From sequence record MK903282.1: DNA of 64,000 nt; one strand, given 5' to 3'. The notes under the pieces were generated by a model, which had not been told where the DNA came from, did no database searches, and saw only the letters and a program-made list of their open reading frames with translations. This DNA is from Escherichia phage Mansfield. This document shows, in pieces, positions 1 through 64,000 of the stretch; positions within the stretch are counted from its first letter, which is position 1; each line of letters begins with the position of its first letter. The translations under genes and the position numbers were made by a program.

Positions 1-70
1 ATTTTAAAATCATTTAAATTAATTTTTTTTCATATCCTCATACTTATACTAAACTTATATTTATACGTAC

Positions 71-132
71 TATCCGTAAGATATAAGTAAAAACAAAGAC
101 TTGCGGCAATACGGATGATACGTCATGATACG
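71..132. repeat. additional copies of the CGTATCATC iteron
   Basis: TATCCGTA at 71-78; inverted TACGGATGATACGTCATGATACG at 110-132. Confidence 0.6.
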
Positions 133-297
133 CTTCGACCAGCCAACAGCGGCTAAGTCATTGATTTGCATAACAAGCGGCGAAAGGGATGGATTTCTTT
201 TATACGTATCAAACAGTACACCACGCACCACGGTACGCTATTCATTCAGCACTATGATTTGTGTACGTTTACAGCCAATTTGAACATCAATCTGCAC

Positions 298-326
298 TTG
301 AATATAATGTTCATTCATTGTATAAT
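298..326 (+). promoter_or_regulatory. sigma70-like promoter TTGAAT-N17-TATAAT
   Basis: TTGAAT at 298-303, 17-nt spacer, TATAAT at 321-326; sits inside the long ORF 166..834, so the true start is downstream. Confidence 0.45.
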
Positions 327-360
327 TCACACTATTAATTTGCACTATGGGATTTGCACT

Positions 361-834
361 ATGAGTCAAGATTATGTAGCAATGCCTGAAGACTTTGAAG
401 ACCCGCGATTTGCAGAGCATAATCAGGCATTATTCGATGAGTTCATTGACCTTGTTATTCAGGGCCATGACATGCGCGCAGCTTTTGCACTAGTATTTGG
501 CATGGAGGTTGCGACCGATAACTACACTGGCCAGCGAATCCTCTGCACGCAACGCAATCCGTACTACAAGATGCGCTACAAAAAGCGTATGGAAGAGATG
601 CCATTGAAGGAATTGTGGAGCGTAAAGAGTTCCATCCACAATTTAGTGAAGCTTGTGCGTGATCCAGAAGTCGCGGCGTCAGCCAAGCTTAATGCCATTC
701 GTGAACTGAATATCATCTACGGCATCACGATGATTGATGAGAATGGCAATAGTAAAATGGGCCGTTCCATGGACGATTTCTACAAGGATTTTGGAGAGGC
801 AGCCAAAGAGGGTGAGCAATTCTCCCGCCACTAG
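361..834 (+). CDS. hypothetical early protein (157 aa)
   Basis: ORF 166..834 trimmed to ATG 361 because the predicted promoter lies inside the longer frame; ATG is embedded in 11-mer copy 2; no catalytic motif recognised. Confidence 0.5.
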   Translation: MSQDYVAMPEDFEDPRFAEHNQALFDEFIDLVIQGHDMRAAFALVFGMEVATDNYTGQRILCTQRNPYYKMRYKKRMEEMPLKELWSVKSSIHNLVKLVRDPEVAASAKLNAIRELNIIYGITMIDENGNSKMGRSMDDFYKDFGEAAKEGEQFSRH

Positions 835-853
835 CCAATTTGCACTATAAAAC

Positions 854-887
854 GGCCCTAGAACACATTTTCTCCACTTCTAGGGCC
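854..887 (+). other. stem-loop (8-bp perfect stem GGCCCTAG/CTAGGGCC, 18-nt loop)
   Basis: Inverted repeat immediately after the 361..834 stop and 11-mer copy 3; no U-tract, so not a canonical terminator. Confidence 0.35.
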
Positions 888-948
888 ATCGGTAATACGA
901 CGGGGAAGGTTACAACCGTAAACGCGTTAGAAGGTGTATTATTATAAG

Positions 949-1212
949 TCATCTTTTAGTCACTTTACGTAACAATTTACGACCTTCCGCCGTCCAGTCG
1001 AACGACTCCACCAGCAGATTTGCACTATAACCTAAGACGATGCGCCCTTTCTCGTTATCGACCCGCCAACAAGTCTCGAATAGCATTCGATTTGCACTGT
1101 TAACTATCGCCGCAACGCGCGCTGGGTAAGCGCAATTTGCACTATGGTCGTAAAGGGATAAGGTGCGACCACTTCCGATGGATAACGTAGCGATGAGAAT
1201 AAGCGTATTCAT
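949..1212 (-). CDS. hypothetical protein (87 aa), doubtful
   Basis: ORF with GGTGG 3 nt upstream; carries three antisense 11-mer copies; CpG-rich. Confidence 0.3.
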   Translation of the reverse strand: MNTLILIATLSIGSGRTLSLYDHSANCAYPARVAAIVNSANRMLFETCWRVDNEKGRIVLGYSANLLVESFDWTAEGRKLLRKVTKR

Positions 1213-1263
1213 AAGCCACCAATTTGCACTATGAAAAGCGACCCCCGAAGGGCCGCCATTCGA

Positions 1264-1890
1264 TTAGATAATCTGGAATGTGTAGGACTTGTTGCCGAAC
1301 TCGAAGTTCAAGCGCCCAGCTTCCTTAAGCTTCATACGGAAGCGAATGTGCTTGCTATCCGGTAATCCCAGCGCGGCGAACGCTACGCGGACCGATTTAA
1401 ACTCGCCTACACCTTCGACCATAACGCCGTTACGGGTGAGACGCTTTTGCGCTACTTCCTTGTTATCCCAACTTTTTGCAATACCTTCGCTATTCGAACG
1501 GCGATGAGAAGGAGTTCCATTTTGCACTACGCAATTTGCACTATCGTTTAGGCCGCTTTTAACGAAGGCTTCATACTCTTCGTCGGTCATCGCGTCGAGT
1601 TCTTCCTGAGTCGGCTCGGCCTTTTTAACGACCGCACGCGCCTTATGCGTTTTTACATCGCTGGACACTTCCTCGCGCGACTTCGCGTCGGGAATGGGCG
1701 ATTCGTTGGACGGCGCATCGAGCGCGTTTAAGGACTCGATCAACGCGATTACGCGAGTCTCGGCGGTCCGGCGGTCCGCGAATTTCTTAATCGGCTTCGA
1801 ACCGGAATTTGCATTATAAAATGCAACGAGGTCGGCGGTCTTAGTTGCGATAACGTCGCCGCTAGTAGAGAAGCGATTTAAGCTAACCAT
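1264..1890 (-). CDS. hypothetical protein (208 aa)
   Basis: SD context TAGGAGTTTATT-ATG as in the paralog cassettes; no own promoter seen, likely co-transcribed with 1971..2255. Confidence 0.55.
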   Translation of the reverse strand: MVSLNRFSTSGDVIATKTADLVAFYNANSGSKPIKKFADRRTAETRVIALIESLNALDAPSNESPIPDAKSREEVSSDVKTHKARAVVKKAEPTQEELDAMTDEEYEAFVKSGLNDSANCVVQNGTPSHRRSNSEGIAKSWDNKEVAQKRLTRNGVMVEGVGEFKSVRVAFAALGLPDSKHIRFRMKLKEAGRLNFEFGNKSYTFQII

Positions 1891-1970
1891 AATAAACTCC
1901 TATTTGTTAGGGCGCTAGGCGCGAAAGAATTTTATTAAAGCGCCGCGCACGACGCTCTAAAAATCCTCTC

Positions 1971-2255
1971 TTACGCTTCGACGAGGGAGAAGGTCTCAAA
2001 TTCTTCTTCGCCCATAACGAGTAAAATATTACCGATTTCGACCGCTTCGAAGAAGTATCCGTTAACGTTTACTTCGAAGGCTTCGCGGTCCGATTCCGGT
2101 AACGCCGCGTAAAGTTTAAAAGCCTCGGCGACCGTTACCCCACCCGCTTCGATAGTTTGGTCTACGTTCGCGGCGTAGACTTCGGATAAATTTTGTTTTA
2201 CGCCGTAGTTCTCGACGATAGCGTTACGGATAGAAGAAACGTTAAGAATAGCCAT
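1971..2255 (-). CDS. acidic small protein, paralog family member (94 aa)
   Basis: TAGGAG SD 6 nt upstream; shares blocks (NVDxTIE, xNGyfyexxEIG) with 2889..3179; net charge about -13. Confidence 0.6.
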   Translation of the reverse strand: MAILNVSSIRNAIVENYGVKQNLSEVYAANVDQTIEAGGVTVAEAFKLYAALPESDREAFEVNVNGYFFEAVEIGNILLVMGEEEFETFSLVEA

Positions 2256-2323
2256 TTTAAACTCCTAGTTGGGAGAGGCGTTAACGACCTATTCGTTAAC
2301 TCATCCCGTCCCGATATGAGTAC

Positions 2324-2351
2324 ATTATAATATAGTGTAGAAAAAAGTAAA
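2324..2351 (-). promoter_or_regulatory. sigma70-like promoter (minus strand) TTTACT-N16-TATAAT
   Basis: Reverse complement of 2346-2351 is TTTACT and of 2324-2329 is TATAAT; downstream 5'UTR aligns with that of the 2889 cassette. Confidence 0.55.
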
Positions 2352-2395
2352 GCACTTTTTCGATAAAAATGCGATAAATTATTTTATCTTTTTTC

Positions 2396-2423
2396 TTTAC
2401 TTCTTCGTACACTCGCGTATACT
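2396..2423 (+). promoter_or_regulatory. sigma70-like promoter TTTACT-N16-TATACT
   Basis: Shares CTTTACTTCTTCGTACACT and TATATCGAGAGG blocks with the promoter at 2793. Confidence 0.55.
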
Positions 2424-2477
2424 TATTTATATCGAGAGGCGATGGGCCTCTTCTCTTCTACCATCGGGAGTTTTATT

Positions 2478-2780
2478 ATGGCTACTTTAATTTCTTCTAT
2501 CCTTACTTACGACGAAGACCGTTTAACCGTTCGCTCTCTTATCGCCGCCGTTAACGCGGAACTAGAATCTAGCGCCATTAAGGTCCGCGCCGTCGCCTTC
2601 ATCGGCCTTTCCTTCGACGATATTAAATACGCCGAACGTAGCGCCATCCGCTTCGCGAAGACCGACGACGAAGCCGTTACCCTTATCGAGACGGTTACGC
2701 CGCGCGGCGAAGCGTTAATTATCGTCGAGTATATCGACGTAGAAGGCGATAAGGCGTATAAATATTTTATCGCAAAATAA
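2478..2780 (+). CDS. acidic small protein, paralog family member (100 aa)
   Basis: ORF 2442..2780 trimmed to ATG 2478 (GGGAG SD 8 nt upstream); weaker similarity to the other two paralogs. Confidence 0.55.
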   Translation: MATLISSILTYDEDRLTVRSLIAAVNAELESSAIKVRAVAFIGLSFDDIKYAERSAIRFAKTDDEAVTLIETVTPRGEALIIVEYIDVEGDKAYKYFIAK

Positions 2781-2792
2781 CGAAAAAAGTGC

Positions 2793-2821
2793 TTTACTTC
2801 TTCGTACACTAAGACTATAAT
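2793..2821 (+). promoter_or_regulatory. sigma70-like promoter TTTACT-N17-TATAAT
   Basis: TTTACT 2793-2798, TATAAT 2816-2821; conserved 5'UTR then TAGGAG SD. Confidence 0.6.
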
Positions 2822-2888
2822 GTTTTATATCGAGAGGGGATGAGGTAGCGAATAGGTCGCTACCCTTCCGACTAACTAGGAGAATATT

Positions 2889-3179
2889 ATGATTACTTTA
2901 TCCGCTATCCGTTCCGCTCGCGTCGAAACTTCCGAAAACTCTAACGTATTTGGCGAAACGTTAGAGAGCGTTTATCTCTCTAACGTAGACGCGACTATCG
3001 AGTCTATTTATGAACCGATCAACTTCCTCGACCTTTACAAGTATCGCGACGAGGACGTAGTATCCTACCGCGTAACGATTAACGGCTTCGTCTATACGAT
3101 TACCGAAATCGGCGGCGAATATATCGCTGTACCGCAACTCGGCGGAGAGGTGACTTATTTTAAAATCGTCTCCTTATAA
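2889..3179 (+). CDS. acidic small protein, paralog family member (96 aa)
   Basis: TAGGAG SD; paralogous to 1971..2255; net acidic. Confidence 0.6.
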   Translation: MITLSAIRSARVETSENSNVFGETLESVYLSNVDATIESIYEPINFLDLYKYRDEDVVSYRVTINGFVYTITEIGGEYIAVPQLGGEVTYFKIVSL

Positions 3180-3199
3180 TACCCTTCCGTTACTAATAG

Positions 3200-3224
3200 G
3201 CCGCGCTTAGTCGCGGCTTTTCTT
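3200..3224 (+). terminator. rho-independent terminator
   Basis: GCCGCG / CGCGGC 6-bp stem, 6-nt loop, followed by TTTTCTT; 20 nt after the 2889..3179 stop. Confidence 0.6.
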
Positions 3225-3344
3225 CGTCCCTATCCCGATGCGCGTCCTACGCGAAAACTCCTTTATCCTTCCCTTCGTCGTCGCATAATCTTCTTCGAGA
3301 TGCGCCTTAGTTCGCATAAGAGGTATTACGTTAAATGGAGAACA

Positions 3345-3418
3345 TCGCGTAAGTCCTTGTTTTATATAGACACCTATATCGGACCGTTAGGGAGGGTCGC
3401 GTAAGTCGTTGTTTTATA
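3345..3418. repeat. 22-bp direct repeat x2 (TCGCGTAAGTC[C/G]TTGTTTTATA)
   Basis: Copies at 3345-3366 and 3397-3418, one mismatch, in non-coding DNA. Confidence 0.7.
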
Positions 3419-3543
3419 AAGGCGCAAAACTTTCCCTTCGTTCCGAACTAAAACGAGAAATATGCCGACCCTTCGACGAAAAATAGTACGCATGCGAAAT
3501 TACCGACATCTAGAATAATCCCCACCGATATTATCCTACACGC

Positions 3544-3597
3544 AATCATTAGCTTTCGAATCATTATGCTTCATATCATTATGCGTCGAATCATTCG
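3544..3597. repeat. four phased copies of ATCATT (period 14-16 nt)
   Basis: ATCATT at 3545, 3561, 3575, 3590, each flanked by similar G/AAATCATTATG context. Confidence 0.5.
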
Positions 3598-3695
3598 CTT
3601 TCAAATTGTAACGCTGGAAACTGTAACGGCGATTGATTATTGCGTTCGTGTGGTTTTTAGGGCATGGGTCTTTTGGTGCGTTTTGGTACTTGATG

Positions 3696-3808
3696 AAATT
3701 TGCAGTACACTAATCAAAATACGACACATTCGGTCCACTAACTTTTCAAAGAAAAAGTCCCAGACAGTACCGTACTATTTTGTGCCCACAGTAAATTTGC
3801 AGTACACT
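3696..3808. repeat. 16-bp direct repeat x2 (AAATTTGCAGTACACT)
   Basis: Copies at 3696-3711 and 3793-3808; shares the ATTTGCA core with the 11-mer array. Confidence 0.7.
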
Positions 3809-3842
3809 CCTGCGCGGCAGGCAAAATAAAGGGCCGCAGCAG

Positions 3843-3884
3843 CGACCCACGACCCACGACCCACGACCCACGACCCACGACCCA
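3843..3884. repeat. tandem heptamer (CGACCCA) x6
   Basis: Six perfect head-to-tail copies; followed by a 12-bp direct repeat CCCACTATTCAC at 3881 and 3909. Confidence 0.85.
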
Positions 3885-3913
3885 CTATTCACGGTTAAAG
3901 CACCATCCACCCA

Positions 3914-4309
3914 CTATTCACTCTTATGGGCATCACCAAAGCCATCCGCAATCTGGCTGATCAGCGATTCAATGGACACAGTTTTACCAATTGATCGAGC
4001 GGTAATAGCAAGCATATTATCAATCAAACCGCGATTGACTGCATATGTTTCAGGTTTTGATTCATCTCCAGGACAACCAAAAAGCTGGTCGCGCAAACTT
4101 TCGAGGGAACGCTCAATATTTTCCAGCTTCTCTTCTAAATCGGATTGGCGACGTAAAACCCATGTTAAGTCGCGGTTGCCGACTTCCAATCCATTATAAT
4201 CGCAAGATGGAACGTCAATTTTGATGCTGCCACCAAAGGCCATTCCGCTGCCTTTAGTATATGCGTGGTGAATAGAATCATTTTTATTTGACATATCATT
4301 ACCTTTCAT
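3914..4309 (-). CDS. hypothetical protein (131 aa)
   Basis: ORF; no motif recognised. Confidence 0.5.
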   Translation of the reverse strand: MKGNDMSNKNDSIHHAYTKGSGMAFGGSIKIDVPSCDYNGLEVGNRDLTWVLRRQSDLEEKLENIERSLESLRDQLFGCPGDESKPETYAVNRGLIDNMLAITARSIGKTVSIESLISQIADGFGDAHKSE

Positions 4310-4367
4310 GAGGGTGATTAACTTAAATTATAATAAAGCCGCATAGCGCGGCATTCAAATCGGTTTG

Positions 4368-4616
4368 TTAATTGTAACGATTGGATTCATCAATCGATAC
4401 CAACTGTGCTGGGTCGCCGGATACGGTCGAGCCAACGATACCCATCTGCTGAAAGAACTCTGAATAAACTTCCTTCCAGTATTTACGCGCTGCTTTCTGA
4501 GCCTGTCCTTTGCGCTTGAAGCTTTTACCTTGAAAGATGAAACGGTCGCTTGCCGCTCGATACTCCACCACACCTTCCAGCCATTGTAAGAATGCTACTG
4601 ATTCATTCTGATTCAT
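4368..4616 (-). CDS. hypothetical protein (82 aa)
   Basis: ORF; overlapping alternative frame 4355..4573 judged less likely. Confidence 0.4.
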   Translation of the reverse strand: MNQNESVAFLQWLEGVVEYRAASDRFIFQGKSFKRKGQAQKAARKYWKEVYSEFFQQMGIVGSTVSGDPAQLVSIDESNRYN

Positions 4617-4623
4617 GTTAACC

Positions 4624-5019
4624 TCAATATTTTAATAAGAAAGCACCCAACCAACTTTCCTCAATCTCGCGCCCAGTAGCCACACGGTCGGTCTTTGCCA
4701 TGGGTCTGGATTCGCCACATGGCAATCCGTCTTGTAGTTGTGTACTATTTCCAATTCTCACCATGACCTTTCCATCAGGGGCGATATAAGCGCGACAACC
4801 CATGATTTCGAGTCGTTGTAGACACTGGCGAATCGTTTTCAGCCTTTCACCGGACCGGATAGAGCGCGGTCGCGACCGCTGACCGTTCTTATTCACTGTA
4901 CGCTTAACGACAGGAATCTCATTGGTGCGTTGCGCTTTCGGTCGGTAGTAGGCTTCTTCTCCAGGAGTTGCGCCTGGCGTCAATTCGCGCTTGAGAGCCT
5001 TTTCAATATCGATGATCAT
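4624..5019 (-). CDS. hypothetical basic protein (131 aa)
   Basis: ORF; Arg/Lys-rich N-terminal half. Confidence 0.5.
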   Translation of the reverse strand: MIIDIEKALKRELTPGATPGEEAYYRPKAQRTNEIPVVKRTVNKNGQRSRPRSIRSGERLKTIRQCLQRLEIMGCRAYIAPDGKVMVRIGNSTQLQDGLPCGESRPMAKTDRVATGREIEESWLGAFLLKY

Positions 5020-5022
5020 GAT

Positions 5023-5121
5023 TTATGCCGCTGCAGCGTAAACAATTGCATAAGCAATTCCAAATAGCGCGGCGATGCATACCGTGCCCCAAAGTGCAAA
5101 GCGTCGTGACTCTTTATCCAT
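5023..5121 (-). CDS. small hydrophobic peptide (32 aa), tentative
   Basis: Not in the ORF track (<60 aa); ATG abuts the stop of 5122..5409 (TAAATG); translation MDKESRRFALWGTVCIAALFGIAYAIVYAAAA. Confidence 0.25.
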   Translation of the reverse strand: MDKESRRFALWGTVCIAALFGIAYAIVYAAAA

Positions 5122-5409
5122 TTATTTATCCCCAACGTCCATGAAATTAAACACTAATTTTGCCATGTCATCTTGTGAAACGACACTGTAGTGTTTAGGC
5201 AAATTGCTTTCTGACAATACCTTCTGGGCTTCTTCTGCCGTCTCAAACAAAGGAATGCACCAATTAACTGCGTCGCCAGAATCATTGCTATCAACTTGTT
5301 TCAAGAAAACCAAGCGGTTGTCTTCAGGATCAATTCCGCAAATCACGTATTTAGGCAATGCTTTTGCTTTTTGGGCCTTATCGATGTCTTCAAATTTCAT
5401 TTCATTCAC
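5122..5409 (-). CDS. hypothetical protein (95 aa)
   Basis: ORF. Confidence 0.5.
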   Translation of the reverse strand: MNEMKFEDIDKAQKAKALPKYVICGIDPEDNRLVFLKQVDSNDSGDAVNWCIPLFETAEEAQKVLSESNLPKHYSVVSQDDMAKLVFNFMDVGDK

Positions 5410-5483
5410 CTCACTTGTTAACGTATAATGAGTATAACTTAATAGAGCATAAAGTAAAGGCGCTTTTCAGCGCCTTGAGTGAA

Positions 5484-7775
5484 TTATTTTGCTGCCTTTA
5501 GCGCGGCTATCTCTGCCTTCAAATCTTCAATTTGCTTATTGAGATACTGCACACAACCCATCAAGTCCATGACGATTGGGTTGTTGTCCACTGAAGGTCG
5601 GTCGCGCGTCTTCTCGCCTATCTTATTGCCTTCCTCATCAAAAATATCCTCATAAGGCATTTCATGATGCTTGATGTATTGTGGTGCGATCACCTCCGCT
5701 TCTTCGGCAATAATCCCGAATCTTACGCGCTCTTGCTCGTCATCCTTGTAGACAAAGTTCACTAGACGCTGTGAATTGATTCTGTCCATCGCTTCCTTTG
5801 CATCTGCATCAACGATGTCCCTTTTATATTCAAGACCGGACGTGCCTTGAAGCGCGATTGTTCCAGATGTTGAAGTCGGGAAGTCGAGAGTGATTTCACC
5901 AGTACGGTTGCCATCCTTGCGACGGAAGAATAAACGATAGTAGCGCGTACCGTTGGTGCCCAGCGCGGCTTCAAAAAACATCATACCGCCTACAACCGTG
6001 TCAGGGACTGTTCCGCCGCCGATGTAGTTTGGCTTCATCGAAAGTTGCGGGTACTGCCCATCAATGATTGAAACGCTGCCAGCAAATACTGCGTTTCCTT
6101 TGGAAGTTATCATCCCAGGGGCAGTAAAATCACCTCTTTCGTTAAAGTCATATACCGCTGTCAATCCGCTTGTTCGGTTATACACGTTTAAACGTGCATA
6201 ATACGTCGCGCCAATCGCTGCGCGGATACGCCAACTCATTTGCGCTTCTTGAACGCCATTAACGTTGTAGCGTGAAATGATTTCGCCGCCGTCAGCAGTG
6301 GTGCCTGGGCCTGGCATAGCGGAGTCACCAGTGATCACACTCCAAGATGTATTCGCTGCAACAAACCCGCCAGATGCACGAATAACCCAGACGCCTACAA
6401 AGCAGTCAGGGCGCACCTTTGACGAGCGTCCGTAAGCGGCATTCGACCTGCTTGCGCTATAGTTGAATGTTCCGTATCTGGTTTCAGAAGAAGGCGTTGC
6501 AATATTTATTGCTTGGTTGTTTTGTGAAGAAAAAGAGAATGCACCATATCCATTGCCTGTTTGATATGTATACGCGGTGAAAGAGCCTGTTATGTCTGGG
6601 GCACCGTTTTCAAACACATCACCTGCAGCAGATGATATTCCGCCGTCACCACGTCCGAACAATTCCTTAATTGAACCCGTCTGCACGCCGTTAAAATCAG
6701 GTACGCGAAATGTCGTCGTACCGTTACCGGAAGAATAACGACCGCGTTTTTTCGAGTCTGCAAGCCAGTCAGCATCAGCAATAGGGGAAAGCATTTGTGC
6801 ATACGCCCAAAGCTCAGGCCAGTCTGCACGGTTAAGTAATTGACCGTCCGCTACGACCTCGTACGGTTGGATATATGCACGACTATTTCGTAAGTGGAAG
6901 TCCCCAACGCCATAGTTCATAACACCGTTCATGTTTGGCCCAACGGTGCCTGTATTTACTAAGTTTTCCACCCAACGCTTTGTCGCGGCATCATAATCGT
7001 TGACTGGGTCACCAGCAAGCGGCGTTGAACCTTGTGGGCGAATGTTTAACCATGCTTGAGCATTCTCTCCAGAGCCTGTGCCGCCCATGGAAGTCGGAAC
7101 AACGCTCTGATCGGCCACAGGTCCGAATCCGAATGCATCTTTCATCCCCTGAATTGTGGTTTGGCCTGTTCCACCGTTCGATATTGGGATGATGCTCTGC
7201 TCACTGTAGATTGCTTTCCAAGGACTCCAACCAACAACTGGGTCATGAACTCGAATAAATTGAGAACCATTATTGTTGTATATGGTGTATATTTGTACGC
7301 ATCCATCAGCGCCATTTGCATAATTCTGCTTAACTTCCAGAACACCAGCAATTTGGGCTGGATAGTTTAGAGCAGGTGATGCATTGCTTGATCTGTCTTG
7401 ATAATAATAACCAAACCAGGTGCCAGTCAGAGCATTGAGATTTATTCCAGATGGAATAGGCCCGAAATTTCTAACAGTATTGGTCAAAGATGCGGCAGTA
7501 GTACGAATTGAAAGTAAATCACCAGCCGCCCATGCACGTGCTGCCGTACCTTCTTGTGCACGTTGAACGGTCAGGACGTTTCCAACCACGGCTGTTACTG
7601 TGACGATTTCGAATTGGAGGCCTGTTGCAGCGTCGACGATTGTCGCCACTACACGCTCGTTTGCGCCCAAAGTCGGAAAACCCGACCCTGAGCGAATTGT
7701 TATTGTGGTGTCTGAAGTCGTCGTTGGTTGAGCCAGCGCGACCTCAAAGTTGTTTTTGAATATTAGCCTTGGCAT
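5484..7775 (-). CDS. tail fiber/tailspike with C-terminal intramolecular chaperone (peptidase S74-like) domain
   Basis: 763 aa, Gly/Ser/Thr/Asn-rich body; C-terminal ~110 aa (...SGLEYKRDIVD...RFGIIAEEAEVIAPQY...IEDLKAEIAALKAAK) matches the autoproteolytic chaperone domain of phage fibers. Confidence 0.75.
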   Translation of the reverse strand: MPRLIFKNNFEVALAQPTTTSDTTITIRSGSGFPTLGANERVVATIVDAATGLQFEIVTVTAVVGNVLTVQRAQEGTAARAWAAGDLLSIRTTAASLTNTVRNFGPIPSGINLNALTGTWFGYYYQDRSSNASPALNYPAQIAGVLEVKQNYANGADGCVQIYTIYNNNGSQFIRVHDPVVGWSPWKAIYSEQSIIPISNGGTGQTTIQGMKDAFGFGPVADQSVVPTSMGGTGSGENAQAWLNIRPQGSTPLAGDPVNDYDAATKRWVENLVNTGTVGPNMNGVMNYGVGDFHLRNSRAYIQPYEVVADGQLLNRADWPELWAYAQMLSPIADADWLADSKKRGRYSSGNGTTTFRVPDFNGVQTGSIKELFGRGDGGISSAAGDVFENGAPDITGSFTAYTYQTGNGYGAFSFSSQNNQAINIATPSSETRYGTFNYSASRSNAAYGRSSKVRPDCFVGVWVIRASGGFVAANTSWSVITGDSAMPGPGTTADGGEIISRYNVNGVQEAQMSWRIRAAIGATYYARLNVYNRTSGLTAVYDFNERGDFTAPGMITSKGNAVFAGSVSIIDGQYPQLSMKPNYIGGGTVPDTVVGGMMFFEAALGTNGTRYYRLFFRRKDGNRTGEITLDFPTSTSGTIALQGTSGLEYKRDIVDADAKEAMDRINSQRLVNFVYKDDEQERVRFGIIAEEAEVIAPQYIKHHEMPYEDIFDEEGNKIGEKTRDRPSVDNNPIVMDLMGCVQYLNKQIEDLKAEIAALKAAK

Positions 7776-7813
7776 TTTACGGTCCTCGTTTTGTCGACAA
7801 CCGTATTATAACC

Positions 7814-8155
7814 TTAATTTCTTTTGAGAGGAATATGACGGTTGCTGTCATTATTTGGTTTAATAATGAGCATAAAAACGATTAGAAAGATGATGGCTGA
7901 TATACTTAATTCAATCAGCGCGGCTTGAGATATGGATTGATCTTCATGATACTGCTTTTGCATTTCCGCTCTCTTTTGAGCGCAAACTTCAGGCGATATA
8001 TAATCTCCTTTTGAGTTGCCATAATAAATCTCGCCATTCTCAGAAATAAGCCTGCCGCAAATATCCGTATCGGCCTTTGCGCTTGACATCATAATAACGG
8101 TGCCGATGATAGCAGCAATTGTCCAAATTAGCAGTTGTGATAAAGTGTTGTTCAT
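7814..8155 (-). CDS. membrane protein (113 aa)
   Basis: N-terminal and C-terminal hydrophobic segments; AAGAGG SD. Confidence 0.5.
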   Translation of the reverse strand: MNNTLSQLLIWTIAAIIGTVIMMSSAKADTDICGRLISENGEIYYGNSKGDYISPEVCAQKRAEMQKQYHEDQSISQAALIELSISAIIFLIVFMLIIKPNNDSNRHIPLKRN

Positions 8156-8173
8156 AATAACCTCTTTAAATTA

Positions 8174-8194
8174 CCCTTCCCATGTCGGGAAGGG
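8174..8194. other. perfect 8-bp hairpin (CCCTTCCC / GGGAAGGG)
   Basis: Lies between minus-strand genes just upstream of the 7814..8155 SD; possible attenuator. Confidence 0.35.
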
Positions 8195-8352
8195 TGAATA
8201 TTATTTTACGCGAAAGAATAAGCGCGTGCCACACAGCGAGTCCCAACGGCCCTCACCATCCCATATCGACCCAACACCAGCGGTGATTGGGCCAGCAGAA
8301 TTGGCGGCATTGGCCCAGGCGAGTCGTTTCAGTTTCCAACTGCACCAACGAT

Positions 8353-8616
8353 TCACAGTTCACCTCCAGACTGCAAAACAAGTCCCGCATAGAGGATTGC
8401 TAGAGCTAAAGGCGCACCACTTCCAGCCTCTCTATTCTCTTTGATTTGAAGAGTATCCTTAAGAAATTGCAACTGAACGTTGAATTCATTTTCAATTCCA
8501 AGCACTACAGATAATTCTTTTACAGAATCTGCATATGCCTTGTCTAGAACTTCTTTTGGTAATGTTAAAGTCAATTCACTTGCCATTCTCTTTCCACTCC
8601 ACAAATGTGCTGCCAC
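8353..8616 (-). CDS. hypothetical protein (87 aa; start may be internal)
   Basis: ORF. Confidence 0.4.
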   Translation of the reverse strand: MAAHLWSGKRMASELTLTLPKEVLDKAYADSVKELSVVLGIENEFNVQLQFLKDTLQIKENREAGSGAPLALAILYAGLVLQSGGEL

Positions 8617-8797
8617 TTGTTTCTCTATTTAGCAGGTATCTGCCGCGCATTCCATGAAGGCTGAATTCAACCGTCGATGGATTAGATTTTGAAAGCCACA
8701 TGGCCTGACCGTCGAACGGTCCGCCAACGCATGTGTATTTAGCCTTTGGCTCACTCCTTTTGGGTCGCTTTGCCCGCTCTTTGATTGATAGTCTCAT
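8576..8797 (-). CDS. hypothetical protein (73 aa)
   Basis: ORF; basic N-terminus. Confidence 0.4.
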   Translation of the reverse strand: MRLSIKERAKRPKRSEPKAKYTCVGGPFDGQAMWLSKSNPSTVEFSLHGMRGRYLLNRETSGSTFVEWKENGK

Positions 8798-9012
8798 CAG
8801 TCTTCACCTTGAGATTCCAGACAAGTAAGAACAAGCCACGTCATCGGAAGAATCAAAACCAGAGAAATAAGGGACCAGATGGACCAGCACAAGATGACAG
8901 ACTTGAATGTGTGAACGTCGCCAAACACAGCAGTGAAACAAAATCCCATCACAAAAGCAAGCGTGGTGGAGTGGTTATCAATGGCTTTGATGGCGCGGTC
9001 GATGAGTTTCAT
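8797..9012 (-). CDS. small membrane protein (71 aa)
   Basis: Two predicted hydrophobic helices. Confidence 0.45.
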   Translation of the reverse strand: MKLIDRAIKAIDNHSTTLAFVMGFCFTAVFGDVHTFKSVILCWSIWSLISLVLILPMTWLVLTCLESQGED

Positions 9013-9101
9013 ATTACCTCCGGTTTTGAGTTAATATGATTATAACGCAGAGTTTCAGAAAGGCAAACTTTTTGTGAATTTATGCCGTCCATGGCAAATG
9101 A

Positions 9102-9332
9102 TTAGTGAGAAGACACGACTAATGTGCCGCTTCCTTTCGCGAAAATCTCAACACCTGGCGGGATTGTGACCGTGCCAACAACTGCGATGCCGATCAACTT
9201 GTCGTCTGCTTTTTCTTCGAAACAGATCTCTGCGGCACCGCCGCGAACTTGAATAAGTGCGCCTGATACGTTTTCAACAACAGAAAGAACGGAAGTGTAA
9301 GATGGAGTGAGTTGAATATTTACTAGGGCCAT
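9102..9332 (-). CDS. hypothetical protein (76 aa)
   Basis: ORF. Confidence 0.45.
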   Translation of the reverse strand: MALVNIQLTPSYTSVLSVVENVSGALIQVRGGAAEICFEEKADDKLIGIAVVGTVTIPPGVEIFAKGSGTLVVSSH

Positions 9333-9343
9333 GATTTACTCCT

Positions 9344-9373
9344 GATAAAAAAATGGCCAGAAAGAATCTGGCC
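9344..9373 (-). terminator. hairpin with A-run on plus strand (minus-strand terminator-like)
   Basis: GGCCAGA / TCTGGCC 7-bp stem preceded by AAAAAAA; oriented to stop leftward transcripts although no minus gene lies to its right. Confidence 0.3.
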
Positions 9374-9420
9374 GAAAAGATCACCCTTTATCCACTACTA
9401 AGCTGGAATCACAATTTTAC

Positions 9421-9450
9421 TTGATATAGCTGTCTCAAGCAAACTATAAT
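9421..9450 (+). promoter_or_regulatory. sigma70-like promoter TTGATA-N18-TATAAT
   Basis: -10 ends at 9450, so the ATG at 9451 cannot be the terminase start. Confidence 0.5.
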
Positions 9451-9483
9451 ATGAATAAAATATTAACACATAATTGGAAAGTC

Positions 9484-10911
9484 ATGTACCAGTTGAATCC
9501 TGCTTTAAGAGAAGTTTGGAAGACGAAAGCGCGATACAAAGTAATATACGGCGGTCGTGCATCTTCCAAATCGCATGATGCCGCTGGTTTTGCTATTTAT
9601 TTGGCGGCAAACTTTAAATTAAAATTCCTTTGCGTTCGACAATTCCAGAACAAGATTTCTGAATCAGTATATACGCTATTAAAAGATAAGATAGAGATTT
9701 CTGATTTTAAAGACGAGTTCAACTTATTAAAGAACTCTATTGAACACAAAAGAACAAAATCTGAATTCTTATTTTACGGTATCGCACGCAACGTTGACGA
9801 AATCAAATCAACAGAAGGCGTTGATGTTCTTTGGCTTGAAGAAGCGCATGCACTGACTGAAGAACAATGGGACATTATTGAGCCGACCATTCGTAAGGAA
9901 GGGTCAGAAATATGGATCATATTTAACCCTGATGAAGAGGCCGATTTCGTCTACCAGAACTTTGTCATGCGACCGCCGAAGAATGCCATCGTTAAGAAGA
10001 TCAACTGGCAAGACAACCCATTTTTGTCACAAACAATGCTGGATGTTATTGCTGGCATGTATGAGCGCGACCCGAAAAAGGCAGAACACGTTTATGGCGG
10101 AGTACCGAAGACAGGCGGCGACAAGTCGGTCATCAACCGTGCATTCGTCAAGGCCGCGCTAAACCTCCACAAACACCCTACGCTGGGATGGAGCTTGTCA
10201 GGGTCTAACCGTATAGGCTTTGACGTGGCGGACGACGGCGACGACTTAAACGCCACAGCATTTGTCACGGGCAACGTATTGCGCGGCATCAAGACATGGG
10301 AAGGTCTGGAAGATGAATTGCTTAAGTCCGCAAGCGGAGTTTGGAAAGACGCATTGACATTCGGCGCATCAATTACCTATGACGCAATCGGTGTTGGTGC
10401 ATTTGCTGGTTCAAAATTTGATGAGCTTAATGAGTATGCAATCCATGAAAATCCAACATTCCCAAGAATCGAATTTAATGCGTTCAACGCGCAAGGTGCT
10501 GTTGATGATCCTGATGATGTTTTCCTTGAGTTACCACACGTTGAAATACTCAATAAAGACCATTTCGCAAACATAAAAGCGCAAAAATGGACTGAGATTG
10601 CCGAACGATTCAGGAAGACATATGAATATGCGACAGGGCAAGCCGTATATCCGACCGATGAGTTGATTTCCATCGACACAGACGGCATTCCAGAACTTGG
10701 GATTCCTGCTTGGTCTGCGGAAGAGATTGAGACGTTTCTTTTTGAGATGTCAGCGCCGCGCAAAGATACGTCTGTACTTGGCAAGTTCAAAGTTGAATCG
10801 AAAAAAGATATGGCAAAGCGTGGAGTCAAATCGCCTAACAAAGCGGACGCCGCAATCATGGCATTGATGAAACCAATTGTTGCAGCATCCGGCTTCTTCT
10901 CTAACCTTTAA
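9484..10911 (+). CDS. terL: terminase large subunit
   Basis: N-terminal ATPase with Walker A-like GGRASSKS and Walker B-like VLWLEE; C-terminal nuclease-like half; start moved from 9451 to 9484. Confidence 0.9.
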   Translation: MYQLNPALREVWKTKARYKVIYGGRASSKSHDAAGFAIYLAANFKLKFLCVRQFQNKISESVYTLLKDKIEISDFKDEFNLLKNSIEHKRTKSEFLFYGIARNVDEIKSTEGVDVLWLEEAHALTEEQWDIIEPTIRKEGSEIWIIFNPDEEADFVYQNFVMRPPKNAIVKKINWQDNPFLSQTMLDVIAGMYERDPKKAEHVYGGVPKTGGDKSVINRAFVKAALNLHKHPTLGWSLSGSNRIGFDVADDGDDLNATAFVTGNVLRGIKTWEGLEDELLKSASGVWKDALTFGASITYDAIGVGAFAGSKFDELNEYAIHENPTFPRIEFNAFNAQGAVDDPDDVFLELPHVEILNKDHFANIKAQKWTEIAERFRKTYEYATGQAVYPTDELISIDTDGIPELGIPAWSAEEIETFLFEMSAPRKDTSVLGKFKVESKKDMAKRGVKSPNKADAAIMALMKPIVAASGFFSNL

Positions 10912-10914
10912 CAA

Positions 10915-11154
10915 CTAAAGCATTCCGTGCTGAAGGTCGAGTTTTCTTGCGGCAAATGACCTGGCACGGAATCGCTTACCCGCTCTTACTGCCTGTCGAA
11001 TTTTCTTTTGCAAACACTTACGGTCAAAATCGTTGCGGTCGACGGCTTCGAGTAAATCACGACGCAACGCACCCAGTGTCGACTTTTCGGAGACTTCAAC
11101 GCCCAGCGCGGCTGCAACGTCTTTCAAAACATCGAGTTCGGTTAAAGTTCTCAT
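10915..11154 (-). CDS. hypothetical protein (79 aa)
   Basis: ORF; N-terminal segment LKDVAAALGVEVSEK resembles a Rho-N/SAP-like helix pair. Confidence 0.45.
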   Translation of the reverse strand: MRTLTELDVLKDVAAALGVEVSEKSTLGALRRDLLEAVDRNDFDRKCLQKKIRQAVRAGKRFRARSFAARKLDLQHGML

Positions 11155-11567
11155 TTGATAATCCCCTTGATGTCTGATTCTGCCATAAAGATTGGAGTGC
11201 CGCCGCCAGGAACAATCGAGCGCGTTACTTTGTCAAAAATATCGTTCTCTTCAACTTGAATACGATAAAATTTATTTTTGGATGAAGATGGGCACAATCC
11301 CATAAATTTGCCGATGCCGCGAACGCATTCATCTTCAAAGTATACTGTTTCACCTTGAATGGATTCGATGTTGTCTACTGGATAGACCTTGCGACCCAAC
11401 AACCACTCATCTAAAGTCGCCTGCAAGACGTTTCGCGCATCTAAAATCCACGGGTCAATAGTAGCACCTTCGTATCGCGCAGCAGTAGCCTTTGCCAGTT
11501 CTTCATATTCGCATACGTTAACGACTTCGCCGTTGTGCAAGACGACAAATACAATTGTTGTGCTCAT
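11151..11567 (-). CDS. hypothetical protein (138 aa)
   Basis: ORF overlapping the previous stop by 4 nt (coupled). Confidence 0.5.
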   Translation of the reverse strand: MSTTIVFVVLHNGEVVNVCEYEELAKATAARYEGATIDPWILDARNVLQATLDEWLLGRKVYPVDNIESIQGETVYFEDECVRGIGKFMGLCPSSSKNKFYRIQVEENDIFDKVTRSIVPGGGTPIFMAESDIKGIIK

Positions 11568-11662
11568 TTCAATCTCCTTTCGTTTGGTTAACTAAAATAT
11601 AACTCAAAATGATACAAAAGCAAAATATTTTATGAACTATTTATGATCACCATACATATCAT

Positions 11663-11691
11663 TTGCTTACAAACACATGAATATTTATAAT
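11663..11691 (+). promoter_or_regulatory. sigma70-like promoter TTGCTT-N17-TATAAT
   Basis: Upstream of the portal start at 11730. Confidence 0.45.
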
Positions 11692-11729
11692 ATAGATTGA
11701 TTCCCTTTCACTGTCAGGTGGCGTTAACA

Positions 11730-14105
11730 ATGAAAATTCTTGGCATAAAACTCTGGGAGAAGACGCAACCAGAAGCCGAACCAGCGGAGATGCCGCCAGG
11801 CGACCCATTGGCACCGTTTGAACGCCTTGAAAGGCGCGGCAGCGGTCAACGCTGGGAAAAGACTGAAAGCAATCGACCGACCTTTAAAACGGTTGATGAC
11901 TTCCCTTTATATGAACCTGATATTAATGGCGACGGTGTTGCTATCATAAAAGGTCGTTCAGTCGATTCCGCAACAGTATCCAAAAAGGTTATGGATAATG
12001 CCTTGAAGAACATCAGTTCAGAAGGGCAGGTCAACCCATACACAGTCCCTATTCAACTTCAAAACTGGTATTTGTCACAGTCATTCATCGGCTATCAAGC
12101 TTGTGCCATCATCGCACAGCACTGGCTGGTGAACAAGGCGTGTTCCATGGTAGGCCGCGATGCGGTCCGTAAAGGCTGGGAAGTCAAATCCAGTTCTGAG
12201 TCAGAATTATCAGTGCAGGCCAGCGAACGCCTAAAGCAAATTGATAAAGAATTTAATATCAAAGAGCACTTAGTTGAAGCCGAACGATTCAAAAATATTT
12301 TTGGTATCCGCGTCATCATATTTGATGTGCGTAGTGATGACCCAGAATACTACAGCAAACCTTTTAACATTGATGGTGTGACAAAGGGGTCTTATAAGGG
12401 AATCATTCAGGTTGACCCTTATTGGATGATGCCATTTTTGACGTCTGAAAACACCGCCGACCCTGCATCACAGCACTTCTATGATCCAGAATACTGGGTG
12501 ATCAGTGGACAACGTTATCATCGAAGCCACCTGATCATTTTGCGCAACGATGAGCCAGCTGATATTCTCAAGCCGACTTATATTTACGGCGGCATTCCTT
12601 TGACTCAGCAGATTTATGAACGCATCTATGCCGCTGAGCGTACCGCTAACGAAGCGCCATTGCTGGCGATGTCCAAGCGTACAACCACGCTGCGGACCGA
12701 CGTTGACAAGGCGATTGCCAATGAGAGGTCTTTTGCTGAACGTCTGATGATGTGGATTAAGTACCGCGACAACTATGCAGTCAAAGTGCTTGGTCAAAAA
12801 GAAGAGATGGACCAGTTCGACATCAACTTGTCAGACTTCGATAGCATCATCATGAACCAGTACCAGCTGGTGGCTGCAATCGCAAAAGTTCCGTCAACCA
12901 AACTTCTTGGGACTTCGCCAAAAGGCTTTAACGCCACTGGTGAATTTGAGATGGTCAGCTATCACGAAGAGTTGGAAACTTGCCAGCAGCATGACCTGAC
13001 AAAAATTCTCGACCGCCATTACAAAATCCTTCTCAAATCAGAAGGGGTGGAAGTCGATGTTAAGGTCGCATGGGAACCAGTTGGCTCACTTACTGCTACT
13101 CAACTTGCAGAAATCAACGACAAGCGAGCTAACACTGGCAAAACTCTTATTGATGCTGGCGTCATTTCTCCTGATGAAGAGCGCGACCGCATCAAAGACG
13201 ACAAAAACAGCGGCTACAACCGTCTGCCGGAAGACGCAGCAGAAGAAACCCCAGGGATGTCTCCAGAGAATATGGCATTGCTTGGCAAGTCTGCTGGTGA
13301 AGTCCTGCAAGGCAAGGCCGATATTGAACAGGCGAAAGCTGATGTCGTTAAGATGGGCGGCCAGTTCTATAGCGAAACAGGTATTATGCCAGAAGGTGCC
13401 GCGCGTGGTGAGTTGGCGGAAAACCCTGACAAAGCGCCTGTCGAAATCAACATGGACGATACCGATGATGAATCAAGCCATCAGGTTGATGTCCTAACGC
13501 AGTTGAAAGAAGGTCTGGAGGGTATTGCTGATTATTACCTGAAAGAAGGTCAGGATGTGGATTTTGACCCTCAAAAAGATTCACGGTCGGTACAACCGTC
13601 TACCCTTCCAAGCGTCAAAGGTAATGTCGTTAACTTACGACACAACGTTGGAAAGATGGATGCAGCATCGTTACCTAAGATGAAGTTGCACGGGCTGATT
13701 CTTGGGATTGAGAATCCTCGCAACAGCATCCGTAGAGGGAACAGCCTTGACGGTGAATGGGCAGTCAAGATGCCGCATCACTACGGATTCATCAAGGGCA
13801 CTAAGGGCGCGGACGGCGATGAAGTCGACTGCTTTGTTGGTCCAAATATGAAGTCGCCGAAGGTCTTTATCGTTAACCAGAATGATAATTACTCTGGCGA
13901 GTTTGATGAACACAAGTGCATGCTTGGATTCGATTCAGCAGAAGAAGCGAAAGAAGCTTATCAAGCATCATTTGGTAACGGGTGGAACGGATTTGACTCA
14001 ATCCACGAATTGGATGTAAACTCGTTCAAGGAGTGGTTGAAGGGTGATTGCTCTCAAGCATACGGAGCACTCAATAATCCTACTAATTCACCGAAGCAAG
14101 GTTGA
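11730..14105 (+). CDS. portal protein with C-terminal pyrophosphatase-like extension
   Basis: Large protein directly after terminase with acidic C-terminal region; start trimmed to 11730 (GGTGG SD); C-terminal ~150 aa contain HYGFI...DGDEVDC (13779-13832). Confidence 0.7.
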   Translation: MKILGIKLWEKTQPEAEPAEMPPGDPLAPFERLERRGSGQRWEKTESNRPTFKTVDDFPLYEPDINGDGVAIIKGRSVDSATVSKKVMDNALKNISSEGQVNPYTVPIQLQNWYLSQSFIGYQACAIIAQHWLVNKACSMVGRDAVRKGWEVKSSSESELSVQASERLKQIDKEFNIKEHLVEAERFKNIFGIRVIIFDVRSDDPEYYSKPFNIDGVTKGSYKGIIQVDPYWMMPFLTSENTADPASQHFYDPEYWVISGQRYHRSHLIILRNDEPADILKPTYIYGGIPLTQQIYERIYAAERTANEAPLLAMSKRTTTLRTDVDKAIANERSFAERLMMWIKYRDNYAVKVLGQKEEMDQFDINLSDFDSIIMNQYQLVAAIAKVPSTKLLGTSPKGFNATGEFEMVSYHEELETCQQHDLTKILDRHYKILLKSEGVEVDVKVAWEPVGSLTATQLAEINDKRANTGKTLIDAGVISPDEERDRIKDDKNSGYNRLPEDAAEETPGMSPENMALLGKSAGEVLQGKADIEQAKADVVKMGGQFYSETGIMPEGAARGELAENPDKAPVEINMDDTDDESSHQVDVLTQLKEGLEGIADYYLKEGQDVDFDPQKDSRSVQPSTLPSVKGNVVNLRHNVGKMDAASLPKMKLHGLILGIENPRNSIRRGNSLDGEWAVKMPHHYGFIKGTKGADGDEVDCFVGPNMKSPKVFIVNQNDNYSGEFDEHKCMLGFDSAEEAKEAYQASFGNGWNGFDSIHELDVNSFKEWLKGDCSQAYGALNNPTNSPKQG

Positions 14106-14106
14106 T

Positions 14107-14958
14107 ATGGCTTTTAAAGCTTCGAAAAAACGTGAACGCCGCTCACCCGATAGAATCGGGCGCGGCAGTCCGATAATCCCGTCAAACGCTATTGCGATGG
14201 CCTACCGTCGTGAGATGAAAGGTCTTTGCTATGCGATGATTGATGACTATCAAGCAGGCATTTCAGAATGGCTTGATAAGAAGCAGGTGCAGAAGTTTTT
14301 TGCGCAAGACTCTGCTGATTCTACATTCCAGACTCTCATGAAACGGCTGCAGCTGAAATGGGCAAAGGCGTTTGCACGTGTTGGGTCGAAGATTGCCGCT
14401 GATTTTATCAAATCGGTCGAAAAGGGTGCCACTTCTGCTACATTCGCAAGCCTTAAGTCCGCAGGCATAGAAGCGCCAAAGGCCACATATAACAAATTCG
14501 TTGAGAACACTCTTAGAACAAGCGAGACGTTTAACACGACTCTAGTGACTAAGGTCGGCGAGGATATTCACAACAGAGTGTACGAAGCAGTCATGCTTTC
14601 GCTGACTTCGCCCGACCCAGCCCAGCAAGGAACGTCAGGCATTCAGGCGGCGTTGCGAAACGTAAAACACTTCTCTGCAAAGAGGGTCGACTTGATCGCT
14701 AAAGACCAGACAAGCAAATTGTATTGCGTTCTAAGCGATGAAAGGATGCGCCAGAATGGAGTCGAAGAATTTGAGTGGGCGCACTCAGGAGCAGGAAAGG
14801 AGCCGCGAATCTCTCATGAACACGTCGACGGAATGAGATTCAAACTTGACGACAAGCGACTATGGGAAGTTGACGGCGAATTGAAGTTCAAAAAGGGTGA
14901 CATCGGTCCTCCTGGATGGGCAATACACTGCAAGTGCAGAAAAATACCAATCATTTGA
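14107..14958 (+). CDS. putative head morphogenesis (minor head) protein
   Basis: Assigned by position immediately after portal; start trimmed to 14107; ends HCKCRKIPII. Confidence 0.45.
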   Translation: MAFKASKKRERRSPDRIGRGSPIIPSNAIAMAYRREMKGLCYAMIDDYQAGISEWLDKKQVQKFFAQDSADSTFQTLMKRLQLKWAKAFARVGSKIAADFIKSVEKGATSATFASLKSAGIEAPKATYNKFVENTLRTSETFNTTLVTKVGEDIHNRVYEAVMLSLTSPDPAQQGTSGIQAALRNVKHFSAKRVDLIAKDQTSKLYCVLSDERMRQNGVEEFEWAHSGAGKEPRISHEHVDGMRFKLDDKRLWEVDGELKFKKGDIGPPGWAIHCKCRKIPII

Positions 14959-14965
14959 GGTCATT

Positions 14966-15886
14966 ATGACGATACCAATCAGCACGTTTCCTCTATCTGG
15001 ACAAACGCCAGTATTGCCTGCTGTATATGCTAACGGTTTGGCGATTGTTTCAGATTTTACATCCGACAAAAACCTGATTGTTCCATTGAGTCCGCCATTG
15101 GCGTCTGGATACAATTCAGTTGGTCAATTCTTTATGATCGGTAATGACGGCGATTCTACCAGCAAGCCGAATCTGACACTTTCAGTTCCCAAAATGAACA
15201 TAACAGACGTGCAGACTGGTTTAACTGCGTCTACAATCACCATCGCTTTTGGCGAAGCAGTGATTATAGGCATGGAGTCTGGAGGGTCCAAGAATGCTGT
15301 CGCCGTTAAGGTAGTCAAATCCAGCGGCAATCAATACACGTTACCAGCGGCAACGGCTTCTGTTCTCGGCGGCGTCAAAATAGGAAGTGGCATAAGCGTT
15401 GCAGGTGACGGTACAATTAGCGTGACTCAATACTCGTTACCGATTGCATCAGCATCAACCTTAGGTGGCGTAAAGGTAGGCACGACATTATCAATTGATG
15501 GTTCTGGAGTTCTTAATATTCCGTCAAGCACTGTGCAAAACGCAAGCAATAGTGTAAGCAATCCTCCGACAACTCTGGTGAATCTGGCAACATTAAACCT
15601 GCCTGCAGGGAAATGGCTTGTGACGGCAAGTCAGTTGACTGTCGCGACAGCAGGAATTCAAGCGAATACCGGAATTACAGTCAAATTGTCAACGAGCAAT
15701 TCAGATATTACTGATGATGCATTTACGATGTCAGCTGGCATTCGGGCTGCAGGTCGTTTCGGCGGCAATATTCCAACAAAGATAATTACTCTTGCCGCGC
15801 CTGGCAATGTGTATCTAAACTATCAATGCACAGATGCGTTGACGTCTACCGTTTACGGACAGATCACCGCAATTAAGTTGAACTAA
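14966..15886 (+). CDS. structural protein with tandem GGVKxG beta-repeats
   Basis: Start trimmed to 14966 (GAGG SD); internal repeats ASVLGGVKIGSGISVAGDGTISV / ASTLGGVKVGTTLSIDGSGVLNI. Confidence 0.5.
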   Translation: MTIPISTFPLSGQTPVLPAVYANGLAIVSDFTSDKNLIVPLSPPLASGYNSVGQFFMIGNDGDSTSKPNLTLSVPKMNITDVQTGLTASTITIAFGEAVIIGMESGGSKNAVAVKVVKSSGNQYTLPAATASVLGGVKIGSGISVAGDGTISVTQYSLPIASASTLGGVKVGTTLSIDGSGVLNIPSSTVQNASNSVSNPPTTLVNLATLNLPAGKWLVTASQLTVATAGIQANTGITVKLSTSNSDITDDAFTMSAGIRAAGRFGGNIPTKIITLAAPGNVYLNYQCTDALTSTVYGQITAIKLN

Positions 15887-15896
15887 AGAGGAAGTT

Positions 15897-16034
15897 ATGC
15901 AAAAGATTATTCAGTCACGTTATGTTAAAGTGCGAAATATTAATTGCAACTCTCTGCTTTCTTGGAAATGGGCCGTTTACGATTCGATGCTGATTGGCGT
16001 TTTAGTTGCTGGAGTGCTTTTTAATATTCACTGA
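15897..16034 (+). CDS. small hydrophobic protein (45 aa), tentative
   Basis: Not in the ORF track; AGAGGAAG SD 4 nt upstream; predicted single TM helix. Confidence 0.3.
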   Translation: MQKIIQSRYVKVRNINCNSLLSWKWAVYDSMLIGVLVAGVLFNIH

Positions 16035-16077
16035 ATCGCCTGGCAATGGATTGCCGCAGGATTTTACGCGTATAATG

Positions 16078-16341
16078 ACGTATCATCCGTATCAAGTAAG
16101 TATTTGTTTTCAAAAGAATCTTACGTATGATACGGATGATACGCGTTGCCGCGATACTTTATAGGAATTCAAATAAATTAATTTAAAATTATATATCTAA
16201 TTTAATTTTATTTTTTTATAAACTCTTATATATGAAAAGTATCCGTATCATCCGTATCATCCGTAGCACACCAGTGATAGCGCGGCTTATACACCGATAC
16301 GGATAAAAATACGCCTCATTTTATCCGTATCATCCGTATCA
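16078..16341. repeat. iteron cluster (9-mer unit CGTATCATC) in AT-rich region
   Basis: Forward copies 16078-16094, 16241-16265 (three tandem units), 16322-16341; inverted copies 16128-16143 and 16295-16304; flanked by a >90% A+T tract at 16175-16240. Confidence 0.75.
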
Positions 16342-16398
16342 CACTAATTAAGGCGCGGCTATATCGGTTGTTATACATATTCAAACCATAATTATTGT

Positions 16399-16427
16399 TT
16401 GCCTAAGTTTTTTTCATTAGATATAAT
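16399..16427 (+). promoter_or_regulatory. sigma70-like promoter TTGCCT-N17-TATAAT
   Basis: Upstream of the scaffold/capsid genes. Confidence 0.4.
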
Positions 16428-16456
16428 ACACAATACTTATTTGAGGGTGGATGCGA

Positions 16457-17872
16457 ATGCAAACGGCACGCGAAATTGACAAAAATGGATTCTTGACGAT
16501 TGTGGGTTGTCCCATTTCGTCATTTGGCATTTTTGATTATTCTGCAGGTCAGGTTGGACTTGATGGTGATCCGAATCGCATCGTAAAAGTTTATCGCCCA
16601 GAGTCAGCGGTGAAAGACCCCGAAGCGATAGATTCATTCAAAAATATCCCTTTCATCGACAATCACGAAATGCTTTCTGGATTCGAAGGTGATGAGGATA
16701 ACACAGCACCCGAAGAGTATGGCGTTGATGGAGTTCTAACTGGCAATGTTTATTATGACAAGCCATGGATGCGCGGCGACCTTAAAGTGTTTAGCCGTCG
16801 TCTGAAGAAGGCCATCGACTCTGGAAAGGTTGACTTGTCTTTGGGCTATGACTGTGAATTCATCATACAGTCTGGAGAGTTTGACGGGCAGCCGTATGAA
16901 GTGGTGCAGACAACTCTTCGCGGCAACCACATTGCTCTCGTGGACGTTGGTCGAGTACCAGGTGCACGGGTGCTGGATGGTCGTTGCTTTGACCATCTTT
17001 GTTTGACGACTGTAACACCATCCAACGAGGATTTAGACATGCCAAAACCGTTAAAAGGTAAAGCGCGTGATAACGCTGTTGAACAGCTGAAATCACTGAT
17101 CCCTGCGCTCGAACAATTTCTGAATGAAGAGAGCACCGAAGCTGCTCATCAGGACGAAGTTGAAGTGAAAGCAGAAGAGAAGGATTCAACCGAAGAACGT
17201 GAAGAAGTGATGGTTGATCCAGAAGTCAAAGCAGAAGCTGAAGAGACTCCAGAAGGTGAAGAGAAGTTTGAAGTTGAAACTGAATCTCACGCTGGCGGCG
17301 AGCTTCCGCAACTGATCAGCCAAATCGAAGCACTTATTGCAAAACTGAAAGGTGGCGCGGTAGGTGATGAAGAAGAAGTTGAAGCCGAAGTCAAAGACGA
17401 AGAAGAAGTTGAAGTCAAGGCTGAAGATGTATCACCTTGCGACAAAGCTGAAGATGTGGTTAGCGGCCTGCAAAACAGCAACGTAAAGGGGGCTTCGGTC
17501 GAAAAAGATGACAAACCGACAAAAGCGGCGAAAGCGTCGCCAGGTCCAGCAAAAGGGGAACACTCAATGGCATCTGATTCAGCAGTTGCTGCTTTCTACG
17601 CTGATTCTGCTCGTAAGAATAGCCTCTACCAGCGCCTGTCTAAAGTTGTTGGTGCCTTTGATCATGCAACTATGGACTCCAAGTCCGTAGCGAAATATGG
17701 CGCTAAAAAGTTAGGCTTGAAGTGCGTTGATGGCGCTGAGTTTGACGTTGTGGATAACTATCTGCGCGGCGTTGAACACGGTCAAAAACAGCGTGTAGTC
17801 GCAAAACAAAAGGCCGCTGCGGATTCTGCAGCAACTGACGAAGCATTTGAAGCTTGGTTGAAAGGGGAATAA
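16457..17872 (+). CDS. putative scaffolding protein with acidic repeat region
   Basis: Start trimmed to 16457 (GAGGGTGG SD); conserved N-terminal block ...RGNHIALVDVGR...; central E/V/K-rich repeats (EEVEAEVKDEEEVEVKAED). Confidence 0.55.
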   Translation: MQTAREIDKNGFLTIVGCPISSFGIFDYSAGQVGLDGDPNRIVKVYRPESAVKDPEAIDSFKNIPFIDNHEMLSGFEGDEDNTAPEEYGVDGVLTGNVYYDKPWMRGDLKVFSRRLKKAIDSGKVDLSLGYDCEFIIQSGEFDGQPYEVVQTTLRGNHIALVDVGRVPGARVLDGRCFDHLCLTTVTPSNEDLDMPKPLKGKARDNAVEQLKSLIPALEQFLNEESTEAAHQDEVEVKAEEKDSTEEREEVMVDPEVKAEAEETPEGEEKFEVETESHAGGELPQLISQIEALIAKLKGGAVGDEEEVEAEVKDEEEVEVKAEDVSPCDKAEDVVSGLQNSNVKGASVEKDDKPTKAAKASPGPAKGEHSMASDSAVAAFYADSARKNSLYQRLSKVVGAFDHATMDSKSVAKYGAKKLGLKCVDGAEFDVVDNYLRGVEHGQKQRVVAKQKAAADSAATDEAFEAWLKGE

Positions 17873-17874
17873 AC

Positions 17875-18492
17875 ATGACTTTCCAAACTAGTGTAGGCCG
17901 TCAATATACAACTGGCTTTCCTGGCGACATCGTTCGCGACGGCCCACAGCGTGGGAAGCCAGGTCGAATCGTTAGCGCCAACGACGGTGCAAACGTAAAC
18001 GCCATCAGCCGTGTGTTCGGTTTTAAGGCTGACGTATCTTTAATGGGTACTGGCCAAACCAAAACTTTGGGCGCGCAGGACTTTGAAGTTGAGCTGGGCG
18101 GCACCAACTACTACGGCATCCTCGGTAATAGCAAGCGTTACGCGCTGTATGGCAACTCTACTGGTCCTTTGGGTGCCAGCATGGTTCTGCCTCAATATAG
18201 CGAAGGCGAGTTCTATGATATGTGCACGGGCCTCGTAGTTGAAGTATTCAACCCAAGCACCAGCCCGCAGACGCTGAACTACGGCGACCTGCTCGCTTAT
18301 GTACCTAAAGGCATTTCAAGCGTGAACAACCCGAACAACTTGCCTATTGGTGCAATTATCGCCTATACTGGCTCACTGCCAACTGGCATGGTTGCCATCC
18401 CAGGCGGTATTGTGATTGACCCGACTGCTATTGCCCTTTCCGGCCCAAGCGTCCAGTCTTCCACTTATACCATTGTACAATTGACTCGTTAA
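17875..18492 (+). CDS. putative head decoration/structural protein
   Basis: Between scaffold and capsid genes; start trimmed to 17875; Gly-rich. Confidence 0.4.
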   Translation: MTFQTSVGRQYTTGFPGDIVRDGPQRGKPGRIVSANDGANVNAISRVFGFKADVSLMGTGQTKTLGAQDFEVELGGTNYYGILGNSKRYALYGNSTGPLGASMVLPQYSEGEFYDMCTGLVVEVFNPSTSPQTLNYGDLLAYVPKGISSVNNPNNLPIGAIIAYTGSLPTGMVAIPGGIVIDPTAIALSGPSVQSSTYTIVQLTR

Positions 18493-18506
18493 TAGGCAGG
18501 TGAATA

Positions 18507-19646
18507 ATGACTCGCATTAGCCAAACACACTCTCGCCTCCCAGCGAGCAAGGTGCGCCCTTTTGATATGCAATCCGTGACCGACGCGGCTGTTTCCCAGC
18601 TTGCTCGTATCGGTATTGTGTTTGATTCCGCGATTGTGCGTGATCAGATTGAGCACTTAAACCGTGCAGGCGCTTTCCGCGTAGGTGACGCCGCGTTTAC
18701 CGCGCCGCAGACCACGCCATCAATCCCGACCCCGCTGCAGTTCCTGCAACAGTGGCTGCCTGGCTTCGTCAAAATCATGACCGCTGCCCGTAAAATTGAC
18801 GAGCTGGTTGGTATTGACACCGTTGGTCAGTGGGAAGATGCAGAAATCGTTCAGGGCATCGTTGAACCAGCTGGCACCGCAGTTGAATATGGTGATTTCA
18901 CTTCTATTCCTCTGGCAAGCTGGAACGTGAACTTTGAACGCCGTTCCATCGTTCGCGGTGAAATGGGCATGGCAGTCGGCATGCTGGAAGAAGGCCGCGC
19001 GTCTGCGATGCGTCTGAACTCCGCAGAGACCAAGCGCCAGCAGGCTGCTGTATCTCTGGAAATCATGCGTAACGCAATCGGCTTCTATGGTTGGTACAAC
19101 GGGAACAACCGCACGTTCGGCTTCCTGAATGATCCAAACCTGCCAGCGGCGATGACTTCAAACACCACTTCCGGCTGGGCTACTGCGACCTTCCAACAGG
19201 TGACTGCAGACATCCGTTTGATGGTTCGTCAAATTCGTGTAAACTCTCAGGATCAGATTGATCCAGAGAAGGTTGACATGACTCTGGCGTTGCCGACCAA
19301 CTCTATTGATTGGCTGTCAAACACCACAGACTTCGGTATTTCTGTACGTGACTGGATCACCCAGACTTATCCGAAGATGAAGATCAAATCTGCACCGGAA
19401 CTCAACGGCGCACTTGGCAGTGACCCGACTTTCCTGAACGTGGCATATCTGTACGCTGATCACATCGATTCCTCAATTGATGGATCAAGCGATGATGGTT
19501 CCGTATTCAGTCAGCTGGTCCAGACTAAGTTCATGACTCTGGGCGTTGAGAAACGTGCTAAGAGCTACGTTGAAGACTACGCAAACGCAACAGCAGGCGT
19601 TCTGCTCAAGCGTCCTTTCGCAGTCGTCCGTATGACTGGTATCTAA
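18507..19646 (+). CDS. putative major capsid protein
   Basis: 379 aa after scaffold and decoration-like genes; AGGTGA SD; followed by stem-loops. Confidence 0.55.
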
Positions 19647-19672
19647 TTGCTGTGATTACACAGTAAAACACA

Positions 19673-19703
19673 TGGGGCGTGGTCGAAAGGCTTCGCCCCA
19701 TAT
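19673..19703 (+). terminator. stem-loop after capsid gene, possible attenuator
   Basis: TGGGGCG...CGCCCCA stem 27 nt after the stop; weak U-tract. Confidence 0.3.
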
Positions 19704-19761
19704 CAATAGACCTCAAGGGCTGTAGGGGCTTATCTGAGGCTTATATAAATAGGACTACAAA

Positions 19762-20226
19762 ATGCCAAAATACATCGTTTCAACTATGTCTATGTCAGTC
19801 AACTACACTTTCTATACGGAAGTGAAAGAAAACCCGAACGCAAAAGCTGGTTCAGGCGCTCTTCCAAATATTCGAAAACAGATTCTGATCAAGGGCGGCG
19901 CTGGTCTTACTTCGGCAACTTCCGGCTTTGGTGAAATGGCAAAAGGCGCTGATGGTGCACCTTTGTGGACTCCTGAAGGAATCGTCACCGTTGTAAGCGA
20001 TGCTGATTTTGAACATCTAAAAGATCATCACGTATTCAAGCAACACCTTGAAAAAGGTCTGGTTAAAGTCGTAAATCACGACATCGTTGGCAATCACAAA
20101 GCTGTCGCTAAAGAAGTGCGCAGCATGTCAGATGACCCGTTCGCACCTATGACGCGTGAGACGGCTGACAAGCGCATCAAGGTTAAATTGAGCGGCGACC
20201 AAGAAGATGATTTGTTCCGCGTTTAA
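19762..20226 (+). CDS. hypothetical virion protein (154 aa)
   Basis: ORF in head module. Confidence 0.5.
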   Translation: MPKYIVSTMSMSVNYTFYTEVKENPNAKAGSGALPNIRKQILIKGGAGLTSATSGFGEMAKGADGAPLWTPEGIVTVVSDADFEHLKDHHVFKQHLEKGLVKVVNHDIVGNHKAVAKEVRSMSDDPFAPMTRETADKRIKVKLSGDQEDDLFRV

Positions 20227-20231
20227 ATAAG

Positions 20232-20696
20232 GTGAATGCCATGTCATTAGATTACGAAAAGTTCAGAATAAAATTTCCACAGTTTGCTGATCAGGTCAAA
20301 TTCCCTGACACAACGCTTCAAGTATTCTATGACATGGCATGTGAATTTATTGAATCACAAGACAGTCCTTGTCGTGTTTTAAATGGCAGTAAATTGGAGC
20401 TGGCATTGGAATATATGACGGCTCATCTTTTATGCATATCCGCAGACCAACAGGTGTCTGTGTCTTCTGGCGACGGAGTTGAACAAGGCGGCTTCGTGAC
20501 TGGTGCGACAATCGGTGACATCACCGTGAATAAGGTAGCGCCGCCTGCGAGTGATGGTTGGGAATACTGGCTTTCAAGCACTCCTTATGGTATGGCGCTT
20601 TGGGCGCTTCTGCAAGCACTGGCTGTCGGCGGCTTGTCGTTTGGCGGTCTTCCAGAGCGCGAAGGATTCCGTAAAATTGGTGGGGTATTCTGGTGA
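20232..20696 (+). CDS. putative head-tail connector protein
   Basis: Position and size; N-terminal YEKFRIKFPQFAD... Confidence 0.4.
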   Translation: MNAMSLDYEKFRIKFPQFADQVKFPDTTLQVFYDMACEFIESQDSPCRVLNGSKLELALEYMTAHLLCISADQQVSVSSGDGVEQGGFVTGATIGDITVNKVAPPASDGWEYWLSSTPYGMALWALLQALAVGGLSFGGLPEREGFRKIGGVFW

Positions 20697-21079
20697 GGAT
20701 TCCTGGCGTAAACTTATATCGAGTTGCGACAAAGGTCATCGGTCGCCAACCGATTCAATATTACATGTACAAGGGGCGTACTCTTGATAAGATGCGCAAC
20801 TATGTTACCACATATGAAGAACCAATCACCCTGCTTGCTTCGGTGCAGGCTGTACTTCGAAATCAATACGTTGAGCTTGGATTAGAGCTTCAAAAGAACT
20901 ATGTCAAAATTTGGGTAGACAAAGACATTGTTGACCTTGACCGTGACGCTTCCGGCGACTATTTTGTGTTTGGTGGGAAAACGTATAAAATGGAAGATGA
21001 AACGACATGGTTTGACCAAGATGGTTGGACGTCTTGCCTTGCCGTGGAAGTAAAACAAAGCTTTCCAGTGTCTACTTGA
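20693..21079 (+). CDS. putative head-tail joining protein (128 aa)
   Basis: Overlapping start/stop with neighbours. Confidence 0.4.
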   Translation: MRIPGVNLYRVATKVIGRQPIQYYMYKGRTLDKMRNYVTTYEEPITLLASVQAVLRNQYVELGLELQKNYVKIWVDKDIVDLDRDASGDYFVFGGKTYKMEDETTWFDQDGWTSCLAVEVKQSFPVST

Positions 21080-21080
21080 G

Positions 21081-21662
21081 GTGTATATGACAGATGTCGA
21101 CCTGATTGACATGCTGGCAACGCGAATTGAAGAAGGTCTGGCGGCGTATAGTCGTGCAGACCTTTCTGCTGTTCCGGTCCAGAAAAAGTATCAACCGACT
21201 CAACAGGGTATTCCGACTGGTGACCAAATTTGGTTTAACCTTTTATTCTCAGTTCCGTTTGGATGGTCAATGAGGAAAAGTGAATTTGTCAATGATGAGT
21301 CTCAATTTGTAAACGGAAAATTCAAAGATGTTGAAGATCAAATATACGCCACACGTTTTCAAATCAGCGGCTTATTTCCAGAAGTTCCTGGCAATCCAGA
21401 AAAGCCTACTGCTAATGACGTGTTGACTTATTTGGCAAGATTCATAACTCATAAAGCTAATCTGAGAGATTGGTTCAAAAAGCACCAAGCTTCAGTATAT
21501 CGAATCGACATGAATAATAATGAAAAGTTTTATGATGACATGTCTCAATTTGAATCATTCCCTTCTTTTGATTTAGTAATACTTCACAGAAACGCAATTT
21601 CAATTGATACTCCTGCAGTGGCAAGAGCTGTTAATAATGACTTGGGTGACGTTCCGGTGTGA
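21081..21662 (+). CDS. hypothetical structural protein (193 aa)
   Basis: ORF. Confidence 0.45.
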   Translation: MYMTDVDLIDMLATRIEEGLAAYSRADLSAVPVQKKYQPTQQGIPTGDQIWFNLLFSVPFGWSMRKSEFVNDESQFVNGKFKDVEDQIYATRFQISGLFPEVPGNPEKPTANDVLTYLARFITHKANLRDWFKKHQASVYRIDMNNNEKFYDDMSQFESFPSFDLVILHRNAISIDTPAVARAVNNDLGDVPV

Positions 21663-21663
21663 T

Positions 21664-22149
21664 ATGACAAAATCAAAAATGATAGAAAAACAGATAAAGG
21701 CGCTTCAATCGATGAAGGGTCTTACTGTCGAGGCAGGATGGTTTGATTCTACCAGATACCCTTCAGAAACTGGTGGAGAAGGAATGTTGGTGTCAGAAGT
21801 CGCGCGGCTTAATGAATTTGGTCACATAGCCGTTTTGAACTTTGGACAAGGGCCAGTCAGGGTAGAAGTTCCACCCAGACCATTCATGAGATATGCCTAT
21901 GAATTATTCGTTAGTGAGCGCAGTGAAATAGAGAATAAAATTGCTAAAAAAATTTTTTCCGGTAAAATAGACGCTAGACAGGCATTAGGTCAAATTGGGC
22001 TTGCGATGGAAGCAAAGATTGTCGAATCAATTAAAAACGGACCTTGGCAAAGAAACGCCAGATACACCGTGCGTGTGAAAGGATTCGACAAACCTTTAAT
22101 TCACAGCAGCCTTATGTGGCAATCTGTCAACAGCCAAGTCATTAAATAA
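21664..22149 (+). CDS. hypothetical structural protein (161 aa)
   Basis: ORF 21604..22149 trimmed to the ATG after the upstream stop. Confidence 0.4.
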   Translation: MTKSKMIEKQIKALQSMKGLTVEAGWFDSTRYPSETGGEGMLVSEVARLNEFGHIAVLNFGQGPVRVEVPPRPFMRYAYELFVSERSEIENKIAKKIFSGKIDARQALGQIGLAMEAKIVESIKNGPWQRNARYTVRVKGFDKPLIHSSLMWQSVNSQVIK

Positions 22150-22161
22150 GAGGACACCGAC

Positions 22162-23700
22162 GTGATCAGTCAATCTCGTTATATTAAAATTGTATCAGGG
22201 GTCGGAGCAGGCGCGGCTGTTGCAGTTCGCAAACTGTCGCTTCGCGTCATGACTTCTAATACAGTTCTGCCGCCAGGCATTGTAGCAGAATTTTCAACTG
22301 CTGATGCCGTTGGATCATATTTCGGTTTTTCTTCCGAAGAATACAAGCGCGCAGCACTGTATTTTGGATTCATTAGCAAGCAAATCAACTCGCCTGATTC
22401 AATCAGCTTCTCGCGTATTGTTTCAACTGCGATTCCAGCAATGGTAATCGGTGATACTGAGCCTAAAGTGCTTGCTACGTTTCAAGCATTCACTGGCGCT
22501 ATCTTAAGCATCACTTACGATGGCACAGACTACCTGACTGACGCAATTAACCTTTCAGCGGCGACAAGTCTGGCAAATGTTGCTGAACTTCTGGAAACGG
22601 CAATCAATACTAAATTCGCAGCAGAAGGTGGCACATCGGTGCCTGCACTTGCTGATGCAGAAGTGTATTGGAATGCTAACACTCAGCAGTTCACGCTGGA
22701 AGCAGCGCCGTCGACCGCTGGTGCAGGAAATCTGTCTATCAACGTCACAGGCCAACCGACCGACCCGTCTCAAGCATTGGGTTGGACCACCACTGGAACC
22801 GTAACTGTTGCAGGCCAGGGCGTTTCAAGTCCGGTAGAAGCAATCGCAGCATCTGTGGAAATCTCCAACAACTTTGGCTCATTCCTTTTTGCTGGGGCTG
22901 ACCGAACTCTGGAAGAAATTACCGCTGTGGCAGCGTGGACTCATTCGCAGAATAATATGTACATGTATTTATTCTCGACTTCGTTCGCCAATATCGGGTC
23001 ATACTACACCGCTCTGAAAGGGTACTCAGGTGTTGGCATGATGATTCGCGCAACTAACCTTGCCAACGATTACATCGACCAAGCGCCTGCTGAAATCCTC
23101 GCGGCAACAAACTATAATACTGTAAATGCAACTCAAAACTACATGTATTATCAGTTTGACACTCGCAACGTGACTGTTTCAACTGACTCTCGCGCAGATA
23201 CTGCTGATCAAAACCGTGCCAACTACATCGGCGCTACTCAGCAGGCCGGACAAACATTGGCGTTCTTCCAGCGCGGTGTATTGATGGGCGGGTCAACTGC
23301 AGCAGTCGATATGAACACTTATGCCAACGAGATGTGGCTCAAGTCCGCTATTACATCTCAGCTGTTCAGCATGTTCTTGAATCTGGGTCGCGTCCCTGCT
23401 AACGAAGAAGGGAAAGCAACTGTACAAGCCATGATTCAGGTTGCTGTGGATAACGCAAAAGTAAACGGCACCATCTCTGTTGGCAAGGCGCTGACTGAGA
23501 TTCAGAAACAATACATCACGCAAACTTCCGGTGACAACACTGCTTGGCGGCAGGTTGAAACTATCGGTTACTGGCTGACTGTAGATTTTGATACTGAAAC
23601 CACTTCCGATGGGCGCACCGAATACTATGCAACATACACGCTAATCTACTCTAAAGATGATGCTGTGCGTCGCGTTGAAGGTCGTGACGTTCTTATCTAA
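22162..23700 (+). CDS. putative tail sheath protein
   Basis: 512 aa immediately upstream of tube-like proteins and tape measure. Confidence 0.55.
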   Translation: MISQSRYIKIVSGVGAGAAVAVRKLSLRVMTSNTVLPPGIVAEFSTADAVGSYFGFSSEEYKRAALYFGFISKQINSPDSISFSRIVSTAIPAMVIGDTEPKVLATFQAFTGAILSITYDGTDYLTDAINLSAATSLANVAELLETAINTKFAAEGGTSVPALADAEVYWNANTQQFTLEAAPSTAGAGNLSINVTGQPTDPSQALGWTTTGTVTVAGQGVSSPVEAIAASVEISNNFGSFLFAGADRTLEEITAVAAWTHSQNNMYMYLFSTSFANIGSYYTALKGYSGVGMMIRATNLANDYIDQAPAEILAATNYNTVNATQNYMYYQFDTRNVTVSTDSRADTADQNRANYIGATQQAGQTLAFFQRGVLMGGSTAAVDMNTYANEMWLKSAITSQLFSMFLNLGRVPANEEGKATVQAMIQVAVDNAKVNGTISVGKALTEIQKQYITQTSGDNTAWRQVETIGYWLTVDFDTETTSDGRTEYYATYTLIYSKDDAVRRVEGRDVLI

Positions 23701-23747
23701 ATAATTGCCGCCGTAACTGGCGGCCATCTCTCTGAGAGGAATCTGTA

Positions 23748-24215
23748 ATGATTAACGTTTCCGGTTTTGGCGCTTCGATTCGTTTAGTGGCATCAAACAC
23801 TTTTCCAAATGGTGTAACTCTTTCTGATTTCGCAGATGATGCTGATCCGATTGACGCGCCTGATCTTCAAATCTCTGAAGCAGCAATGGGATTGAACGGT
23901 GACCTGGTAGTCTGGAACCGTGCCAACCCTCTTGAAGTAGGCGTCAACATCATCCCTACTTCTGAAAGCGATGTGAACTTAGATGTTCTGGCTGCGGCTA
24001 ACCGTGTAGGCAAGCGCAAGAACTCTGCGAAAGATGTGATCACCCTTATTCTGACCTATCCTTCTGGCATGGTCATCACATTGAACAAGGGCACTTTGAC
24101 GACTGGTTCAGTGATTCCTGGCATCCAGTCTCAGGGTCGTGTAAAAACACGTCAATATCGCTTTAAGTTTGAGAACGTAGTCAAAACTGGCGTGAGCAAC
24201 CAAGAGATTTTATAA
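23748..24215 (+). CDS. putative tail tube protein
   Basis: 155 aa after the sheath; paralogous to 25166..25663. Confidence 0.5.
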   Translation: MINVSGFGASIRLVASNTFPNGVTLSDFADDADPIDAPDLQISEAAMGLNGDLVVWNRANPLEVGVNIIPTSESDVNLDVLAAANRVGKRKNSAKDVITLILTYPSGMVITLNKGTLTTGSVIPGIQSQGRVKTRQYRFKFENVVKTGVSNQEIL

Positions 24216-24544
24216 TGTATCAAATACCACTTGACAGCGTACCTAACCAGAATATCAGCTTTAACGTTGACGGTGCTTATTGGCAGCTGCACATATTCGC
24301 CGCAATTGATCACATGTGCGCAGATGTTTACCGCAATGGCGAACTGTTGATTCAGGGGGTGCGTTGTTTTGGTGGTATACCAATGGTGCCTTATAAATAT
24401 CTCATGATTGGGTACGGCAACTTTATTTTTGACAGCGTACCCGATTATGAGAATTTTAACTCTGGCGGCTGTAATTTATATTACATGTCAGAATCTGAGT
24501 TGGCTGAATTCCAGAAGACTGCTGAAGCGGAGTTTGCAATTTGA
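24215..24544 (+). CDS. hypothetical tail protein (109 aa)
   Basis: ORF. Confidence 0.45.
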   Translation: MYQIPLDSVPNQNISFNVDGAYWQLHIFAAIDHMCADVYRNGELLIQGVRCFGGIPMVPYKYLMIGYGNFIFDSVPDYENFNSGGCNLYYMSESELAEFQKTAEAEFAI

Positions 24545-24897
24545 CGACTCTAACGATTGAAGTTGATGATAACAACGACCTGTTTCTGCCTGATGGAAGA
24601 AATTTGAATATTCTGTCAGGAGAGAAGGCTATGGTACAAGTCATCAAGGCGGCGCATCAAATGCGACTTGGTGAAGACTTGTACGATGTTGAAAACGGAG
24701 TCGATTATTTAGGAACTGTTTTCAAATCGCCCGTTGATGAAGACGGTGCGAGAAAGTCGATTGCAGATGCTATTCTGAAGAAAGCAGACGTTGCCGGAAT
24801 CGACTCATTGACTGTCACCATCCAAAACGGTATTCTTGGATTCACCGCTGAAGTGGTGACTATTTATGGCGAACGTATAAAGGTGAGTAATCAATAA
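24541..24897 (+). CDS. hypothetical tail protein (118 aa)
   Basis: ORF with TTG start, overlapping previous stop. Confidence 0.4.
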   Translation: MTTLTIEVDDNNDLFLPDGRNLNILSGEKAMVQVIKAAHQMRLGEDLYDVENGVDYLGTVFKSPVDEDGARKSIADAILKKADVAGIDSLTVTIQNGILGFTAEVVTIYGERIKVSNQ

Positions 24898-25163
24898 TGG
24901 CACAAGTAATTCATTTTGCTAATGGCGTCATGAAATTTGGCGAAAAATTTGAAGACGCATCGGAATTATTCAACAAGACTTCAAATCCTGTTGCGGAGAA
25001 GAAAGAACAGGTCGAAGAGAAGACATTAGAGTCGAAAGTTGATTTTGATTCAATGAGCGTCTCTGAATTGAAGGCTTATGCAAAGGAACATGAGATTGAC
25101 ATCAAAGGTCTTTCTTATAAGGATGAAATTATTGCGGCAGTTAAATCTGCATCTGCGGAGTAA
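24897..25163 (+). CDS. hypothetical protein (88 aa)
   Basis: ORF. Confidence 0.45.
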   Translation: MAQVIHFANGVMKFGEKFEDASELFNKTSNPVAEKKEQVEEKTLESKVDFDSMSVSELKAYAKEHEIDIKGLSYKDEIIAAVKSASAE

Positions 25164-25165
25164 AT

Positions 25166-25663
25166 ATGGTCAATATTAGTGGATTTGGCACAAGCATTAG
25201 AATTGTCGCTCTTCAATCTTTTCCTGTTGGGCTGAATATCAGTTCTTTGTCTGATGACCAGGATTCGCTAATTATTGAGGAAGTTGAATCAGTAGGCTAT
25301 CAACTTACTTATGACGGCGGCATTTGTATTTACGACAAGGCCGCCGTCGTTCGCGTATCCATTGCGGTGATCCCAAACACTGAAGACGACATAAACCTAA
25401 AGCTTTTGCTTTCCGCTCGTAAAGGCGGATTCAAGTGGCTTCCTATACAGGATGTCACGTCAATGCTTATTACATATCCTGATGGCGGCAGAGTGGCGTT
25501 TTCAAACGGAACCATCATCAGCGGTCCGCTTGGCGACTCCATTGAGCAATCCGGTCGTCGTAAGACAAACAGATACACATTCGTGTTTGCCAGCTACGGC
25601 GGCGCACAGAGCACATCGCAAATTGCAAAAGGCGTGGTGCAGAGCATATTGGGGTCAATTTAA
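25166..25663 (+). CDS. tail tube-like protein, paralog of 23748..24215
   Basis: Shared N-terminus M(I/V)N(V/I)SGFG(A/T)SIR(L/I)VA and colinear similarity. Confidence 0.5.
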   Translation: MVNISGFGTSIRIVALQSFPVGLNISSLSDDQDSLIIEEVESVGYQLTYDGGICIYDKAAVVRVSIAVIPNTEDDINLKLLLSARKGGFKWLPIQDVTSMLITYPDGGRVAFSNGTIISGPLGDSIEQSGRRKTNRYTFVFASYGGAQSTSQIAKGVVQSILGSI

Positions 25664-26196
25664 TGGCTATCGATTTATTGTCATATAGTCTTTCCAACAG
25701 AAGCTTCACAATAAGAAGCTTCAACCTTGGGGAAGTATCAACGCTTGGTTGGGCAATTGTTAACGTTAAAATAAGACTCCAAGCGAAGATATTCAAGAAC
25801 CAAAGGGAAGATGGAAGCTATATTGTCGATGGCAGAGTCAAAATGCCTAGAATATTGACTGTGACTGTAATAGCACAGACAAAAAGCGCATCCGACGCAA
25901 TCGCAAAGATGTTGCAGAACAGGTCCACGATATACACAATAAATTCTCGTGGGCTAATATTTGAACGTATGGTGCTGCAAAATAACAATTTCAGCCAAGA
26001 TGCTGACAATATAACTTCACAACCCATACAACTGGTATTCCACGAGATATTAACACAGCAGGATGTGTCTATTCAAACAGCGCAAGCAGCCGACTCTACT
26101 GTCATTGAGCGCGGCATCGCTTATATAAAAGAAACTACTGCCAGCGTCACTGGCGTTGCAACAAAGGTGATGAATGGCATCAAGGGGATGTTCTGA
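25663..26196 (+). CDS. hypothetical tail protein (177 aa)
   Basis: ORF. Confidence 0.45.
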   Translation: MAIDLLSYSLSNRSFTIRSFNLGEVSTLGWAIVNVKIRLQAKIFKNQREDGSYIVDGRVKMPRILTVTVIAQTKSASDAIAKMLQNRSTIYTINSRGLIFERMVLQNNNFSQDADNITSQPIQLVFHEILTQQDVSIQTAQAADSTVIERGIAYIKETTASVTGVATKVMNGIKGMF

Positions 26197-26756
26197 TGGA
26201 CTTTGTTTCGATTCTGCTTTCTGGTCAATCTCTGACCATAACGAATGAGTCGACAGGGCTTCCTGTCTGGACAAGGCTTTCTCCAGTGTCTGCAGAAATA
26301 ACATCACCAGCAGAAACTACTCAATTTCCACTTGCTGGAACGGCAATGCAGGTGGTGGAAGTATCAAGCACATCCTCAGTAAGCAATTTACAGGCGGCAA
26401 AAGTTATTATGCCAGCGCACATGGCGCTAAACGTAATTTGCAATGACCAATCGACTATTGAAAACATAATTAATGCATTCGAAAATGATGAATTTACATT
26501 TTCAATAACTTCTCGAAGCATAATTGCAAGCAAAATGTCGATGTCTGATGTTGAAATAACTCAGTCAGAAGAAAACCTGAATGGAGTATCAATTGTAATA
26601 ACATTTGAACAGACGTCATTTAGTATTCAAGGAAGCTTTGATCCTAAACAGTCCGCAGATGAATCGTCAAATGGCGTGGCTATTAAAGAGCCAGTCAGTT
26701 TGACTACAACTGTGAGTTCGTTATATAATAAAATAAAATCAACAGTAGGAATATAA
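26196..26756 (+). CDS. hypothetical tail protein (186 aa)
   Basis: ORF. Confidence 0.45.
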   Translation: MDFVSILLSGQSLTITNESTGLPVWTRLSPVSAEITSPAETTQFPLAGTAMQVVEVSSTSSVSNLQAAKVIMPAHMALNVICNDQSTIENIINAFENDEFTFSITSRSIIASKMSMSDVEITQSEENLNGVSIVITFEQTSFSIQGSFDPKQSADESSNGVAIKEPVSLTTTVSSLYNKIKSTVGI

Positions 26757-26757
26757 A

Positions 26758-27174
26758 ATGAAGATCACCAATAAACAAACTGGTCGTAAAGTAGAAATTA
26801 AAATCAGCAAAATGACTGCGATGGAAGGTTGGAACATACAACGCCGATTTATCGAATTTGCGATGTCAAAAGACCCTGCCTTTCGTTCAGAATACACAAT
26901 GGAAGTATTAAACTTTGCAAAGGTTGAACTTGATGTCGGGCAAGAAATTCCTCTGAGTACTGGCGCACTTATTGACAACCATCTTGGCGACTGGGAAAAC
27001 TTGAAATTGGTTTTCGAAGCAGTGTTGATGGAAAACGGAATCAACCCAGAGACTCACGCTGAACGTGAAGGATACTGGGAACAAGCTGGCGGCGAAATGG
27101 CTGCAGCGTTTATTGGCGAATCGATGCGATTAATCGCGCCATTCCTCAGCGGCGAGACTCCAAACAAGGGGTAA
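26758..27174 (+). CDS. putative tail assembly chaperone (138 aa)
   Basis: Position directly upstream of tape measure. Confidence 0.4.
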   Translation: MKITNKQTGRKVEIKISKMTAMEGWNIQRRFIEFAMSKDPAFRSEYTMEVLNFAKVELDVGQEIPLSTGALIDNHLGDWENLKLVFEAVLMENGINPETHAEREGYWEQAGGEMAAAFIGESMRLIAPFLSGETPNKG

Positions 27175-27177
27175 ACT

Positions 27178-29358
27178 GTGTCTGACTCATTAGAAAAATT
27201 TGTTCTTCAATATACGGTGGACTTGAAAGAGTCCATCAATCGTCTTGAGCAATTGCAAGATAAGGTTGATCAGACAAACAAAAAGGCAAAGGCTGCTGGT
27301 AAAGACTTCACCGGAGCATTCAAAGATGTGTTTGGTGAGCTGAAGCCTCTCACAGCTGAACTGGGGTCTATTGACGGAATCCTTGCGCGGCTTACTTATC
27401 GCTTTGCCGCGCTTGTGCCTGTTGTCGCAGGATTGGCCGTCGTCGTCAAATCCATTGTTGATGTTCGAAAAGAATATGAAGCGCAAAGGAAGCTGGGATT
27501 TGAAGCAGGTCTTTCACCAATTGGCGTGGAGCAGCTACAGCGACAATTGAATGAAAGTTCAGGTGGCATTCTTGGTGCGCAGGGGTCAAGGGATTTGATC
27601 AGCAAAGCTTCTAATCTCGCATTCAACGCATACACCAACCCAGATGTGATGAACAAGGACAACTTGTTACTGAACAAGATGGGCACTAGTCCTTTCAACA
27701 GTAACGGCGGCATCAAAGACACAAACCAGCTTCTTGATGAAATTGGCACAAAGCTGAGAAGTGTGAATGAGCAAACCGCTCGTGCTATTGGTGCTCTGGC
27801 AGGTTTTACCGCCGATGAAGTCCGTGCGCTTCGTGAGCGAAATCAATCAGTCAAAGAAAGTACCCGTATAAGCGACGAAGAAACCGCAAAGCTGCAAAGA
27901 CAGCAGGCCGCGCTTGAAACGATACGAAACAGCATGGGCCAAATTCAAGAAGACTGGCGACGCATTGAACTGGTAATCGGTGAGAACGTGATGCCTGCAT
28001 TCTCGACGCTTGTCAGCAAAACCGCCGATACAGTCGAAGGATTCCAGATGATGTTTCAAAGGATGTCTGATGGATGGTCCGAATTTGTCGACAATTTCAT
28101 TGCTGACTTGAAACACCCGTTTGATAAACAGGCGGCTGTTAACGAGCGTCACGAGCGTGCCGTTGATAGATGGATCACTCAGATGGCTGACGGCGATGTG
28201 AAACGCCAGAGGAATCAGGAGCAAAACGCGGCTGAACAACGTTCTGCGCAAGCACTTTTCACTCGCGACATCAACCTGTTTTCAAGCGCCGTATCAACCT
28301 TTGCTGGTGTCATTGATGAGCGACAAGCGTGGGCTGCATGGGCTGGTGAAATAGGACGAAGTGCAGGCCAATCCGCCATGCCTGGAACACCAGCACTAAG
28401 CACTGGTGCGACCGTAGGCAATAACTTGGGGTCAGGCAATCCGACTGCATATGACTCAATCTATGAGGAAGCCTCCAAACGTTATGGAATCCCTGTTGCG
28501 ATGATGAAGGCCGTCACAGAAGTCGAATCTGGATTCAACCCCAACGCCGTAAGCGGAGCAGGCGCGACCGGACTGATGCAAATAATGCCTTCCAACTTCA
28601 AGGGTCTTGGCATCACAGACGGCAACGACCCAAGACAAAACATTATGGGCGGCGCTCAACTTCTCAAGGAATATTTAACTGCTGCCAATGGCGATTGGAA
28701 TCTTGCTCTGACGATGTATCACGGCGGATACGACCGCAGCGGATGGGGTAAGAACACCCGTGCATATCCTGGCAAGGTCATGGCTGCTCTCGACCGACAG
28801 GCGAATGGAGAATACGCCACAGGAGCGCCGCAAGGTGCACCAGTGACTCCCGTCCTTAGCGGTAGCGGAGCAGAAGCGCCGAAAGGAAGCTATGCACCAG
28901 TACAAGGCCAATCCCGCCAAACGGTGCAATACAGACAGTTGCAAGAAGCCATCGCGGGATACTTAAACGTGCCAGTTGAGCAGTTGATGCAAGGGCAAGT
29001 TAACAAAGGTGATATTGACTTTGCTCAAACTTACCTTAAACTTGGAACGCAAAGGGATTATATTAAAAACATGCAGCTGGCTTCAACTCCAGGTGTAAGA
29101 CCGAACATTCAGGCTGAAGCGATGAAGAATGCTCGTCTTGCGGCATTCCAGCTTGAGGCATTCCAGAAATACGGCGGCGACCTTTCCGCGAATAGTCGAC
29201 CTGGTGGGCGTGATATCACTATGGGTCAGAAAAACGTTGTCATCAACGTCAACGGCGCTCAAGACCCACGCAGCACGGCATTCGAAACAAAACGAGTGCT
29301 TGAACAAGATGATATCAACGACATAAACAACCTTACTGCTACACCTTTGAAGTGGTGA
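27178..29358 (+). CDS. tape measure protein with lytic transglycosylase domain
   Basis: 726 aa, GTG start; helical N-terminal half; SLT-like segment ...VTEVESGFNPNAVSGAGATGLMQIMPSNF...GGAQLLKEYL. Confidence 0.75.
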   Translation: MSDSLEKFVLQYTVDLKESINRLEQLQDKVDQTNKKAKAAGKDFTGAFKDVFGELKPLTAELGSIDGILARLTYRFAALVPVVAGLAVVVKSIVDVRKEYEAQRKLGFEAGLSPIGVEQLQRQLNESSGGILGAQGSRDLISKASNLAFNAYTNPDVMNKDNLLLNKMGTSPFNSNGGIKDTNQLLDEIGTKLRSVNEQTARAIGALAGFTADEVRALRERNQSVKESTRISDEETAKLQRQQAALETIRNSMGQIQEDWRRIELVIGENVMPAFSTLVSKTADTVEGFQMMFQRMSDGWSEFVDNFIADLKHPFDKQAAVNERHERAVDRWITQMADGDVKRQRNQEQNAAEQRSAQALFTRDINLFSSAVSTFAGVIDERQAWAAWAGEIGRSAGQSAMPGTPALSTGATVGNNLGSGNPTAYDSIYEEASKRYGIPVAMMKAVTEVESGFNPNAVSGAGATGLMQIMPSNFKGLGITDGNDPRQNIMGGAQLLKEYLTAANGDWNLALTMYHGGYDRSGWGKNTRAYPGKVMAALDRQANGEYATGAPQGAPVTPVLSGSGAEAPKGSYAPVQGQSRQTVQYRQLQEAIAGYLNVPVEQLMQGQVNKGDIDFAQTYLKLGTQRDYIKNMQLASTPGVRPNIQAEAMKNARLAAFQLEAFQKYGGDLSANSRPGGRDITMGQKNVVINVNGAQDPRSTAFETKRVLEQDDINDINNLTATPLKW

Positions 29359-29362
29359 TAAT

Positions 29363-30235
29363 TTGAAAAAGAGAATCCTTAAAGTCACCTTATCTATGCC
29401 GGATGGCACAAGCCAAGTGCTTGATGAAGGATTGATGCTTAGATGCCGAATCAAAAAGGCAGCACTTTCCGTTCAGAATAAGGCCACGATTGAAGTTGCA
29501 GGATTGACAGGTTACTTGAGAGAGTACCTGCTTTCTAACTTCACGGCATTCAACAAACGTCTGCGCGACCAAGGCCAGCTGGCGGCGAACTACGTCAACG
29601 TGACTATTGAAGCTGGATACAGAGAGGGGAGCGTAATCAGCAGCAACTTGGTATACAAGGGGCAGGTGACGACGGTGGAGATAACAGCGCCGCCGCCGAA
29701 TATTGTCATCAGAATTACTTGCTACACTAACCAAATAAACAGAACGAAGTTCATCACTCAAGCTGCGCCATCCAACCCGACTTTCAAAGAGTTCGTGGAA
29801 TGGTCTGCAAAGCAAATGGACATCGATACTGTTATTTGTGATACGTCGATTAACAATCAGCGCCTTGTGAATCCAGGAAGAACGACATATGTTGCTGCTG
29901 CGCTGCTGCTTGAGATCCAGAACTATCAACGCAACTCCATCGCGGCATACATTGATGACGATACGTTAATTGTTAAGGATAAAGACAAAATTCTAAATCC
30001 AGACCAGATTACAATCATTGAGGAATTTGTCGGAATACCGATGTGGAACGAGTGGGGTGCAGACTTCACTTGTATGTATAACGCAGATTTGAAGCTTGCA
30101 CAAGGTGTTAAATTCAAATCAGTCTTAAACCCAAGCTTGAACGACACCACATTTGTCATCATGCAACTTGAATATGATTTAGCGAGTCGTGATGATATAT
30201 TTACGGTGACGGGCGGCGTTGCACCATCGGCATAA
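29363..30235 (+). CDS. putative baseplate/tail protein (290 aa)
   Basis: TTG start; position. Confidence 0.45.
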   Translation: MKKRILKVTLSMPDGTSQVLDEGLMLRCRIKKAALSVQNKATIEVAGLTGYLREYLLSNFTAFNKRLRDQGQLAANYVNVTIEAGYREGSVISSNLVYKGQVTTVEITAPPPNIVIRITCYTNQINRTKFITQAAPSNPTFKEFVEWSAKQMDIDTVICDTSINNQRLVNPGRTTYVAAALLLEIQNYQRNSIAAYIDDDTLIVKDKDKILNPDQITIIEEFVGIPMWNEWGADFTCMYNADLKLAQGVKFKSVLNPSLNDTTFVIMQLEYDLASRDDIFTVTGGVAPSA

Positions 30236-30237
30236 AT

Positions 30238-30759
30238 ATGAGAAAGAATAAAATAATCGACTTGTTTGGCGTAACTTATGAAATTCATCAATTCAGCGCA
30301 ATAGATGCATTTGAAATGGTTGATGACATAAGTATATTAACTCCACTTGAATTATTGAGTGAATGTTATGTAATCAAGTATGACGGGTCCAAAGTAAGGC
30401 TTAACTCTGAAAAAGTAATTAGTGAGGAAGTGAAAAGTATTCCTAATCACTTGCCGCCTAATCTCGTGTTGAAAGTATTGATGGAAGCCGTTAAAAAGCA
30501 CAACTTTGGATTCCTTAGCGATTGGAAAAGCACCAAAATTCCAAATAGATTCTTGGCTGATGCACCGACAGTAGAGCCTAATTATCTTGAGCCAATGGTT
30601 GCAAGCCTAATAAATAACGGCCTTGCATCTTTAAAGGAGTTGGAAGAATACTATTCACTGCGTGATGCATTCGCTATGTTTGATGGACTAATAGCAAAAT
30701 CACTTAATGAAGCATACTCAAACGAAGCTGCCATTAAAGAATCAAAGTCAAATCGCTAA
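30238..30759 (+). CDS. hypothetical baseplate protein (173 aa)
   Basis: ORF. Confidence 0.45.
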   Translation: MRKNKIIDLFGVTYEIHQFSAIDAFEMVDDISILTPLELLSECYVIKYDGSKVRLNSEKVISEEVKSIPNHLPPNLVLKVLMEAVKKHNFGFLSDWKSTKIPNRFLADAPTVEPNYLEPMVASLINNGLASLKELEEYYSLRDAFAMFDGLIAKSLNEAYSNEAAIKESKSNR

Positions 30760-30816
30760 AATATTGCTTATAGACTCCTTATAGATTATAATTTGTTGAT
30801 CAGATATAAGGAGTCT

Positions 30817-31545
30817 ATGATGGCAGAAAAGTTAACACAACTTACAAGCCCCAACCAAACTGACAAATCAAGTATGTTTGCCGCGCTGCAGGGAATGCTG
30901 GACCGTGGCAAGTATACCACTGACGGTATGATTCCTGCGCAAGTAATATCTTATGACCGCAAGAAAAATTTAGCAGTCATAAAACCTGTTATTCATTTCG
31001 TAAGTCTTGATGATAAGCCAGTGGAGCGTCAACCTTTGGTGTCAATTCCTGTATTGGCAATCGGCGGCGGCGGCTTCGTGATCAACTTTCCTTTGAAAGA
31101 AGGTGATTTGGGTTGGATATTCGCTGGCGACCGCGAGTTGTCGACATTCCTTGAAGAATTGAAGCCGACCGCGCCCACCAATGGCCGTGTAAAAACTTTC
31201 GCTGATGGACTGTTCATACCGGATGTATTCCGAAAATACACCATAAGCGGAGAGGATGCAGGGTCAATGGTAATCCAGTCCCTCAGTGGCGCTGTGAGAA
31301 TTGCACTAAGTGATGACTCAATAAACATTACTGCATCTGCTGGAGTAAACATCAAGACCCCGATAACCACTATCGATCAACAATTGATAGTGAATGGAAA
31401 GGCAACATTCAATGGCGGGATAGAAGGCAAAGAAGGAACGACGGCAACGCTTCCGACTGGCACAACGGTCGGCGGCATTGATGTATCCACTCACGGGCAT
31501 ATCGGCAACGGGCCTGGAAACAGAACTGGGAATATGATAGAATGA
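30817..31545 (+). CDS. putative baseplate component
   Basis: Start trimmed to 30817 (AAGGAG SD); Gly-rich C-terminus. Confidence 0.45.
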   Translation: MMAEKLTQLTSPNQTDKSSMFAALQGMLDRGKYTTDGMIPAQVISYDRKKNLAVIKPVIHFVSLDDKPVERQPLVSIPVLAIGGGGFVINFPLKEGDLGWIFAGDRELSTFLEELKPTAPTNGRVKTFADGLFIPDVFRKYTISGEDAGSMVIQSLSGAVRIALSDDSINITASAGVNIKTPITTIDQQLIVNGKATFNGGIEGKEGTTATLPTGTTVGGIDVSTHGHIGNGPGNRTGNMIE

Positions 31546-32813
31546 GTGCACAATATTCTTACATAGTAAGCACTGGTGTAATAACCATCGACACAGCCGA
31601 TTTACTGGCTGACGTTCAAAGTGAATGGATTGAGTCATTAGGGGTCGGGCTTGACGTTGATGCCTCGACACCGCAAGGCACGCTAATCGCAACAGAGACG
31701 TTGGCAAGAACTTCAGTGATGAAGAACAATGCCGAATTGGGAAGTCTCATCAACCCTAACTACTCATATGGAGTATACCTTGATGCAATCGCGGCGCTTC
31801 TTGGCATCGAGCGCACAAAGAATGTAAGCACAATGTTGAAAGGTGTGACTGCAGAGGGAACACCGCTGTTGGAAATTCCTGCTGGAAGTCTTCTCACTGA
31901 TTCAAATGGCACATACTGGTATGTGCTGGAAGACGTTCAAATCACTTCGACTGGCAAGACAAGCAACATGACTCTTGCGTCAAAAGAGTATGGCTCATTT
32001 ACTGTTGCGCCTGATGAAGAGTTTACAGTGGTGCAAGGTTATGACGTCATCGGATGGTCAAGAACTTATTCAACGTCTGCAACGACGACCGTTCCAGGAA
32101 CACAATACATGGGCGACGGAGCATTAAAGGCCGCTCGTGTTAAGCGTCTTTACCAGCAGGGCATCGCATCGCTTGGTGCCATCCGCGCTCGCGCCATGTC
32201 GGTCGACGGTGTAGAATCTGTGATGGTCGTGGAGAATGACACAGGAGTCCCTGGAACGGTGCGCGGCATTACGTTCTCAACGCCTAACGGTGTTTGGGTA
32301 TGCGCAAGCGGAACATTTGACAAGCAAGTGTTTGCGGAGACGATATTCAAGGCGAAGATGGGCGGTCAACCTTGGGACTTTGGTGCTACTAATCAAGGCA
32401 ATCCGGTAAACTCTCCTGATGGAATCGAAGTGGTTGATTCAGAATCACAGCTTTCTTATTTCGTCAAATTTAACACTGCAGTGATATATGATTTGTATGT
32501 TGATATAACCGTTTCAAGAGGGACGGCGACCGCTGATGCAGAGTCTATTATTGCCGCCGTACTGAATTACGGCAATGGCAATTTTAACGGTGAGCAGGGG
32601 TATACAGTAGGACAATCTCAATCTTCTTTTGAAATTGCTTCAGCAGTATCCTGCGAATATCCAGGACTTTATATCAAAGATTGCAAAATTGCAGCAGTCA
32701 AAAGCGGACAGGCAGCGCCAACTTATCCTTCCGATTATGGCAGCGAGTGGGTCGCAAATCCTTGGGATAAGGCCAATACTATGCGCGGCTTCATCAACGT
32801 TAAATTTGTGTGA
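31542..32813 (+). CDS. putative baseplate J-like protein
   Basis: 423 aa, position before fiber genes; overlapping start/stop. Confidence 0.45.
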   Translation: MSAQYSYIVSTGVITIDTADLLADVQSEWIESLGVGLDVDASTPQGTLIATETLARTSVMKNNAELGSLINPNYSYGVYLDAIAALLGIERTKNVSTMLKGVTAEGTPLLEIPAGSLLTDSNGTYWYVLEDVQITSTGKTSNMTLASKEYGSFTVAPDEEFTVVQGYDVIGWSRTYSTSATTTVPGTQYMGDGALKAARVKRLYQQGIASLGAIRARAMSVDGVESVMVVENDTGVPGTVRGITFSTPNGVWVCASGTFDKQVFAETIFKAKMGGQPWDFGATNQGNPVNSPDGIEVVDSESQLSYFVKFNTAVIYDLYVDITVSRGTATADAESIIAAVLNYGNGNFNGEQGYTVGQSQSSFEIASAVSCEYPGLYIKDCKIAAVKSGQAAPTYPSDYGSEWVANPWDKANTMRGFINVKFV

Positions 32814-32819
32814 GGAACT

Positions 32820-35558
32820 ATGCAAAAGTTTGACACAAACCTGTTGCAAAACCTTAAGTGGATGCAAAACAACGCGCCGAACATCACATCTTTGGTTCAA
32901 AAGAAAAGTGACTGGTATGAGCGATATCAAGATCAGTTTTGGATTGACTGGTACAAGAACATATTCAACATTGATACTTGTGATGCAATGGGCATTTATA
33001 TTTGGTGTGACATCCTATGCATACCAAGGGATTTTGTTGACTTAAGCAACTATGAGCACAACTGGGCGTTTGGACCCACACGCGACAACTTCGAAGGGCC
33101 GGACAACATCGGCGGCAACTTCTTTGGTGCTGGCGGAAAGGTTGTGAAAAACATTGAAGAAGCGCGAATCCTTCTTAAGCTTCGTTATTTGACGCTCACA
33201 AGCGATGGCCGCATAGAAAGCATCAACCGTATGCTTAAGTGGATTTTTAACCGTGGAGAAGCTTGGGATTATTCTTCATCGCGATACGCATACGTGACAG
33301 ACAATACTCAAGGCGCGGTGTCTTCTTCTGAATCAACAAACGGTTCATTCCTTCTGTACGACTGGCAGGGGTCAACTGAGATTCAGCACGATTATAAACA
33401 AGTTCTTTTGAGTCACGGCAACAACGCAGGACTGACCATAAGTGGGGTGGCAGGGACCGTTTCGCGAATGGCACACCCAGACTGGTATTCATGGGGCAAC
33501 GGGTCCGGCGCTGGTATTGTCGGCGGTGATACACGCCAATATGGCGGCCCTGACTATTACGGCCAACTGTGCGGTGATTACCCAGGGGAGGCCATCGAGA
33601 ACTTTGCCAACGCAGTACGGGTCATCAAAACGGCTTCCAGCGGTGAGCCTGTGTATTCGTTGGCCAATAATCCAAGCGCCCAATCTATTTCGCTTCCTTC
33701 TCAGGCTGGCGTCAACGTTTGCTATAGCTTCTACATAAAAGTGCTTTCTGAAAACGTGGCTTCTGTTTCCGTAACAGAGAACAGTGATGCATCGAGTAAT
33801 GGAAAGCTTTTCGACCCAGTGACTGGGCAATTCAACCTTGACCCTTCTTTGAGTTATTTTATCACAGGCAAGTTCGACGGTGTTAGAAGGGAATCAAGCC
33901 GTGGTGGCATCAAGGCCATCGGCGGCGATTGGTACAGAATCTGGATTGTAGAGCAAACTGCAAACGCTACAGCTGGAGTTAAAACAAGCTTTTCAATTGA
34001 GTTGAAAGCAACTGCCGCTGGATCAACACAAACTCGCGAATTGCCTGAAGGGTCTGATGCGCTTCTTTTTGGATACTCCATTTGTGTTTGCGACCCTGTT
34101 CAGAATCCTAATGGGCCTGAGCCTTATTTCTATGGGACTCAAAATCCTCCTGCGGATGGCACGGCAATCTTGTCCGTTACGGCAGGAACGCTCAACAACA
34201 TCTCTTGCGCAAACGGTCCGTTGACCACAAGAGATGGCGTGGTAGGTGAATCATTCATGCAGCCTGGTTCATCACTTGCATACTCTGGTTCAATCGGCGG
34301 CTATCCGTACCCAGGGAACGCCACCCTCATTGCAGAGACAGATGGAATCAGACGCTCATGGAACGTTAGCCGATTGGACGGAGTACCGCCGCCGCCGACC
34401 GCTGACTATTACATGGAATATGTCATCGGGCCTTATTTTGCCAACAACTTGTCTGATAACTTTAAGACGCTAGTTGGCGACAGGAATGAAGGATTCTTGC
34501 CAGCAAACGCTGGGATACGTTGGCAGCTTTACCAAGAAGTTGCAGACCTTTCAGATATTGACTTGACAGTGAGCGACATCACAGACACCCGAATCGGATT
34601 TGAAACGGAAGGTGTTGCATGGATTAACACTGACGGGATTATCAGAGTTGGCGGCATTAACGAGTGGCCGTTGAACAATTTTAACGGTGTCATAAGACAG
34701 CTTGAATCTTTGAAAGGTGTAAACCAAGTAATCGACGGCGCTCTTGTCAACGACTATTCAATCTCAAAAGCTTCAAGAGATGACTTTGGGCGTGAAATTC
34801 CACGTGCTGCAATCACTAACTACTGGCGATACACACAGCCGAATGATGGTACATCTTTTGGCAATATCGTCAAGGACGGAGCTAACACGGTCACGGCAAC
34901 GCCAATCAGCGGTGTTCCCAACCAGTTTCCATCATTCAAGCTTTCAGCTACAATAGGGACTGTGCCCGCATCCGGTTATGCACGCGCTGTACTTGCCACT
35001 AAATACACTGGCACCCTGACTGGGCCTTTGTCGTTTATCGCAATAGTTAAAAACAACACGGTAAACGGTCAAAAACTTTTTGTAACCGTACCGGATGGGA
35101 TGGGCGGCTATATCCCTAAATTCTACAACATAGGCGTAGGTGATTTGCAGCGTATCGAAATTGACCTTGCCGCTGAGATTGTTGCAGGAGCGACTTGGGA
35201 CGGTTCGACAGGTGGGATCAGTATTGGTTTGATATCAGGGAAAGACTTGCCGACCGAAGTTGGCACAACTCTTGAACTTGACATTTTAAGCTTGATGCTT
35301 GTGTCTGGTGATACGATGAATGCGCTTGCGATTTCAACAAGCGAAGATTTTGCAAAGAAAACTGCAACTTCTATATACATCAAAAACCCAGGGTCACTGG
35401 CGACTGGAGTTCAATTGATAGCTTCAAATGGGGATGTTGTAGCGACAGTAAACTTTCCAAGAAGTGCTGCTGGCGGTTATGTTTCAAGCATGAATATAAC
35501 TGACTTAACTGGTGATTGGGCATCGACCCTTTTATCAAAAATTAAATACATCGTGTAG
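32820..35558 (+). CDS. large tail fiber / baseplate wedge protein
   Basis: 912 aa, Gly/Ser/Thr/Asn-rich, after baseplate genes. Confidence 0.55.
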   Translation: MQKFDTNLLQNLKWMQNNAPNITSLVQKKSDWYERYQDQFWIDWYKNIFNIDTCDAMGIYIWCDILCIPRDFVDLSNYEHNWAFGPTRDNFEGPDNIGGNFFGAGGKVVKNIEEARILLKLRYLTLTSDGRIESINRMLKWIFNRGEAWDYSSSRYAYVTDNTQGAVSSSESTNGSFLLYDWQGSTEIQHDYKQVLLSHGNNAGLTISGVAGTVSRMAHPDWYSWGNGSGAGIVGGDTRQYGGPDYYGQLCGDYPGEAIENFANAVRVIKTASSGEPVYSLANNPSAQSISLPSQAGVNVCYSFYIKVLSENVASVSVTENSDASSNGKLFDPVTGQFNLDPSLSYFITGKFDGVRRESSRGGIKAIGGDWYRIWIVEQTANATAGVKTSFSIELKATAAGSTQTRELPEGSDALLFGYSICVCDPVQNPNGPEPYFYGTQNPPADGTAILSVTAGTLNNISCANGPLTTRDGVVGESFMQPGSSLAYSGSIGGYPYPGNATLIAETDGIRRSWNVSRLDGVPPPPTADYYMEYVIGPYFANNLSDNFKTLVGDRNEGFLPANAGIRWQLYQEVADLSDIDLTVSDITDTRIGFETEGVAWINTDGIIRVGGINEWPLNNFNGVIRQLESLKGVNQVIDGALVNDYSISKASRDDFGREIPRAAITNYWRYTQPNDGTSFGNIVKDGANTVTATPISGVPNQFPSFKLSATIGTVPASGYARAVLATKYTGTLTGPLSFIAIVKNNTVNGQKLFVTVPDGMGGYIPKFYNIGVGDLQRIEIDLAAEIVAGATWDGSTGGISIGLISGKDLPTEVGTTLELDILSLMLVSGDTMNALAISTSEDFAKKTATSIYIKNPGSLATGVQLIASNGDVVATVNFPRSAAGGYVSSMNITDLTGDWASTLLSKIKYIV

Positions 35559-35568
35559 AGGAACGGCA

Positions 35569-37356
35569 ATGCCAACACTTATTAACAGACCTTTCGCGCA
35601 AAGCGGTGATGTATCCGTGGTGCCGGATGCAAGCCCAAGCGGTTATGTGAACTTCCAGCGCGGCTACACACCTGACTATGCGCTTGCTCTGGAGGCTGGA
35701 AACGTCGCCGCGAAAGCTGTTGAGCGCGAATCGATGAACTGGTTGCTGAATTTGATTACAGACAACCTTATGTTTATTCAAGACCATGGCGCTCAACAAT
35801 ATTTCTCTTCTGACTTGAAGCCGGATGGATACCCGAAAAATGCCATTGTTGTCAGCAACTCTGGAACGCCTTCAGCGCCTGAGTGGCGCATCTTTCAAAG
35901 CGTGGTCGACGGCAACACAAGCGCCGTACCAGCTAACGGAGAAACGGAATCTTGGCAGGAATTAACACTGCCCAGCGAAGCGCGAAAATACATTCCGATG
36001 CCTGCTGGCGGCGATGCGCAAAACCCGTACTTTGTTCGCGGATTGATTTCAAGCTTTGTGGACTTCGATAATATCACGACTTCCACAACTATCGTCATTC
36101 AATCAGATGCAGTCGCCGCTCTTTGCTCTAACATCCCGAATGCGGTTGGCGCAACAAAGGTTGCAGGTCGACTGCAGGTCTGCGCTTGGCAGGTCGATGC
36201 GCAAACGTTTGCCTTGCAGCAATATACATCAATGAATGGCTATTTGTTTACTCGCTCTTACACTTCTGGTGCTTGGAGTGCTTGGATTCAAAACGCAACC
36301 ATTCAAGATGTGCAAATCGGAACGCCAAACCTTGCATCTGGTAAAGGCGCGCAAGATATAATCCTCACCGTTCCAGCAGGGTATTCATGGCCACCTTCTG
36401 CGGGTAGCCGTTTAACCATCGTCAATGATGTGACTACTACCGGACCTGTCACCGTGACCATTGGTGCGAACAAGGTTGCCGTTCTTGGATTCGACGGCGG
36501 CGAGTTACCAGCTGGCGCTATCGTAGGTTTGTTGCCATTCACCATCATTTATGACGGCACCGTGTGGCGTCTCCTTCAGGCGTTTGGCGCGGCGCAAATC
36601 GGCGTTGACGCTACTGAGCCGCAGCAGTTTGTGACCAAAAGACAGCTTGATGCGCTTGCTGAAAAGTTGATCACCATGGGTGATGTGTTCGAAGTCGGTG
36701 AGACTCGATTCCTGACAAACGGGACCAACCCAAACACCAAACTGGGTGCTTACGGTCAGGTATGGACACGACTGCCTGATAACATGGTGATTCGCACGTC
36801 CGGCACGGCACGGAACGGGCTTGCAACTGGCGGCGCGGACTCTGTCACCCTTACCGCCGCCATGCTTCCTCTCCACAATCACAGTGTGAACATTACCACA
36901 CGACAAAGTGGCCCATGGTCCAATACCACTGGAGACGCAGGCAATCACAATCACACAGGGGATACAAGCCAAAACGGTGCTCACGTGCACGGAATGGACA
37001 CTGCAGGCAACCACCACCATGACAGCAGCTGGGGTGAAGCGAATACACACGATGCGCGGTATGGTGTGTATGATAATACGCGCAACAACTTCGGAAGTCG
37101 CAAAGGCGGCGACTGGGATAACTACAAATACAACACTTCAACTAATGGCAACCACGTCCACAATATTCAATCTTCTGGGTCACACACCCATGGGTTGAAT
37201 ATAAATTACGCTGGCAATCACAGCCACAGTTATACCCTTCCCGCTCACACTCACGATGTGGTCGGTAACACTGGCAATGCAGGGCAGTCGGTGCCAACGG
37301 CTGTTGCGACTTTGCCGCGATACGTTGTTTTGAATGGCTGGTACAGAAGCGCATAA
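35569..37356 (+). CDS. tail fiber protein with C-terminal HxH repeats
   Basis: Start trimmed to 35569; C-terminal repeated GNHxH / HxHG motifs typical of fiber tip domains. Confidence 0.7.
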   Translation: MPTLINRPFAQSGDVSVVPDASPSGYVNFQRGYTPDYALALEAGNVAAKAVERESMNWLLNLITDNLMFIQDHGAQQYFSSDLKPDGYPKNAIVVSNSGTPSAPEWRIFQSVVDGNTSAVPANGETESWQELTLPSEARKYIPMPAGGDAQNPYFVRGLISSFVDFDNITTSTTIVIQSDAVAALCSNIPNAVGATKVAGRLQVCAWQVDAQTFALQQYTSMNGYLFTRSYTSGAWSAWIQNATIQDVQIGTPNLASGKGAQDIILTVPAGYSWPPSAGSRLTIVNDVTTTGPVTVTIGANKVAVLGFDGGELPAGAIVGLLPFTIIYDGTVWRLLQAFGAAQIGVDATEPQQFVTKRQLDALAEKLITMGDVFEVGETRFLTNGTNPNTKLGAYGQVWTRLPDNMVIRTSGTARNGLATGGADSVTLTAAMLPLHNHSVNITTRQSGPWSNTTGDAGNHNHTGDTSQNGAHVHGMDTAGNHHHDSSWGEANTHDARYGVYDNTRNNFGSRKGGDWDNYKYNTSTNGNHVHNIQSSGSHTHGLNINYAGNHSHSYTLPAHTHDVVGNTGNAGQSVPTAVATLPRYVVLNGWYRSA

Positions 37357-37364
37357 GGTGATTT

Positions 37365-38009
37365 ATGATTAACGCAAACGTAATATCTAAAGGGACCGGA
37401 TGCAGCATGGATGTTGCAGAGAAATGGGTGGACCCTTTCAAGCAGGCTTGTGAGCACTACGGAATCAAAAGCAAGAGTGCCATCGCGGCATTCCTTGCAA
37501 ACGTAGGAGTAGAAACGGGCAGCTTGAAGACCTTTGTGGAAAATCTCAACTACTCTGCACAGGGTCTTGCCAATACATGGCCTAGTCGTTACAGCGTCAA
37601 CGGTCGTGCTGGAAGCGCCCCGAACTCATTGGCCCTGTCGATTGCCCGTAAACCTGTGGAAATCGCCAATAATACATATGCAAACCGCATGGGAAACGGT
37701 TCGGTAGCGTCTGGTGACGGTTGGAAGTACCGTGGCCGTGGTGCCATTCAGTTGACTGGCAAAGCAAACTATGCGGAATATACGCGTCAATCAGGCTATG
37801 ATGCATTGAATAACCCCGACATTTTGACTGAGCCGAAATACATCGCTGACAGCGCGGCATGGTTCTTCAAGAATAGTGGTTGTATTCCTCTTGCTGACGC
37901 AGGTAATTTTGATTCAACCGTTAAGCGGATTAACGGGGCCGCGCCGAACGCAGCAAACCACGGTGAGTTGCGAAGAAAGCGTTACAAGGATGCATTAGCA
38001 GTTATGTAA
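37365..38009 (+). CDS. endolysin (GH19 chitinase-like lysozyme)
   Basis: Motifs AAFLANVGVETGSL, NLNYS, YRGRGAIQLTGKANY. Confidence 0.8.
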   Translation: MINANVISKGTGCSMDVAEKWVDPFKQACEHYGIKSKSAIAAFLANVGVETGSLKTFVENLNYSAQGLANTWPSRYSVNGRAGSAPNSLALSIARKPVEIANNTYANRMGNGSVASGDGWKYRGRGAIQLTGKANYAEYTRQSGYDALNNPDILTEPKYIADSAAWFFKNSGCIPLADAGNFDSTVKRINGAAPNAANHGELRRKRYKDALAVM

Positions 38010-38014
38010 GAAAA

Positions 38015-38040
38015 AGGCCCATATGGGCCTTTGTTTATTT
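38015..38040. terminator. bidirectional rho-independent terminator
   Basis: Perfect palindrome AGGCCCATATGGGCCT flanked by A-run upstream and TTGTTTATTTT downstream, between convergent genes. Confidence 0.65.
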
Positions 38041-38247
38041 TACGGCTTCAACTTGGACGGGCGGAGCGGAACTTGTATCAATGTCTGGCAAGTCGAAGTA
38101 ATACCCCGCCATACCAATCACACCTACAATCGCGGCCCGTGCCACCTTGTTGCTAATTGACTCCCCAATAAGCTTTACCAACAGGGATAAGATTTGAGAC
38201 GTCAAAGCCTTTTTCAGCCTTTTGTTTTCTTCCAAATCTTTCTGCAT
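38035..38247 (-). CDS. small membrane protein (70 aa), possible holin
   Basis: ORF 38035..38265 trimmed to ATG at 38247 (GGTGG SD); one hydrophobic helix; convergent with endolysin. Confidence 0.35.
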   Translation of the reverse strand: MQKDLEENKRLKKALTSQILSLLVKLIGESISNKVARAAIVGVIGMAGYYFDLPDIDTSSAPPVQVEAVK

Positions 38248-38261
38248 AACTACCACCCATG

Positions 38262-38804
38262 TCAACGCACTTCCTGTGTCTTAACATTACCTGAAGCATC
38301 TCTCAAGGGCAGTGGATAGTAGGCCATTTGGTAGTCTGATACGCCTTCAATGTGATAAAACACGATTACGTCTTTGCTGTTGATGAGCATGTTAACGACA
38401 TCTGATTTATCTTCTGGAGTGAGTATTAGTGCGCCGCCTGTCCTGCTGTCTACTGCAACAGGGTATGTCTTGTCGACAAGGCCGCTGTCCAATGTATTAT
38501 ACCTGACAACGATTTCAGGGGCATCAACTTTTGCCATTGACATTCCGAACACAAACGACACGACCTGCCGACCGCGATCATTCATTACGCACATCTTTTC
38601 TTTGTCAAATCTTTCTTTTATTACGTCGTATTTATTCCAGCAGAACTCAAAGGATTGACCATTGTTGAAATATCTTGTAAGAACTTTTGCACTTCCATTT
38701 GGCGGCGTAAACATATTTTCAGCCGCTGCAGCCTTGGTGAAGAATATAACTGTCAGCATAGCCATGATGATGATCAAAACAATCTTTAATTTGTTCGCTT
38801 TCAT
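38262..38804 (-). CDS. secreted/periplasmic protein (180 aa)
   Basis: Signal peptide MKANKLKIVLIIIMAMLTVIFFTKAAAA-E; AGGTGA SD. Confidence 0.5.
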   Translation of the reverse strand: MKANKLKIVLIIIMAMLTVIFFTKAAAAENMFTPPNGSAKVLTRYFNNGQSFEFCWNKYDVIKERFDKEKMCVMNDRGRQVVSFVFGMSMAKVDAPEIVVRYNTLDSGLVDKTYPVAVDSRTGGALILTPEDKSDVVNMLINSKDVIVFYHIEGVSDYQMAYYPLPLRDASGNVKTQEVR

Positions 38805-38871
38805 TATAATTCACCTTTTGATTATGAATATTAATAGTATAGGCTTAAGGTTTTGAAAGTAAATACGCCGA

Positions 38872-38906
38872 AAGTAAATAAAAGAAAAGCCGGAAATTTC
38901 CGGCTT
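38872..38906 (-). terminator. rho-independent terminator (minus strand)
   Basis: Perfect palindrome AAGCCGGAAATTTCCGGCTT followed on the minus strand by a T-rich tract; downstream of ligase. Confidence 0.6.
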
Positions 38907-38979
38907 TATGTATACACTGCATATTAAATTCTATAAAACGGCGCGATAGATTATACGCAACAATTATTTATCCAGTGTG

Positions 38980-39957
38980 TTAAAAATACTCCATATCGGT
39001 AATATCACGGAAGCACTTATACAAGGCAGAGCGCGGCACGTCAACGATGCCAAAGTTAAAGAATTTATATGTCAGATACTTGTTGCGATAATTCTCGCGA
39101 TTCTCCCAAAGCATTTTTCTCTCTGCCATAGGCATTGAACCAGCGGAGACGCGGAAAGGAATCATTTCCCCTTTCTCATCAACATATTTTGGATTGACAA
39201 CTACGAATGAGCCAAGGTATCCTTTTGCGACTAAGCCTTCAGCCTCTTTTGAACGCTTAGTGCGACCCAACTCATCAATGAATGCTTCGTTGTTGTTCTC
39301 CATCATCTCAACGAAGTCTATGATCAGTCCTTCTTCATCGGTCCACGGCTTATCCTTCCACACATCACGTGACTTTGGCGTCGCGCGGCCATGCTTGTAT
39401 TTGCCCGTCCAAGACTTGCCATACAAGCCTTCATAGCCAAGCTGGTCTGCTTCGATTTGCATTGCCGCGTACTGTTCCATATTTTCGATGTTTCGATATT
39501 CGAGAGCGCGAAGGAATGGGCGTCGACCATGGTTGATGAGGTGCTGATTGACTTCAGCAACTCTAGCGCGATAGTTTGCATAACGTTTTTCAAAAGGCAA
39601 ATCAGGGTCGCTGAAGTCATCAAACACCCACCATGTAAAGTTAGTGATTGCATCAGTGTTCATACATGCAGTATAGGCCTGTTGCATGACGTTCTTGTCG
39701 TTCGGATTGCCGTCAATTAGCTCTCCATCAAGTCCGTGAATCAATTCACCCAAGAACAGGAACTCTTTTTTGATTTGAATGTTGCGCAGCGCCATGCCGG
39801 AAGTGCCCATTGGCAAGTTGTCATACGCCATCGCGCGTATGCCATCGACCTTGAAGGATAATCCGCAAGGCAGCGGCACATCTTCACCGCGCTCGATAAT
39901 TTGCTTACGCTGGCAACCTTTCATTGGTTTTAATGCTTTGATTTCCCCTGCCATCAC
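38980..39957 (-). CDS. ATP-dependent DNA ligase
   Basis: Motif I KVDGIR with adenylation-domain-like context; 325 aa. Confidence 0.8.
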   Translation of the reverse strand: MMAGEIKALKPMKGCQRKQIIERGEDVPLPCGLSFKVDGIRAMAYDNLPMGTSGMALRNIQIKKEFLFLGELIHGLDGELIDGNPNDKNVMQQAYTACMNTDAITNFTWWVFDDFSDPDLPFEKRYANYRARVAEVNQHLINHGRRPFLRALEYRNIENMEQYAAMQIEADQLGYEGLYGKSWTGKYKHGRATPKSRDVWKDKPWTDEEGLIIDFVEMMENNNEAFIDELGRTKRSKEAEGLVAKGYLGSFVVVNPKYVDEKGEMIPFRVSAGSMPMAERKMLWENRENYRNKYLTYKFFNFGIVDVPRSALYKCFRDITDMEYF

Positions 39958-40547
39958 TCGCGACCCTCATTCATTACTTGTTCCATTGCGTAGGCATAAG
40001 CCTGATCAGTCGATTTGATAAAAGTTCCGTTATACATCACGCCTTTACGGTCCTTGATGTCTTCATAGGCGGCTTGAGCGCAATCAGACAGTCGAAGTCC
40101 ATAATCATGCGCTACGCCGGAAAGATAATCGACTGCGGCCATGATGGTGACATCAATATCCATACTCTGATTTTTAGCAATGGCGTCACCAAGCCGTCCG
40201 AGAGTCTTTGCTAAGCGAAGGATAAACGAGTGAGGGTGGGCACCTTTGTCAGCGCAACCGCCGCCGTTGACATCTTCGATTTTTGCACCATTTTGCGCAG
40301 CAAGAATAGTTAACACAACAAGGCAATCGCCGATGTCATCCTTGATTGCGGCTTGTAAATCACAGATGGCCTGCTCTGTATATCCGATTTCAGGGTCAAA
40401 GAACACAAGGTCATGGAGTTGATCAACGTGGTCGGTCAACTCCCCAAACTCGCTAATAAGCTTCGGGTATTGGTCTTTAAGACCGCAACCTTTGATGATG
40501 TTACGGTCAGAAGCCCACTGGCGAATGTTTGCATAAATCTGGTTCAT
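39954..40547 (-). CDS. mazG: MazG-like nucleotide pyrophosphohydrolase
   Basis: All-alpha NTP-PPase pattern (KLISEFGELTDHV...). Confidence 0.6.
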   Translation of the reverse strand: MNQIYANIRQWASDRNIIKGCGLKDQYPKLISEFGELTDHVDQLHDLVFFDPEIGYTEQAICDLQAAIKDDIGDCLVVLTILAAQNGAKIEDVNGGGCADKGAHPHSFILRLAKTLGRLGDAIAKNQSMDIDVTIMAAVDYLSGVAHDYGLRLSDCAQAAYEDIKDRKGVMYNGTFIKSTDQAYAYAMEQVMNEGRE

Positions 40548-41062
40548 TTATTTTCCTTTGATGCGTTGAATTGATCGATTTTAATTTTAGCCTGATTATA
40601 AGTATCAATCAAGCTATTAACCTTCTCTTTTAATCTGTTTGTTTCTGCGGCGAACTGAACAAGAAATCGGACATCCTCTTCTGATAGTCCACAGTTTCCT
40701 TCTGGGATAGAGAGGCGTCCAGTGGTCGCAGAGTCGGGCACACTCCTGAGTAATTCACGGGAGCAGCTGAGTTGCTCGCGCAACTTGATATTCCCAGACT
40801 TGTAACGAGCAATAGTGTCATCAGCAACCAGTTGCGCTTCCTGGCGACCCTTCTCATATGCCGATGCCGATTCAACCTGTAAAGATGCAATTTGCTCTTC
40901 GAGTGCATTTATCTTGTCCTTACGCTCATTAAGCGATGTCAGATATTGATTATCCTTGGCCAGTGATGCGTTGGTTTGCTGAAGGTCTTCAACGTATGAT
41001 CCAGCGGCGAACGCGCCAACAAGGGCCAGAATCTTCAGAAGCGGTACAATTCTTTCTATCAT
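40544..41062 (-). CDS. Rz: i-spanin (Rz-like)
   Basis: N-terminal TM helix, coiled-coil body, contains embedded lipoprotein ORF. Confidence 0.6.
   Translation of the reverse strand: MIERIVPLLKILALVGAFAAGSYVEDLQQTNASLAKDNQYLTSLNERKDKINALEEQIASLQVESASAYEKGRQEAQLVADDTIARYKSGNIKLREQLSCSRELLRSVPDSATTGRLSIPEGNCGLSEEDVRFLVQFAAETNRLKEKVNSLIDTYNQAKIKIDQFNASKENK
40630..40821 (-). CDS. Rz1: o-spanin (Rz1-like), embedded in Rz in a different frame
   Basis: ORF 40630..40908 trimmed to internal Met; lipobox LGISSC then Pro-rich mature peptide. Confidence 0.5.
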   Translation of the reverse strand: MTLLLVTSLGISSCASNSAAPVNYSGVCPTLRPLDASLSQKETVDYQKRMSDFLFSSPQKQTD

Positions 41063-41067
41063 GATGC

Positions 41068-41102
41068 ACCAGATAAATAAAAGGCCGCCAATCGGCAGCC
41101 TT
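41068..41102 (-). terminator. rho-independent terminator (minus strand)
   Basis: AAGGCTGCC / GGCGGCCTT stem with one mismatch, followed on minus strand by TTTATTTAT. Confidence 0.5.
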
Positions 41103-41119
41103 GTTGATTTGATTGTCGA

Positions 41120-41980
41120 TTAAAACTCTTCTGCGTCGGTCGGAGTTTCGTTGACAGGACCAGCAGCACCGCTTGCTTCTTCCTGCTTGCTGCGATCAAT
41201 GTTAACGTTGCCGCCAACTACGTCGTTGTGGAATGCTTTGGCGACTTCATACAGACCTTTGTCCTGCACCAGACCTTCCAGCTCAAACTTCAGGACGGAC
41301 CAGGTGTTGCCGTCTTTGGACTGAGACGCAGTACCCATGCGAACGATGTTCATAAAGGTCGGCGGAGTTTTCAGACCCTGCGGAGTCTGAACTTTCTTCT
41401 GTTGCAGCGCGGTCATCAGCATGCGAGACGGCTTGATCATGGAAGAAGTCAAAGACAGCATTGCACTACCAAATTCACCAGTTTCTTCGTTCAACAGAAT
41501 CACGAAGTGGTTGCGTGTATCAGCGTAGTAAGGTGATTTCTTCTCGTGCACTTTGCCGTTTTCATCCGGCACAAACACCTTACCGTTGATCTCAACAGCG
41601 CGGCCTGTCGCGACTTCTGCATCAACGTGCTCTTTGGTGAATTCACCTTTAAAGCCTTTATCGTCGGACTCGCGACCGCCCCAAAGGATGAAGGTGCGTT
41701 TGAATGCGCAAGGGATGATCTGCACGCCTTTCTTGCCGTCATACAACTCACCAGTAACGGTGTTGTACAGCATACCAGCTTTTGCGCCAGGCACGTGTTT
41801 TGGATCATCTTCGTCGACCATCGGAGACATCTTTTGCAGTACGACGATAAAAGGAATGGCATAAGCGTCGGCATCGGCACCTTCAAAACCAGCGCCAAAA
41901 TCGGTCATATCGACAAAATCAGCCATAGCGGACATCTGGGTGTTTTTCACTGCAACTTCGGTAGTTTCTTTCTTAGACAT
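41120..41980 (-). CDS. putative ssDNA-binding protein with acidic C-terminal tail
   Basis: C-terminus ...ETPTDAEEF (acidic, terminal Phe); position in replication module; fold not verified. Confidence 0.4.
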   Translation of the reverse strand: MSKKETTEVAVKNTQMSAMADFVDMTDFGAGFEGADADAYAIPFIVVLQKMSPMVDEDDPKHVPGAKAGMLYNTVTGELYDGKKGVQIIPCAFKRTFILWGGRESDDKGFKGEFTKEHVDAEVATGRAVEINGKVFVPDENGKVHEKKSPYYADTRNHFVILLNEETGEFGSAMLSLTSSMIKPSRMLMTALQQKKVQTPQGLKTPPTFMNIVRMGTASQSKDGNTWSVLKFELEGLVQDKGLYEVAKAFHNDVVGGNVNIDRSKQEEASGAAGPVNETPTDAEEF

Positions 41981-42039
41981 TTGATGTTTTCCTATAGTAT
42001 CAAGTTTCGTGGCAACCTGATTTCAAGATAAAGGTTAAA

Positions 42040-42597
42040 TTACTTTTTGCTTTTAGGCAAGGTTATTTTAGCTTCTTTATACTCAAAGACGCTAATATCT
42101 TCACTGACTGGATTACCCGCTTCCAGCTGTTCTTTTACGAATGACTTCAGTGTAGCAGAATGAACGCCTTGTTTCAATGTGGCTTCAACACCGTCTTCAC
42201 GCAGTGCGGCAACAATCTCTTGCGCTTGTTCGATTTCTTCGCGACCGAACTCAGCCGTGACGCTGGACTTGATCAAGCCGCCGTAACCGTTGTTGACAAG
42301 CCAATCGAATACCTTCAATTCATTTTCTTTCTTAATTGAAGCATTAACTTTTGACTCGACCTTGATCTTGGTCTTGTCTTCAAGCTTGATTTCGGACACG
42401 CCAAGCTCATCCATAACGCCAGGAAGCAGAACAGTTTTGATTTCACTGATGCGCTGCTTTTGCATATCAGCTTCATCTTCAAGCTCTGTCAAAGCTTCTT
42501 GGCGTTCTGCCAATTCCGATACTAAGCGCGCAAGGCGCTCTTGGATGCTCTCAGGAGCGACCTGCGGCAAATCATCTTCCCAATTAATATTGCTCAT
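42040..42597 (-). CDS. hypothetical coiled-coil protein (185 aa)
   Basis: N-terminal coiled coil then beta-rich region; function not assigned. Confidence 0.5.
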   Translation of the reverse strand: MSNINWEDDLPQVAPESIQERLARLVSELAERQEALTELEDEADMQKQRISEIKTVLLPGVMDELGVSEIKLEDKTKIKVESKVNASIKKENELKVFDWLVNNGYGGLIKSSVTAEFGREEIEQAQEIVAALREDGVEATLKQGVHSATLKSFVKEQLEAGNPVSEDISVFEYKEAKITLPKSKK

Positions 42598-42857
42598 ATT
42601 TTACCTTCTTGCATTAGCCCTTCAACACGGGTCATTTGATAACGTTCAGGTTTCCAAGCCGCCAAAGCCTTCTCAGCGCCTTTTAAAGTTTTATATGCCT
42701 TGATGCCAGGCATAATGACGGTATTCACCCCAGCACCGTTGCCATAATCAAACTCTTTTACAACGCGGAACATGCCGTCAATTTCTTTGACCAAAAGACG
42801 TTTGAACGCGATTGCGCCAGTAGATTCATTTTTGTAACGTTCAAGGATGCGTACCAT
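42594..42857 (-). CDS. hypothetical protein (87 aa)
   Basis: ORF overlapping neighbour by 4 nt. Confidence 0.45.
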   Translation of the reverse strand: MVRILERYKNESTGAIAFKRLLVKEIDGMFRVVKEFDYGNGAGVNTVIMPGIKAYKTLKGAEKALAAWKPERYQMTRVEGLMQEGKI

Positions 42858-42931
42858 TTTGTATTCCTCTATTTCGTTTCGATGAAGTAATTATGACTCA
42901 TCTTCCGTGACAAGTCAAATTATTTTTGATA

Positions 42932-44455
42932 TTAATTCATCTTTTTGCCGTCGAGGATGTGATCAGCAAGCATAGACTTCATACTTAGTGAACGCTGAAT
43001 TTCTTCGTCGATGGTATCAACACCAATAAAATCAACATACAACACGCTTGATTTTGTACCGATGCGGTGATTTCGGTCTTCGGATTGCTTGCGCAACTCG
43101 TTGTCGTAGTTGCAAGAATAATAAATTGCCAAATCGGCGGCGGTAAGCGTGATGCCGATGCCTGCCGCTGCAGCGTGGCAAACCAAGACTTGCGTTCCAC
43201 CGTTCTCGACTGTGTTTTTCTGGAAGTCATCAATCAAGAACTCGCGTTGCTCTTTTGACGTTTCACCGTTGTATACACCAGTGACCACACCTTCGGACTC
43301 AAGCCAATCCTTAATCTGGTTCATCTCTTCCTTAAAGATGGCCCAAACAATGAATTTACGTTCTGGGTCGTCTTCCAACACCCCTTCCACATAATCCTTA
43401 AAGGCCGTGAATCGTGGGTTGTCTTCCATGTAGACCATCTCATCATACACCTTAACAAAGCCGGATGTCACCTGCTTCATCTTAGTGCGCGACGCGATCA
43501 TCTCAAACTTGACGTTTTCTTCTTCGCCCTTGTATTCCATCAAATAGTTGTACTCATTCTTGAGTTCATCGTAAACATCGCGTTGTTTAGGCGAAAGCTC
43601 AAAGTCGATAAACTTGTACACCTTCTCTGGAAGGTCCGGCAAGTATTCCGCTTTTGTCGCACGAAAATAGTGCGGTTCCATCAGCCGGATAAGCTTGTCA
43701 AGGTTTTTGTACATCGGTCGGCCAAACTGGTCTTTGCGCGGCACTTGCGGAATCCCATGGCCATTGCCGCCGATTTTCTTGAGGATGGCTTGCATCTCTG
43801 GGTCGTGCGCTTCAAGTAGCACAGTGAATTCAGAGTTGAATGCACGGAATGATTTGGTGCCGAGCAATCCTGCTTCAAGAAAGTGATATTGCATGTAAAT
43901 ATCCGCAGGCGAGCGCGGCAACGGCGTGCCAGAAAGGATTCGACGGGCCTTTGCCAGCCGTCCCAATTCCACAACCTTGATGGAGCGTTTGGCTGTGTTA
44001 TTCTTGATGCGCGTTGATTCGTCGATAATCATCAGGCAGCGGTATTTCTTCAAGACCGACTCAATGTGTTGATAACCGACTGGTGTGTTGACGGTATCAA
44101 TGTTGAATGAGAAAATGCGTGCAGGCACTTCACCTTCAGGGTAGTGATCAGCAAACATCTTCTCCCAAAGCGCCTTGCCCTTTTTAGTCTTCATCTTGTC
44201 ATTGCCGCGCCAGTAGTGCCCAATCCATTTGATGGAAAGGTGTTCTGGTGCTTCACGACGAATCCAGTTTGAGTGGACACCGTTTGGAGCGATGACGACC
44301 ATGGCATCGAACGCGCCAGCGGCGAAGTGCTTTTCAAACTCTGCCAAAGCGGTCCAGGTTTTGCCAAGACCCTGTTCCATGAAATAGGCAAAGTATTTTC
44401 TGCGGCCTGCTTTATCAAGCGCCAGAAGCTGGTGGCGCATCCCTTGTGTTTTCAT
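42932..44455 (-). CDS. SNF2-family helicase/ATPase
   Basis: Walker A GLGKT, DExx box IIDEST, SNF2 C-terminal helicase block. Confidence 0.85.
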   Translation of the reverse strand: MKTQGMRHQLLALDKAGRRKYFAYFMEQGLGKTWTALAEFEKHFAAGAFDAMVVIAPNGVHSNWIRREAPEHLSIKWIGHYWRGNDKMKTKKGKALWEKMFADHYPEGEVPARIFSFNIDTVNTPVGYQHIESVLKKYRCLMIIDESTRIKNNTAKRSIKVVELGRLAKARRILSGTPLPRSPADIYMQYHFLEAGLLGTKSFRAFNSEFTVLLEAHDPEMQAILKKIGGNGHGIPQVPRKDQFGRPMYKNLDKLIRLMEPHYFRATKAEYLPDLPEKVYKFIDFELSPKQRDVYDELKNEYNYLMEYKGEEENVKFEMIASRTKMKQVTSGFVKVYDEMVYMEDNPRFTAFKDYVEGVLEDDPERKFIVWAIFKEEMNQIKDWLESEGVVTGVYNGETSKEQREFLIDDFQKNTVENGGTQVLVCHAAAAGIGITLTAADLAIYYSCNYDNELRKQSEDRNHRIGTKSSVLYVDFIGVDTIDEEIQRSLSMKSMLADHILDGKKMN

Positions 44456-44874
44456 GACAATTCCTCTAAATACTTGATGATGTGATGAATAGTTCCCTTC
44501 ACGATTATCTCACGTTGAACGTCTGCAATATTATAACGCTTTAATTCAATCGAAGGGTGGACTAAATAAAACATCTTCTCAGAATCGACTTTAAGCAAAA
44601 CAAATGATGGGTATTTCCAATCATTCCACGAAGAAAGAAAGCTGCACTGACCTTTCTCAAATGCATTTCTGAAAGGTGCAGTGGTGGCCCTTGCAGGCCA
44701 CGATTCAAAGAACTTCATTTCAAGCCAAAAGCCGCGCCCTTTCCGGTTGGTGCCGATTACATCCGGCACGCCATCACCAGTCATCGATTCGATTCGTTGA
44801 AGCTTCAATATTGATTCTGAATGCTTCTTCAAAGGTACGAATATGTATTTCTGTTCACGGTTATTTGTTGCCAT
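44452..44874 (-). CDS. VRR-NUC-like (PD-(D/E)xK) nuclease
   Basis: Start trimmed to 44874 (AGGTG SD); motif GVPDVIG ... FWLEMK; adjacent to SNF2 helicase. Confidence 0.55.
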   Translation of the reverse strand: MATNNREQKYIFVPLKKHSESILKLQRIESMTGDGVPDVIGTNRKGRGFWLEMKFFESWPARATTAPFRNAFEKGQCSFLSSWNDWKYPSFVLLKVDSEKMFYLVHPSIELKRYNIADVQREIIVKGTIHHIIKYLEELS

Positions 44875-47758
44875 CTGGATACACCTGTTTGATAACGTCG
44901 ACGATGAACATATCAATGCCTTCAAGCTTGCGCCCTTTCATCAGGAAGAATGCACCGTTCCCAACGTTCTCTGCAATGTATTTCCCGTACTTCTGGAACT
45001 TCTCTGGGCGAATCCTGAAACGCATTGGCGAATCGGTCGAATCGTCTTTGCACATAAGGTCAATGAACTGAGTTTCAAGCTTGTTTCCATACTGGTCAAA
45101 CTCTGCGTAGCGGCCATCGGACTGAAGACCTTTTTTAAGCTTGCCGTGCTTTGTATAAATGCCGCGCTCAAGACGTTTACGTATGCGTGTCGCTTCGTTC
45201 TCGTCAGCCAGCACTTTCTTGGTCAACTTGCCGATTACTATTGCACGCTCGTCATCGCCGACTTCCTTCATCTGGCGTATTGAAGCACCGGAAGTAACGC
45301 CAATCAGATAGGGGTCATTATACGCCCAGCCGAACTTTGTGTGCATTTCTGTAAGGTCGCCGTATTTGACTTCAGCATTGGCCAATGCGTCCTTTTGTTT
45401 TTGCGTTAAGGTTCCGGCTTCACGTGCTTCGATGTACTTCATCGCCTTCACCATTCCGTACCCTTTAGCGTTCATGATTCCGCCGATTAGCTTTCCGTTA
45501 GCGATGGTCCAGTTCATTGAAGAGTGGTCAGGGTCGATTGGCACATAATCCACGCCTTCCTTTGCAAGTTCACGTAATATCGCAATCGTCTGGTCTTCGT
45601 CCTTGGCAGCGCGTAAGCAAGCAGCGGCAAATTCCAACGGGTAGTGTCGTTTAAGCCACAAGGTCCAGTAGGTCACGACCGCGTATGATACGGAGTGTGA
45701 CTTGTTAAAGCCCCATGACCCGAACGTCGCCATCGCCTGCCAAAGCTTTCTTGCATCCGCTTCCGGTACGCCGTTATTTATTGCGCCTGCAACGAAGTCT
45801 TCGCCAAGCTTGTTAAAGTATTCCTCACCCTTACGACCTGACATCGCCTTACGCACAGCTGACGTTTTCGCCCAGTCGAATGAACCAATCTCTTTAACCA
45901 CGGCCATGATTTGCTCTTGGTAAAGAAACACGCCGTAAGTCTCTTTTAAGTATGGCTCAAGCTGCGGCACATCATACTCAATCGGCGCACGCCCTGCCGC
46001 GCGTTCGATGTATTTCTGGGCCATACCGGATGACAACGGGCCAGGTCGGCCAAGTGCTGTCAGGTTATCGATTTTGTTAAAGTTATCAACGTGCACAAAG
46101 TTGGTTACTGAGCGTACAGCATCGCCTTCAAACTGAAATATGCCTGACATCTTGTTTTCGTTAAGGATGTCAAGGACGCTTTGATCATTGAGCTTGATTC
46201 CGTACAGCGTTTCAGCATCTATCACGCCAGTATCAGAAATGATGCCGAGGGTGCGAAGGCCCAACGCATCAAGCTTCAAAAGGTTAAGATATTCGCTGTC
46301 AGGCTTATCAATTTGTGCAATCCCTTCCGCCGTTACCGTACAGTAATCAGAGATTGGGTCGTTACACACAATGATTCCTGCTGCGTGAACGCCAGTGTGG
46401 GAAGGGTGAATCTCAAGGTCACCCATGCATCGCGCGGCATCAGGATATTTAGCCACAAACTCTTGGCCCGTGGTCGTTGTTGCAAAGGTATCCTCCAGGC
46501 CGTGACCATAACGGGCGTCACCGGATGAGTATTCAAGCAATGCGTTTTTAATGTTGGCCGTTTCGTGATAGCCAATGTTAAACTTCTTACCAACCTGAGC
46601 CATTACTGAGTTGGCCTTAAGCGTGTTGATGTTGCCAAGCTTTGCAACGTTCATTTCGCCGTATTTTTCTTTAAGGTAATCAAACACCATATAGCGTTTG
46701 GTATCCTCAAAGTCAATATCAATATCAGGAAGGTCGGCGCGGCTTACGTCGATGAATCGGGCAAAAAGCAGCTTATACGGGATTGGATCAACTTCCGTGA
46801 TGCCGAGGCAATAACAAACCAATGAACCAGCCGATGAGCCGCGAGCGGGTCCAACGAGCATTTTTGTTTTTGCGAATCGTACAAGGTCCGCTACCACCAG
46901 AAAGTATGAGTCAAAATCTTTCAGCTGAATCTGGTGAATCTCTTCGTTGAATCGGTCCTCATATTCCTGAGTCCATTCTTTGATGTGACCTGCCTTAAGT
47001 CGGTACTCCATCCCCTCACGAGCAAGCTTTACCATGTCACCAGCAAGGTGGATAATCGGTGCCTTGCGCAGCTTCAGGTCAAGCCCCACAATTCCGTTTG
47101 CGATGTCAACTGCATTGGCCGTTGCTTGATTCAGCTCATCTTCTGTCAGGATTCCTTTAAGCTGTTTGCGCAAGTCTTCCGCGTCAACGATGCAGTGCGG
47201 CTTGACCGTGTCGCGAACTTCCCAAGCATAAGCAAAGTCAACGTGCTCAGGTGAAGGCATGTGGTTGTATCCGGTTAAAACCAGCGGCCTTCCGTTGCTG
47301 CGGTGAGCCAATGCCTGGCGCTTAGCCAAAAGGAACGATGATGGGTTGACGTCTATATAATCGTAGTCCTCTGGTCGCAGCAACTCCACGGCACCGCCAC
47401 AGAATTTAACGACGCCATCCAACGCCCCGAACTCTGCACGGGTCAGTCCGCCGCGCTGTGTTGCAAGTGTCGTAGCGTTGTAAAAGGATTTCAGGTCAAG
47501 CGCCAATATCCAAGCCTTCGGTTTGAATCCCTTTTTCGGGTCCGCATCAGGGTCGATGATTGGAATCTCCATGCCGAACATAGGCTTGATATCATTCTTC
47601 TGACATTCCTTTTCCCAGCGAACGTGACCCCATGTATTGTTATCAACTAATGCCGCGACTTCGCAGCCCAACTCTTTGAGCCGTGCTATAATTTCAGGAT
47701 GCCGTCCATATACTTCTTTGAACGTGTAACCGCTGCGAACTCTCAATTGTGGAAACAT
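44861..47758 (-). CDS. dnaE: DNA polymerase III alpha subunit-like replicase
   Basis: PHP-like N-terminus; signature GPARGSSAGSLVCYCLGITEVDP; 965 aa. Confidence 0.9.
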   Translation of the reverse strand: MFPQLRVRSGYTFKEVYGRHPEIIARLKELGCEVAALVDNNTWGHVRWEKECQKNDIKPMFGMEIPIIDPDADPKKGFKPKAWILALDLKSFYNATTLATQRGGLTRAEFGALDGVVKFCGGAVELLRPEDYDYIDVNPSSFLLAKRQALAHRSNGRPLVLTGYNHMPSPEHVDFAYAWEVRDTVKPHCIVDAEDLRKQLKGILTEDELNQATANAVDIANGIVGLDLKLRKAPIIHLAGDMVKLAREGMEYRLKAGHIKEWTQEYEDRFNEEIHQIQLKDFDSYFLVVADLVRFAKTKMLVGPARGSSAGSLVCYCLGITEVDPIPYKLLFARFIDVSRADLPDIDIDFEDTKRYMVFDYLKEKYGEMNVAKLGNINTLKANSVMAQVGKKFNIGYHETANIKNALLEYSSGDARYGHGLEDTFATTTTGQEFVAKYPDAARCMGDLEIHPSHTGVHAAGIIVCNDPISDYCTVTAEGIAQIDKPDSEYLNLLKLDALGLRTLGIISDTGVIDAETLYGIKLNDQSVLDILNENKMSGIFQFEGDAVRSVTNFVHVDNFNKIDNLTALGRPGPLSSGMAQKYIERAAGRAPIEYDVPQLEPYLKETYGVFLYQEQIMAVVKEIGSFDWAKTSAVRKAMSGRKGEEYFNKLGEDFVAGAINNGVPEADARKLWQAMATFGSWGFNKSHSVSYAVVTYWTLWLKRHYPLEFAAACLRAAKDEDQTIAILRELAKEGVDYVPIDPDHSSMNWTIANGKLIGGIMNAKGYGMVKAMKYIEAREAGTLTQKQKDALANAEVKYGDLTEMHTKFGWAYNDPYLIGVTSGASIRQMKEVGDDERAIVIGKLTKKVLADENEATRIRKRLERGIYTKHGKLKKGLQSDGRYAEFDQYGNKLETQFIDLMCKDDSTDSPMRFRIRPEKFQKYGKYIAENVGNGAFFLMKGRKLEGIDMFIVDVIKQVYPDGNK

Positions 47759-48300
47759 TATTTACTCCAGATGTCATATACGCCAATTTGTTGGCAGACT
47801 TTGTGCAGTAATATTACGTCGTCTAATGCACGGTGTTTCTGTTCATATTTTCCGAAATATAATTCATACAACTCTTGAAGCTTAACTCTTCGGCCAAAAA
47901 TAGGCAAGGTTTGCTCGACTGTACAAATGTTTATTTCTGGAAAATTAACATCACCAAGTGTAAGACCTTCGCGCTGTAATGCATAGTCAAGAATGTTTTT
48001 ATCAAACGCATGGTTGTGCGCGATAGTTGCATCCGTCTTCTTGAATATTTCTTTTAGCTGCGGAACGAAATGAATAAATGGTGGATTGCACTCAAGGTCT
48101 TCGTTGGTTAATCCGGTAATCTTCGTGATGATTTCTTCAATCACAATTTCAGGATTAATTATGAACTCGAAGGTTTCAAGAATCTCTTTGCCATCCGTCA
48201 ACAGGCCTGCAAATTCAATAGGGCGCGGCTGCATTCCAAGCGGTGCTTTCGGGTGCACGGTTAATCCGGTTGTTTCGAAGTCATAAGGGAGAAATAACAC
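47758..48300 (-). CDS. dnaQ: DnaQ-like 3'-5' exonuclease
   Basis: Exo motifs DFETTG, HNHAFD, HRALDDV; start overlaps polymerase stop. Confidence 0.85.
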   Translation of the reverse strand: MLFLPYDFETTGLTVHPKAPLGMQPRPIEFAGLLTDGKEILETFEFIINPEIVIEEIITKITGLTNEDLECNPPFIHFVPQLKEIFKKTDATIAHNHAFDKNILDYALQREGLTLGDVNFPEINICTVEQTLPIFGRRVKLQELYELYFGKYEQKHRALDDVILLHKVCQQIGVYDIWSK

Positions 48301-48354
48301 ATTGGCCTCCTACAAAAAGGCCGCCCATTAGGACGGCCACAGATTCAAGATTCG

Positions 48355-48906
48355 TTATGCAGTGTACGGAGTACCGTCTTGATTCAACCGCACGATGAAC
48401 TTAAGGTCGACACCAATGATTTCACGAGTATCAAAGATCACATAGTTGTAACGACGCTGACCAGCAATATTTGGGTTGGTGTGAGAGTCAGTTACGACTT
48501 CCTGCGCAACCTGAATGCCTTCTTCTTTAAAGAACTTACGCCATTCAGCAAGTTCAGCGGCAGTCACATGCATACCAAGATGGCTGACCTGATTATCGTG
48601 CGCATCAAGCATGTCGATGTTTTCGTTGATCCAGTTGCAACCCATTGTGTAGTCAAGGATTTCAAGCTCAAGAGGCTTACCAGCGCCGCCATCGGTGCCG
48701 TTGCCAGCCTGATAGTTGAATCGCAAGTCAGCTTCGTTGGTGCAATCGTCGCGACGACCTTTAAATTCGTCATTTTCAAATACGCGACCAGTAGCAACAA
48801 CATGATCATGGAACCATTCTGTCAGGCCGATTTTAGCCAGAAAATCCTGTGCACGCTTAGCATCTGGAATTGACAGGGCGATTTGTTCAATTTTAAAGTG
48901 TGGCAT
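48355..48906 (-). CDS. hypothetical protein, possibly VOC/glyoxalase-like
   Basis: 183 aa; assignment by eye only. Confidence 0.4.
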   Translation of the reverse strand: MPHFKIEQIALSIPDAKRAQDFLAKIGLTEWFHDHVVATGRVFENDEFKGRRDDCTNEADLRFNYQAGNGTDGGAGKPLELEILDYTMGCNWINENIDMLDAHDNQVSHLGMHVTAAELAEWRKFFKEEGIQVAQEVVTDSHTNPNIAGQRRYNYVIFDTREIIGVDLKFIVRLNQDGTPYTA

Positions 48907-48926
48907 TTTGTTTCCTTAATTAAATA

Positions 48927-49142
48927 TTATTGATTAATTACTGTGTTGTCTTCGTCCTGTTGCTTTTCAGGAGCGGGTGTGACAATTTCAAATTTAGGTT
49001 TGGGTAATTCACCTTTAGCGCCTGGGACTTCAACGACAATCTTTTTGTCAGACTCAACAGGATTTGGAACTTCAAATTTGGTTGTGTATCCTAATACAAC
49101 AAGAAGCACTAAACCGATTACCGCTACCCAGGCTTTGTTCAT
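48927..49142 (-). CDS. small secreted or membrane-anchored protein (71 aa)
   Basis: N-terminal hydrophobic segment MNKAWVAVIGLVLLVVLGY. Confidence 0.4.
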   Translation of the reverse strand: MNKAWVAVIGLVLLVVLGYTTKFEVPNPVESDKKIVVEVPGAKGELPKPKFEIVTPAPEKQQDEDNTVINQ

Positions 49143-49145
49143 GAT

Positions 49146-49829
49146 TTATTTCCCAAATGGAATATCAGTACCAGACATAAAGCGCCATGCGCCCGTAATT
49201 AAGATATGGCGAATGAAGTCAGCAATTACTTGCGGCTCAGTCTCCAATCCATTCATCAACGCCTTTTTCTGGTATTCAGCAGCATACTCAGGAGTCCAGC
49301 CGCGAGTCGCACAAACAGCATCTTCAATCTGTTTAGACATGCCAGTGCCGCGCAACTTGTTAGGACTAATAGAGAATACCGTAATCCCGTATTTAGGCGT
49401 AAGTTCGTGGGCCATCTGCTTACTGATCATAAGTGCAGCGGCCTTGGAAGCATTATAACACAAGCTGGACGTCATAGGAATATGCGCAGCGTTGGAAACG
49501 ATATTGATCACAAAACCTTTGTTGTCGATAAGACTTTTCAGTGCAGCCTGAGTCGTGTTAACGAAAGAGAAGGCGTTGGTATGCATAACGCGGTTAAATT
49601 CTTCGTAGTTGACATCTTCAAACCAGTTGTTGGAGTTGACGCCAGCACAGTTGATCAAGCCTTCCACGTCGTATTGAGAGAGAAGCTCTTTCATTTGTTT
49701 CGCGTTACGGATGTCATAACCGTTGTCCAAATCAATACCGACGACTTCATGACCGTAAGCACCAAGGGTGTCAAAAATTGATTTACCAAGACCGGAATTG
49801 CAGCCAGTTACAACAATTACTTTTTTCAT
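49146..49829 (-). CDS. short-chain dehydrogenase/reductase (SDR)
   Basis: Cofactor motif TGCNSGLG and catalytic YNASK. Confidence 0.8.
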   Translation of the reverse strand: MKKVIVVTGCNSGLGKSIFDTLGAYGHEVVGIDLDNGYDIRNAKQMKELLSQYDVEGLINCAGVNSNNWFEDVNYEEFNRVMHTNAFSFVNTTQAALKSLIDNKGFVINIVSNAAHIPMTSSLCYNASKAAALMISKQMAHELTPKYGITVFSISPNKLRGTGMSKQIEDAVCATRGWTPEYAAEYQKKALMNGLETEPQVIADFIRHILITGAWRFMSGTDIPFGK

Positions 49830-49895
49830 TTATTTATCCTTTTTTGGACTTCGTTTCGATGAGATAAATATAACTCATCGAAACGCACAAGTAAA

Positions 49896-50768
49896 CTATT
49901 TATTGAAATTAATATTATGGGTGTTGACGAGACGTTCACACATGGCGCTGTAAACACCATCATCGTGTATAGAGTCTTCGTGCTTCAGGCCGCTAATTGC
50001 GAAGCGTGTAAGCTTGACAATCTTAAGCTCGAAAAGGTGCCACATGTGATAGTCTTCCGGCGTTTTCAACGTCACGCCATTAGGGAAAAGTACCTGCATA
50101 ACCTGACCTACCATCACAGCGTTATCGCCATATACGGCGTTGCGTTCACGGAAAGTCGCGGCCATCGCATCAAGAATATCGGCGGCGGTTGCCGGAGATT
50201 GTTCAATTTCCACAGCCTTATTCTCTTCTTGCCCCGTTGCGCTTGGATCAATTGCTAATTGTTGCACCACTTCACCTGCCTTGCAAAGATTAAATGTAAA
50301 GGCGATTTTATTTTGTGCCATGGAATTATAATCCATAGCTTCCTTACGCATTGCCGCGAGAATGTCTTGTCTGTCATCAAATACGTTGATGATTCGATAA
50401 TCGCCATGCCGCAACACATACTGCAACCACTTTGATTTGATGGTCATTGACGGACGTTTGTCACCATCGTCTCTCATCTTGATGATAAATTCATCGAAAG
50501 GAAAAACATTGTCAAGACGTTCAAAGGTTGCTTGTCTGTATTTTTTTGGTCTTGCCGTCCAATATTCAACCGACTCACCGCGAAGAGTTGCAGACTCTAC
50601 TGATGATGCGATGTCAGGATAGAACTGATCATAACCAATGCCGCTGTGATAATCATCATAGTCTGACAACGGGCCTGCCACCTTGATGCGGTCTAAGCGC
50701 CAACGGTCATCAAACAGCGTTCCGTCAAGGTCGAATGCGTTTAAGATTTGGTGACTTTTAATGCTCAT
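49896..50768 (-). CDS. HAD-superfamily phosphatase fused to a C-terminal domain of unknown function
   Basis: Motif I FDLDGTL, later VFDDRQD; C-terminal ~140 aa unassigned. Confidence 0.6.
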   Translation of the reverse strand: MSIKSHQILNAFDLDGTLFDDRWRLDRIKVAGPLSDYDDYHSGIGYDQFYPDIASSVESATLRGESVEYWTARPKKYRQATFERLDNVFPFDEFIIKMRDDGDKRPSMTIKSKWLQYVLRHGDYRIINVFDDRQDILAAMRKEAMDYNSMAQNKIAFTFNLCKAGEVVQQLAIDPSATGQEENKAVEIEQSPATAADILDAMAATFRERNAVYGDNAVMVGQVMQVLFPNGVTLKTPEDYHMWHLFELKIVKLTRFAISGLKHEDSIHDDGVYSAMCERLVNTHNINFNK

Positions 50769-51568
50769 CCTTTTGACACTCCATCTTTAGCCACTGGATT
50801 GTTGGTGATTGGCATTGCATTCCAAAACTGGATGCGTAATTCTTCTTGCTGTGCAGTTGTATCCATCCAATCACGATACCAAGGGCAATGGGCTTTGCCA
50901 TGACGAGGAAACGCGCATTTACCCATACCGATGCATTGCGGCTGTAGTAAAGGATTAGCCCACGGGTGCACCTTGAGGACTTCCGCAACCATTGCGCGAA
51001 ATACTTCTTGATACTCGCCTTGTGTGCGCGTGCACAAGCGGTTTGACGCCATCTGCTGCAGCGTGCGCAAGTTGAACTTTGCCATGATATGCGTTTGCAT
51101 ATTAGAAGGCAAAACGGCACGTGCATCTTGAATCTCTGCGCCAGCCGCGCGAAGTTCTTGGTATAGGGCGTCAATGGTCGCCATTGCATCATCCCACTTC
51201 TCTGCCAGTGCAGCAGCCTTCTCGTCATGGCGAGTCCAGCCCTTTGGATCATCCTCTGGGTAAGTAAATTTGGCAGGACGAATCGCATCAAAAGCAGAAG
51301 ATTCCTGAGCGCGGCTTGTGCGTTCTTGATATGCGCCTGTGCGTGTGCGTACCATCTGATGAGTCATATTCTTTGATACATCAGTAATGTCAAAGATATA
51401 GTCCACAAAGTCAAAAGGTGACTTGATTGTATCAAGCATGTAGCGCCAGTGCTCTTGCTTCTCTGATTCCGTCATTTCAGAGACAGGCTTGCCAGTCATG
51501 CGCGTGTTCTTTGTTTCCAGCAAAAGGTCAAGTGCATCTTGGGTGTATCGAATTAATTCAACTTTCAT
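50765..51568 (-). CDS. thyX: flavin-dependent thymidylate synthase (ThyX)-like, altered signature
   Basis: ThyX-type blocks ...FDFVDYIFDITDVSKNMTHQMVRTR...ERTSR and RAVLPSNMQTHIMAKFNLRTLQQMASNR; canonical RHR reads RTR. Confidence 0.7.
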   Translation of the reverse strand: MKVELIRYTQDALDLLLETKNTRMTGKPVSEMTESEKQEHWRYMLDTIKSPFDFVDYIFDITDVSKNMTHQMVRTRTGAYQERTSRAQESSAFDAIRPAKFTYPEDDPKGWTRHDEKAAALAEKWDDAMATIDALYQELRAAGAEIQDARAVLPSNMQTHIMAKFNLRTLQQMASNRLCTRTQGEYQEVFRAMVAEVLKVHPWANPLLQPQCIGMGKCAFPRHGKAHCPWYRDWMDTTAQQEELRIQFWNAMPITNNPVAKDGVSKG

Positions 51569-51581
51569 TTTAATTATCCTA

Positions 51582-52028
51582 TTAACGGTAATTCACTAAT
51601 TGTTGATCACCAGAGAAGGTGCAATGATAAACGAATTGTGCGTTGTAAAGCAATTGAAAACTTTTCTTTGGTTCATTATTAGCACTCATCGATGTGAATA
51701 CTTCTGCACCGGAACGGTTTTCACCAATCAGATTGATAAAGCCGCCAGTTGAACGAGGTTGAACGAAAGTGAAACGTTGCATCCACGGAGTACGGTTGGC
51801 ACCTTTCCCTGTGAATCCCTGAATCTGAATATTCAGACCTTCTTGCTCGTTAACACCGATGTAAGTGGTAATCGTTGCACCAGTTGTCGCTGCGGTCTTA
51901 CCGTCCATCGCTTCACAATCGTAAACAGCGATTGAATCGGAAGTACGGACGGCAGCTTCAGTCGCTTCCATATACATGGTGCCGAGAATAGCAGTTGCGG
52001 CAAGCGCGATTCCAGTGATTCGTTTCAT
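51582..52028 (-). CDS. secreted protein of unknown function (148 aa)
   Basis: Signal peptide MKRITGIALAATAILGTMYMEATEA. Confidence 0.5.
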   Translation of the reverse strand: MKRITGIALAATAILGTMYMEATEAAVRTSDSIAVYDCEAMDGKTAATTGATITTYIGVNEQEGLNIQIQGFTGKGANRTPWMQRFTFVQPRSTGGFINLIGENRSGAEVFTSMSANNEPKKSFQLLYNAQFVYHCTFSGDQQLVNYR

Positions 52029-52093
52029 TTTCGTTTCCTCTATGAGTTCTGCTTCAATGATTAAAGTATACGCCCATTGAAGCAGAAAGCAAA

Positions 52094-53089
52094 TTATTTA
52101 TTAGCAATATAAGCAAATTTTTGATAGTTATTTGCTTTGATGAGTTTTTCAACTTCAGCAAGGTCATGAGCGACGTCATCAAGCAAAATGTTGCGCCAGG
52201 TAGCAAATCGACCGACACTAAACACATTCAAATCCATAGTCAGCTGCAGGAGTAGGGCGTGTCGCAAGTCCTTCGGAATGTCGACAATCTTGCCATATTT
52301 CTGGTCGACCTTTTCAACTTCTTCAAGAGCAATGTCACTCCATGAGAGGCCAAAGGCTGTCAACACTTCGTCGACTTCTGCGCGCAACTTCATGTCACGG
52401 TAACGAGTGATGCCGCCAGCGGCTTCAACTGCAGCTGCACTTACGCTGACCAAAGGAATAGTTTCAATGATAAGCGTGTCACCAGTGATTGATGCGCGGT
52501 AAGTTCTGACGGAGTAGTCAGGGAAGTAAATCGTCTGATACAACTCGCACTTACGTTTAATCTTAAAGCGATAAACACGAATATTTGCCTTATCAAATGA
52601 GAAATCAAGCTTTTGATCAATCCCAGCCAGCTTCATCATGACTGGCAGCGGCGACGTGTTGATGATTGGCGTCTCGCTATAGCCGCAAAGAGTATCAACC
52701 GGAGTATTAAAGAATATGCGGTCACCCAGTTTGTCGACAAGCTGATCATAAAAGTCATCAGGTGCAATATAACGCGTTGCAGTTTTAAGCTTCATAATTG
52801 AACGGCTGCCAAACTGATTGGTGACCTTCATGGAATACATATTGGCAAGGTTGATTGGGCAATGGTCGTGGTAGTAGTTGCCGCGAAAATACACAGCCTT
52901 GTCAACTGTCACGGCCTTGAAAGGGATTCCGGTAATACGGCTTACTTCTTCGCCGCGAAAGCGTAGAAGCGCCTTGTGCTGTTGCGCTCGTTCCCCTGCT
53001 TCGTACACAATAGAGTTCGGGAAGTGACACGCTGTGATAAGTCCTGCCAGTCCGCCGCCGATAATCATTACAGGTTGTTTCATGTTCAT
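52094..53089 (-). CDS. FAD/NAD(P)-binding Rossmann-fold protein
   Basis: N-terminal VMIIGGGLAGL dinucleotide-binding motif; C-terminal GRFATW resembles amine-oxidase/UGM-type flavoenzymes. Confidence 0.6.
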   Translation of the reverse strand: MNMKQPVMIIGGGLAGLITACHFPNSIVYEAGERAQQHKALLRFRGEEVSRITGIPFKAVTVDKAVYFRGNYYHDHCPINLANMYSMKVTNQFGSRSIMKLKTATRYIAPDDFYDQLVDKLGDRIFFNTPVDTLCGYSETPIINTSPLPVMMKLAGIDQKLDFSFDKANIRVYRFKIKRKCELYQTIYFPDYSVRTYRASITGDTLIIETIPLVSVSAAAVEAAGGITRYRDMKLRAEVDEVLTAFGLSWSDIALEEVEKVDQKYGKIVDIPKDLRHALLLQLTMDLNVFSVGRFATWRNILLDDVAHDLAEVEKLIKANNYQKFAYIANK

Positions 53090-53167
53090 TTGTCCTTTGT
53101 GGGTGATATGAGAAGTATAATAGCTAAATTATTTTACAGCAACAAGTCATTTTATTTAGTACAGATG

Positions 53168-53195
53168 AAAAAAAGACCCACAACAAGTGTGGGTC
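53168..53195 (-). terminator. rho-independent terminator (minus strand)
   Basis: GACCCACA / TGTGGGTC 8-bp stem, 5-nt loop, followed on the minus strand by T7. Confidence 0.7.
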
Positions 53196-53222
53196 AATTA
53201 CCGCTGCATAACCGTCCTAAGG

Positions 53223-54068
53223 TTATTCCGCTTGATCACCGTCTTCGGCATCTTCGTTGGATTCAACATCGACAAACTCGATGTGACCCATCTCTTCCAG
53301 CTTGCTCAGGTAGGAGCGAACTGAAGCGCCAAACAGTTGATCTTTAACTTTTTCGCCCAGCTCATCGATAGACTGTGCCACGCCAACTTCGCCTTCTTTG
53401 ATCGCCGCCAGAACGCGTCCACGGGTGGAATGCTCTTGCGGCTGACTCAGGCCATTGCCAGTGTAGATGAAGTGAGTAGCTTTTGCACGACGCTGACCAT
53501 TGGCCTTTTTGGCAGCCTTACGTTCTGCGATGGCTTTGCGACGTTCTTCAGCTTCTTGCTTACGCTGTTCTTTCTGCTGTTCTGCAGCTTCTTTCGCCGC
53601 AATCTTAGCAGCTTCACGCTCTGCCTTGCGTTTCGCTTTGGCTTCTTCTTTGGCCTTCTCTTTTTCGGCCTTCGCTGCAGCACGGGCTTGATCACGCTCT
53701 GCTTTCTTAGCAGCAGCTTGTTCAGCTTTCAGGCGCTTGGCTTCTTCTTTAGCCTTTGCCTTTTCGATTTCTTTCGCTGCTTTAGCGGCTTCACGCTCTG
53801 CTTTCTTAGCAGCAGCCTTTTCTGCACGCTCTTTGGCCTTCTTGGCTGCTTCTTCAGCACGCTTCTGAGCCTTCTCATCAGCAGCCTGCTTGCGTTTCAG
53901 GGCAGCTTCTTCACGCTTGGCTTGTTTTTCCTGCTCACGCTTCTGGCGTTTTTCTTCGGCTTCTTTCTTTTTAGCCAGACGTTTTTCTTCAGCCACGCGA
54001 CGACGTTCTGCTGCAGCTGCTTGTTTTTCTTCTTTAGATAATACTTTGATTGCTTCGGCCATGTTCAC
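53223..54068 (-). CDS. Lys/Ala/Glu-rich low-complexity protein with globular acidic C-terminus
   Basis: About 200 aa of KAE-type charged helix repeats then ~80 aa non-repetitive acidic tail; the antisense ORF 53337..54041 is a composition artefact. Confidence 0.6.
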   Translation of the reverse strand: MNMAEAIKVLSKEEKQAAAAERRRVAEEKRLAKKKEAEEKRQKREQEKQAKREEAALKRKQAADEKAQKRAEEAAKKAKERAEKAAAKKAEREAAKAAKEIEKAKAKEEAKRLKAEQAAAKKAERDQARAAAKAEKEKAKEEAKAKRKAEREAAKIAAKEAAEQQKEQRKQEAEERRKAIAERKAAKKANGQRRAKATHFIYTGNGLSQPQEHSTRGRVLAAIKEGEVGVAQSIDELGEKVKDQLFGASVRSYLSKLEEMGHIEFVDVESNEDAEDGDQAE

Positions 54069-54221
54069 AGTCCTTAAATAAATTAGTTTATTTTATATTC
54101 CCCGTTTGGGATAACTTAATTATGCCTTCAGTCGCCGCCAGTAGCAACTAAAAACTCTGGCGGCAATGCCACTTTAATTAAACTGATTTTCAGTTTTATT
54201 TTTCGTAAATTTACGTCAACA

Positions 54222-55406
54222 TTAACGCGCTTTCAAATCACGGTACACGGTCAGATTCTTTTTAGCGCGGGTAATAGCGGTGTACATCATCTTTGCATAC
54301 GGAACGCCGCGCAGGATTTCTTCCAACACGCACACATTGTCCCACTCGCTGCCTTGCGATTTGTGCACCGTTATGACATAGCCATAGTCCATGCCTCCAA
54401 CGGCTCGTTGGGCCTCTTTGCGCACTTCCTGATCAGTAGAGAAGGAAAGAGGATTTATCTTCACCTTTATATCTTTGCCATCGGTAAGCGAGCGCAAGTT
54501 GACATACATGATTTCATTAGACTCGTCTTCATCCCTTTCAAAGTCCGGCACTGGCTCATAACTAATAACAATCCCTTGCTCGCCATTACAGAATCCTGGA
54601 CCGTGTTGGTTGAATGTGCAAATAACTTTCTCTCCGATTCCTGGCATCGGCGTTATACGTCCGCTCACTTGCCGCAATAATGAATTCCATTTATCTTTGG
54701 TGCTATTATATGAGCAAATAATTTGATCATCTTCGCCCATGAATTTCTTCAACGCAGTAACGCGCGGCGATTCAGCCAACACCTTGACATCATCGTATTC
54801 GCGCGGAGGAAGTCGGTTGCCCTGTCGCACGAAGAAGGAAGCGCGGATGATGTTGGACTCTTTCCCTTGCCGCATGATTTCGGTTAACAGTACGTCAACG
54901 GCATCTTCAGTAAAGTAGGCGGCGGCTTTTACCGGAGGGACTTGTCCAATGTCGCCTAATGCCAGAACAGGGATGCGGTGATCAAGAAGGCGCTCTGTGT
55001 CCCACTCGCCAACCATTGAAGCTTCATCAAGGACGACAAGATGCGGCCTTTCATCAAGCGTTGACTTCCTTGCAAAGATTGGTTCATTGTCATCGTTAAC
55101 GCCGCGCACGTTATAGATGAACTGGTGAAGGGTCTTAGCGCCACGACACCCTTTCTGCTTCAATCGGCTGGCGGCCTTTCCGGTCGGCGCAATATAAATG
55201 GCACCGTACTCACCGACACAACGGCGCACAATCTCACGCGCAATAGAGGTTTTACCTGTTCCTGCATAGCCAGCGATGAAAAACACGCGCTTCGTTGTTT
55301 TGCCGTCCTGCAATCGCTTGTACCATGCAACGGCCTTTTCGATGGCGTCAATCTGTTGCGCGTTAAACTGAATCACTGGCTCATCATTAAATTCTGGAAT
55401 GTTCAT
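54222..55406 (-). CDS. dda: SF1B helicase (Dda/RecD-like)
   Basis: Walker A GYAGTGKT, Walker B VVLDEASMV, C-terminal VITVHKSQGSEWD. Confidence 0.85.
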   Translation of the reverse strand: MNIPEFNDEPVIQFNAQQIDAIEKAVAWYKRLQDGKTTKRVFFIAGYAGTGKTSIAREIVRRCVGEYGAIYIAPTGKAASRLKQKGCRGAKTLHQFIYNVRGVNDDNEPIFARKSTLDERPHLVVLDEASMVGEWDTERLLDHRIPVLALGDIGQVPPVKAAAYFTEDAVDVLLTEIMRQGKESNIIRASFFVRQGNRLPPREYDDVKVLAESPRVTALKKFMGEDDQIICSYNSTKDKWNSLLRQVSGRITPMPGIGEKVICTFNQHGPGFCNGEQGIVISYEPVPDFERDEDESNEIMYVNLRSLTDGKDIKVKINPLSFSTDQEVRKEAQRAVGGMDYGYVITVHKSQGSEWDNVCVLEEILRGVPYAKMMYTAITRAKKNLTVYRDLKAR

Positions 55407-55732
55407 TATAACTCCACTACGCTTTCAAGGTCCAGATATACTGGAATAAAATGGCAATCTTCTTTTCGTTCAAACATCTCACCGTCAACATGACTGAAGA
55501 AAACAGTTGTGTTTGGTATCTTCCACCCTTGCTCGCCGCGCACTAGGTATGCCATGGATTCAACAGGGATGTAAAGCGATACCGGATTTGCGGCAAAGAT
55601 GAATTTGATTCTGTCTGGTTGACCAAGGAATCGCATAATTGTAAGACTTGAATTCAGTCTTGTATTAAGGAAGGACTCAACGATGCCGACGTGTGTTGCA
55701 CGTTCGCGTTGCTTCGTATCTTTTTCGTTCAT
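55406..55732 (-). CDS. hypothetical protein (108 aa)
   Basis: First gene of the minus-strand operon. Confidence 0.45.
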   Translation of the reverse strand: MNEKDTKQRERATHVGIVESFLNTRLNSSLTIMRFLGQPDRIKFIFAANPVSLYIPVESMAYLVRGEQGWKIPNTTVFFSHVDGEMFERKEDCHFIPVYLDLESVVEL

Positions 55733-55835
55733 TTCAGGCGACCTTTGTTAGTGCGGAAATATTTTCTGATAGTATAATTGCAGATATAGTATAAAGCAAA
55801 GTAAATCGAAATTGTGAACTAAATGGTAAATATTG

Positions 55836-55863
55836 TTGACTTTGTATCACTCAATATTATACT
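55836..55863 (+). promoter_or_regulatory. sigma70-like promoter TTGACT-N16-TATACT
   Basis: In the divergent intergenic region; a mirrored TTGCTT/TATACT pair is readable on the minus strand at about 55770-55800. Confidence 0.5.
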
Positions 55864-55892
55864 GCAGGTATTGATCACCGAAGGAAAGAAAG

Positions 55893-56975
55893 ATGGCTAG
55901 TTTAAGAGAAGAAGCAAAAATAATCGAAGAGTTTTTGACAGAACTCCAAAGAGGCATTCCAGAAGATGAACGCGTCATGACCGTGTTTGCGCCTGAAGCA
56001 ACGGTGCAGACCGACGAGCGCGGCAAAAAGATTAACAGCAGCTTCTGGCCTAAGCCTTGGAAGCTTGGCAAGCCGCTGATGCAACATCAGAACGGTTACG
56101 CCTGCATAAGTTCAATGCGTAAGTCTCCCAACCCAAAGACAGGCGAGATGCGATACTGGCGCACGGAATCGGCTTTCGGTCATGGCATGGCGATGATGGT
56201 CGACGACATCGGTCACGGTAAAGGGTCCAAAGGCGATTTAGATTTAGAGTTCTTTTTCGAGAGTCTGAAGCCAACCGTCATTGTTGAGACTTCACCGAAC
56301 AACCACCAGCTGTGGTATTTCTTTAAAGACCCGATTGACCATCTTATCCAGTTCAAAGCATTCCTTGGGTCTTTCGTAAACATGGTACTCAAGAAGGGCG
56401 GCGACAACACGATTAAAGACGTGACGCGCGTGGGCCGTGTTCCTGGTTGCATCAACAACAAGCGTGTGACTCACGACGGCCCTTACAAATATGTCGATGA
56501 GAACGGCGACCCGTTCCGCTGCCGACTTGTCCATGCAGACTATTCTTTGCGATACACAATCGAAGAGATTTGCCAAGCCTTCGGTTTCCACGTCGTTATG
56601 CCGCAAAAGCGTGAAATTCAAATCGACGTTGACGAATACAAATATGATGCTGTTTGGTATAAAATAGCCCAGCAAATCCTTGCTCGCAATAAGATGGGTG
56701 AAGGGTCCGATGGCGATGTTGTTGAAAACATGTCAGGTAAATGCCGCATCATCTGCCCTTGGGGTGAAGAGCACACCAACGGCGACCCATATGGCGCTTA
56801 CTTTCGCGGCCCAATCCCTGGCGCTGAACATGAATTCGTTTTCGGTTGCGCTCACGACTGTCACCGGAAAGGTGAAGGTAAGAAAGGCTGGACAGCTTTT
56901 GTTGAAGCAGTAGTCATGCCTTATATTGAGAATCAACTTGATATGATAAATCGTCGCGCAGGTGGCATAAAATAG
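55893..56975 (+). CDS. primase-polymerase (AEP/prim-pol-like) with C-terminal zinc ribbon
   Basis: AEP-like motifs MVDDIG, SPNNHQLWYF, RVPGCINNK; Cys/His cluster CPWGEEH...CAHDCH. Confidence 0.6.
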   Translation: MASLREEAKIIEEFLTELQRGIPEDERVMTVFAPEATVQTDERGKKINSSFWPKPWKLGKPLMQHQNGYACISSMRKSPNPKTGEMRYWRTESAFGHGMAMMVDDIGHGKGSKGDLDLEFFFESLKPTVIVETSPNNHQLWYFFKDPIDHLIQFKAFLGSFVNMVLKKGGDNTIKDVTRVGRVPGCINNKRVTHDGPYKYVDENGDPFRCRLVHADYSLRYTIEEICQAFGFHVVMPQKREIQIDVDEYKYDAVWYKIAQQILARNKMGEGSDGDVVENMSGKCRIICPWGEEHTNGDPYGAYFRGPIPGAEHEFVFGCAHDCHRKGEGKKGWTAFVEAVVMPYIENQLDMINRRAGGIK

Positions 56976-57033
56976 TTTGCTTTTATTTTTCTAGCAACTA
57001 TAATCATTTTATGAACTGAAGCAGAGGTGATTT

Positions 57034-57180
57034 ATGAAAAGCGAAGAATTGAATATCGAGCTTGAAGGTCTGTTAAAGTCGTTAGAACCTAAGCCCGTAG
57101 AGCTTCCCACCCTTGAAGGTGTCATGGCTCACCACCAATCGGCTGCGGCCAAACACTACTATGAATTTATTAAGGAATAA
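57034..57180 (+). CDS. small protein (48 aa), tentative
   Basis: Not in the ORF track; AGAGGTGA SD 3 nt upstream. Confidence 0.35.
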   Translation: MKSEELNIELEGLLKSLEPKPVELPTLEGVMAHHQSAAAKHYYEFIKE

Positions 57181-57182
57181 AA

Positions 57183-57473
57183 ATGAACGAACCAAAAATG
57201 ATGACTCCTGAAGAAGCACAAAAACTTCGCGTGGAAAACGAGCTGAAGCTTGTAAATGAAATTCTTCCTCTGTTTAAAGGCTATGCGGTTGAAGAAGTCG
57301 TTGGCGCAATCCTTAATGTGTCGACTCACGTGGCGATGAATCTGAATGCAGAGCGTTTCAATACTTTGCTGACGATCAACAACTTTACTGTCAGTGCAAC
57401 ATTTACAGTTGAGCCAGTAAATTTTGAAGAAGCTGCAGCCGCAATTCAACAACAGCGAGATCAAGAGGTGTAG
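57183..57473 (+). CDS. hypothetical protein (96 aa)
   Basis: AAGGA SD. Confidence 0.45.
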   Translation: MNEPKMMTPEEAQKLRVENELKLVNEILPLFKGYAVEEVVGAILNVSTHVAMNLNAERFNTLLTINNFTVSATFTVEPVNFEEAAAAIQQQRDQEV

Positions 57474-57474
57474 C

Positions 57475-57738
57475 ATGGGCGCTTTCCGCAACGAGTTCAT
57501 TTGGAACGTCACAAGCAGTCTTTCGACTTGTCCTAACTGTGCGAGCGATGTGATCAAGGTGCGGCAGCATCGCAACGCAGAGGAAGGTGCCTGGGAGGAC
57601 GGCGACCTTGTAGAGTGCCAGTGCTGCTCTCACGAAGGCGTGGTGGAGCTTTACGCAGGAGAAGGTTGTCCACCAGCAGAACGTTCAGCACGCGTTGAAT
57701 GGGATGCGACAGACTCCATCGGTGATCCTCAACAGTAA
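57475..57738 (+). CDS. zinc-ribbon protein (87 aa)
   Basis: ORF 57424..57738 trimmed to ATG 57475 (AGAGGTG SD); CPNC...CQCC. Confidence 0.45.
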   Translation: MGAFRNEFIWNVTSSLSTCPNCASDVIKVRQHRNAEEGAWEDGDLVECQCCSHEGVVELYAGEGCPPAERSARVEWDATDSIGDPQQ

Positions 57739-57756
57739 ATTTAGGTATAGATACAT

Positions 57757-57861
57757 ATGAAAGCCGTAAAGAAATACACATTAATCATTTCCCTTGTTAT
57801 CATCCTGGGGCTATTATATGTATTGGATATGGCATATTATTTGGCAGGGGTGAGTAAATGA
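57757..57861 (+). CDS. small membrane peptide (34 aa), tentative
   Basis: Not in the ORF track; stop overlaps next start (ATGA); single hydrophobic helix. Confidence 0.3.
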   Translation: MKAVKKYTLIISLVIILGLLYVLDMAYYLAGVSK

Positions 57862-58148
57862 ATATTGTAATTCTTTATGGTGAGAATATCAGCGATGACG
57901 ACATCGAAGTTGCCGTTGATGTTTACGGTATCGATGAGGTGAAACGTGTTGAAGAAATTAATGGCTCAAATCTTAATGAGATTGCCAAAGAAGCTGGTTG
58001 CCCTTCGGAAGAGATTCTGGTGGTTACTAACGATGACCTGTCTTCTATGGATTGTTTGCGCCGCATCTTCACCGATTGCCAATACCTTCATTCTGTTCAG
58101 TCAGTAAACAAATTGAGAAAGGCATACGCTGACCAATTTCCTTGCTGA
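57858..58148 (+). CDS. hypothetical acidic protein (96 aa)
   Basis: ORF. Confidence 0.45.
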   Translation: MNIVILYGENISDDDIEVAVDVYGIDEVKRVEEINGSNLNEIAKEAGCPSEEILVVTNDDLSSMDCLRRIFTDCQYLHSVQSVNKLRKAYADQFPC

Positions 58149-58200
58149 TAGTTCACCAGTTATATTGCTTTAAACTGAGTTTTACTATATTAATATACAA

Positions 58201-58224
58201 CGCCAGATTTCTGGCGTTTATTTA
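58201..58224 (+). terminator. rho-independent terminator
   Basis: CGCCAG / CTGGCG stem, 4-nt loop, then TTTATTTA. Confidence 0.6.
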
Positions 58225-58284
58225 CCGCACCCTGAAAGGATATATCCATGCAACAATATAACAAAGCCGTATCAGGAGGATTAA

Positions 58285-59955
58285 ATGTCAATTGAACATG
58301 ACAATCTTCCAGAGGATACAGGTGATGAATTTGGTGCAATCTTTGACGAAATTCAAGACGCTGGTGTTTCAGAAGAAATGCAAGCGGCAGAGCAGCAAGG
58401 CACCAGAGCTAAAATCAGCCTACAGCACAAGGCTGTTGAGAAAGATGCAGAGCGCATGGAATGCTACGGTGAAGAAGACTTGGTTGAAAGGGCACGTTTG
58501 CTCGCCTCACTTCAGGTAATCAAGTTCCCTCACTACAAACCGACGAAAGATGATTTTGTTCTTCAGGCGGACCGGACGAGTGACATGAACCGTTATGCGG
58601 TTTTCGACGCGTTGTTTGATAAGGGAAGTGGCGTTGTTCCATTCCCTCACAAAGATACTTTTCGTGGACGCTTAGTCGACCATCGCGGCGAAACTTTCAC
58701 CGACCGGACGTTGGAAGTTACAGAGATAGTTGCCGCTGTCGATGCAGCAGGACTGTCCAACCCAAACTCACGTCAGGTCGCTCAATCCTATAAGGAATGG
58801 GCCATGCGTTATCAGCGCGACGACCTGATGGACTTCTTCTACAAGAAGCTGCCTGAATGGGACGGTACTGCGCGCATTGAGAAATACCTTATCGAGCTAT
58901 TCCGACCGTTCGATACAGAGTTAAACCGACAAATCGGTGTGTATTTTTGGCTATCGCTCTATAACCGCCTGACCAACCCTGGCTGTCAAGCGCCAATCTC
59001 CATCGCGCTCATCGGCGGCCAGAACGCAGGGAAGAGTTATTTTAGCAAGCTGCTTTGCGAAGCTATTATGAACGACCGCCACGCAACACCGATTCCGTTG
59101 AACTTGGCCGCGCAGAACTTCAACCCGTTCTTGCGAGCTATTACGGGTCGCTCAATTATCGCGAACGTTGGCGAGATGACAGGCTTTAAAAAGGCTGACA
59201 TCGAAAACATGAAAGCATTCCTGACTAAGACGGAAGATGACCTGGACTTCAAATTTGAGGACACGCAGGTTAAACCACGCCAGTGGATTGCTATCATGGA
59301 CGGCAACGAATACGCAGGCATGCAGCGTGACGACACGGGCAACCGTCGTGTATACCCTATATTTGTTGGCCAACTCGCTGACAAGGACGGGCAACCGAAC
59401 TGGTCTAAAGACTTCCAAGCTGACCTTTCCACTTTGAAAGAAGACGTTTGGCAGCTGATGGCTGAGTGCGCTGCTTGGATGGAGAAGCACGGCGAAGCAG
59501 GTTACAATGCCTTTGTTGGTGAAACGTCTCGCATGCTTACTGAGTTCAGTAAGAACGAAATGGAACGCGCTCGCGGCGTTATCCGTGATGAGATGGTCGA
59601 CAACGACCTTGTTGAAGTCGTCATCACCGCGCCTTATGACCGACATCACAGCGGACGCTGGCACATCACCAGTGGTGCAATCGCTATGGGATTCAGAGCT
59701 AAGTGCGGCAAGTCGCCTTTCTCACGTACCCTTGCGCCGCACATGTCGAAGCTTGGATTTGAGCCTGCGACCTATCGCAACCAGCGCGGTTACTTTACGC
59801 CGCTGATTAAGAATGAAGCAGGGGAATACATTTCTGACCTGATGACTATTTTGGCGTATCTTATCCGCGACGAATCTGACCCTGAAGATATTGAATTCTT
59901 GAAGAAGGTTATTGAGCGCAAACGTTCTTTAGGAAGAGATAAGGATGAATTCTGA
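58285..59955 (+). CDS. SF3-type replicative helicase (primase C-terminal/VirE-like)
   Basis: Walker A LIGGQNAGKS; size and arrangement typical of phage primase-helicase C-terminal half; AGGAGG SD. Confidence 0.65.
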   Translation: MSIEHDNLPEDTGDEFGAIFDEIQDAGVSEEMQAAEQQGTRAKISLQHKAVEKDAERMECYGEEDLVERARLLASLQVIKFPHYKPTKDDFVLQADRTSDMNRYAVFDALFDKGSGVVPFPHKDTFRGRLVDHRGETFTDRTLEVTEIVAAVDAAGLSNPNSRQVAQSYKEWAMRYQRDDLMDFFYKKLPEWDGTARIEKYLIELFRPFDTELNRQIGVYFWLSLYNRLTNPGCQAPISIALIGGQNAGKSYFSKLLCEAIMNDRHATPIPLNLAAQNFNPFLRAITGRSIIANVGEMTGFKKADIENMKAFLTKTEDDLDFKFEDTQVKPRQWIAIMDGNEYAGMQRDDTGNRRVYPIFVGQLADKDGQPNWSKDFQADLSTLKEDVWQLMAECAAWMEKHGEAGYNAFVGETSRMLTEFSKNEMERARGVIRDEMVDNDLVEVVITAPYDRHHSGRWHITSGAIAMGFRAKCGKSPFSRTLAPHMSKLGFEPATYRNQRGYFTPLIKNEAGEYISDLMTILAYLIRDESDPEDIEFLKKVIERKRSLGRDKDEF

Positions 59956-60602
59956 TGAATAAAGCAATCAACATCGCTAAATTCTTTCAACATCTCGGTG
60001 AACTGAACAAAGAGAGTGACGTTCACGGAGAAGAAATGAACCGGATGATTTCAACCGTGTTGCGTGGTTTTGGTTACGATAAAGACTCCATCACCTGTAA
60101 ACGCACGAAGCTTGTCGATGAGACATACCTTTACTACGTTGAATTGCGCGTAGGGAAAGATTTGATGATCATCGACCCTAAATTGGAAGGGGCGCACTGT
60201 TTTGGCGCTCACCCTCGTGCAAGTGAATTCAAGGGGCGCGGTCGTAACCGACTCCAGAAGCTTGATGATGCAGGCGACTTGAACATCTCGATGTTCCTCA
60301 AAGAGTTCCTTGCTTTGCCGAAGGTTGCGTCTTCAACGGGTCGTGATGACCTTTGCAAGATTGGATTCAGAACTAAAGATTTGCGCAATGCGCTACGCAA
60401 GAAGGGATTTGTGCCTTCTTATGATAACGTCGCCGCGCTGATGGCTTCCATGGAGGAAGCTGAAGCAATGGACAAGGTGCGCGGCTATTTCCTGAATACA
60501 GGCTGCACAATGTATGAGTGGCACACCAAAGGATTGACGGTCGCCGACTTCATCTATTCATTAGAGCAGAAGTATGTACGCAATATGCAGGCCACAGGAT
60601 AA
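59955..60602 (+). CDS. hypothetical protein (215 aa)
   Basis: ORF, start overlaps helicase stop. Confidence 0.5.
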   Translation: MNKAINIAKFFQHLGELNKESDVHGEEMNRMISTVLRGFGYDKDSITCKRTKLVDETYLYYVELRVGKDLMIIDPKLEGAHCFGAHPRASEFKGRGRNRLQKLDDAGDLNISMFLKEFLALPKVASSTGRDDLCKIGFRTKDLRNALRKKGFVPSYDNVAALMASMEEAEAMDKVRGYFLNTGCTMYEWHTKGLTVADFIYSLEQKYVRNMQATG

Positions 60603-60641
60603 TTATCATCAAAATATTTGCTTTTCTGAAGAGGTGATATT

Positions 60642-60866
60642 ATGATTAATTTAGACAGGATTGAGTTAGCACTTAGTACCTTAATCAAATATTACCAGTT
60701 TGCTTTTAAGGCCAGTTTGTTCGGCTTGTTCAATCCTCATCAAGCAGCAAAGGCGCGAAGCAATGCAAACCGCCTGCGTTGTACTGGTATAGTCATCCAC
60801 GACCGGATATTGACAGAGGGTAGATCCAGCCATGAATACACAAGGGAGAATAACAAATCAGCGTAG
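60642..60866 (+). CDS. hypothetical protein (74 aa)
   Basis: ORF. Confidence 0.4.
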   Translation: MINLDRIELALSTLIKYYQFAFKASLFGLFNPHQAAKARSNANRLRCTGIVIHDRILTEGRSSHEYTRENNKSA

Positions 60867-61041
60867 GGCTTTACAAGTCCTCGTCCACTACCTGACACGC
60901 CTTTATCCAACGGCGCACGAGCAGAATCCATCAACGGGTCACCTGTTTAAGCGCCGTAACCTTTCGTTGAAAACATTCGCTTTAATCCAATACGACCGCT
61001 ACCTGGACGGGCGCTACAGCGGCCCGAAGGACTCACTATGA
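60832..61041 (+). CDS. hypothetical protein (69 aa)
   Basis: ORF. Confidence 0.35.
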   Translation: MNTQGRITNQRRALQVLVHYLTRLYPTAHEQNPSTGHLFKRRNLSLKTFALIQYDRYLDGRYSGPKDSL

Positions 61042-61316
61042 TTACTACATACAAAATATTCTTTGTCAAGTGCACATCATCGATTGATGACCAGTTTACT
61101 GCTGGAAAGAATTATCCCGTGATTTCTGAGTCAAAACTAGATATAATCTTGAATGATCATGAAATCTATGAGCCAATGCCAGCGACTGCGTTTGATGTTA
61201 TCGGTCACGTTCGGATTAAGACGAATGTTGAAACGATGCATGACCCGTTGTTCAAGAAGCAAATTAAGAATGCCATGCAAGACTTTTGCGCGGCAATGTT
61301 TAAATACTATAAGTGA
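61038..61316 (+). CDS. hypothetical protein (92 aa)
   Basis: ORF. Confidence 0.45.
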   Translation: MITTYKIFFVKCTSSIDDQFTAGKNYPVISESKLDIILNDHEIYEPMPATAFDVIGHVRIKTNVETMHDPLFKKQIKNAMQDFCAAMFKYYK

Positions 61317-61323
61317 GTTGAAG

Positions 61324-61545
61324 ATGAGCAAGAAAACTCTTAAGGCTGGCGACCGTATCCGTTGGGTGTCAGGACAGAATATGCGCGCAGGCACCATCCT
61401 TGAGTTGGATGAATACCTTACCGATTCGCGCGGTCGCAATCATTACCGCGTTCGAATCGATACGGTAAAAGAAGATGACAAGTCACTGGTTGGTGAAGTG
61501 GTCATCGTTACTCCACGTCAAATTAAGGCGGCTTGTGAAGCGTGA
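61324..61545 (+). CDS. hypothetical protein (73 aa)
   Basis: ORF 61153..61545 trimmed to the first ATG after the upstream stop. Confidence 0.4.
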   Translation: MSKKTLKAGDRIRWVSGQNMRAGTILELDEYLTDSRGRNHYRVRIDTVKEDDKSLVGEVVIVTPRQIKAACEA

Positions 61546-61699
61546 ATAAATTTCAATTTAGCGATAATAAAATCAGTAAGGCAGATGCAATCAAGCAGCT
61601 TCGCCGCGTACTTGAAGCCAGCGGCCATACGAAAGAGCGTTCACGCGTCCTAGCCAAAGAACATTATAAACGTTTTGTGTCACAAATCAGAGGTTAATT

Positions 61700-62194
61700 A
61701 TGATCATCCATCGCCCTTTAATGTTAAAGAAAGAAGAGTGTGAAGAAATCTTACACGCATTGAGACGTGCAGAAGCAGATGTTAACCTTCGTGTAAGGGT
61801 AAGAGACTTCATCATGAAGGAGTTTGAAAGTGATGATGTTGACTATGCCATTGATGAATTGCTGAAGCGCAACGTCAAGGGTGCAACAATACCTATTTAC
61901 CATCAATCTCGTTGCGTACAAGTTCCTATCAAGACTTATGTTGATAAAAAGCCGCGCCTTAAGCCTGTTCCGGCTGATAAAATAGAAGTCGGTGATGTTA
62001 TCGTCTGCGTCTATTACGGCAGTCAGATTTTCAATGCTGTTGTAGTAAGACGATACAGCATAAACGGATGCCAATACATGGAAGTGACAAACGCAAAGAA
62101 AGAACCTGGCAGCTTGAACGTGGCTTATGCATTAAGGGAATTCAGCAGCCCTTCTTGCACTCTTTATAAGGTACTCGACCATGGCTCATGTTAA
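61700..62194 (+). CDS. hypothetical protein (164 aa)
   Basis: AGAGG SD. Confidence 0.5.
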   Translation: MIIHRPLMLKKEECEEILHALRRAEADVNLRVRVRDFIMKEFESDDVDYAIDELLKRNVKGATIPIYHQSRCVQVPIKTYVDKKPRLKPVPADKIEVGDVIVCVYYGSQIFNAVVVRRYSINGCQYMEVTNAKKEPGSLNVAYALREFSSPSCTLYKVLDHGSC

Positions 62195-62528
62195 AGACGA
62201 AGTGTTGTTTGGCGCAGAGATTAAGAAGCGTGTCAGAGAAATGGCAGGAGAAGAAAGAATGAAACCGCTGCGAAAAGGCTTTGATCACATCAATGGCGTA
62301 TCCGGCACGAAGGAGATGGGCGTGTTGGTAAAAGACATTCGCGTTGGCGATGTCATGGTCATCGACCGACAAGCGCGAGTCGTTATCCAGGTGCAACCGA
62401 ACGATGATGAAGGATGTGTCCTATTGAAGCTGAAGAAACTTTCATCCAGCCCAGCAAAGGCCGTCATCAAGAAGGTATGGCCCGAAGGATTACGCAAACT
62501 CATCCGTAGACCCGTGGAGAATTTGTAA
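62181..62528 (+). CDS. hypothetical protein (115 aa)
   Basis: ORF. Confidence 0.45.
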   Translation: MAHVKDEVLFGAEIKKRVREMAGEERMKPLRKGFDHINGVSGTKEMGVLVKDIRVGDVMVIDRQARVVIQVQPNDDEGCVLLKLKKLSSSPAKAVIKKVWPEGLRKLIRRPVENL

Positions 62529-62764
62529 TGGAAGATTATATCAACGCTATGTATATGGCATTCTATGTCGTGCAACTTCCGAATGGCGCGGTATTCTATG
62601 GCGAGTATACCTTTGACGTTCAATATGACGTTTCAGAGCGTACAGTGTTAACAAGGGAGTTGATTGCGGACCTTAAGGACGACATCAAACGCGTCGCGCG
62701 ACAGCAGTTCAATTTGGATGACACAGTCATCGTTCGAATTACCGGAATAACAGAGGTGCAGTAA
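62528..62764 (+). CDS. hypothetical protein (78 aa)
   Basis: ORF, coupled to neighbours. Confidence 0.45.
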   Translation: MEDYINAMYMAFYVVQLPNGAVFYGEYTFDVQYDVSERTVLTRELIADLKDDIKRVARQQFNLDDTVIVRITGITEVQ

Positions 62765-63093
62765 TGACCCGTGATCAGATACTCGCCGCGCATGAGCGTG
62801 AGAAGGTTAAAGAGATTTGTAAAAGGCACAGATCATTTGCCGATTCTTACGCCTTCTTAAAGTCCTGTATCAAGCAAAATGCAAGGATGGACAATACTGT
62901 ATTGACATTCAACCTTTTGTCTAACGGAGCAAAGCTTGATGCAATATGCGGCTGCAGAATTGCCAGCATGACGTTTGAGCGATGTGCTCACAAAGACTCT
63001 TTCTTCTATCAATTCTCCCACCGGACGGGTGATACAAAGATAACAAGGACAAGGCACGAGATAGAGATTGACTTACTCCACTATGTAAAATGA
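62764..63093 (+). CDS. hypothetical protein (109 aa)
   Basis: ORF. Confidence 0.45.
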   Translation: MTRDQILAAHEREKVKEICKRHRSFADSYAFLKSCIKQNARMDNTVLTFNLLSNGAKLDAICGCRIASMTFERCAHKDSFFYQFSHRTGDTKITRTRHEIEIDLLHYVK

Positions 63094-63178
63094 ATATCAA
63101 AAAGGTGAGCTAAATGCTTGCCTTTTATTTTATCAATACTTATACTCTTTTCATCAAGACTAACAAGCGAGGTGAATT

Positions 63179-63496
63179 ATGATTTACTTAGGCATTGACC
63201 AGGAACAAGACGAGCGGTTAGGAAGCGTGTTAAACGTAGACTTAAACACAGCTGTACACATCAGGCCTTGGCCAGAGGCGCATCCCGACGTAGTTGTACC
63301 CGTTGCGCCTTGGACGCGTTACGTTGCCATTGACAATGATGGCCTTGTCCATTGCTACTCAGAAAAGCCGACATACTTCGAAAAGTATCACCAATGGCTT
63401 ATGACTGGTTGGGCAAAGGTGCGATGCTGCGGCGAAGTCGGTCTGGAAGGCTGGAGCTTCGAGGCTAGTGAATCGTGTGTCGAGGTGCAATTATGA
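63179..63496 (+). CDS. hypothetical protein (105 aa)
   Basis: GAGGTGA SD. Confidence 0.45.
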   Translation: MIYLGIDQEQDERLGSVLNVDLNTAVHIRPWPEAHPDVVVPVAPWTRYVAIDNDGLVHCYSEKPTYFEKYHQWLMTGWAKVRCCGEVGLEGWSFEASESCVEVQL

Positions 63497-63711
63497 ATGC
63501 CACGCTGGGTAAGCTGTCTTTCAACAAGCGCAATGAGCTGCGCATGGTGTCTCGTTTTCAGTTTTTATTGAATGCTATGTCAAGCGTTGCCATAACAATG
63601 CTTCGCGCTGATTGCCCTGCTGAAAAGCGTGAGACTTTATTCAAACGTCACCAACAATTAAGAAATGCTGCTTATAAACTGCAGCAATATGCTATGGAGT
63701 ATGCAAAATGA
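63475..63711 (+). CDS. hypothetical protein (78 aa)
   Basis: ORF. Confidence 0.4.
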   Translation: MCRGAIMNATLGKLSFNKRNELRMVSRFQFLLNAMSSVAITMLRADCPAEKRETLFKRHQQLRNAAYKLQQYAMEYAK

Positions 63712-64000
63712 GAATGAAACGTTGTCCTTATTGCCACGATGTGATGCATCTTCCACACGAAGATTTTGTGCAGCACATGACTAATTGTGATAAGAATCCT
63801 AAGAGCGAAAGCCAGCTTGAAGAAAGGATGTTTCTGGTGTCATTCAAGTATTCAGCTTATGACGTGCAACTGGCTTATGGCGCGAGCGGCGCACCAAGTG
63901 CTATCAACTGCCCAACAACATTGAGAAGTGACATCGACTCGATGCAGCTTGCGGCTTGGATTAACGTTAAGGAAGGCATCACGCCGCACTTTATCGCGCG
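63708..64000 (+). CDS. zinc-finger protein, 3'-truncated by window end
   Basis: Begins MRMKRCPYCHDVMH...; runs off the window. Confidence 0.4.
   Translation, partial: MRMKRCPYCHDVMHLPHEDFVQHMTNCDKNPKSESQLEERMFLVSFKYSAYDVQLAYGASGAPSAINCPTTLRSDIDSMQLAAWINVKEGITPHFIA

What the first reader, a model, noticed from the sequence alone, without database searches (positions are those of the whole stretch)
164..1817. Dense same-orientation array of the 11-mer ATTTGCACTAT confined to the left 1.8 kb
Seven exact copies and at least three one-mismatch copies lie within about 1.5 kb, two as near-tandem pairs (338/352, 1519/1534), all on the plus strand, both in the 5'UTR/start codon of gene 361..834 and inside minus-strand ORFs. 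An exact 11-mer is expected about 0.015 times per strand in 64 kb by chance, and I saw no exact copy elsewhere. The related 16-mer AAATTTGCAGTACACT (3696, 3793) shares the ATTTGCA core. Irregular spacing argues against CRISPR. Candidate roles are an operator array for an early regulator (possibly the 361..834 product), a packaging or partition recognition site, or an origin component.
Basis: seen in the sequence. Interest (0 to 1): 0.75.

Follow-up and report, generated by a model that had tools for sequence, protein, structure and literature searches.

The report
Small-terminase gene ringed by 11-mer sites
A short DNA word repeated about ten times, always on the same strand, surrounds the previously unannotated small-terminase gene at the left end of an E. 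coli phage genome, and is most likely where the DNA-packaging machinery recognises the viral chromosome, though binding has not been shown.

Summary
ATTTGCACTAT occurs 7 times exactly, with 2 one-mismatch and about 3 weaker copies. All lie on the + strand between 164 and 1817, and none occurs elsewhere in the 64 kb (chance expectation 0.06).

The window is the left 64 kb of Escherichia phage Mansfield (Wifcevirus). Position 1 is the physical left end, and the array lies inside the 3,673-bp direct terminal repeat (DTR).

Gene 361..834 is not a transcription regulator. It is the small terminase (TerS), homologous to the solved Pseudomonas phage E217 TerS (PDB 7UXE, E=9e-33). Every Wifcevirus record I inspected calls it hypothetical.

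The array is kept in all 14 relatives. The consensus RATTTGCACTAY recurs as 9-14 co-oriented copies around terS in two Pantoea Kylevirus phages. Their TerS is only 42-44% identical, and most copies sit at different positions.

The motif overrides coding sequence: it forces AGT-GCA-AAT (Ser-Ala-Asn) into minus-strand genes.

Best reading (confidence about 0.5): a TerS recognition array analogous to lambda cosB or to pac sites. The pair at 338/352 may also auto-repress terS.

The 16-mer at 3696/3793 is a separate conserved element at the right DTR boundary. Binding is untested, and E217 TerS reportedly showed no DNA binding in vitro.

The parts
1..3673 (.). Left copy of the direct terminal repeat (DTR); position 1 is the physical left end
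   Evidence: The first 3701 bp of the vB_EcoM_WFH (WFH) record are repeated exactly at its right end, and that end maps to window 3673. The Mansfield announcement reports a 3,673-bp DTR from PhageTerm, with the genome opened at its boundary. The window's gene C product is 100% identical to CPT_Mansfield_004.
154..174 (+). Weak motif copy ATTTGCATAAC (164-174), abutted by an IHF (host DNA-bending protein) consensus match (154-166, minus strand), within an almost invariant non-coding block 60-240
   Evidence: The IHF match is a lead only: 8 matches in the window against 4.4 expected.
280..326 (+). Two overlapping sigma-70 promoters (TTGAAC-17-TATAAT and TTGAAT-17-TATAAT) driving terS
   Evidence: 10 of 12 matches each. 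Invariant in relatives. Kyle has TTGACG-17-TATAAT at the same place.
338..348 (+). Motif copy 1, in the terS 5' leader (about +5 to +15 of the proximal promoter, inferred)
   Evidence: Identical in 15 of 15 genomes.
352..362 (+). Motif copy 2, overlapping the terS start codon (ATG 361-363)
   Evidence: Present in 15 of 15 genomes, 7 of them with one extra T.
361..834 (+). terS, the small terminase subunit (157 aa)
   Evidence: phmmer against the PDB hits 7UXE 'Small terminase' at E=9e-33, covering residues 3-147. It also matches phrog_4783. It is annotated 'hypothetical protein' in every Wifcevirus record inspected.
483..493 (+). Degenerate copy TTTTGCACTAG inside terS (codes A-F-A-L-V of the N-terminal region I read as the DNA-binding helix-turn-helix (HTH))
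   Evidence: invariant in 15 genomes. It may be kept by coding constraint alone.
838..848 (+). Motif copy 3, 3 bp after the terS stop codon and just before the bidirectional terminator hairpin 854-887
   Evidence: The terminator is annotated in WFH at 853-888.
949..1212 (-). Gene B (87 aa; signal-peptide-like N-terminus, two Cys), which carries three copies in one reading frame
   Evidence: It has a homologue in Kyle (29% identity, E=1e-12) and in PA1.
1018..1028 (+). Motif copy 4, abutting the Chi complement CCACCAGC at 1008-1015 (Chi is the RecBCD recombination hotspot GCTGGTGG); codes Y-S-A-N on the minus strand
   Evidence: It is ATTCGCACTAT in 7 of 15 genomes, a variant also allowed in Kyle.
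1090..1100 (+). Motif copy 5 (ATTTGCACTGT here, exact in the 14 relatives); codes N-S-A-N; positional homologue of Kyle site 1075
1135..1145 (+). Motif copy 6; codes H-S-A-N
1222..1232 (+). Motif copy 7, between the gene B start and the gene C terminator; positional homologue of Kyle site 1474
   Evidence: Identical in 15 of 15 genomes.
1264..1890 (-). Gene C (208 aa; function unknown), a conserved neighbour of terS across PB1-like phages
   Evidence: 50% identity to Kyle gp004. The C-terminal domain is 54% identical to PB1 gp80. 37% identity to the WR01 protein. No Pfam or PDB match.
1519..1544 (+). Near-tandem pair: degenerate ATTTTGCACTAC (1519-1530) and exact copy 8 (1534-1544), lying in a 7-aa insertion (NDSANCV) of gene C that is absent from the Kyle homologue
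   Evidence: This stretch is replaced in ECML-117 and Ro157lw.
1807..1817 (+). One-mismatch copy ATTTGCATTAT; the least conserved copy
   Evidence: identical in 9 of 15 genomes.
3696..3808 (+). Two copies of AAATTTGCAGTACACT (3696-3711 and 3793-3808): a separate element in the invariant block at the right DTR boundary, not part of the array
   Evidence: CAGTACACTAATCA is conserved about 30 bp right of the boundary in Kyle.
9451..10911 (+). terL, the large terminase subunit and partner of TerS
   Evidence: Pfam Terminase_3, E=3e-37. Bas99_0001 is annotated as terminase large subunit.

Best explanation
The repeats are the recognition array for the phage's own small terminase (TerS). TerS is encoded in the middle of the array, at 361..834. 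This makes the array the counterpart of lambda cosB or of the pac sites of headful-packaging phages, in a myovirus with a 3.7-kb direct terminal repeat (DTR).

Shown here:
- The gene is an E217-type TerS.
- The array lies inside the terminal repeat and starts 338 bp from the left terminus.
- Every copy points the same way.
- The consensus RATTTGCACTAY is asymmetric.
- The array is kept across two phage genera while individual sites move.
- It is imposed on coding sequence.

Inferred:
- Each helix-turn-helix (HTH) of the ring-shaped TerS oligomer reads one asymmetric site. Co-oriented copies would then recruit one or several rings onto the repeat.
- This marks the DNA as viral, fixes the direction in which TerL starts translocating (rightwards from the left boundary), and positions TerL to cut at the separately conserved boundary sequences.
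- The two copies at +5 to +30 of the strong terS promoters let TerS limit its own synthesis.
For: 1. The 361..834 product matches PDB 7UXE (E217 small terminase) at E=9e-33 over residues 3-147. TerL is at 9451..10911. No other TerS is annotated.
2. Window position 1 is the physical left end and 1..3673 is the DTR. The layout is therefore terminus, then sites, then terS, as in lambda (cosN, cosB, Nu1; from my own knowledge).
3. Exclusivity and polarity:
- Mansfield has about 12 copies at 164-1817 and none elsewhere.
- The rest of the WFH and Bas99 genomes are free of the motif.
- Kyle has 9 T[TC]GCACTA copies at 580-1476 and none elsewhere in 69.5 kb.
- PA1 has 13 copies at 5270-6145 around terS at 5001-5483.
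- In the array regions of all three phages, all 37 GCACTA-anchored sites are on the terS strand.
4. The array is conserved in 14 Wifcevirus genomes, with 6-8 exact 10-mers each. Sites are less polymorphic than background: 4/77 against 141/1051 columns, Fisher p=0.02.
5. Between genera (TerS 42-44% identical) only some sites are positional homologues. Others are gained in tolerant places, for example a 7-aa insertion in gene C. The array is what is selected, not the individual positions.
6. The DNA word overrides coding. Ser-Ala-Asn (SAN) occurs 4 times in 295 codons of genes B and C, always as AGT-GCA-AAT. Elsewhere it occurs 3 times in 17,610 codons and is never encoded that way; codon usage predicts that combination at 0.014.
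7. Separate conserved signals sit at both repeat boundaries, so the array need not itself be the cut site.
8. Myosmarvirus, the most divergent 3.6-kb-DTR lineage (TerS 30-35% identical), has a different triple repeat directly after terS.
Against: - No binding data exist.
- The array is absent from Pbunavirus, Myosmarvirus, Carpasinavirus, Tabernariusvirus and about 25 metagenomic loci that encode the same TerS family. It is therefore not a family-wide trait.
- It spans about 1.5 kb and begins at least 338 bp from the end. That is much larger and further from the terminus than lambda cosB or SPP1 pac.
- Spacing shows no helical phasing.
- The motif is not avoided elsewhere beyond Markov expectation.
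- terS has strong host-type promoters, which suggests early expression. That is unusual for a packaging gene.
- Another DNA-binding protein, for example the unidentified gene C product, cannot be excluded.
Confidence: 0.5

Rival explanations
1. The copies are binding sites for another phage protein that controls the early genes of the terminal repeat. Candidates are the unidentified gene C product or a protein encoded elsewhere in the genome. The array would then act as an operator or silencer, not as a packaging signal.
For: The pair at 338/352 sits at about +5 to +30 of two strong sigma-70 promoters. The repeat carries six genes with host-type promoters and terminators. Gene C is a conserved neighbour of terS with no recognisable fold.
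Against: Only 2 of about 12 copies are near a promoter. The rest lie inside coding regions, on the antisense strand of genes B and C, or after stop codons. Kyle and PA1 have no copies in the terS leader. The sites are asymmetric and strictly co-oriented, unlike typical dyad operators. Gene C is also present in lineages without the array. The gene C model was unusable (pLDDT 37.7).
Confidence: 0.2
2. The copies are a polar signal read by a translocating enzyme, in the manner of Chi or KOPS (the oriented 8-mers that direct the FtsK DNA translocase). The reader could be RecBCD-like, a helicase, or TerL itself. The signal would protect the exposed left end or orient processing of it.
For: The strand polarity is absolute: 37 of 37 sites. 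In Kyle, PA1 and Myosmarvirus the same zone and strand carry dense arrays of the Chi complement CCACCAGC. Kyle has 9 in its first 2 kb, PA1 has 7, and WR01/MTx has 4. This is the orientation RecBCD reads when it enters at the left end (the orientation rule is from my own knowledge). In Mansfield one Chi complement abuts copy 1018.
Against: The sequence bears no resemblance to Chi (4 of 8 positions). Kyle and PA1 carry both arrays, so the motif is not a substitute for Chi. Hosts as different as E. coli and Pantoea would need a common reader. No enzyme is known that reads this word.
Confidence: 0.12
3. The copies are iterons of a replication origin located in the terminal repeat.
For: Direct, co-oriented repeats, some of them inside a gene, recall the iterons of lambda ori inside gene O (from my own knowledge). 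The primase genes lie just upstream in the circular map.
Against: Spacing is irregular (14 to 355 bp) and unphased, with no adjacent AT-rich unwinding element among the sites. No initiator gene is recognisable. The array is absent from relatives that share the replication genes.
Confidence: 0.08
4. The pattern is chance, a duplicated segment, or a repeated peptide in the proteins.
For: Three copies in gene B all code Ser-Ala-Asn in the same reading frame.
Against: None of 100 shuffles reaches 7 copies. The flanks are unrelated. Copies also lie in non-coding DNA and in the terS leader. The codon choice is the improbable AGT-GCA-AAT every time. The array recurs in other genera at other positions.
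Confidence: 0.01

Closest known systems
Phage lambda cosB (gpNu1 binding sites R3, R2, R1 plus IHF site I1) next to cosN and the Nu1 gene
   Same: The order is genome end, then repeated TerS-binding words, then the terS gene. The sites lie on the side that would be packaged first. A host-factor (IHF) consensus match lies between the end and the first strong site (a lead only).
   Different: Lambda has three 16-bp sites within about 120 bp and in mixed orientation. Here there are about 12 copies of an 11-12-bp word, all co-oriented, over 1.5 kb and inside genes. Lambda has 12-nt cohesive ends, whereas this phage has a 3.7-kb direct repeat. TerS binding is proven for lambda and untested here.
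pac sites of headful-packaging phages lying in or at the terS gene (SPP1 pacL/pacR boxes, P1 pac hexamer repeats in pacA, P22 pac in gene 3)
   Same: Short repeated words are recognised by a ring-shaped TerS and embedded in, or flanking, the terS gene itself. In P1, seven short repeats fall into two clusters.
   Different: Those sites span 22-270 bp and lead to imprecise headful cutting and permuted genomes. This phage has fixed ends (PhageTerm). The extent and copy number are several-fold larger here.
E217 / Pbunavirus small terminase (PDB 7UXE, decamer)
   Same: The protein family is the same (E=9e-33). terS lies far from terL, after a long non-coding region and convergent with the gene C homologue.
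   Different: Pbunavirus genomes are described as circularly permuted and terminally redundant. No repeat array was found near their terS. E217 TerS showed no appreciable DNA binding in vitro.
Short repeat arrays inside the T7/T3 terminal repeat, and the T3/T7 pacB signal
   Same: Arrays of short direct repeats lie inside a direct terminal repeat of a phage with fixed ends. Their function is presumed to be in concatemer processing.
   Different: The T7 repeat is 160 bp and non-coding, and its arrays are tandem 7-mers. Here the repeat is 3.7 kb and coding, and the copies are dispersed. No sequence or protein homology was tested.
Chi (GCTGGTGG) and KOPS polar sequences
   Same: Strict strand polarity relative to a DNA end. 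The motif co-occurs with real Chi-complement arrays in sister genera.
   Different: Chi and KOPS are spread genome-wide and read by host translocases. This word is confined to 1.5 kb and is phage-lineage specific.

Membership tests
Small-terminase recognition site (cosB / pac type) | Lies next to or within the terS gene and near the packaging-start end of the genome | tested here: met
   The copies run from 164 to 1817 around terS at 361..834, and the left terminus is at position 1.
Small-terminase recognition site (cosB / pac type) | Contains repeated short sequence elements specific to the phage lineage | tested here: met
   RATTTGCACTAY is present in Wifcevirus and Kylevirus only. A different triple repeat sits after terS in Myosmarvirus.
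Small-terminase recognition site (cosB / pac type) | Bound specifically by the TerS protein | not testable with these tools
The only literature on the family reports no appreciable binding by E217 TerS.
Small-terminase recognition site (cosB / pac type) | Required in cis for packaging initiation | not testable with these tools
   This needs genetics or in vitro packaging.
Small-terminase recognition site (cosB / pac type) | Compact (tens to a few hundred bp) and immediately adjacent to the cleavage site | tested here: not met
   The first strong copy is 338 bp from the end, and the array spans about 1.5 kb.
E217-type small terminase protein (for gene 361..834) | Significant full-length sequence similarity to a TerS of solved structure | tested here: met
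   7UXE, E=9e-33, query residues 3-147.
E217-type small terminase protein (for gene 361..834) | Conserved synteny: distant from terL and convergent with the gene C homologue | tested here: met
E217-type small terminase protein (for gene 361..834) | Ring oligomer (decamer) with peripheral HTH domains | not tested
   No multimer model was made. The N-terminal FDxYIDLxxxG[YH] segment aligns across the family.
Iteron-type replication origin | Regularly spaced (about 20-23 bp or helically phased) direct repeats next to an AT-rich unwinding region and an initiator gene | tested here: not met
   Spacings range from 14 to 355 bp with no phase, and no initiator is recognised.
parS / plasmid-type centromere | Adjacent parA/parB genes and usually palindromic sites | tested here: not met
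   The curated Bas99 annotation names no Par genes, and no DTR gene matches a Par family. The word is asymmetric.
Promoters of a phage-encoded RNA polymerase or sigma factor | A phage RNAP or sigma gene is present, and the motif lies upstream of genes genome-wide in the sense orientation | tested here: not met
   No RNAP is annotated. The copies are confined to 1.5 kb, and most are antisense to the genes that contain them.
CRISPR array | Regular repeat-spacer periodicity | tested here: not met
   The spacing is irregular, the word is only 11 bp long, and copies lie inside genes.
Chi/KOPS-type polar signal | Strict co-orientation relative to a DNA end or replichore | tested here: met
   37 of 37 sites are on one strand.
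Chi/KOPS-type polar signal | Read by a translocating enzyme; distributed along the molecule | tested here: inconclusive
   The distribution is confined to 1.5 kb (not met). Whether an enzyme reads the word cannot be tested here.

The most novel reading that the evidence does not exclude
The word is not a passive docking site. It would be a phage-specific polar signal, read in one direction by a moving motor (the terminase itself or a host helicase-nuclease). On this reading it is a viral counterpart of Chi or KOPS that sets the direction and fate of the exposed left end of a long-terminal-repeat genome. In sister genera it would work side by side with the genuine Chi-complement arrays found in the same zone and on the same strand.
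Probability: 0.1. Interest if true: 0.85.

Novelty: new variant of a known kind. Interest (0 to 1): 0.6.

Why it matters
How phages with long direct terminal repeats recognise their DNA and set their ends is, to my knowledge, poorly understood. For the PB1/E217 family the small terminase has a solved structure but no known DNA target, and no binding was seen in vitro.

This array supplies a concrete 11-12-bp candidate target with natural variants in three lineages. It also identifies the unannotated terS gene of Wifcevirus and Kylevirus, and it points to separate conserved signals at both repeat boundaries.

That turns the question 'what does this TerS recognise?' into a simple gel-shift or DAP-seq experiment. 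It also matters for rebooting or engineering these therapeutic-candidate E. coli phages. Recoding genes in the first 2 kb could destroy a cis-acting signal hidden in their codons.

Tried and rejected
- **Phage-RNAP promoter idea.** GCACTAT resembles the CACTATA of T7/SP6 promoters. Rejected because no RNAP gene is present and the copies are antisense inside genes.
- **Sigma-54 -12 element (TTGCA).** No GG -24 partner is visible in the flanks.
- **Sigma-70 reading of the word.** The hexamers are adjacent rather than 17 bp apart, and the promoter scan places the real promoters upstream at 280-326.
- **Avoidance of the word elsewhere.** Not significant under order 2-3 Markov models.
- **Helical phasing or regular spacing.** None found.
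- **Gene B as an MGMT-like DNA binder.** The Pfam hit is only E=0.09. The protein has a signal-peptide-like N-terminus and conserved Cys pairs, so I rejected it as the binder.
- **Gene C identity.**
  - No Pfam, PHROG-function or PDB match.
  - The single-sequence AlphaFold model was unusable (pLDDT 37.7).
  - The homologue search returned only near-identical Wifcevirus proteins.
  - The depositor's 'Gam-like' note on the WR01 homologue is not backed by Pfam.
- **Equivalent arrays in other lineages.** None in PB1, Carpasina, tabernarius, Gekk3-15 or 23 IMG/VR loci. The repeated words found there look like ribosome-binding regions of minus-strand genes.
- **IMG/VR scan for TTTGCACTA-N50-80-TTTGCACTA.** Only the Wifcevirus loci carry terS. 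The other hits are regular 22/23-bp or 66-bp arrays of unrelated elements.
- **Rfam.** No match in 1-4400.
- **Literature.** No paper mentions the word in a phage context, and the primary E217 terminase paper was not available.
- **'Transcriptional regulator' annotation in ECML-117.** It maps to a 69-codon ORF in the non-coding region around 3190-3400, not to any gene of the array.
Full report
**Observation**

ATTTGCACTAT occurs exactly seven times, at 338, 352, 838, 1018, 1135, 1222 and 1534. All copies are on the + strand and none occurs elsewhere in 64 kb. Dinucleotide-preserving shuffles give a mean of 0.06, and none of 100 reaches seven.

At one mismatch only two more copies appear, at 1090 and 1807.

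A word-enrichment scan of the first 2 kb against the rest of the window finds only this word family. TGCACTAT and GCACTATG are absent from 2001-64000.

**What the window is**

Megablast finds 28 Wifcevirus genomes at 93-96% identity. Three lines of evidence identify the window as phage Mansfield:
- The gene C product is 100% identical to CPT_Mansfield_004, on a 68,120-bp contig.
- The published genome-closure primer matches 3722-3741 exactly, and the relatives differ there.
- The record of vB_EcoM_WFH (WFH), a Wifcevirus relative, starts at window position 1. Its first 3701 bp are repeated exactly at its right end, and that end maps to window 3673. This equals the 3,673-bp direct terminal repeat (DTR) that PhageTerm predicted for Mansfield, and Korf et al. 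report about 3.7 kb.

The array therefore lies inside the terminal repeat, starting 338 bp from the physical left end.

**The gene in the middle**

The 361..834 product has no Pfam match. It does match PDB 7UXE, 'Small terminase', at E=9e-33 over residues 3-147. That entry is the decameric TerS of Pseudomonas phage E217.

Every Wifcevirus and Kylevirus record I inspected calls this gene hypothetical. TerL is at 9451..10911 (Terminase_3, E=3e-37) and the portal is at 11697..14105.

No RNA polymerase, Par protein or initiator is annotated in the curated genome of Bas99, a Wifcevirus relative.

terS is preceded by two overlapping consensus-like sigma-70 promoters at 280-326. Copies 338 and 352 therefore fall at about +5 to +30 of the transcript, and copy 352 overlaps the start codon.

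**Anatomy of the word**

I aligned 37 GCACTA-anchored sites from Mansfield, Pantoea phage Kyle and Pantoea phage PA1. The result is an asymmetric consensus, R-A-T-[T/C]-[T/C]-G-C-A-C-T-A-Y-R-A. All 37 sites are on the terS strand.

Spacings run from 10 to 355 bp with no helical phase.

Copies occur in five kinds of place: the terS leader, inside terS, just after its stop codon, in an intergenic gap, and antisense inside the minus-strand genes B (949..1212) and C (1264..1890). A signal tied to one transcript is therefore unlikely. I read the word as acting on DNA and as polar relative to the genome end.

**The word overrides coding**

In genes B and C every copy sits in the frame xAT-AGT-GCA-AAT. 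Ser-Ala-Asn (SAN) therefore appears four times in 295 codons, always with those codons.

In 17,610 other codons of the window, Ser-Ala-Asn occurs three times and is never encoded that way. Codon usage predicts that combination with probability 0.014.

Copy 1534 lies in a 7-residue insertion of gene C that the Kyle homologue lacks.

**Conservation**

All 14 Wifcevirus genomes examined keep 6-8 exact TTTGCACTAT copies at the same places and none on the other strand.

The seven strongest sites have 4 of 77 polymorphic columns against 141 of 1051 in the surrounding 150-1300 (Fisher p=0.02). This is a modest signal, because the genus is only 4-7% divergent.

One of the four changes (T to C at the fourth base of copy 1018) yields a variant that is common in Kyle.

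**Other genera**

Pantoea phage Kyle (Kylevirus; TerS 42-44% identical) has a 3603-bp exact terminal repeat with terS at 357. It carries nine T[TC]GCACTA copies at 580-1476, all on the terS strand, and none elsewhere in 69.5 kb.

Pantoea phage PA1 has 13 [TC]GCACTA copies at 5270-6145 around terS at 5001-5483, and none on the other strand of the 10.5-kb locus.

Only some sites are positional homologues:
- Window 1090 corresponds to Kyle 1075 and PA1 5741.
- Window 1222 corresponds to Kyle 1474.
- Three gene B sites are shared with PA1.

The rest differ in position and even in reading frame. What is conserved is the array, not the individual sites.

The array is absent from Pbunavirus PB1, Carpasina, tabernarius, Gekk3-15, Myosmarvirus and 23 other IMG/VR loci that encode this TerS family.

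Myosmarvirus also has a 3.56-kb terminal repeat. It carries a different triple repeat, AAAAATAAGCATGCTT, directly after terS. Pbunaviruses are described as circularly permuted.

**The boundaries have their own signals**

*Right boundary.*
- The non-coding block 3600-3810 across the right boundary is almost invariant in 14 genomes.
- It holds both 16-mers.
- It holds an inverted pair, TTGATTATTG and CACTAATCAA, centred on 3675.
- Kyle keeps CAGTACACTAATCA about 30 bp right of its boundary but not the ATTTGCA part.

The 16-mer is therefore a different element from the array.

*Left boundary.*
- Sequences outside the repeat are unalignable among three haplotype groups.
- Conservation begins about 45 bp before position 1 and continues through an invariant non-coding stretch at 60-240.
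- That stretch includes an IHF (host DNA-bending protein) consensus match at 154-166, next to the weak copy at 164 (a lead only).

**Mechanism proposed**

*Shown:* a TerS gene ringed by a conserved, exclusive, co-oriented, asymmetric word, inside the terminal repeat and near the left end.

*Inferred:*
- The helix-turn-helix (HTH) of each TerS subunit reads one word.
- Co-orientation suits a cyclic oligomer, or several of them, loading in one sense.
- The bound array marks viral DNA, sets rightward translocation from the left boundary, and presents the boundary signals to TerL.
- The 338/352 pair lets TerS repress its own strong promoters. This fits the report that excess TerS reduces E217 infectivity.

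The layout of end, sites and terS gene parallels lambda cosN, cosB and Nu1, and pac sites inside terS genes (from my own knowledge).

**Why confidence is only about 0.5**

- There is no binding evidence.
- E217 TerS showed no appreciable DNA binding in vitro.
- The array is far larger and further from the end than any known cosB or pac site.
- It is missing from most lineages of the TerS family.

**Rivals**

- **An operator or silencer for another early protein (0.2).** Against this, the sites are asymmetric and co-oriented, and most lie in intragenic antisense positions.
- **A polar signal read by a translocase (0.12).** The absolute polarity favours this. So do the Chi-complement arrays in the same zone of Kyle, PA1 and Myosmarvirus (Chi is the RecBCD recombination hotspot GCTGGTGG). 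Against it, those phages carry both arrays.
- **Origin iterons (0.08).** Against this, the spacing is irregular and no initiator gene is recognisable.
- **Chance, duplication or a peptide repeat.** Refuted.

**Verdict**

This is a real, conserved cis-acting array, most likely the recognition site of a newly identified small terminase. It is a new variant of the cos/pac class of packaging signals, in a long-terminal-repeat myovirus. The claim can be tested directly with a gel-shift assay.

Noticed in passing
L025 (Pantoea phage Kyle) 255-1972; L027 (PA1) 4861-6433; L020+L028 (Serratia WR01) around terS; window 1008-1015: Dense arrays of CCACCAGC, the complement of the Chi recombination hotspot, sit on the terS strand near the left genome end. 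Kyle has 9 in its first 2 kb (about 0.03 expected), PA1 has 7, and WR01/MTx has 4, with almost none in the opposite sense. This is the orientation RecBCD reads when it enters at the left end, which suggests end protection or recombination between the terminal repeats. Mansfield has only one, abutting motif copy 1018.
   Followed up: partly
window 3600-3810: This non-coding block spans the right boundary of the terminal repeat (3673) and is almost invariant in 14 genomes. It contains both AAATTTGCAGTACACT copies and an inverted pair, TTGATTATTG (3633-3642) and CACTAATCAA (3708-3717), centred on the boundary. CAGTACACTAATCA is also conserved next to the boundary in Kyle. It is probably the right-end processing signal.
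   Followed up: partly
window 3544-3595: A 15-bp tandem repeat, AATCATTATGCTTCA, occurs 3.5 times just inside the right boundary. Phage Bas100 lacks 45 bp (three units) of it, so copy number varies.
   Followed up: partly
window 3843-3885: A perfect heptamer tandem repeat, CGACCCA x6, lies just outside the terminal repeat, next to a minus-strand terminator.
   Followed up: no
window 1-240 and the sequence left of the boundary in relatives (L002, L003, L009, L011-L017): DNA just outside the left boundary is unalignable among three haplotype groups of otherwise 95% identical phages. Conservation begins about 45 bp before the boundary (ACGGATGATACGGATGATAC...AATTAACTCC|ATTTT). Inside the repeat, 60-240 is an invariant non-coding block. 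It holds an inverted pair, ACGTACTATCCGTA (65-78) and TACGGATGATACGT (110-123), and an IHF consensus match at 154-166.
   Followed up: partly
L056, L057, L020+L028 (Serratia Myosmarvirus), directly after terS: Three copies of AAAAATAAGCATGCTT, which contains the palindrome AAGCATGCTT, lie within 100 bp downstream of terS and are interleaved with Chi-complement copies. This lineage lacks the GCACTA array and may use this repeat as its equivalent.
   Followed up: partly
window 2324-2351 (-), 2396-2423 (+), 2793-2821 (+): Three near-identical strong sigma-70 promoters (GTGCTTTACTT...[G]TACACT...TATAAT/TATACT) drive the small genes of the terminal repeat in both directions. The shared spacer word TACACT (GTACACT in the two + strand promoters) also occurs in the boundary 16-mer.
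   Followed up: no
window 1971-2255 (-) and 2889-3179 (+): Two small acidic proteins of the terminal repeat are paralogues (33% identity, E=3e-7). Neither has a family match. They are likely early host-takeover or anti-defence proteins.
   Followed up: partly
window 11697-14105: The portal protein (Phage_portal_3) carries a C-terminal inorganic pyrophosphatase-like domain (Pfam InPase, E=2.5e-46).
   Followed up: no
L023 (PB1) 5430-5480 and 5700-5980: Upstream of terS, PB1 has an AT-rich island (with GGTAATTTGGTAATTTGGA). Its position corresponds to the left repeat boundary of the enterobacterial relatives. It is followed by a strongly C/A-rich, strand-biased stretch resembling the Chi-complement zone of Kyle and WR01.
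   Followed up: no

What the first reader, a model, noticed from the sequence alone, without database searches (positions are those of the whole stretch)
840..3225. CpG-rich island with distinct composition at the left end
From about 840 to the terminator at 3200-3224 the DNA is visibly richer in CG dinucleotides and CG-containing codons than the rest of the window (by eye roughly three-fold: about 38 CpG in the 285 nt of 1971..2255 versus about 12 in a 285-nt stretch of the terminase gene). The island contains five ORFs, the 11-mer array and three copies of one promoter cassette. This points to separate evolutionary origin or different constraint, as expected for horizontally acquired accessory cargo.
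Basis: seen in the sequence. Interest (0 to 1): 0.6.

Follow-up and report, generated by a model that had tools for sequence, protein, structure and literature searches.

The report
Early-gene module purged of CA/TG dinucleotides
The CpG-rich stretch is real, but it is a side effect: the phage's first-expressed genes, which sit in its terminal repeat, have been almost completely cleared of the dinucleotide CA/TG, probably so that this first-exposed DNA cannot be cut.

Summary
The CpG enrichment is confirmed: observed/expected 1.98 in 840-3225 against 1.09 elsewhere, at the same G+C. It is a by-product. The real signal is a 5-7-fold loss of the CA:TG base-pair step in about 1700-3550, weaker from about 900. 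CG and TA fill the gap. Recoding the three core proteins with genome codon weights while forbidding CA/TG reproduces the observed CpG counts. The purge shapes synonymous sites: NNC is used 94% of the time before G and NNT 89% before A, the opposite of other genes. It also shapes protein composition (no His, Cys or Trp), non-coding DNA and the -35 boxes (TTTACT). The window is a Wifcevirus starting at its physical left end. The island is a module of sigma-70-type promoters and small acidic proteins, presumably immediate-early, in the inner half of the ~3.67-kb terminal repeat. All 15 Wifcevirus loci have it, including non-homologous replacement cassettes. So do Serratia and Pantoea relatives, but not Pbunavirus. 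Polymorphisms show the composition is maintained, not decaying, so horizontal cargo is not supported. Published restriction phenotypes match site maps: only EcoP1I restricts, and only EcoP1I has paired sites in the repeat. This is T5-like logic. The agent that reads CA/TG is unknown.

The parts
1..3673 (.). Direct terminal repeat (left copy), inferred. The window starts at the physical left end of the genome.
   Evidence: In WFH (MK373776), bases 1-3701 are 100% identical to the last 3701 bases. WFH position 3701 maps to window position ~3673. The window begins with the same bases as the WFH, WFC and SP13 records. A repeat of about 3.7 kb is reported in PMC6563267.
361..834 (+). Small terminase (TerS) gene. 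It lies inside the repeat but outside the CA/TG-poor core.
   Evidence: phmmer E=9e-33 to PDB 7UXE 'Small terminase'. 7UXE is the Pbunavirus E217 TerS decamer (PMC9611059). It matches phrog_4783.
338..1817 (+). Array of 9 copies of ATTTGCACTAT (7 exact, 2 with one mismatch), all in one orientation. Possibly terminase-recognition or regulatory sites.
   Evidence: 9 matches against 1.65 expected, and none elsewhere in the 64 kb. The same motif is repeated next to terS in Pantoea phage PA1, and a related motif in the Kyle-like contig.
949..1212 (-). orf87, in the graded (about 2-fold depleted) zone.
   Evidence: It is annotated as a CDS in WFH, WFC and SP13. No family match.
1264..1890 (-). orf208, a conserved Lindbergviridae protein of unknown function (phrog_4730). 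Its 5' part lies in the core.
   Evidence: Serratia phages carry a CA/TG-poor paralogue inside their island and a second copy with normal composition outside it.
1700..3550 (.). Core of the CA:TG-depleted island. The CpG and TpA excess is a by-product.
   Evidence: CA+TG is 33 per kb against 147 per kb. CAG/CTG occurs once, against about 60 expected.
1971..2255 (-). orf94, a small acidic protein and a paralogue of orf96.
   Evidence: 33% identity to orf96. It has 6 CA+TG against 34 +/- 4 expected for the same protein. WFH, WFC, Bas98 and Bas101 carry a different 104-aa ORF here, and ECML-117 and Eco4M-7 lack it.
2324..2351 (-). Leftward sigma-70-type promoter: TTTACT, 16-nt spacer, TATAAT.
2396..2423 (+). 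Rightward sigma-70-type promoter: TTTACT, 16-nt spacer, TATACT.
   Evidence: A 19-nt block, CTTTACTTCTTCGTACACT, is identical to the copy at 2792.
2478..2780 (+). orf100, a small acidic protein.
   Evidence: It has 5 CA+TG against 36 +/- 4 expected.
2793..2821 (+). Second rightward sigma-70-type promoter: TTTACT, 17-nt spacer, TATAAT. A 5'-UTR hairpin follows at 2844-2864.
   Evidence: The hairpin GGTAGCGA-ATAGG-TCGCTACC was read from the sequence. A similar hairpin with the same ATAGG loop occurs in Serratia phage SMP.
2889..3179 (+). orf96, a small acidic protein found only in Wifcevirus.
   Evidence: 16 clusters, all from Wifcevirus-type sources (~68-kb contigs or named Wifcevirus phages), among 5.8 billion proteins. 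It has 8 CA+TG against 33 +/- 4 expected. The AlphaFold model is poor, pLDDT 57.
3198..3229 (+). Intrinsic terminator of the rightward unit.
   Evidence: It is annotated as a terminator in WFH and WFC.
3230..3550 (.). Non-coding tail of the island, still CA/TG-poor, with two 25-nt direct repeats (3345-3369 and 3397-3421).
   Evidence: Non-coding parts of the core have 43.5 CA+TG per kb against 147 per kb (Poisson 6e-19).
3545..3619 (+). Four 15-bp tandem units (ATCATT...) between the end of the island and the inner boundary of the repeat.
   Evidence: family D2.

Best explanation
The island is a gene module driven by sigma-70-type promoters, presumably transcribed first by host RNA polymerase. 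It belongs to a Wifcevirus (an E. coli myovirus, family Lindbergviridae) and occupies the inner half of the ~3.67-kb direct terminal repeat. It contains three promoters, small acidic proteins that turn over between isolates, a terminator and a non-coding tail.

Its CpG richness is not selected for. It is the arithmetic by-product of strong, continuing selection against the CA:TG base-pair step, acting on the DNA itself. These steps are shown.

The rest is inferred. I propose that this is the stretch of genome that must work as naked DNA before any phage protection exists. On this view it plays the same role as the first-step-transfer (pre-early) DNA in the terminal repeat of T5. It has been cleared of the sequences that a DNA-cleaving activity needs. 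Because terS and its putative recognition array lie at the left end, packaging would start there. The right-hand copy of the repeat would then be last in and first out, and the island would be the first ~2 kb to enter the cell. The depletion would fade with distance from that end.

The agent that depends on CA/TG is not identified. It could be host restriction-type nucleases. It could also be a frequent-cutting nuclease made by the phage itself to destroy host DNA, as Davison proposed for T5 A1.
For: Shown:
- Only the CA/TG step is abnormal (rho 0.40 vs 1.19), with CG and TA compensating and G+C unchanged.
- The three core ORFs have 5-8 CA+TG. The same proteins under genome codon usage would have 33-36 +/- 4, and the theoretical minimum is 1-4.
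- Recoding that avoids CA/TG predicts 34, 41 and 35 CpG. The observed counts are 36, 44 and 36.
- Y-ending codons are NNC 94% of the time before G and NNT 89% before A (Fisher 1e-22). Reference genes show 42% and 63%.
- His, Cys and Trp are absent. H+Q+C+W+M make up 4 of 287 residues against 10.1% in reference genes (P=3e-9).
- Non-coding DNA is depleted 3.3-fold, and all three -35 boxes read TTTACT rather than TTGACA.
- In a Serratia island transcribed in one direction, both CA and TG are about 5-fold depleted on the sense strand. The target is therefore a duplex step, not an RNA motif.
- The feature is conserved in 15 Wifcevirus loci, in non-homologous replacement cassettes, and in Serratia SMP/MyoSmar, Pantoea PA1 and a Kyle-like contig. 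In the Kyle-like contig it again fills the inner half of an exact 3603-bp repeat.
- It is absent from about 65 other relatives and from all of Salmonella phage PCSE1.
- Substitutions creating versus destroying CA/TG are balanced at 75:62 despite about 6:1 opportunity. Alleles that create CA/TG are more often singletons (P=0.006).

Supporting the inferred part:
- The BASEL study found Wifcevirus phages resistant to EcoKI, EcoCFT_I, EcoRI, EcoRV and EcoCFT_II but very sensitive to EcoP1_I. No protection mechanism is known, and the two type III systems have similar genome-wide site numbers (PMC11990801).
- I identified EcoCFT_II as CACAG from the published site counts: 92 in Bas99 and 81 in T7, a unique match.
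- In the repeats of Bas98-101 and of the window, EcoRI, EcoRV and EcoAI-type sites number 0, and EcoKI and CACAG sites 0-1. AGACC has 5-7 sites in both orientations.
- T5 shows the same logic. EcoRI and CRISPR act only on targets in the first-step-transfer DNA (bioRxiv 10.1101/866236; PMC13250531).
- terS and the one-orientation 11-mer array lie at the left end.
Against: - Which end enters first, any stepwise entry, and early timing of these genes are not shown for any Wifcevirus.
- Removing CA/TG eliminates only about half of all possible 5-7-bp sites and a quarter of 6-bp palindromes (and direct counting).
- The island is enriched, not depleted, in 4-bp palindromes (154 vs 102 +/- 10). General avoidance of host restriction sites does not by itself explain why this one step is purged at the cost of five amino acids.
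- EcoRI, EcoRV, EcoKI and EcoAI sites are rare enough that their absence from 3.7 kb is not significant on its own. Only the CACAG versus AGACC contrast carries weight.
- No nuclease or anti-restriction domain was found in any island protein.
- If the whole repeat entered first from the left end, as in T5, the first 1.7 kb has normal composition, which would not fit.
Confidence: 0.5

Rival explanations
1. Horizontally acquired accessory cargo whose composition reflects a foreign donor.
For: The dinucleotide signature distance from the rest of the genome is large: delta* 215, against at most 106 for other windows. Individual small genes are gained, lost or replaced between isolates. orf96 has no relatives outside Wifcevirus.
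Against: G+C is identical and a single step is affected. The island is present in every Wifcevirus examined and in two other genera at the syntenic place next to terS. orf208 is a vertically inherited family gene. Substitution patterns show maintenance, not amelioration. There is no integrase, tRNA or att-like flank.
Confidence: 0.05
2. Modification-free window. Virion DNA would carry an unrecognised base modification placed in a CA/TG context, which protects the genome from restriction but hinders host RNA polymerase. The genes that must be read from incoming DNA would therefore be kept free of the motif.
For: [quoted passage not shown] The genome encodes a thymidylate-synthase homologue, a polynucleotide kinase, a MazG-like pyrophosphatase and a reductase of unknown role. 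The target is a duplex DNA step.
Against: No DNA-modifying enzyme is annotated. A CA/TG-context modification would not protect GAATTC or GATATC. The site-distribution explanation accounts for the restriction data without any modification. No chemical data exist.
Confidence: 0.1
3. Insulation from host DNA-binding proteins and promoter-like signals. Many host recognition sequences contain TG/CA, for example -35 TTGACA, extended -10 TG, and CRP, LexA and IHF sites (from my own knowledge). A region without this step would be invisible to them, giving unconditional and uninterrupted early expression.
For: The most depleted tetranucleotides, pooled over six islands, include TTGA, TGAC and CTTG (ratios 0.09-0.13). 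No additional promoter-like site with a TTG -35 lies in the core.
Against: The island's own promoters also avoid TTG in their -35 boxes (TTTACT). That is the opposite of what promoter optimisation would give. Avoiding specific sites does not require clearing a dinucleotide from codon junctions and dropping five amino acids. Other genes behind similar promoters at 5431-5458 and 38836-38863 are not depleted.
Confidence: 0.1
4. Replication and concatemer role. The terminal ~2 kb would lack primase start sites (E. coli DnaG uses 5'-CTG, from my own knowledge). Lagging-strand synthesis would then leave a long 3' single-stranded tail in the repeat for strand invasion or annealing.
For: CAG/CTG is the most depleted trinucleotide: 1 occurrence in 1851 bp on both strands, against 32.6 per kb in the genome. 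The island abuts the right genome end.
Against: All CA/TG contexts are depleted, not only CTG. In the Serratia islands CAG is no more depleted than the others. Only one strand would need to be free of sites, yet both are. The model does not explain the restriction data.
Confidence: 0.07
5. Selection at the RNA or translation level, for example codon-pair effects, escape from an endoribonuclease, or avoidance of internal NTG start codons.
For: The strongest effect is at codon junctions, and the genes are probably highly expressed.
Against: CA and UG are equally depleted on the sense strand of a unidirectional island. Non-coding DNA beyond the terminator and the untranscribed -35 boxes are also depleted. 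The optimal Leu codon CTG is abandoned.
Confidence: 0.05

Closest known systems
First-step-transfer (pre-early) region in the terminal repeat of phage T5
   Same: Both lie in a long direct terminal repeat. Both carry strong host-type promoters, in divergent units in the window and in T5. Both encode small proteins of mostly unknown function. In both phages restriction works only if its targets lie in this region. T5's region also has its own dinucleotide signature: CG 1.34 vs 0.79, GC 1.58 vs 1.06, AG/CT 0.79 vs 1.10, GA/TC 0.76 vs 1.00.
   Different: None of the island proteins matched a family containing A1, A2 or dmp in Pfam or PHROGs; no direct comparison with the T5 proteins was run. T5 shows no CA/TG purge (rho 0.93). 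The Wifcevirus island fills only the inner half of the repeat. Two-step entry is not demonstrated here. The host phage is a myovirus, not a siphovirus.
Leading early region of phage T7, where gene 0.3 (ocr) is made before restriction targets enter
   Same: Strong E. coli promoters near a genome end drive small acidic early proteins. One island promoter points inward from the right end, as the T7 A1-A3 promoters point inward.
   Different: T7 has no compositional island anywhere. No ocr-like sequence is detectable.
Restriction-site and palindrome avoidance in phage genomes
   Same: Short sequences are removed by selection, and sites of five of the six tested systems are absent or present only singly in the repeat.
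   Different: Here a whole base-pair step is removed locally, and palindromes centred on CG or TA are enriched. Classical avoidance is genome-wide and specific to particular sites.
Vertebrate-type CpG depletion with TpG/CpA excess
   Same: It involves the same three dinucleotides, linked by single transitions.
   Different: The direction is opposite and the cause is different. Here the cause is selection that is maintained in coding and non-coding DNA, not methylation-driven mutation.

Membership tests
T5-type pre-early / first-step-transfer region | Lies within a long direct terminal repeat | tested here: met
   The repeat is 1-3701 in WFH, equal to 1-~3673 in the window. The island core is 1700-3550.
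T5-type pre-early / first-step-transfer region | Transcribed first, by unmodified host RNA polymerase | tested here: inconclusive
   Three sigma-70-type promoters and a terminator are found by consensus. No transcript or timing data exist.
T5-type pre-early / first-step-transfer region | Enters the cell first, followed by a pause at an injection stop signal | not testable with these tools
   Only indirect evidence: terS and the array lie at the left end, the island lies at the right terminus, and 15-bp repeats at 3545-3619 sit near the repeat boundary.
T5-type pre-early / first-step-transfer region | Encodes homologues of A1, A2 and dmp | tested here: not met
   None of the six proteins of the repeat matched any family of known function in Pfam, PHROGs or PADLOC, and the PDB searches of terS and the orf208 profile returned only the terS hit. 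No direct comparison with the T5 proteins was made.
T5-type pre-early / first-step-transfer region | Restriction is effective only against sites inside the region | tested here: inconclusive
   Published phenotypes fit the site maps. There is only one informative contrast, CACAG versus AGACC, and no engineered test.
Horizontally acquired genomic island / moron | G+C or overall composition typical of a foreign donor | tested here: not met
   G+C is 0.47 against 0.46, and only the CA/TG step deviates.
Horizontally acquired genomic island / moron | Patchy presence among close relatives | tested here: not met
   The island is present in all 15 Wifcevirus loci and in two further genera. Only single cassettes vary.
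Horizontally acquired genomic island / moron | Composition drifting toward that of the resident genome | tested here: not met
   Substitutions creating versus destroying CA/TG are 75:62, against about 6:1 opportunity.
Classical restriction-site (palindrome) avoidance | Under-representation of short palindromes | tested here: not met
   4-bp palindromes number 154 against 102 +/- 10, and 6-bp palindromes 30 against 23 +/- 5.
Small terminase (for the ORF at 361-834) | Sequence similarity to a structurally characterised TerS | tested here: met
   E=9e-33 to 7UXE over residues 3-147. 7UXE is the E217 TerS.

The most novel reading that the evidence does not exclude
The enterobacterial branch of Lindbergviridae (Wifcevirus, Kylevirus, Myosmarvirus) may use a T5-like strategy. 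The first ~2 kb of DNA to enter would be immune by sequence to a frequent-cutting, CA/TG-dependent nuclease, most interestingly one made by the phage itself to shred host DNA within minutes. The island would then be the first clear sequence footprint of the 'site-less first-step DNA' model that Davison proposed to explain how T5 destroys host DNA but not its own. It would point directly to the nuclease's specificity. It might also relate to the very short latent period reported for these phages, though that link is speculation.
Probability: 0.25. Interest if true: 0.85.

Novelty: new variant of a known kind. Interest (0 to 1): 0.72.

Why it matters
A local, near-complete ban on one of the ten DNA base-pair steps is strong enough here to override codon preference, remove five amino acids from the proteins and weaken the promoters' own -35 boxes. 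I know of no description of this for any phage; two of my literature searches were aimed at finding one and did not.

It implies that some activity in infected enterobacteria reads CA:TG steps in duplex DNA, and that it matters only for the first-expressed ~2 kb.

It offers an explanation for a puzzle the BASEL authors left open: why Wifcevirus resists every tested restriction system except EcoP1I.

It gives simple predictions that can be tested by engineering: add or remove sites in the repeat, or recode the island.

It suggests a general screen for pre-early or first-entering DNA in uncharacterised phages, namely local dropouts of a dinucleotide step. T5's first-step-transfer DNA also turned out to have its own signature.

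For phage therapy and engineering, this repeat would be the vulnerable target for restriction or CRISPR. It would also be a place where inserted payloads must respect the CA/TG rule.

Tried and rejected
- Rfam search of 1-4400 at E<=1 found nothing.
- Pfam, PHROGs and PADLOC scans of the island proteins gave no function. The only matches were phrog_4730 and phrog_4783, both of unknown function.
- A profile of the orf208 family against PDB sequences found nothing.
- The homologue search with orf208 returned only near-identical Wifcevirus proteins, so it gave no useful alignment depth.
- The AlphaFold model of orf96, built from a 9-sequence alignment, was too poor (pLDDT 57) to justify a fold search. 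I spent no fold searches.
- T7 shows no compositional island.
- Salmonella phage PCSE1, a more distant enterobacterial relative, has no island anywhere in its genome. The only trace is a ~250-bp CA/TG-poor patch at about 330-580. An enterobacterial host alone therefore does not explain the island.
- I looked for a longer motif behind the depletion. All CA/TG tetranucleotides are depleted, with ratios from 0.03 to 0.79. TCAR, CAGT and TTGA contexts are most depleted, and ACAY and start-codon contexts least. No single motif accounts for the pattern.
- CRISPR PAM avoidance was considered and dropped on sight of the sequence (CTTC/GAAG are visibly common in the island); it was not counted.
- tRNA-level explanations were rejected because the effect is at codon junctions and in non-coding DNA.
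- Literature searches for a prior description found none.


Full report
**Identity and setting.** The first 6 kb of the window match about 30 Escherichia/Shigella phages of the genus Wifcevirus at 90-96% identity. The window begins at the same base as the records of WFH, WFC and SP13, which were deposited with their physical ends. WFH and WFC have a terminal repeat of about 3.7 kb (PMC6563267). In WFH, bases 1-3701 are identical to the last 3701 bases, and position 3701 maps to window position ~3673. The finding therefore lies inside the left copy of the direct terminal repeat.

**The observation.** Region 840-3225 has CpG observed/expected 1.98, against 1.09 for the rest, at the same G+C (0.47 vs 0.46). 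No window of the same length elsewhere exceeds 1.33. The five ORFs, the 11-mer array, the three promoter copies and the terminator are all present. The enriched zone runs on to about 3550 and fades in gradually from about 900.

**What the anomaly really is.** Of the ten base-pair steps, one is abnormal. CA/TG has symmetrised rho 0.40 in the island and 1.19 elsewhere. CG (1.98) and TA (1.21 vs 0.65) rise, and the other seven steps are unchanged. In the core (about 1700-3550), CA+TG is 10-19 per 500 bp. The genome gives 72 +/- 12, with a minimum of 50. CAG/CTG occurs once in 1851 bp, where about 60 are expected.

I tested whether the CpG excess is independent of this. I kept the three core proteins, used the genome's codon weights and forbade only CA/TG. 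That predicts 34 +/- 3, 41 +/- 3 and 35 +/- 3 CpG. The observed counts are 36, 44 and 36. CpG richness is therefore a by-product.

**Evidence that selection acts on duplex DNA.**
- The three ORFs contain 5-8 CA+TG. The same proteins with genome codon usage would have 33-36 +/- 4, and the theoretical floor is 1-4.
- Y-ending codons are chosen by their neighbour: NNC 94% of the time before G and NNT 89% before A. Other genes of the phage prefer the opposite (42% and 63%).
- The proteins have no His, Cys or Trp, three Gln and one internal Met.
- Non-coding parts of the core are depleted 3.3-fold.
- All three -35 hexamers read TTTACT, avoiding the TG and CA of the TTGACA consensus.
- In Serratia phage SMP the island is transcribed in one direction, yet CA and TG are each about 5-fold depleted on the sense strand.

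Together these exclude explanations at the level of tRNA, codon optimisation or single-stranded RNA motifs.

**Anatomy.** From the left end the repeat contains the following.
- A small-terminase gene at 361-834, with E=9e-33 to the E217 TerS structure 7UXE.
- Nine copies of ATTTGCACTAT in one orientation, confined to 338-1817.
- orf87 and orf208 on the minus strand.
- The core: a leftward promoter (2351-2324) for orf94 and onward, and two rightward promoters (2396-2423 and 2793-2821) for orf100 and orf96. A terminator follows at 3198-3219, then a 320-bp non-coding tail with two 25-nt repeats, then four 15-bp tandem units at 3545-3619.

The three small core proteins are visibly rich in Asp and Glu (sequences). 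orf94 and orf96 are paralogues. None has a Pfam, PHROG, PADLOC or PDB relative. orf96 occurs only in Wifcevirus-type sources among 5.8 billion proteins.

**Comparative evidence.**
- All 15 Wifcevirus loci show the same trough. In the complete Bas99 genome it is the only one.
- The gene content of the core turns over. orf94 is replaced by an unrelated 104-aa ORF in WFH, WFC, Bas98 and Bas101, and is deleted in ECML-117 and Eco4M-7. Extra ORFs are inserted in AV128 and in SP13, ECML-117 and FEC19. These unrelated sequences are also CA/TG-poor and follow the same codon-context rule.
- orf208 is a family-wide gene.
- I scanned 79 loci retrieved with an orf208 alignment. Islands with CA/TG rho of 0.46 or below, CG about 2 and TA about 1.2 occur only in three groups: Wifcevirus, Serratia MyoSmar-like phages, and a 73-kb Kyle-like contig. 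About 65 other relatives, including Pbunavirus, have none.
- Pantoea phage PA1 and Serratia phage SMP show it too.
- In the Kyle-like contig the repeat is exactly 3603 bp and the island again fills its inner half.
- Serratia phages hold two orf208 paralogues, one inside the island (CA/TG-poor) and one outside (normal).
- A more distant Salmonella relative has no island.

**Maintenance versus decay.** Among Wifcevirus genomes, 42% of possible transitions in the core would create CA/TG and 7% would destroy one. Observed minor alleles create 59 and destroy 39. Summed with transversions the counts are 75 and 62. Alleles that create CA/TG are more often singletons (P=0.006). The composition is at a selected equilibrium. 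Foreign DNA drifting toward the resident composition would look different.

**Why this region: inference.** The BASEL study reports that four Wifcevirus isolates resist EcoKI, EcoCFT_I, EcoRI, EcoRV and EcoCFT_II, with no known protection, yet are very sensitive to EcoP1_I. This holds although both type III systems have about 90 sites in the genome (PMC11990801). From the published counts I identified EcoCFT_II as CACAG: 92 in Bas99 and 81 in T7, a unique match.

I then mapped all six recognition sequences on the repeats of Bas98-101 and of the window. EcoRI, EcoRV and EcoAI-type sites number 0. EcoKI and CACAG sites number 0-1, and a single such site is expected to be a poor substrate, since type III cleavage needs two inverted sites and, from my own knowledge, type I cleavage of linear DNA needs two. 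AGACC has 5-7 sites in both orientations. The only system with a cleavable arrangement in the repeat is the only one that restricts.

This is the behaviour known for T5. There, EcoRI and CRISPR act only on targets in the first-step-transfer DNA, which is the terminal repeat carrying the pre-early genes. T5's own first-step DNA also has a distinct dinucleotide signature, though a different and milder one. T7 has none.

terS and its likely recognition array sit at the left end. By analogy with lambda, P22 and SPP1 (from my own knowledge), packaging would start there. The right repeat copy would then be last in and first out. The island would be the first ~2 kb to enter, and the observed gradient would run with order of entry. 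This step is inferred, not shown.

**What remains unexplained.** Removing CA/TG deletes only about half of all 5-7-bp sequences and a quarter of 6-bp palindromes. Short palindromes are enriched in the island. Banning AG/CT or CG would cost no amino acids, whereas banning CA/TG costs five. General avoidance of diverse host restriction sites is therefore an incomplete explanation. A single, constantly present agent with a short CA/TG-containing specificity fits the strength and specificity of the signal better.

One candidate is a phage pre-early nuclease that degrades host DNA while only site-free phage DNA is in the cell. Davison proposed exactly this for T5 A1 (bioRxiv 10.1101/866236). No nuclease domain was detected here, and pooled context analysis did not resolve a longer motif. 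Other possibilities are listed as rivals: a modification-free window, insulation from host DNA-binding proteins, and a primase-free terminal zone.

**Verdict.** The 'horizontal cargo' reading is not supported. The feature is a conserved, actively maintained purge of one base-pair step in the terminal-repeat module of sigma-70-driven small genes, across three phage genera. It most resembles T5's pre-early DNA in role but not in sequence or signature. I rate it a new variant of a known kind. Interest is fairly high, because it exposes an unknown CA/TG-reading activity and makes the restriction phenotype of these phages directly testable.

Noticed in passing
window 361-834 (+): The first gene of the genome, annotated 'hypothetical' in every related record I viewed, is a small terminase. 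It matches the E217 TerS structure 7UXE at E=9e-33. It lies inside the terminal repeat and far from the large terminase gene.
   Followed up: yes
window 338-1817 (+): Nine copies of ATTTGCACTAT, all in one orientation, occur nowhere else in the 64 kb. They overlap the start of terS and run through minus-strand genes. The same motif is repeated next to terS in Pantoea phage PA1 (L018 7648-8310), and TTGCACTACA in the Kyle-like contig. It may be a terminase recognition array or a regulatory site.
   Followed up: partly
L103 (phage T5) 1-9100 versus 10300-30000: T5's first-step-transfer DNA has its own dinucleotide signature: CG 1.34 vs 0.79, GC 1.58 vs 1.06, AG/CT 0.79 vs 1.10, GA/TC 0.76 vs 1.00. 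I am not aware of this having been described.
   Followed up: partly
window 3696-3711 and 3793-3808; 3843-3897: Just outside the repeat lie two exact copies of AAATTTGCAGTACACT, 97 bp apart. A run of the 7-mer CGACCCA follows, overlapping a terminator-like hairpin on the minus strand. A CA-rich tract also flanks the island in Serratia phage SMP (L019 10830-10940).
   Followed up: no
window 3545-3619: Four 15-bp tandem units (ATCATTNNNNTTCNA-like) lie between the end of the island and the inner boundary of the repeat. The injection stop signal of T5 occupies the equivalent position.
   Followed up: no
window 2358-2390: Between the divergent promoters lie TCGATAAAAAT and GCGATAAATTATT. They resemble the high-affinity H-NS site TCGATAAATT, which I recall from memory and did not test.
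   Followed up: no
window 53223-54062 (-): A GpC-rich patch (observed/expected up to 1.96) is explained by a 279-aa low-complexity protein rich in Ala, Lys and Glu. It is ordinary.
   Followed up: yes
L107 (Salmonella phage PCSE1) about 330-580: A ~250-bp intergenic patch has 11 CA+TG, 18 CG and 33 TA, in a relative that otherwise lacks the island. It may be a vestige or a miniature version.
   Followed up: no
window 2844-2864; L019 11717-11737: A 5'-UTR hairpin with the same ATAGG loop follows an island promoter both in the E. coli phage and in Serratia phage SMP. The stem sequences differ while pairing is kept.
   Followed up: no

What the first reader, a model, noticed from the sequence alone, without database searches (positions are those of the whole stretch)
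1971..3179. Triplicated promoter/5'UTR/acidic-small-protein cassette with conserved regulation and diverged coding sequence
Three ORFs of 94-100 aa (1971..2255 minus, 2478..2780 plus, 2889..3179 plus) are mutual paralogs sharing blocks such as NVDxTIE and xNGyfyexxEIG. Each is preceded by its own sigma70-like promoter (TTTACT-N16/17-TATAAT or TATACT) and a conserved ~55-nt 5'UTR (TATATCGAGAGG...GCGAATAGGTCG...TAGGAG) that is far better conserved than the proteins. All three are net acidic (about -6 to -13). Strong host-type promoters, acidic small products and fast protein divergence are the pattern seen for early anti-restriction or host-takeover proteins; a diversifying counter-defence family is a hypothesis, not a demonstrated function.
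Basis: partly seen in the sequence, partly recalled or inferred. Interest (0 to 1): 0.8.

Follow-up and report, generated by a model that had tools for sequence, protein, structure and literature searches.

The report
Phage early-gene cassettes in TG/CA-free island
Three copies of one promoter-plus-leader unit drive small acidic proteins of unknown function in the terminal repeat of an E. coli Wifcevirus phage, and the roughly 2 kb of DNA that holds them almost completely lacks the dinucleotides TG and CA, an unexplained feature shared with distant relatives.

Summary
The window is a Wifcevirus, an E. coli myovirus. The locus lies inside its ~3.7-kb direct terminal repeat.

- **Promoters and leaders:** three copies of one sigma70-type promoter core are real. 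Each has a 5'-proximal leader stem-loop. The A and C stem-loops covary, and their loop recurs in a Serratia phage genus.
- **Proteins:** only A and C are demonstrable paralogs (BLASTP E=3e-7). B belongs to a separate sequence family. No protein matches Pfam, PHROGs or PDB sequences. Structure models are low confidence.
- **Variable content:** the slot after promoter A holds A, an unrelated acidic protein, or nothing, depending on the strain. Other strains carry extra small genes here.

I read the locus as an early, host-RNA-polymerase-driven accessory module. Counter-defence or host takeover is plausible but undemonstrated.

The stronger result is new. The cassettes sit in a sharply bounded island (window about 1350-3500).
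- CA/TG observed/expected is 0.24.
- CG and TA are each doubled. GATC is depleted.
- All other dinucleotides are unchanged.

The same island occurs in three other lineages that share no nucleotide similarity. Genes shared with unrelated siphoviruses are recoded to remove TG/CA when they lie in the island. The cause is unknown.

The parts
1..3754 (.). Direct terminal repeat (DTR) of the phage genome; it contains the whole locus
   Evidence: In WFC (MK373777), record positions 68689-72472 repeat positions 1-3784. Window coordinates track WFC coordinates apart from a 30-nt difference in slot A. Korf et al. 2019 report a terminal repeat of about 3.7 kb (PMC6563267).
1350..3500 (.). TG/CA-depleted, CG/TA-enriched island (core 1850-3300)
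   Evidence: CA/TG observed/expected 0.24 against 1.19 in the rest of the window. CG 2.18 against 1.09. TA 1.30 against 0.65. All other dinucleotides unchanged. Depletion occurs in all three codon phases and in non-coding DNA. It is the only such region in the 64-kb window.
1264..1890 (-). 208-aa core gene, co-transcribed downstream of A; the island's left boundary falls inside it
   Evidence: Matches phrog_4730, E=5.6e-88. Homologs occur in 355 phage records of the Pbunavirus/Wifcevirus supergroup. dN/dS is 0.01. In ECML-117 and RCIP0319 the A promoter and leader drive this gene directly.
1971..2255 (-). ORF A, 94 aa, net charge -12 (family AC)
   Evidence: Present in 11 phage records. Replaced by an unrelated 104-aa acidic protein (A') in 11 records. 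Absent in others.
2256..2317 (-). Leader of A, with stem-loop GUUAACGA-AUAGG-UCGUUAAC at 2280-2300
   Evidence: Fold; covariation. The transcription start is inferred from the -10 position, not measured.
2324..2352 (-). Promoter P_A (TTTACT-16-TATAAT)
2353..2394 (.). AT-rich spacer between the divergent promoters P_A and P_B, with imperfect inverted repeat GATAAAAAT...ATTTTATC
   Evidence: 99% mean pairwise identity across six genomes. Sequence read. A role as an operator or UP element is inferred only.
2395..2423 (+). Promoter P_B (TTTACT-16-TATACT)
2429..2477 (+). Leader of B, with stem-loop GAGAGGC-GAUGG-GCCUCUU at 2434-2452
   Evidence: Fold. Orthologous leaders in WFC and ECO71P1 have different stems at the same place.
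2478..2780 (+). ORF B, 100 aa, net charge -5 (family B, separate from A and C)
   Evidence: Distant homolog L080_125, E=1e-6.
2792..2821 (+). Promoter P_C (TTTACT-17-TATAAT)
2827..2888 (+). Leader of C, with stem-loop GGUAGCGA-AUAGG-UCGCUACC at 2844-2864
2889..3179 (+). ORF C, 96 aa, net charge -8 (family AC)
3198..3219 (+). Intrinsic terminator-like hairpin after C
   Evidence: Annotated as a terminator in WFC.
337..1817 (+). Array of eight AATTTGCACTAT motifs, all on the + strand; two lie inside the 208-aa gene
   Evidence: 8 copies against 0.73 expected, and none elsewhere in the window. The motif also flanks the island in the distant relative L080.

Best explanation
The locus is an early accessory gene module in the direct terminal repeat of a Wifcevirus.

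The module is built from three copies of a portable expression unit. Each unit has an A-rich upstream tract, a sigma70-type promoter (-35 TTTACT, -10 TATAAT or TATACT), a leader of about 50-60 nt that starts AUAUCGRGA and folds into a stem-loop about 5 nt from the inferred 5' end, an unstructured AU-rich stretch, and a strong Shine-Dalgarno sequence.

Inferred mechanism: host RNA polymerase fires these promoters as soon as the repeat enters the cell. The 5' stem-loop protects or marks the mRNA. Small acidic proteins are made at high level and bind host targets.

The repeated promoter and leader also serve as recombination substrates. Through them the genes behind are swapped, lost or gained between strains.

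A and C are paralogs. B is a different family that uses the same expression unit.

I think the most likely role of the proteins is host takeover or counter-defence. That is inference, not a result.

The module lies in a ~2-kb island under strong, position-specific selection against CA:TG base steps and GATC. Both strands are depleted equally, so this acts most simply on double-stranded DNA. Its cause is unknown.
For: Shown:
- Three promoter copies, far beyond chance.
- Location in the terminal repeat.
- Leader stem-loops. They carry compensatory changes: 97.5% of cells paired, 5 of 8 pairs changed on both sides, 0 of 500 shuffles as good. The loop CGAAUAGGUCG is identical in the Serratia Myosmarvirus leader.
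- A and C are homologous.
- The ORFs are real genes. Homologs of C and B, at 36% and 28% identity, lie side by side in the distant relative L080. dN/dS is below 1.
- The same promoter and leader drive A, A' or the 208-aa gene in different strains.
- Some strains have extra genes of 50 and 69 aa.
- The island signature is present in four lineages.
- Genes shared with unrelated siphoviruses are recoded. TG+CA falls from 15.0% to 3.3% of positions in one and from 16.4% to 6.2% in the other.

Context:
- Relatives depend on host sigma70-type promoters (PMC10914365).
- Wifcevirus isolates resist most tested restriction-modification systems with no known mechanism (PMC11990801).
Against: - There is no expression data for any Wifcevirus. 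Transcription starts and timing are inferred from consensus matches.
- No protein has a family, fold or solved-structure relative.
- Leader folding energies are not outliers (z = -1.1 to -1.7), and the covariation rests on only five distinct sequences.
- B, and C within its common allele class, are well conserved. That does not match an arms-race picture.
- Restriction resistance in this genus could come from something unrelated, such as an unrecognised DNA modification or virion proteins.
- The left 1.35 kb of the same repeat has normal composition. 'First DNA to enter' therefore does not by itself explain the island.
Confidence: 0.6

Rival explanations
1. Counter-defence in the narrow sense. 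A, B, C and A' are DNA-mimic or other inhibitors of restriction or other defence systems. They would account for the restriction resistance of the genus.
For: - The proteins are acidic (pI 4.05-4.67).
- They have early-type promoters at the genome end.
- The locus is strain-variable.
- The genus resists EcoKI, EcoCFT_I, EcoRI (38 sites), EcoRV and EcoCFT_II (92 sites) with no known mechanism.
Against: - No Ocr or ArdA family match.
- No confident structure.
- One protein family rarely blocks type I, II and III enzymes together.
- Strains that lack A (ECML-117 group) or carry A' have not been reported to differ in restriction sensitivity. Bas98, which carries A', and Bas99, which carries A, are described alike.
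Confidence: 0.3
2. The TG/CA-free island is a 'stealth leader'. It would be the first DNA exposed in the cell, purged of the motifs of host nucleases and methyltransferases until the early proteins have accumulated. This resembles slow, transcription-coupled genome entry in T7 or two-step entry in T5.
For: - It lies in the terminal repeat, so either end delivers it first.
- CA and TG are depleted equally on the sense strand (33 against 30), which fits recognition of duplex DNA.
- GATC is also about 4-fold depleted in all four islands.
- Dam (GATC), Dcm (CCWGG) and EcoKI (AACN6GTGC) sites are all impossible in such DNA (motifs from my own knowledge).
- Acquired genes are recoded.
Against: - By my rough estimate, removing one dinucleotide step eliminates only about half of arbitrary type I or type III motifs.
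- EcoRI, EcoRV and EcoP1I motifs contain no TG/CA.
- CG- and TA-containing palindromes (TCGA, CTAG) are enriched 3-fold or more. There is no general avoidance of palindromes.
- The first 1.35 kb of the repeat is not depleted.
- A Salmonella-infecting relative has no island at all.
Confidence: 0.2
3. The island must stay free of a CA:TG-directed process of the phage itself. Candidates are a DNA modification, a DNA-coating protein, or a host-DNA-degrading nuclease that would otherwise block or destroy the template for early transcription.
For: - The constraint is specific to this region and acts on both strands.
- It extends about 300 bp past the terminator into non-coding DNA.
- The genus resists restriction with no identified protection mechanism.
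Against: - No modification enzyme was recognised. The thymidylate synthase is ThyX, not a dUMP hydroxymethylase. The 'polynucleotide kinase' matches only a PNKP phosphatase domain.
- A CA/TG-directed modification would not protect EcoRI or EcoRV sites.
Confidence: 0.12
4. The island evades an RNA-level attack. The early mRNAs would lack CA and UG to escape an endoribonuclease, either a host toxin or a phage shut-off RNase, or to avoid internal NUG start codons.
For: - The island largely coincides with the early transcription units.
- Almost the only UG left in the L080 genes is in the start codons.
Against: - CA and UG are depleted equally in each mRNA while UA and CG are enriched. That pattern is natural for one duplex step and awkward for a single-strand RNase.
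- Depletion continues downstream of the terminator.
- I know of no RNase with this specificity.
Confidence: 0.1
5. The leader stem-loop with loop AUAGG is a specific protein-binding or processing site, such as a translational operator, an RNase III-type site or an antitermination element, rather than a generic 5' stabiliser.
For: The sequence CGAAUAGGUCG is invariant across two genera while the rest of the stem covaries. A generic stabiliser would not need a fixed loop.
Against: - B-type leaders work with unrelated hairpins.
- L080 has yet another hairpin.
- No Rfam family matches.
- The loop is not like the GNRA-type boxB loop.
Confidence: 0.3

Closest known systems
T5 pre-early (first-step-transfer) region in the long terminal repeat
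   Same: Early genes lie inside a long direct terminal repeat. They are read from host-type promoters and encode many small proteins of unknown function. A repeat-rich non-coding stretch lies near the inner end of the repeat (window about 3540-3750).
   Different: No homology to T5 A1, A2 or dmp was detected. The repeat is 3.7 kb against about 10 kb. Two-step DNA transfer is not known for Wifcevirus. I know of no report of a TG/CA-free composition in T5, and I did not test T5.
SPO1 host-takeover module in the terminal redundancy
   Same: A cluster of small genes, each with a strong host-type promoter and a strong ribosome-binding site, located in the terminal redundancy.
   Different: Different host and no sequence relationship. 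Here the promoter and leader are near-identical copies, and gene content varies between strains.
T7 early region (promoters A1-A3, gene 0.3/Ocr)
   Same: Strong host promoters at the genome end drive a small, very acidic first product. Structured RNA elements lie in the early transcripts.
   Different: There is no Ocr family match. The hairpins sit at the inferred 5' end rather than at intergenic RNase III sites. There are divergent promoters and three separate units.
5'-terminal stabiliser stem-loops (ompA-type leaders)
   Same: A stem-loop lies within a few nucleotides of the 5' end, followed by an unstructured region that holds the ribosome-binding site.
   Different: The loop sequence is conserved across genera, which suggests specific recognition. 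The 5' end is not mapped.
Restriction-site and oligonucleotide avoidance in phage genomes (for example GATC or palindrome avoidance)
   Same: A short sequence is depleted well below expectation, and GATC is depleted as well.
   Different: Here a dinucleotide step is removed 4- to 25-fold. The depletion is confined to about 2 kb of a 68-kb genome, and palindromes that contain CG or TA are enriched.
Fungal repeat-induced point mutation (RIP) signature
   Same: CpA/TpG is depleted, TpA is gained, and the region contains duplicated sequence.
   Different: CG is doubled as well, GC content is kept, and the ORFs are intact and under purifying selection. The pattern fits selection within coding constraints, not mutational decay.

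Membership tests
   A-C: E=3e-7. A-B and C-B: no alignment. hhalign of AC against B: probability below 1%, even with distant members added. The two low-confidence AF2 models do share the same order of secondary-structure elements, so a common fold is not excluded.
Ocr / ArdA-type DNA-mimic anti-restriction proteins | Match to the family profile (Pfam Ocr, ArdA) | tested here: not met
   No Pfam hit at E of 1 or below apart from DUF6694 below threshold. No PHROG. No PDB sequence relative.
Ocr / ArdA-type DNA-mimic anti-restriction proteins | Fold that displays acidic residues in a DNA-like array | tested here: inconclusive
Ocr / ArdA-type DNA-mimic anti-restriction proteins | Inhibition of type I restriction in vivo or in vitro | not testable with these tools
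   Needs expression in hosts that carry restriction systems.
Terminal-repeat early / host-takeover modules (T5 pre-early, SPO1) | Location within the direct terminal repeat | tested here: met
Terminal-repeat early / host-takeover modules (T5 pre-early, SPO1) | Multiple host-type promoters with strong ribosome-binding sites in front of small genes | tested here: met
   These are consensus matches only.
Terminal-repeat early / host-takeover modules (T5 pre-early, SPO1) | Expression in the first minutes and a host shut-off phenotype | not testable with these tools
   No Wifcevirus transcriptome turned up in the literature searches run here.
5' stabiliser or regulatory stem-loop | Conserved base pairing with compensatory changes | tested here: met
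   There are only five distinct sequences, so the evidence is limited.
Lambda-type nut/boxB antitermination site | boxA plus a short hairpin with a GNRA-like pentaloop, and an N-like protein | tested here: not met
   The loop is AUAGG. No boxA-like element was seen in the sequence. No Rfam hit.
Any Rfam RNA family | Covariance-model match | tested here: not met
   Only chance-level hits with E above 1 in 1-6000.
Thymidine-hypermodifying phages (considered as a cause of the island) | dUMP hydroxymethylase (ThyA-like) plus a 5-hmdU DNA kinase | tested here: not met
   The phage encodes ThyX (PF02511) and a PNKP phosphatase-domain protein only.

The most novel reading that the evidence does not exclude
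The ~2-kb TG/CA-free, GATC-poor island is a previously undescribed kind of genome region. It would be an early-gene 'safe zone' kept free of one DNA base step because a process directed at CA:TG steps in double-stranded DNA acts on this family of phages during the first minutes of infection. That process could be an unknown host nuclease or binder, or the phage's own modification or host-DNA-degrading activity. Any gene that lands in the zone is recoded to fit. The small acidic proteins would be the effectors that end the vulnerable period.
Probability: 0.3. Interest if true: 0.9.

Novelty: new variant of a known kind. Interest (0 to 1): 0.72.

Why it matters
The cassettes alone would be another set of uncharacterised early phage genes. 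They gain interest because this genus resists most tested restriction systems with no known mechanism, and these strain-variable early genes are obvious candidates to test.

The island matters more. One dinucleotide step is removed 4- to 25-fold from just 2 kb. The depletion is maintained in four lineages that have diverged beyond nucleotide similarity, and it is imposed on horizontally acquired genes. This implies a strong, position-specific constraint that is currently unnamed.

Finding its cause could uncover either a new defence or counter-defence principle or a new aspect of how phage DNA is handled at entry.

The promoter-and-leader unit is also a compact, apparently strong and portable expression element.

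Tried and rejected
- **Family searches.** Pfam and PHROGs scans of A, B, C and neighbours found no family, except phrog_4730 and phrog_4783 (both of unknown function) for two neighbours.
- **Rfam.** A permissive scan of 1-6000 gave nothing.
- **Homolog searches.** Three word-indexed searches and one exhaustive profile search found homologs only in Wifcevirus-like contigs, plus one distant relative.
- **Ig-repeat hits.** The exhaustive search also hit giant Big_13 Ig-repeat proteins. I regard these as repeat-inflated matches to a beta-strand pattern. C itself does not hit Big_13.
- **Solved structures.** PDB sequence searches were empty.
- **Unifying the families.** Profile-profile attempts to join families AC, B and A' failed.
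- **Hairpin scan.** A scan of viral contigs with TATAAT-N(12-40)-CGAATAGGTCG gave 66 loci. By my rough estimate of the collection's size, that number is within what chance would give. Only the Wifcevirus and Myosmarvirus loci combine the hairpin with the island. L040 is a terminator between lysis genes. L015 is of unclear relevance.
- **Thymidine hypermodification.** Rejected as the cause of the island for lack of the enzymes.
- **Codon- or tRNA-level cause.** Rejected because depletion across codon boundaries is as strong as within codons.
- **Mutational decay of the RIP type.** Rejected because the genes are intact and constrained.
- **A trait of all relatives or all enterobacterial hosts.** Rejected. 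A Salmonella relative has no island, and the region around the core gene in Pseudomonas phage 14-1 has none.
- **Literature.** A search for a description of such an island found nothing relevant.
- **Multi-genome identity profile.** The profile is distorted by indels around C, so I do not use its C values.
Full report
**What the window is.** Window 1200-3600 matches 28 phage records at 92-96% identity. All are Wifcevirus myoviruses of E. coli or Shigella, such as WFC, WFH, ECML-117, FEC19 and Bas98-101. Window coordinates track the WFC record. In WFC, record positions 68689-72472 repeat positions 1-3784. Korf et al. report a terminal repeat of about 3.7 kb (PMC6563267). The finding therefore lies inside the direct terminal repeat, which spans window 1 to about 3754.

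**Check of the observation.**
- The three ORFs are as described.
- The 19-nt promoter core CTTTACTTCTTCGTACACT occurs at 2334-2352 (-), 2395-2413 (+) and 2792-2810 (+). Shuffles expect 0.02 copies.
- The hexamers are TTTACT-16/17-TATAAT, or TATACT for B.
- The upstream regions of A and C are 81% identical over 105 nt. Their coding DNA is 63% identical, about baseline for this scoring.
- B shares the promoter and the first leader bases (UAUAUCGAGAGG). It has a different, shorter hairpin and lacks GCGAATAGGTCG.
- Net charges are -12, -5 and -8.

**Are the proteins paralogs?**
- A and C are homologous (BLASTP E=3e-7, 33% identity).
- B aligns with neither. Profile-profile comparison gives probabilities below 1%, both before and after adding distant members.
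- Homolog searches find A, B and C only on Wifcevirus-sized contigs.
- An exhaustive profile search adds one distant C homolog, P0040. It is encoded on a 23-kb metagenomic contig, L080.
- On L080 the C-like gene is followed by a gene whose product matches B at E=1e-6.
- The sequence families in these islands are therefore AC, B and A'. A' is a 104-aa acidic protein that fills slot A in WFC and Bas98. It is homologous to a 93-aa protein of Pantoea phage PA1 at E=1e-5.
- There are also unplaced small acidic proteins in Serratia phage SMP and in PA1.
- AlphaFold models of C and B are low confidence (pLDDT 60.5 and 54.5). Both show the order helix-helix-(strand)-helix-four strands. A shared fold is possible but unproven.

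**The expression unit.**
- Each leader folds into a stem-loop that begins about 5-6 nt after the inferred start. An unstructured stretch follows, with UAGGAG or GGGAG and the AUG.
- The folding energies are not outliers (z = -1.1 to -1.7).
- The A and C stems differ by compensatory changes: GGUAGCGA/UCGCUACC against GUUAACGA/UCGUUAAC.
- Serratia phage SMP and two Myosmarvirus contigs carry, behind their own TATAAT box, a hairpin with the identical core CGAAUAGGUCG on a third stem, GUCGGGCGA/UCGCCCGGC.
- On five distinct sequences, 97.5% of cells pair and five of eight pairs change on both sides. None of 500 shuffles does as well. The sample is small.
- B-type leaders in the window, WFC and ECO71P1 have three different stems at the same position.
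- No Rfam family matches.
- I infer a 5' stem-loop that stabilises or marks the mRNA. The invariant loop hints at a specific binding partner.

**A variable accessory locus.**
- Behind P_A and its leader, eleven records carry A and eleven carry A'.
- ECML-117 and RCIP0319 carry neither, so the same promoter and leader drive the 208-aa gene directly.
- ECO71P1, AV128 and RCIP0363 have an extra 50-aa gene between B and C.
- ECML-117, FEC19, Eco4M-7, SP13, F13 and Ro157lw have an extra 69-aa gene after C.
- In L080 the C-like gene precedes the B-like gene.
- C exists as two allele classes with 62% aa identity, dS 0.66 and dN/dS 0.47. The N and C termini are identical and the middle is diverged, which looks like recombination.
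- B has dN/dS 0.18, and the 208-aa gene has 0.01.
- The pattern is cassette and allele replacement under purifying selection.
- The 208-aa gene is a core gene of the Pbunavirus/Wifcevirus supergroup, found in 355 records. Its function is unknown.

**The TG/CA-free island.** This is the most unusual property of the region.
- From about 1350 to 3500 (core 1850-3300), the strand-symmetric CA/TG observed/expected ratio is 0.24, against 1.19 in the rest of the window. CG is 2.18 against 1.09. TA is 1.30 against 0.65. Every other dinucleotide is unchanged.
- No other part of the 64-kb window resembles it.
- Depletion is 3.5-fold at codon positions 1-2, 12-fold at positions 2-3 and 11-fold across codon boundaries. 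It also holds in non-coding DNA. It therefore acts on the nucleic acid, not through amino-acid or tRNA usage.
- The proteins' lack of His, Gln, Cys, Trp and internal Met is a by-product.
- On the sense strand, CA (33) and TG (30) are equally rare. One duplex step, CA:TG, explains this most simply.
- Within coding constraints, the cheapest fixes for TG and CA are transitions to CG and TA. That accounts for the doubling of exactly those two dinucleotides while the pyrimidine-purine step fraction stays nearly constant (0.22-0.24 against 0.25-0.27).
- The surviving TG/CA sit in start codons and in conserved promoter and leader positions.
- Even the -35 hexamer, TTTACT, is a TG/CA-free version of TTGACA.
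- GATC is about 4-fold depleted in the islands. CTAG, rare elsewhere in these genomes, is enriched in three of the four islands (geometric mean 4.7-fold).

**The island is conserved without sequence similarity.**
- Sharply bounded islands of 1.8-2.2 kb with the same signature occur in three other lineages:
  - Serratia phage SMP, a Myosmarvirus (L013, 6900-8700).
  - Pantoea phage PA1, a Kylevirus (L010, 3350-5400).
  - The metagenomic relative L080 (5300-7150), which has only five TG/CA in one kilobase.
- Each island holds early-type promoters, small acidic proteins and a copy or the 5' half of the 208-aa family gene.
- In about 400 kb of unrelated viral contigs and in 50 kb of Bas99 outside the repeat, no 800-bp window falls below 0.5, apart from one marginal case at 0.47.
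- A Salmonella-infecting relative has no island anywhere; its lowest window is 0.81. The 10 kb around the core gene in Pseudomonas phage 14-1 has none.

**Location-dependent recoding.**
- The 50-aa accessory gene is 76% identical in protein to a gene of the unrelated Salmonella siphovirus Segz_1. The island copy has 5 TG/CA (3.3% of positions). The siphovirus copy has 23 (15.0%).
- The 69-aa gene has 13 (6.2%), against 35 (16.4%) in its Klebsiella Webervirus homolog.
- Whichever way the transfer went, composition follows location. A force is acting on the island now.

**What causes it?** I could not establish this.
- A codon- or tRNA-level cause and mutational decay are rejected.
- Thymidine hypermodification lacks the enzymes.
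- Evasion of a single-strand RNase fits the overlap with transcription units. It does not fit the symmetric pattern or the depleted ~300 bp beyond the terminator.
- Avoidance of nuclease or methyltransferase motifs on the first DNA exposed in the cell fits the terminal position and the GATC depletion. However, it removes only part of possible motifs, coexists with enrichment of TCGA and CTAG, and does not cover the first 1.35 kb of the repeat.
- A process of the phage itself directed at CA:TG steps remains possible, but no candidate gene was found.
- Published phenotyping shows the genus resists EcoKI, EcoCFT_I, EcoRI (38 sites in Bas99), EcoRV (8 sites) and EcoCFT_II (92 sites). It is sensitive to EcoP1_I (89 sites). 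No known protection mechanism has been identified (PMC11990801). This makes an unidentified early counter-defence function likely somewhere in these genomes. It does not assign that function to A, B or C.

**Verdict.**
- The triplicated promoter-and-leader unit and the small acidic products are real.
- The 'three paralogs' claim is only two-thirds right.
- The counter-defence reading is reasonable but untested.
- The locus resembles the terminal-repeat early modules of T5 and SPO1 and the T7 early region in layout. It is not a member of any defined protein or RNA family.
- The TG/CA-free island, its conservation across genera and the recoding of acquired genes were not described in any paper I could search. 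They are the main reason to follow this up.

Noticed in passing
window 1350-3500; also L013 6900-8700, L010 3350-5400, L080 5300-7150: An island of about 2 kb almost free of TG/CA, with CG and TA doubled. It is conserved in four phage lineages that share no nucleotide similarity.
   Followed up: yes
window 1850-3500 and the three other islands: GATC is about 4-fold depleted in all four islands. CTAG is enriched in three of the four islands (geometric mean 4.7-fold) relative to the same genomes. In the window there is 1 GATC and 6 CTAG in 1.65 kb, against 1.8 and 0.3 per kb elsewhere.
   Followed up: partly
window 337-1817 (+ strand); L080 5121-5170: There are eight copies of AATTTGCACTAT, all on the + strand and all in the left part of the terminal repeat, against 0.73 expected and none elsewhere in 64 kb. 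One copy overlaps the start codon of the 157-aa ORF at 361. Two lie inside the 208-aa gene. The motif is conserved next to the island in the distant relative L080. It could be a binding array for a regulator, for packaging or for replication.
   Followed up: partly
L006 2197-2349 (ECO71P1); L084 1928-2137 (ECML-117): Some strains carry extra accessory genes in the same operon. One encodes a 50-aa protein with 76% identity to a Salmonella Segzyvirus gene. The other encodes a 69-aa basic protein with 45% identity to a Klebsiella Webervirus 'transcriptional regulator'. Both are recoded towards TG/CA-free sequence in the island.
   Followed up: yes
window 1264-1890 (-): The 208-aa protein (phrog_4730) is a core gene of unknown function in 355 phage records, mostly Pseudomonas Pbunavirus. 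The island boundary falls in the middle of this gene in Wifcevirus, PA1 and L080. Serratia phage SMP has a second, shorter paralog inside its island. This suggests the island recombined into the resident gene.
   Followed up: partly
window 2353-2394: The 42-bp AT-rich spacer between the divergent promoters P_A and P_B is 99% conserved. It contains direct CGATAAA repeats and an imperfect palindrome, GATAAAAAT...ATTTTATC. It may be a shared operator or UP element. It also resembles the H-NS nucleation motif TCGATAAATT, which I recall from memory.
   Followed up: no
window 3346-3424 and 3540-3650: Downstream of the terminator lie two ~23-bp direct repeats (CGCGTAAGTCNTTGTTTTATA). Beyond them is a cluster of short repeats (AATCATT, CGAATCATT, GTAACG) near the inner end of the terminal repeat. 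A similar repeat cluster follows the island in L080 (7190-7400).
   Followed up: no
window 3843-3885: A tandem heptamer repeat, (CGACCCA) about six times, lies just outside the terminal repeat. It overlaps a terminator-like hairpin on the minus strand downstream of the 131-aa ORF at 3914-4309.
   Followed up: no
P0041-P0043: The A/C profile hits giant bacterial Big_13 Ig-repeat proteins in 5 to 12 stretches each. This probably reflects a generic 'xVxVNGxxYTxT' beta-strand pattern inflated by repetition. It may hint at a beta-hairpin-rich C-terminal half.
   Followed up: partly
L015 6408-6470: An unrelated 6.7-kb viral contig has TATAAT, a 12-bp-stem hairpin with the same CGAATAGGTCG core, GGAG and ATG in the same layout, but with normal TG/CA content. 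This could be chance or a wider distribution of the hairpin.
   Followed up: partly
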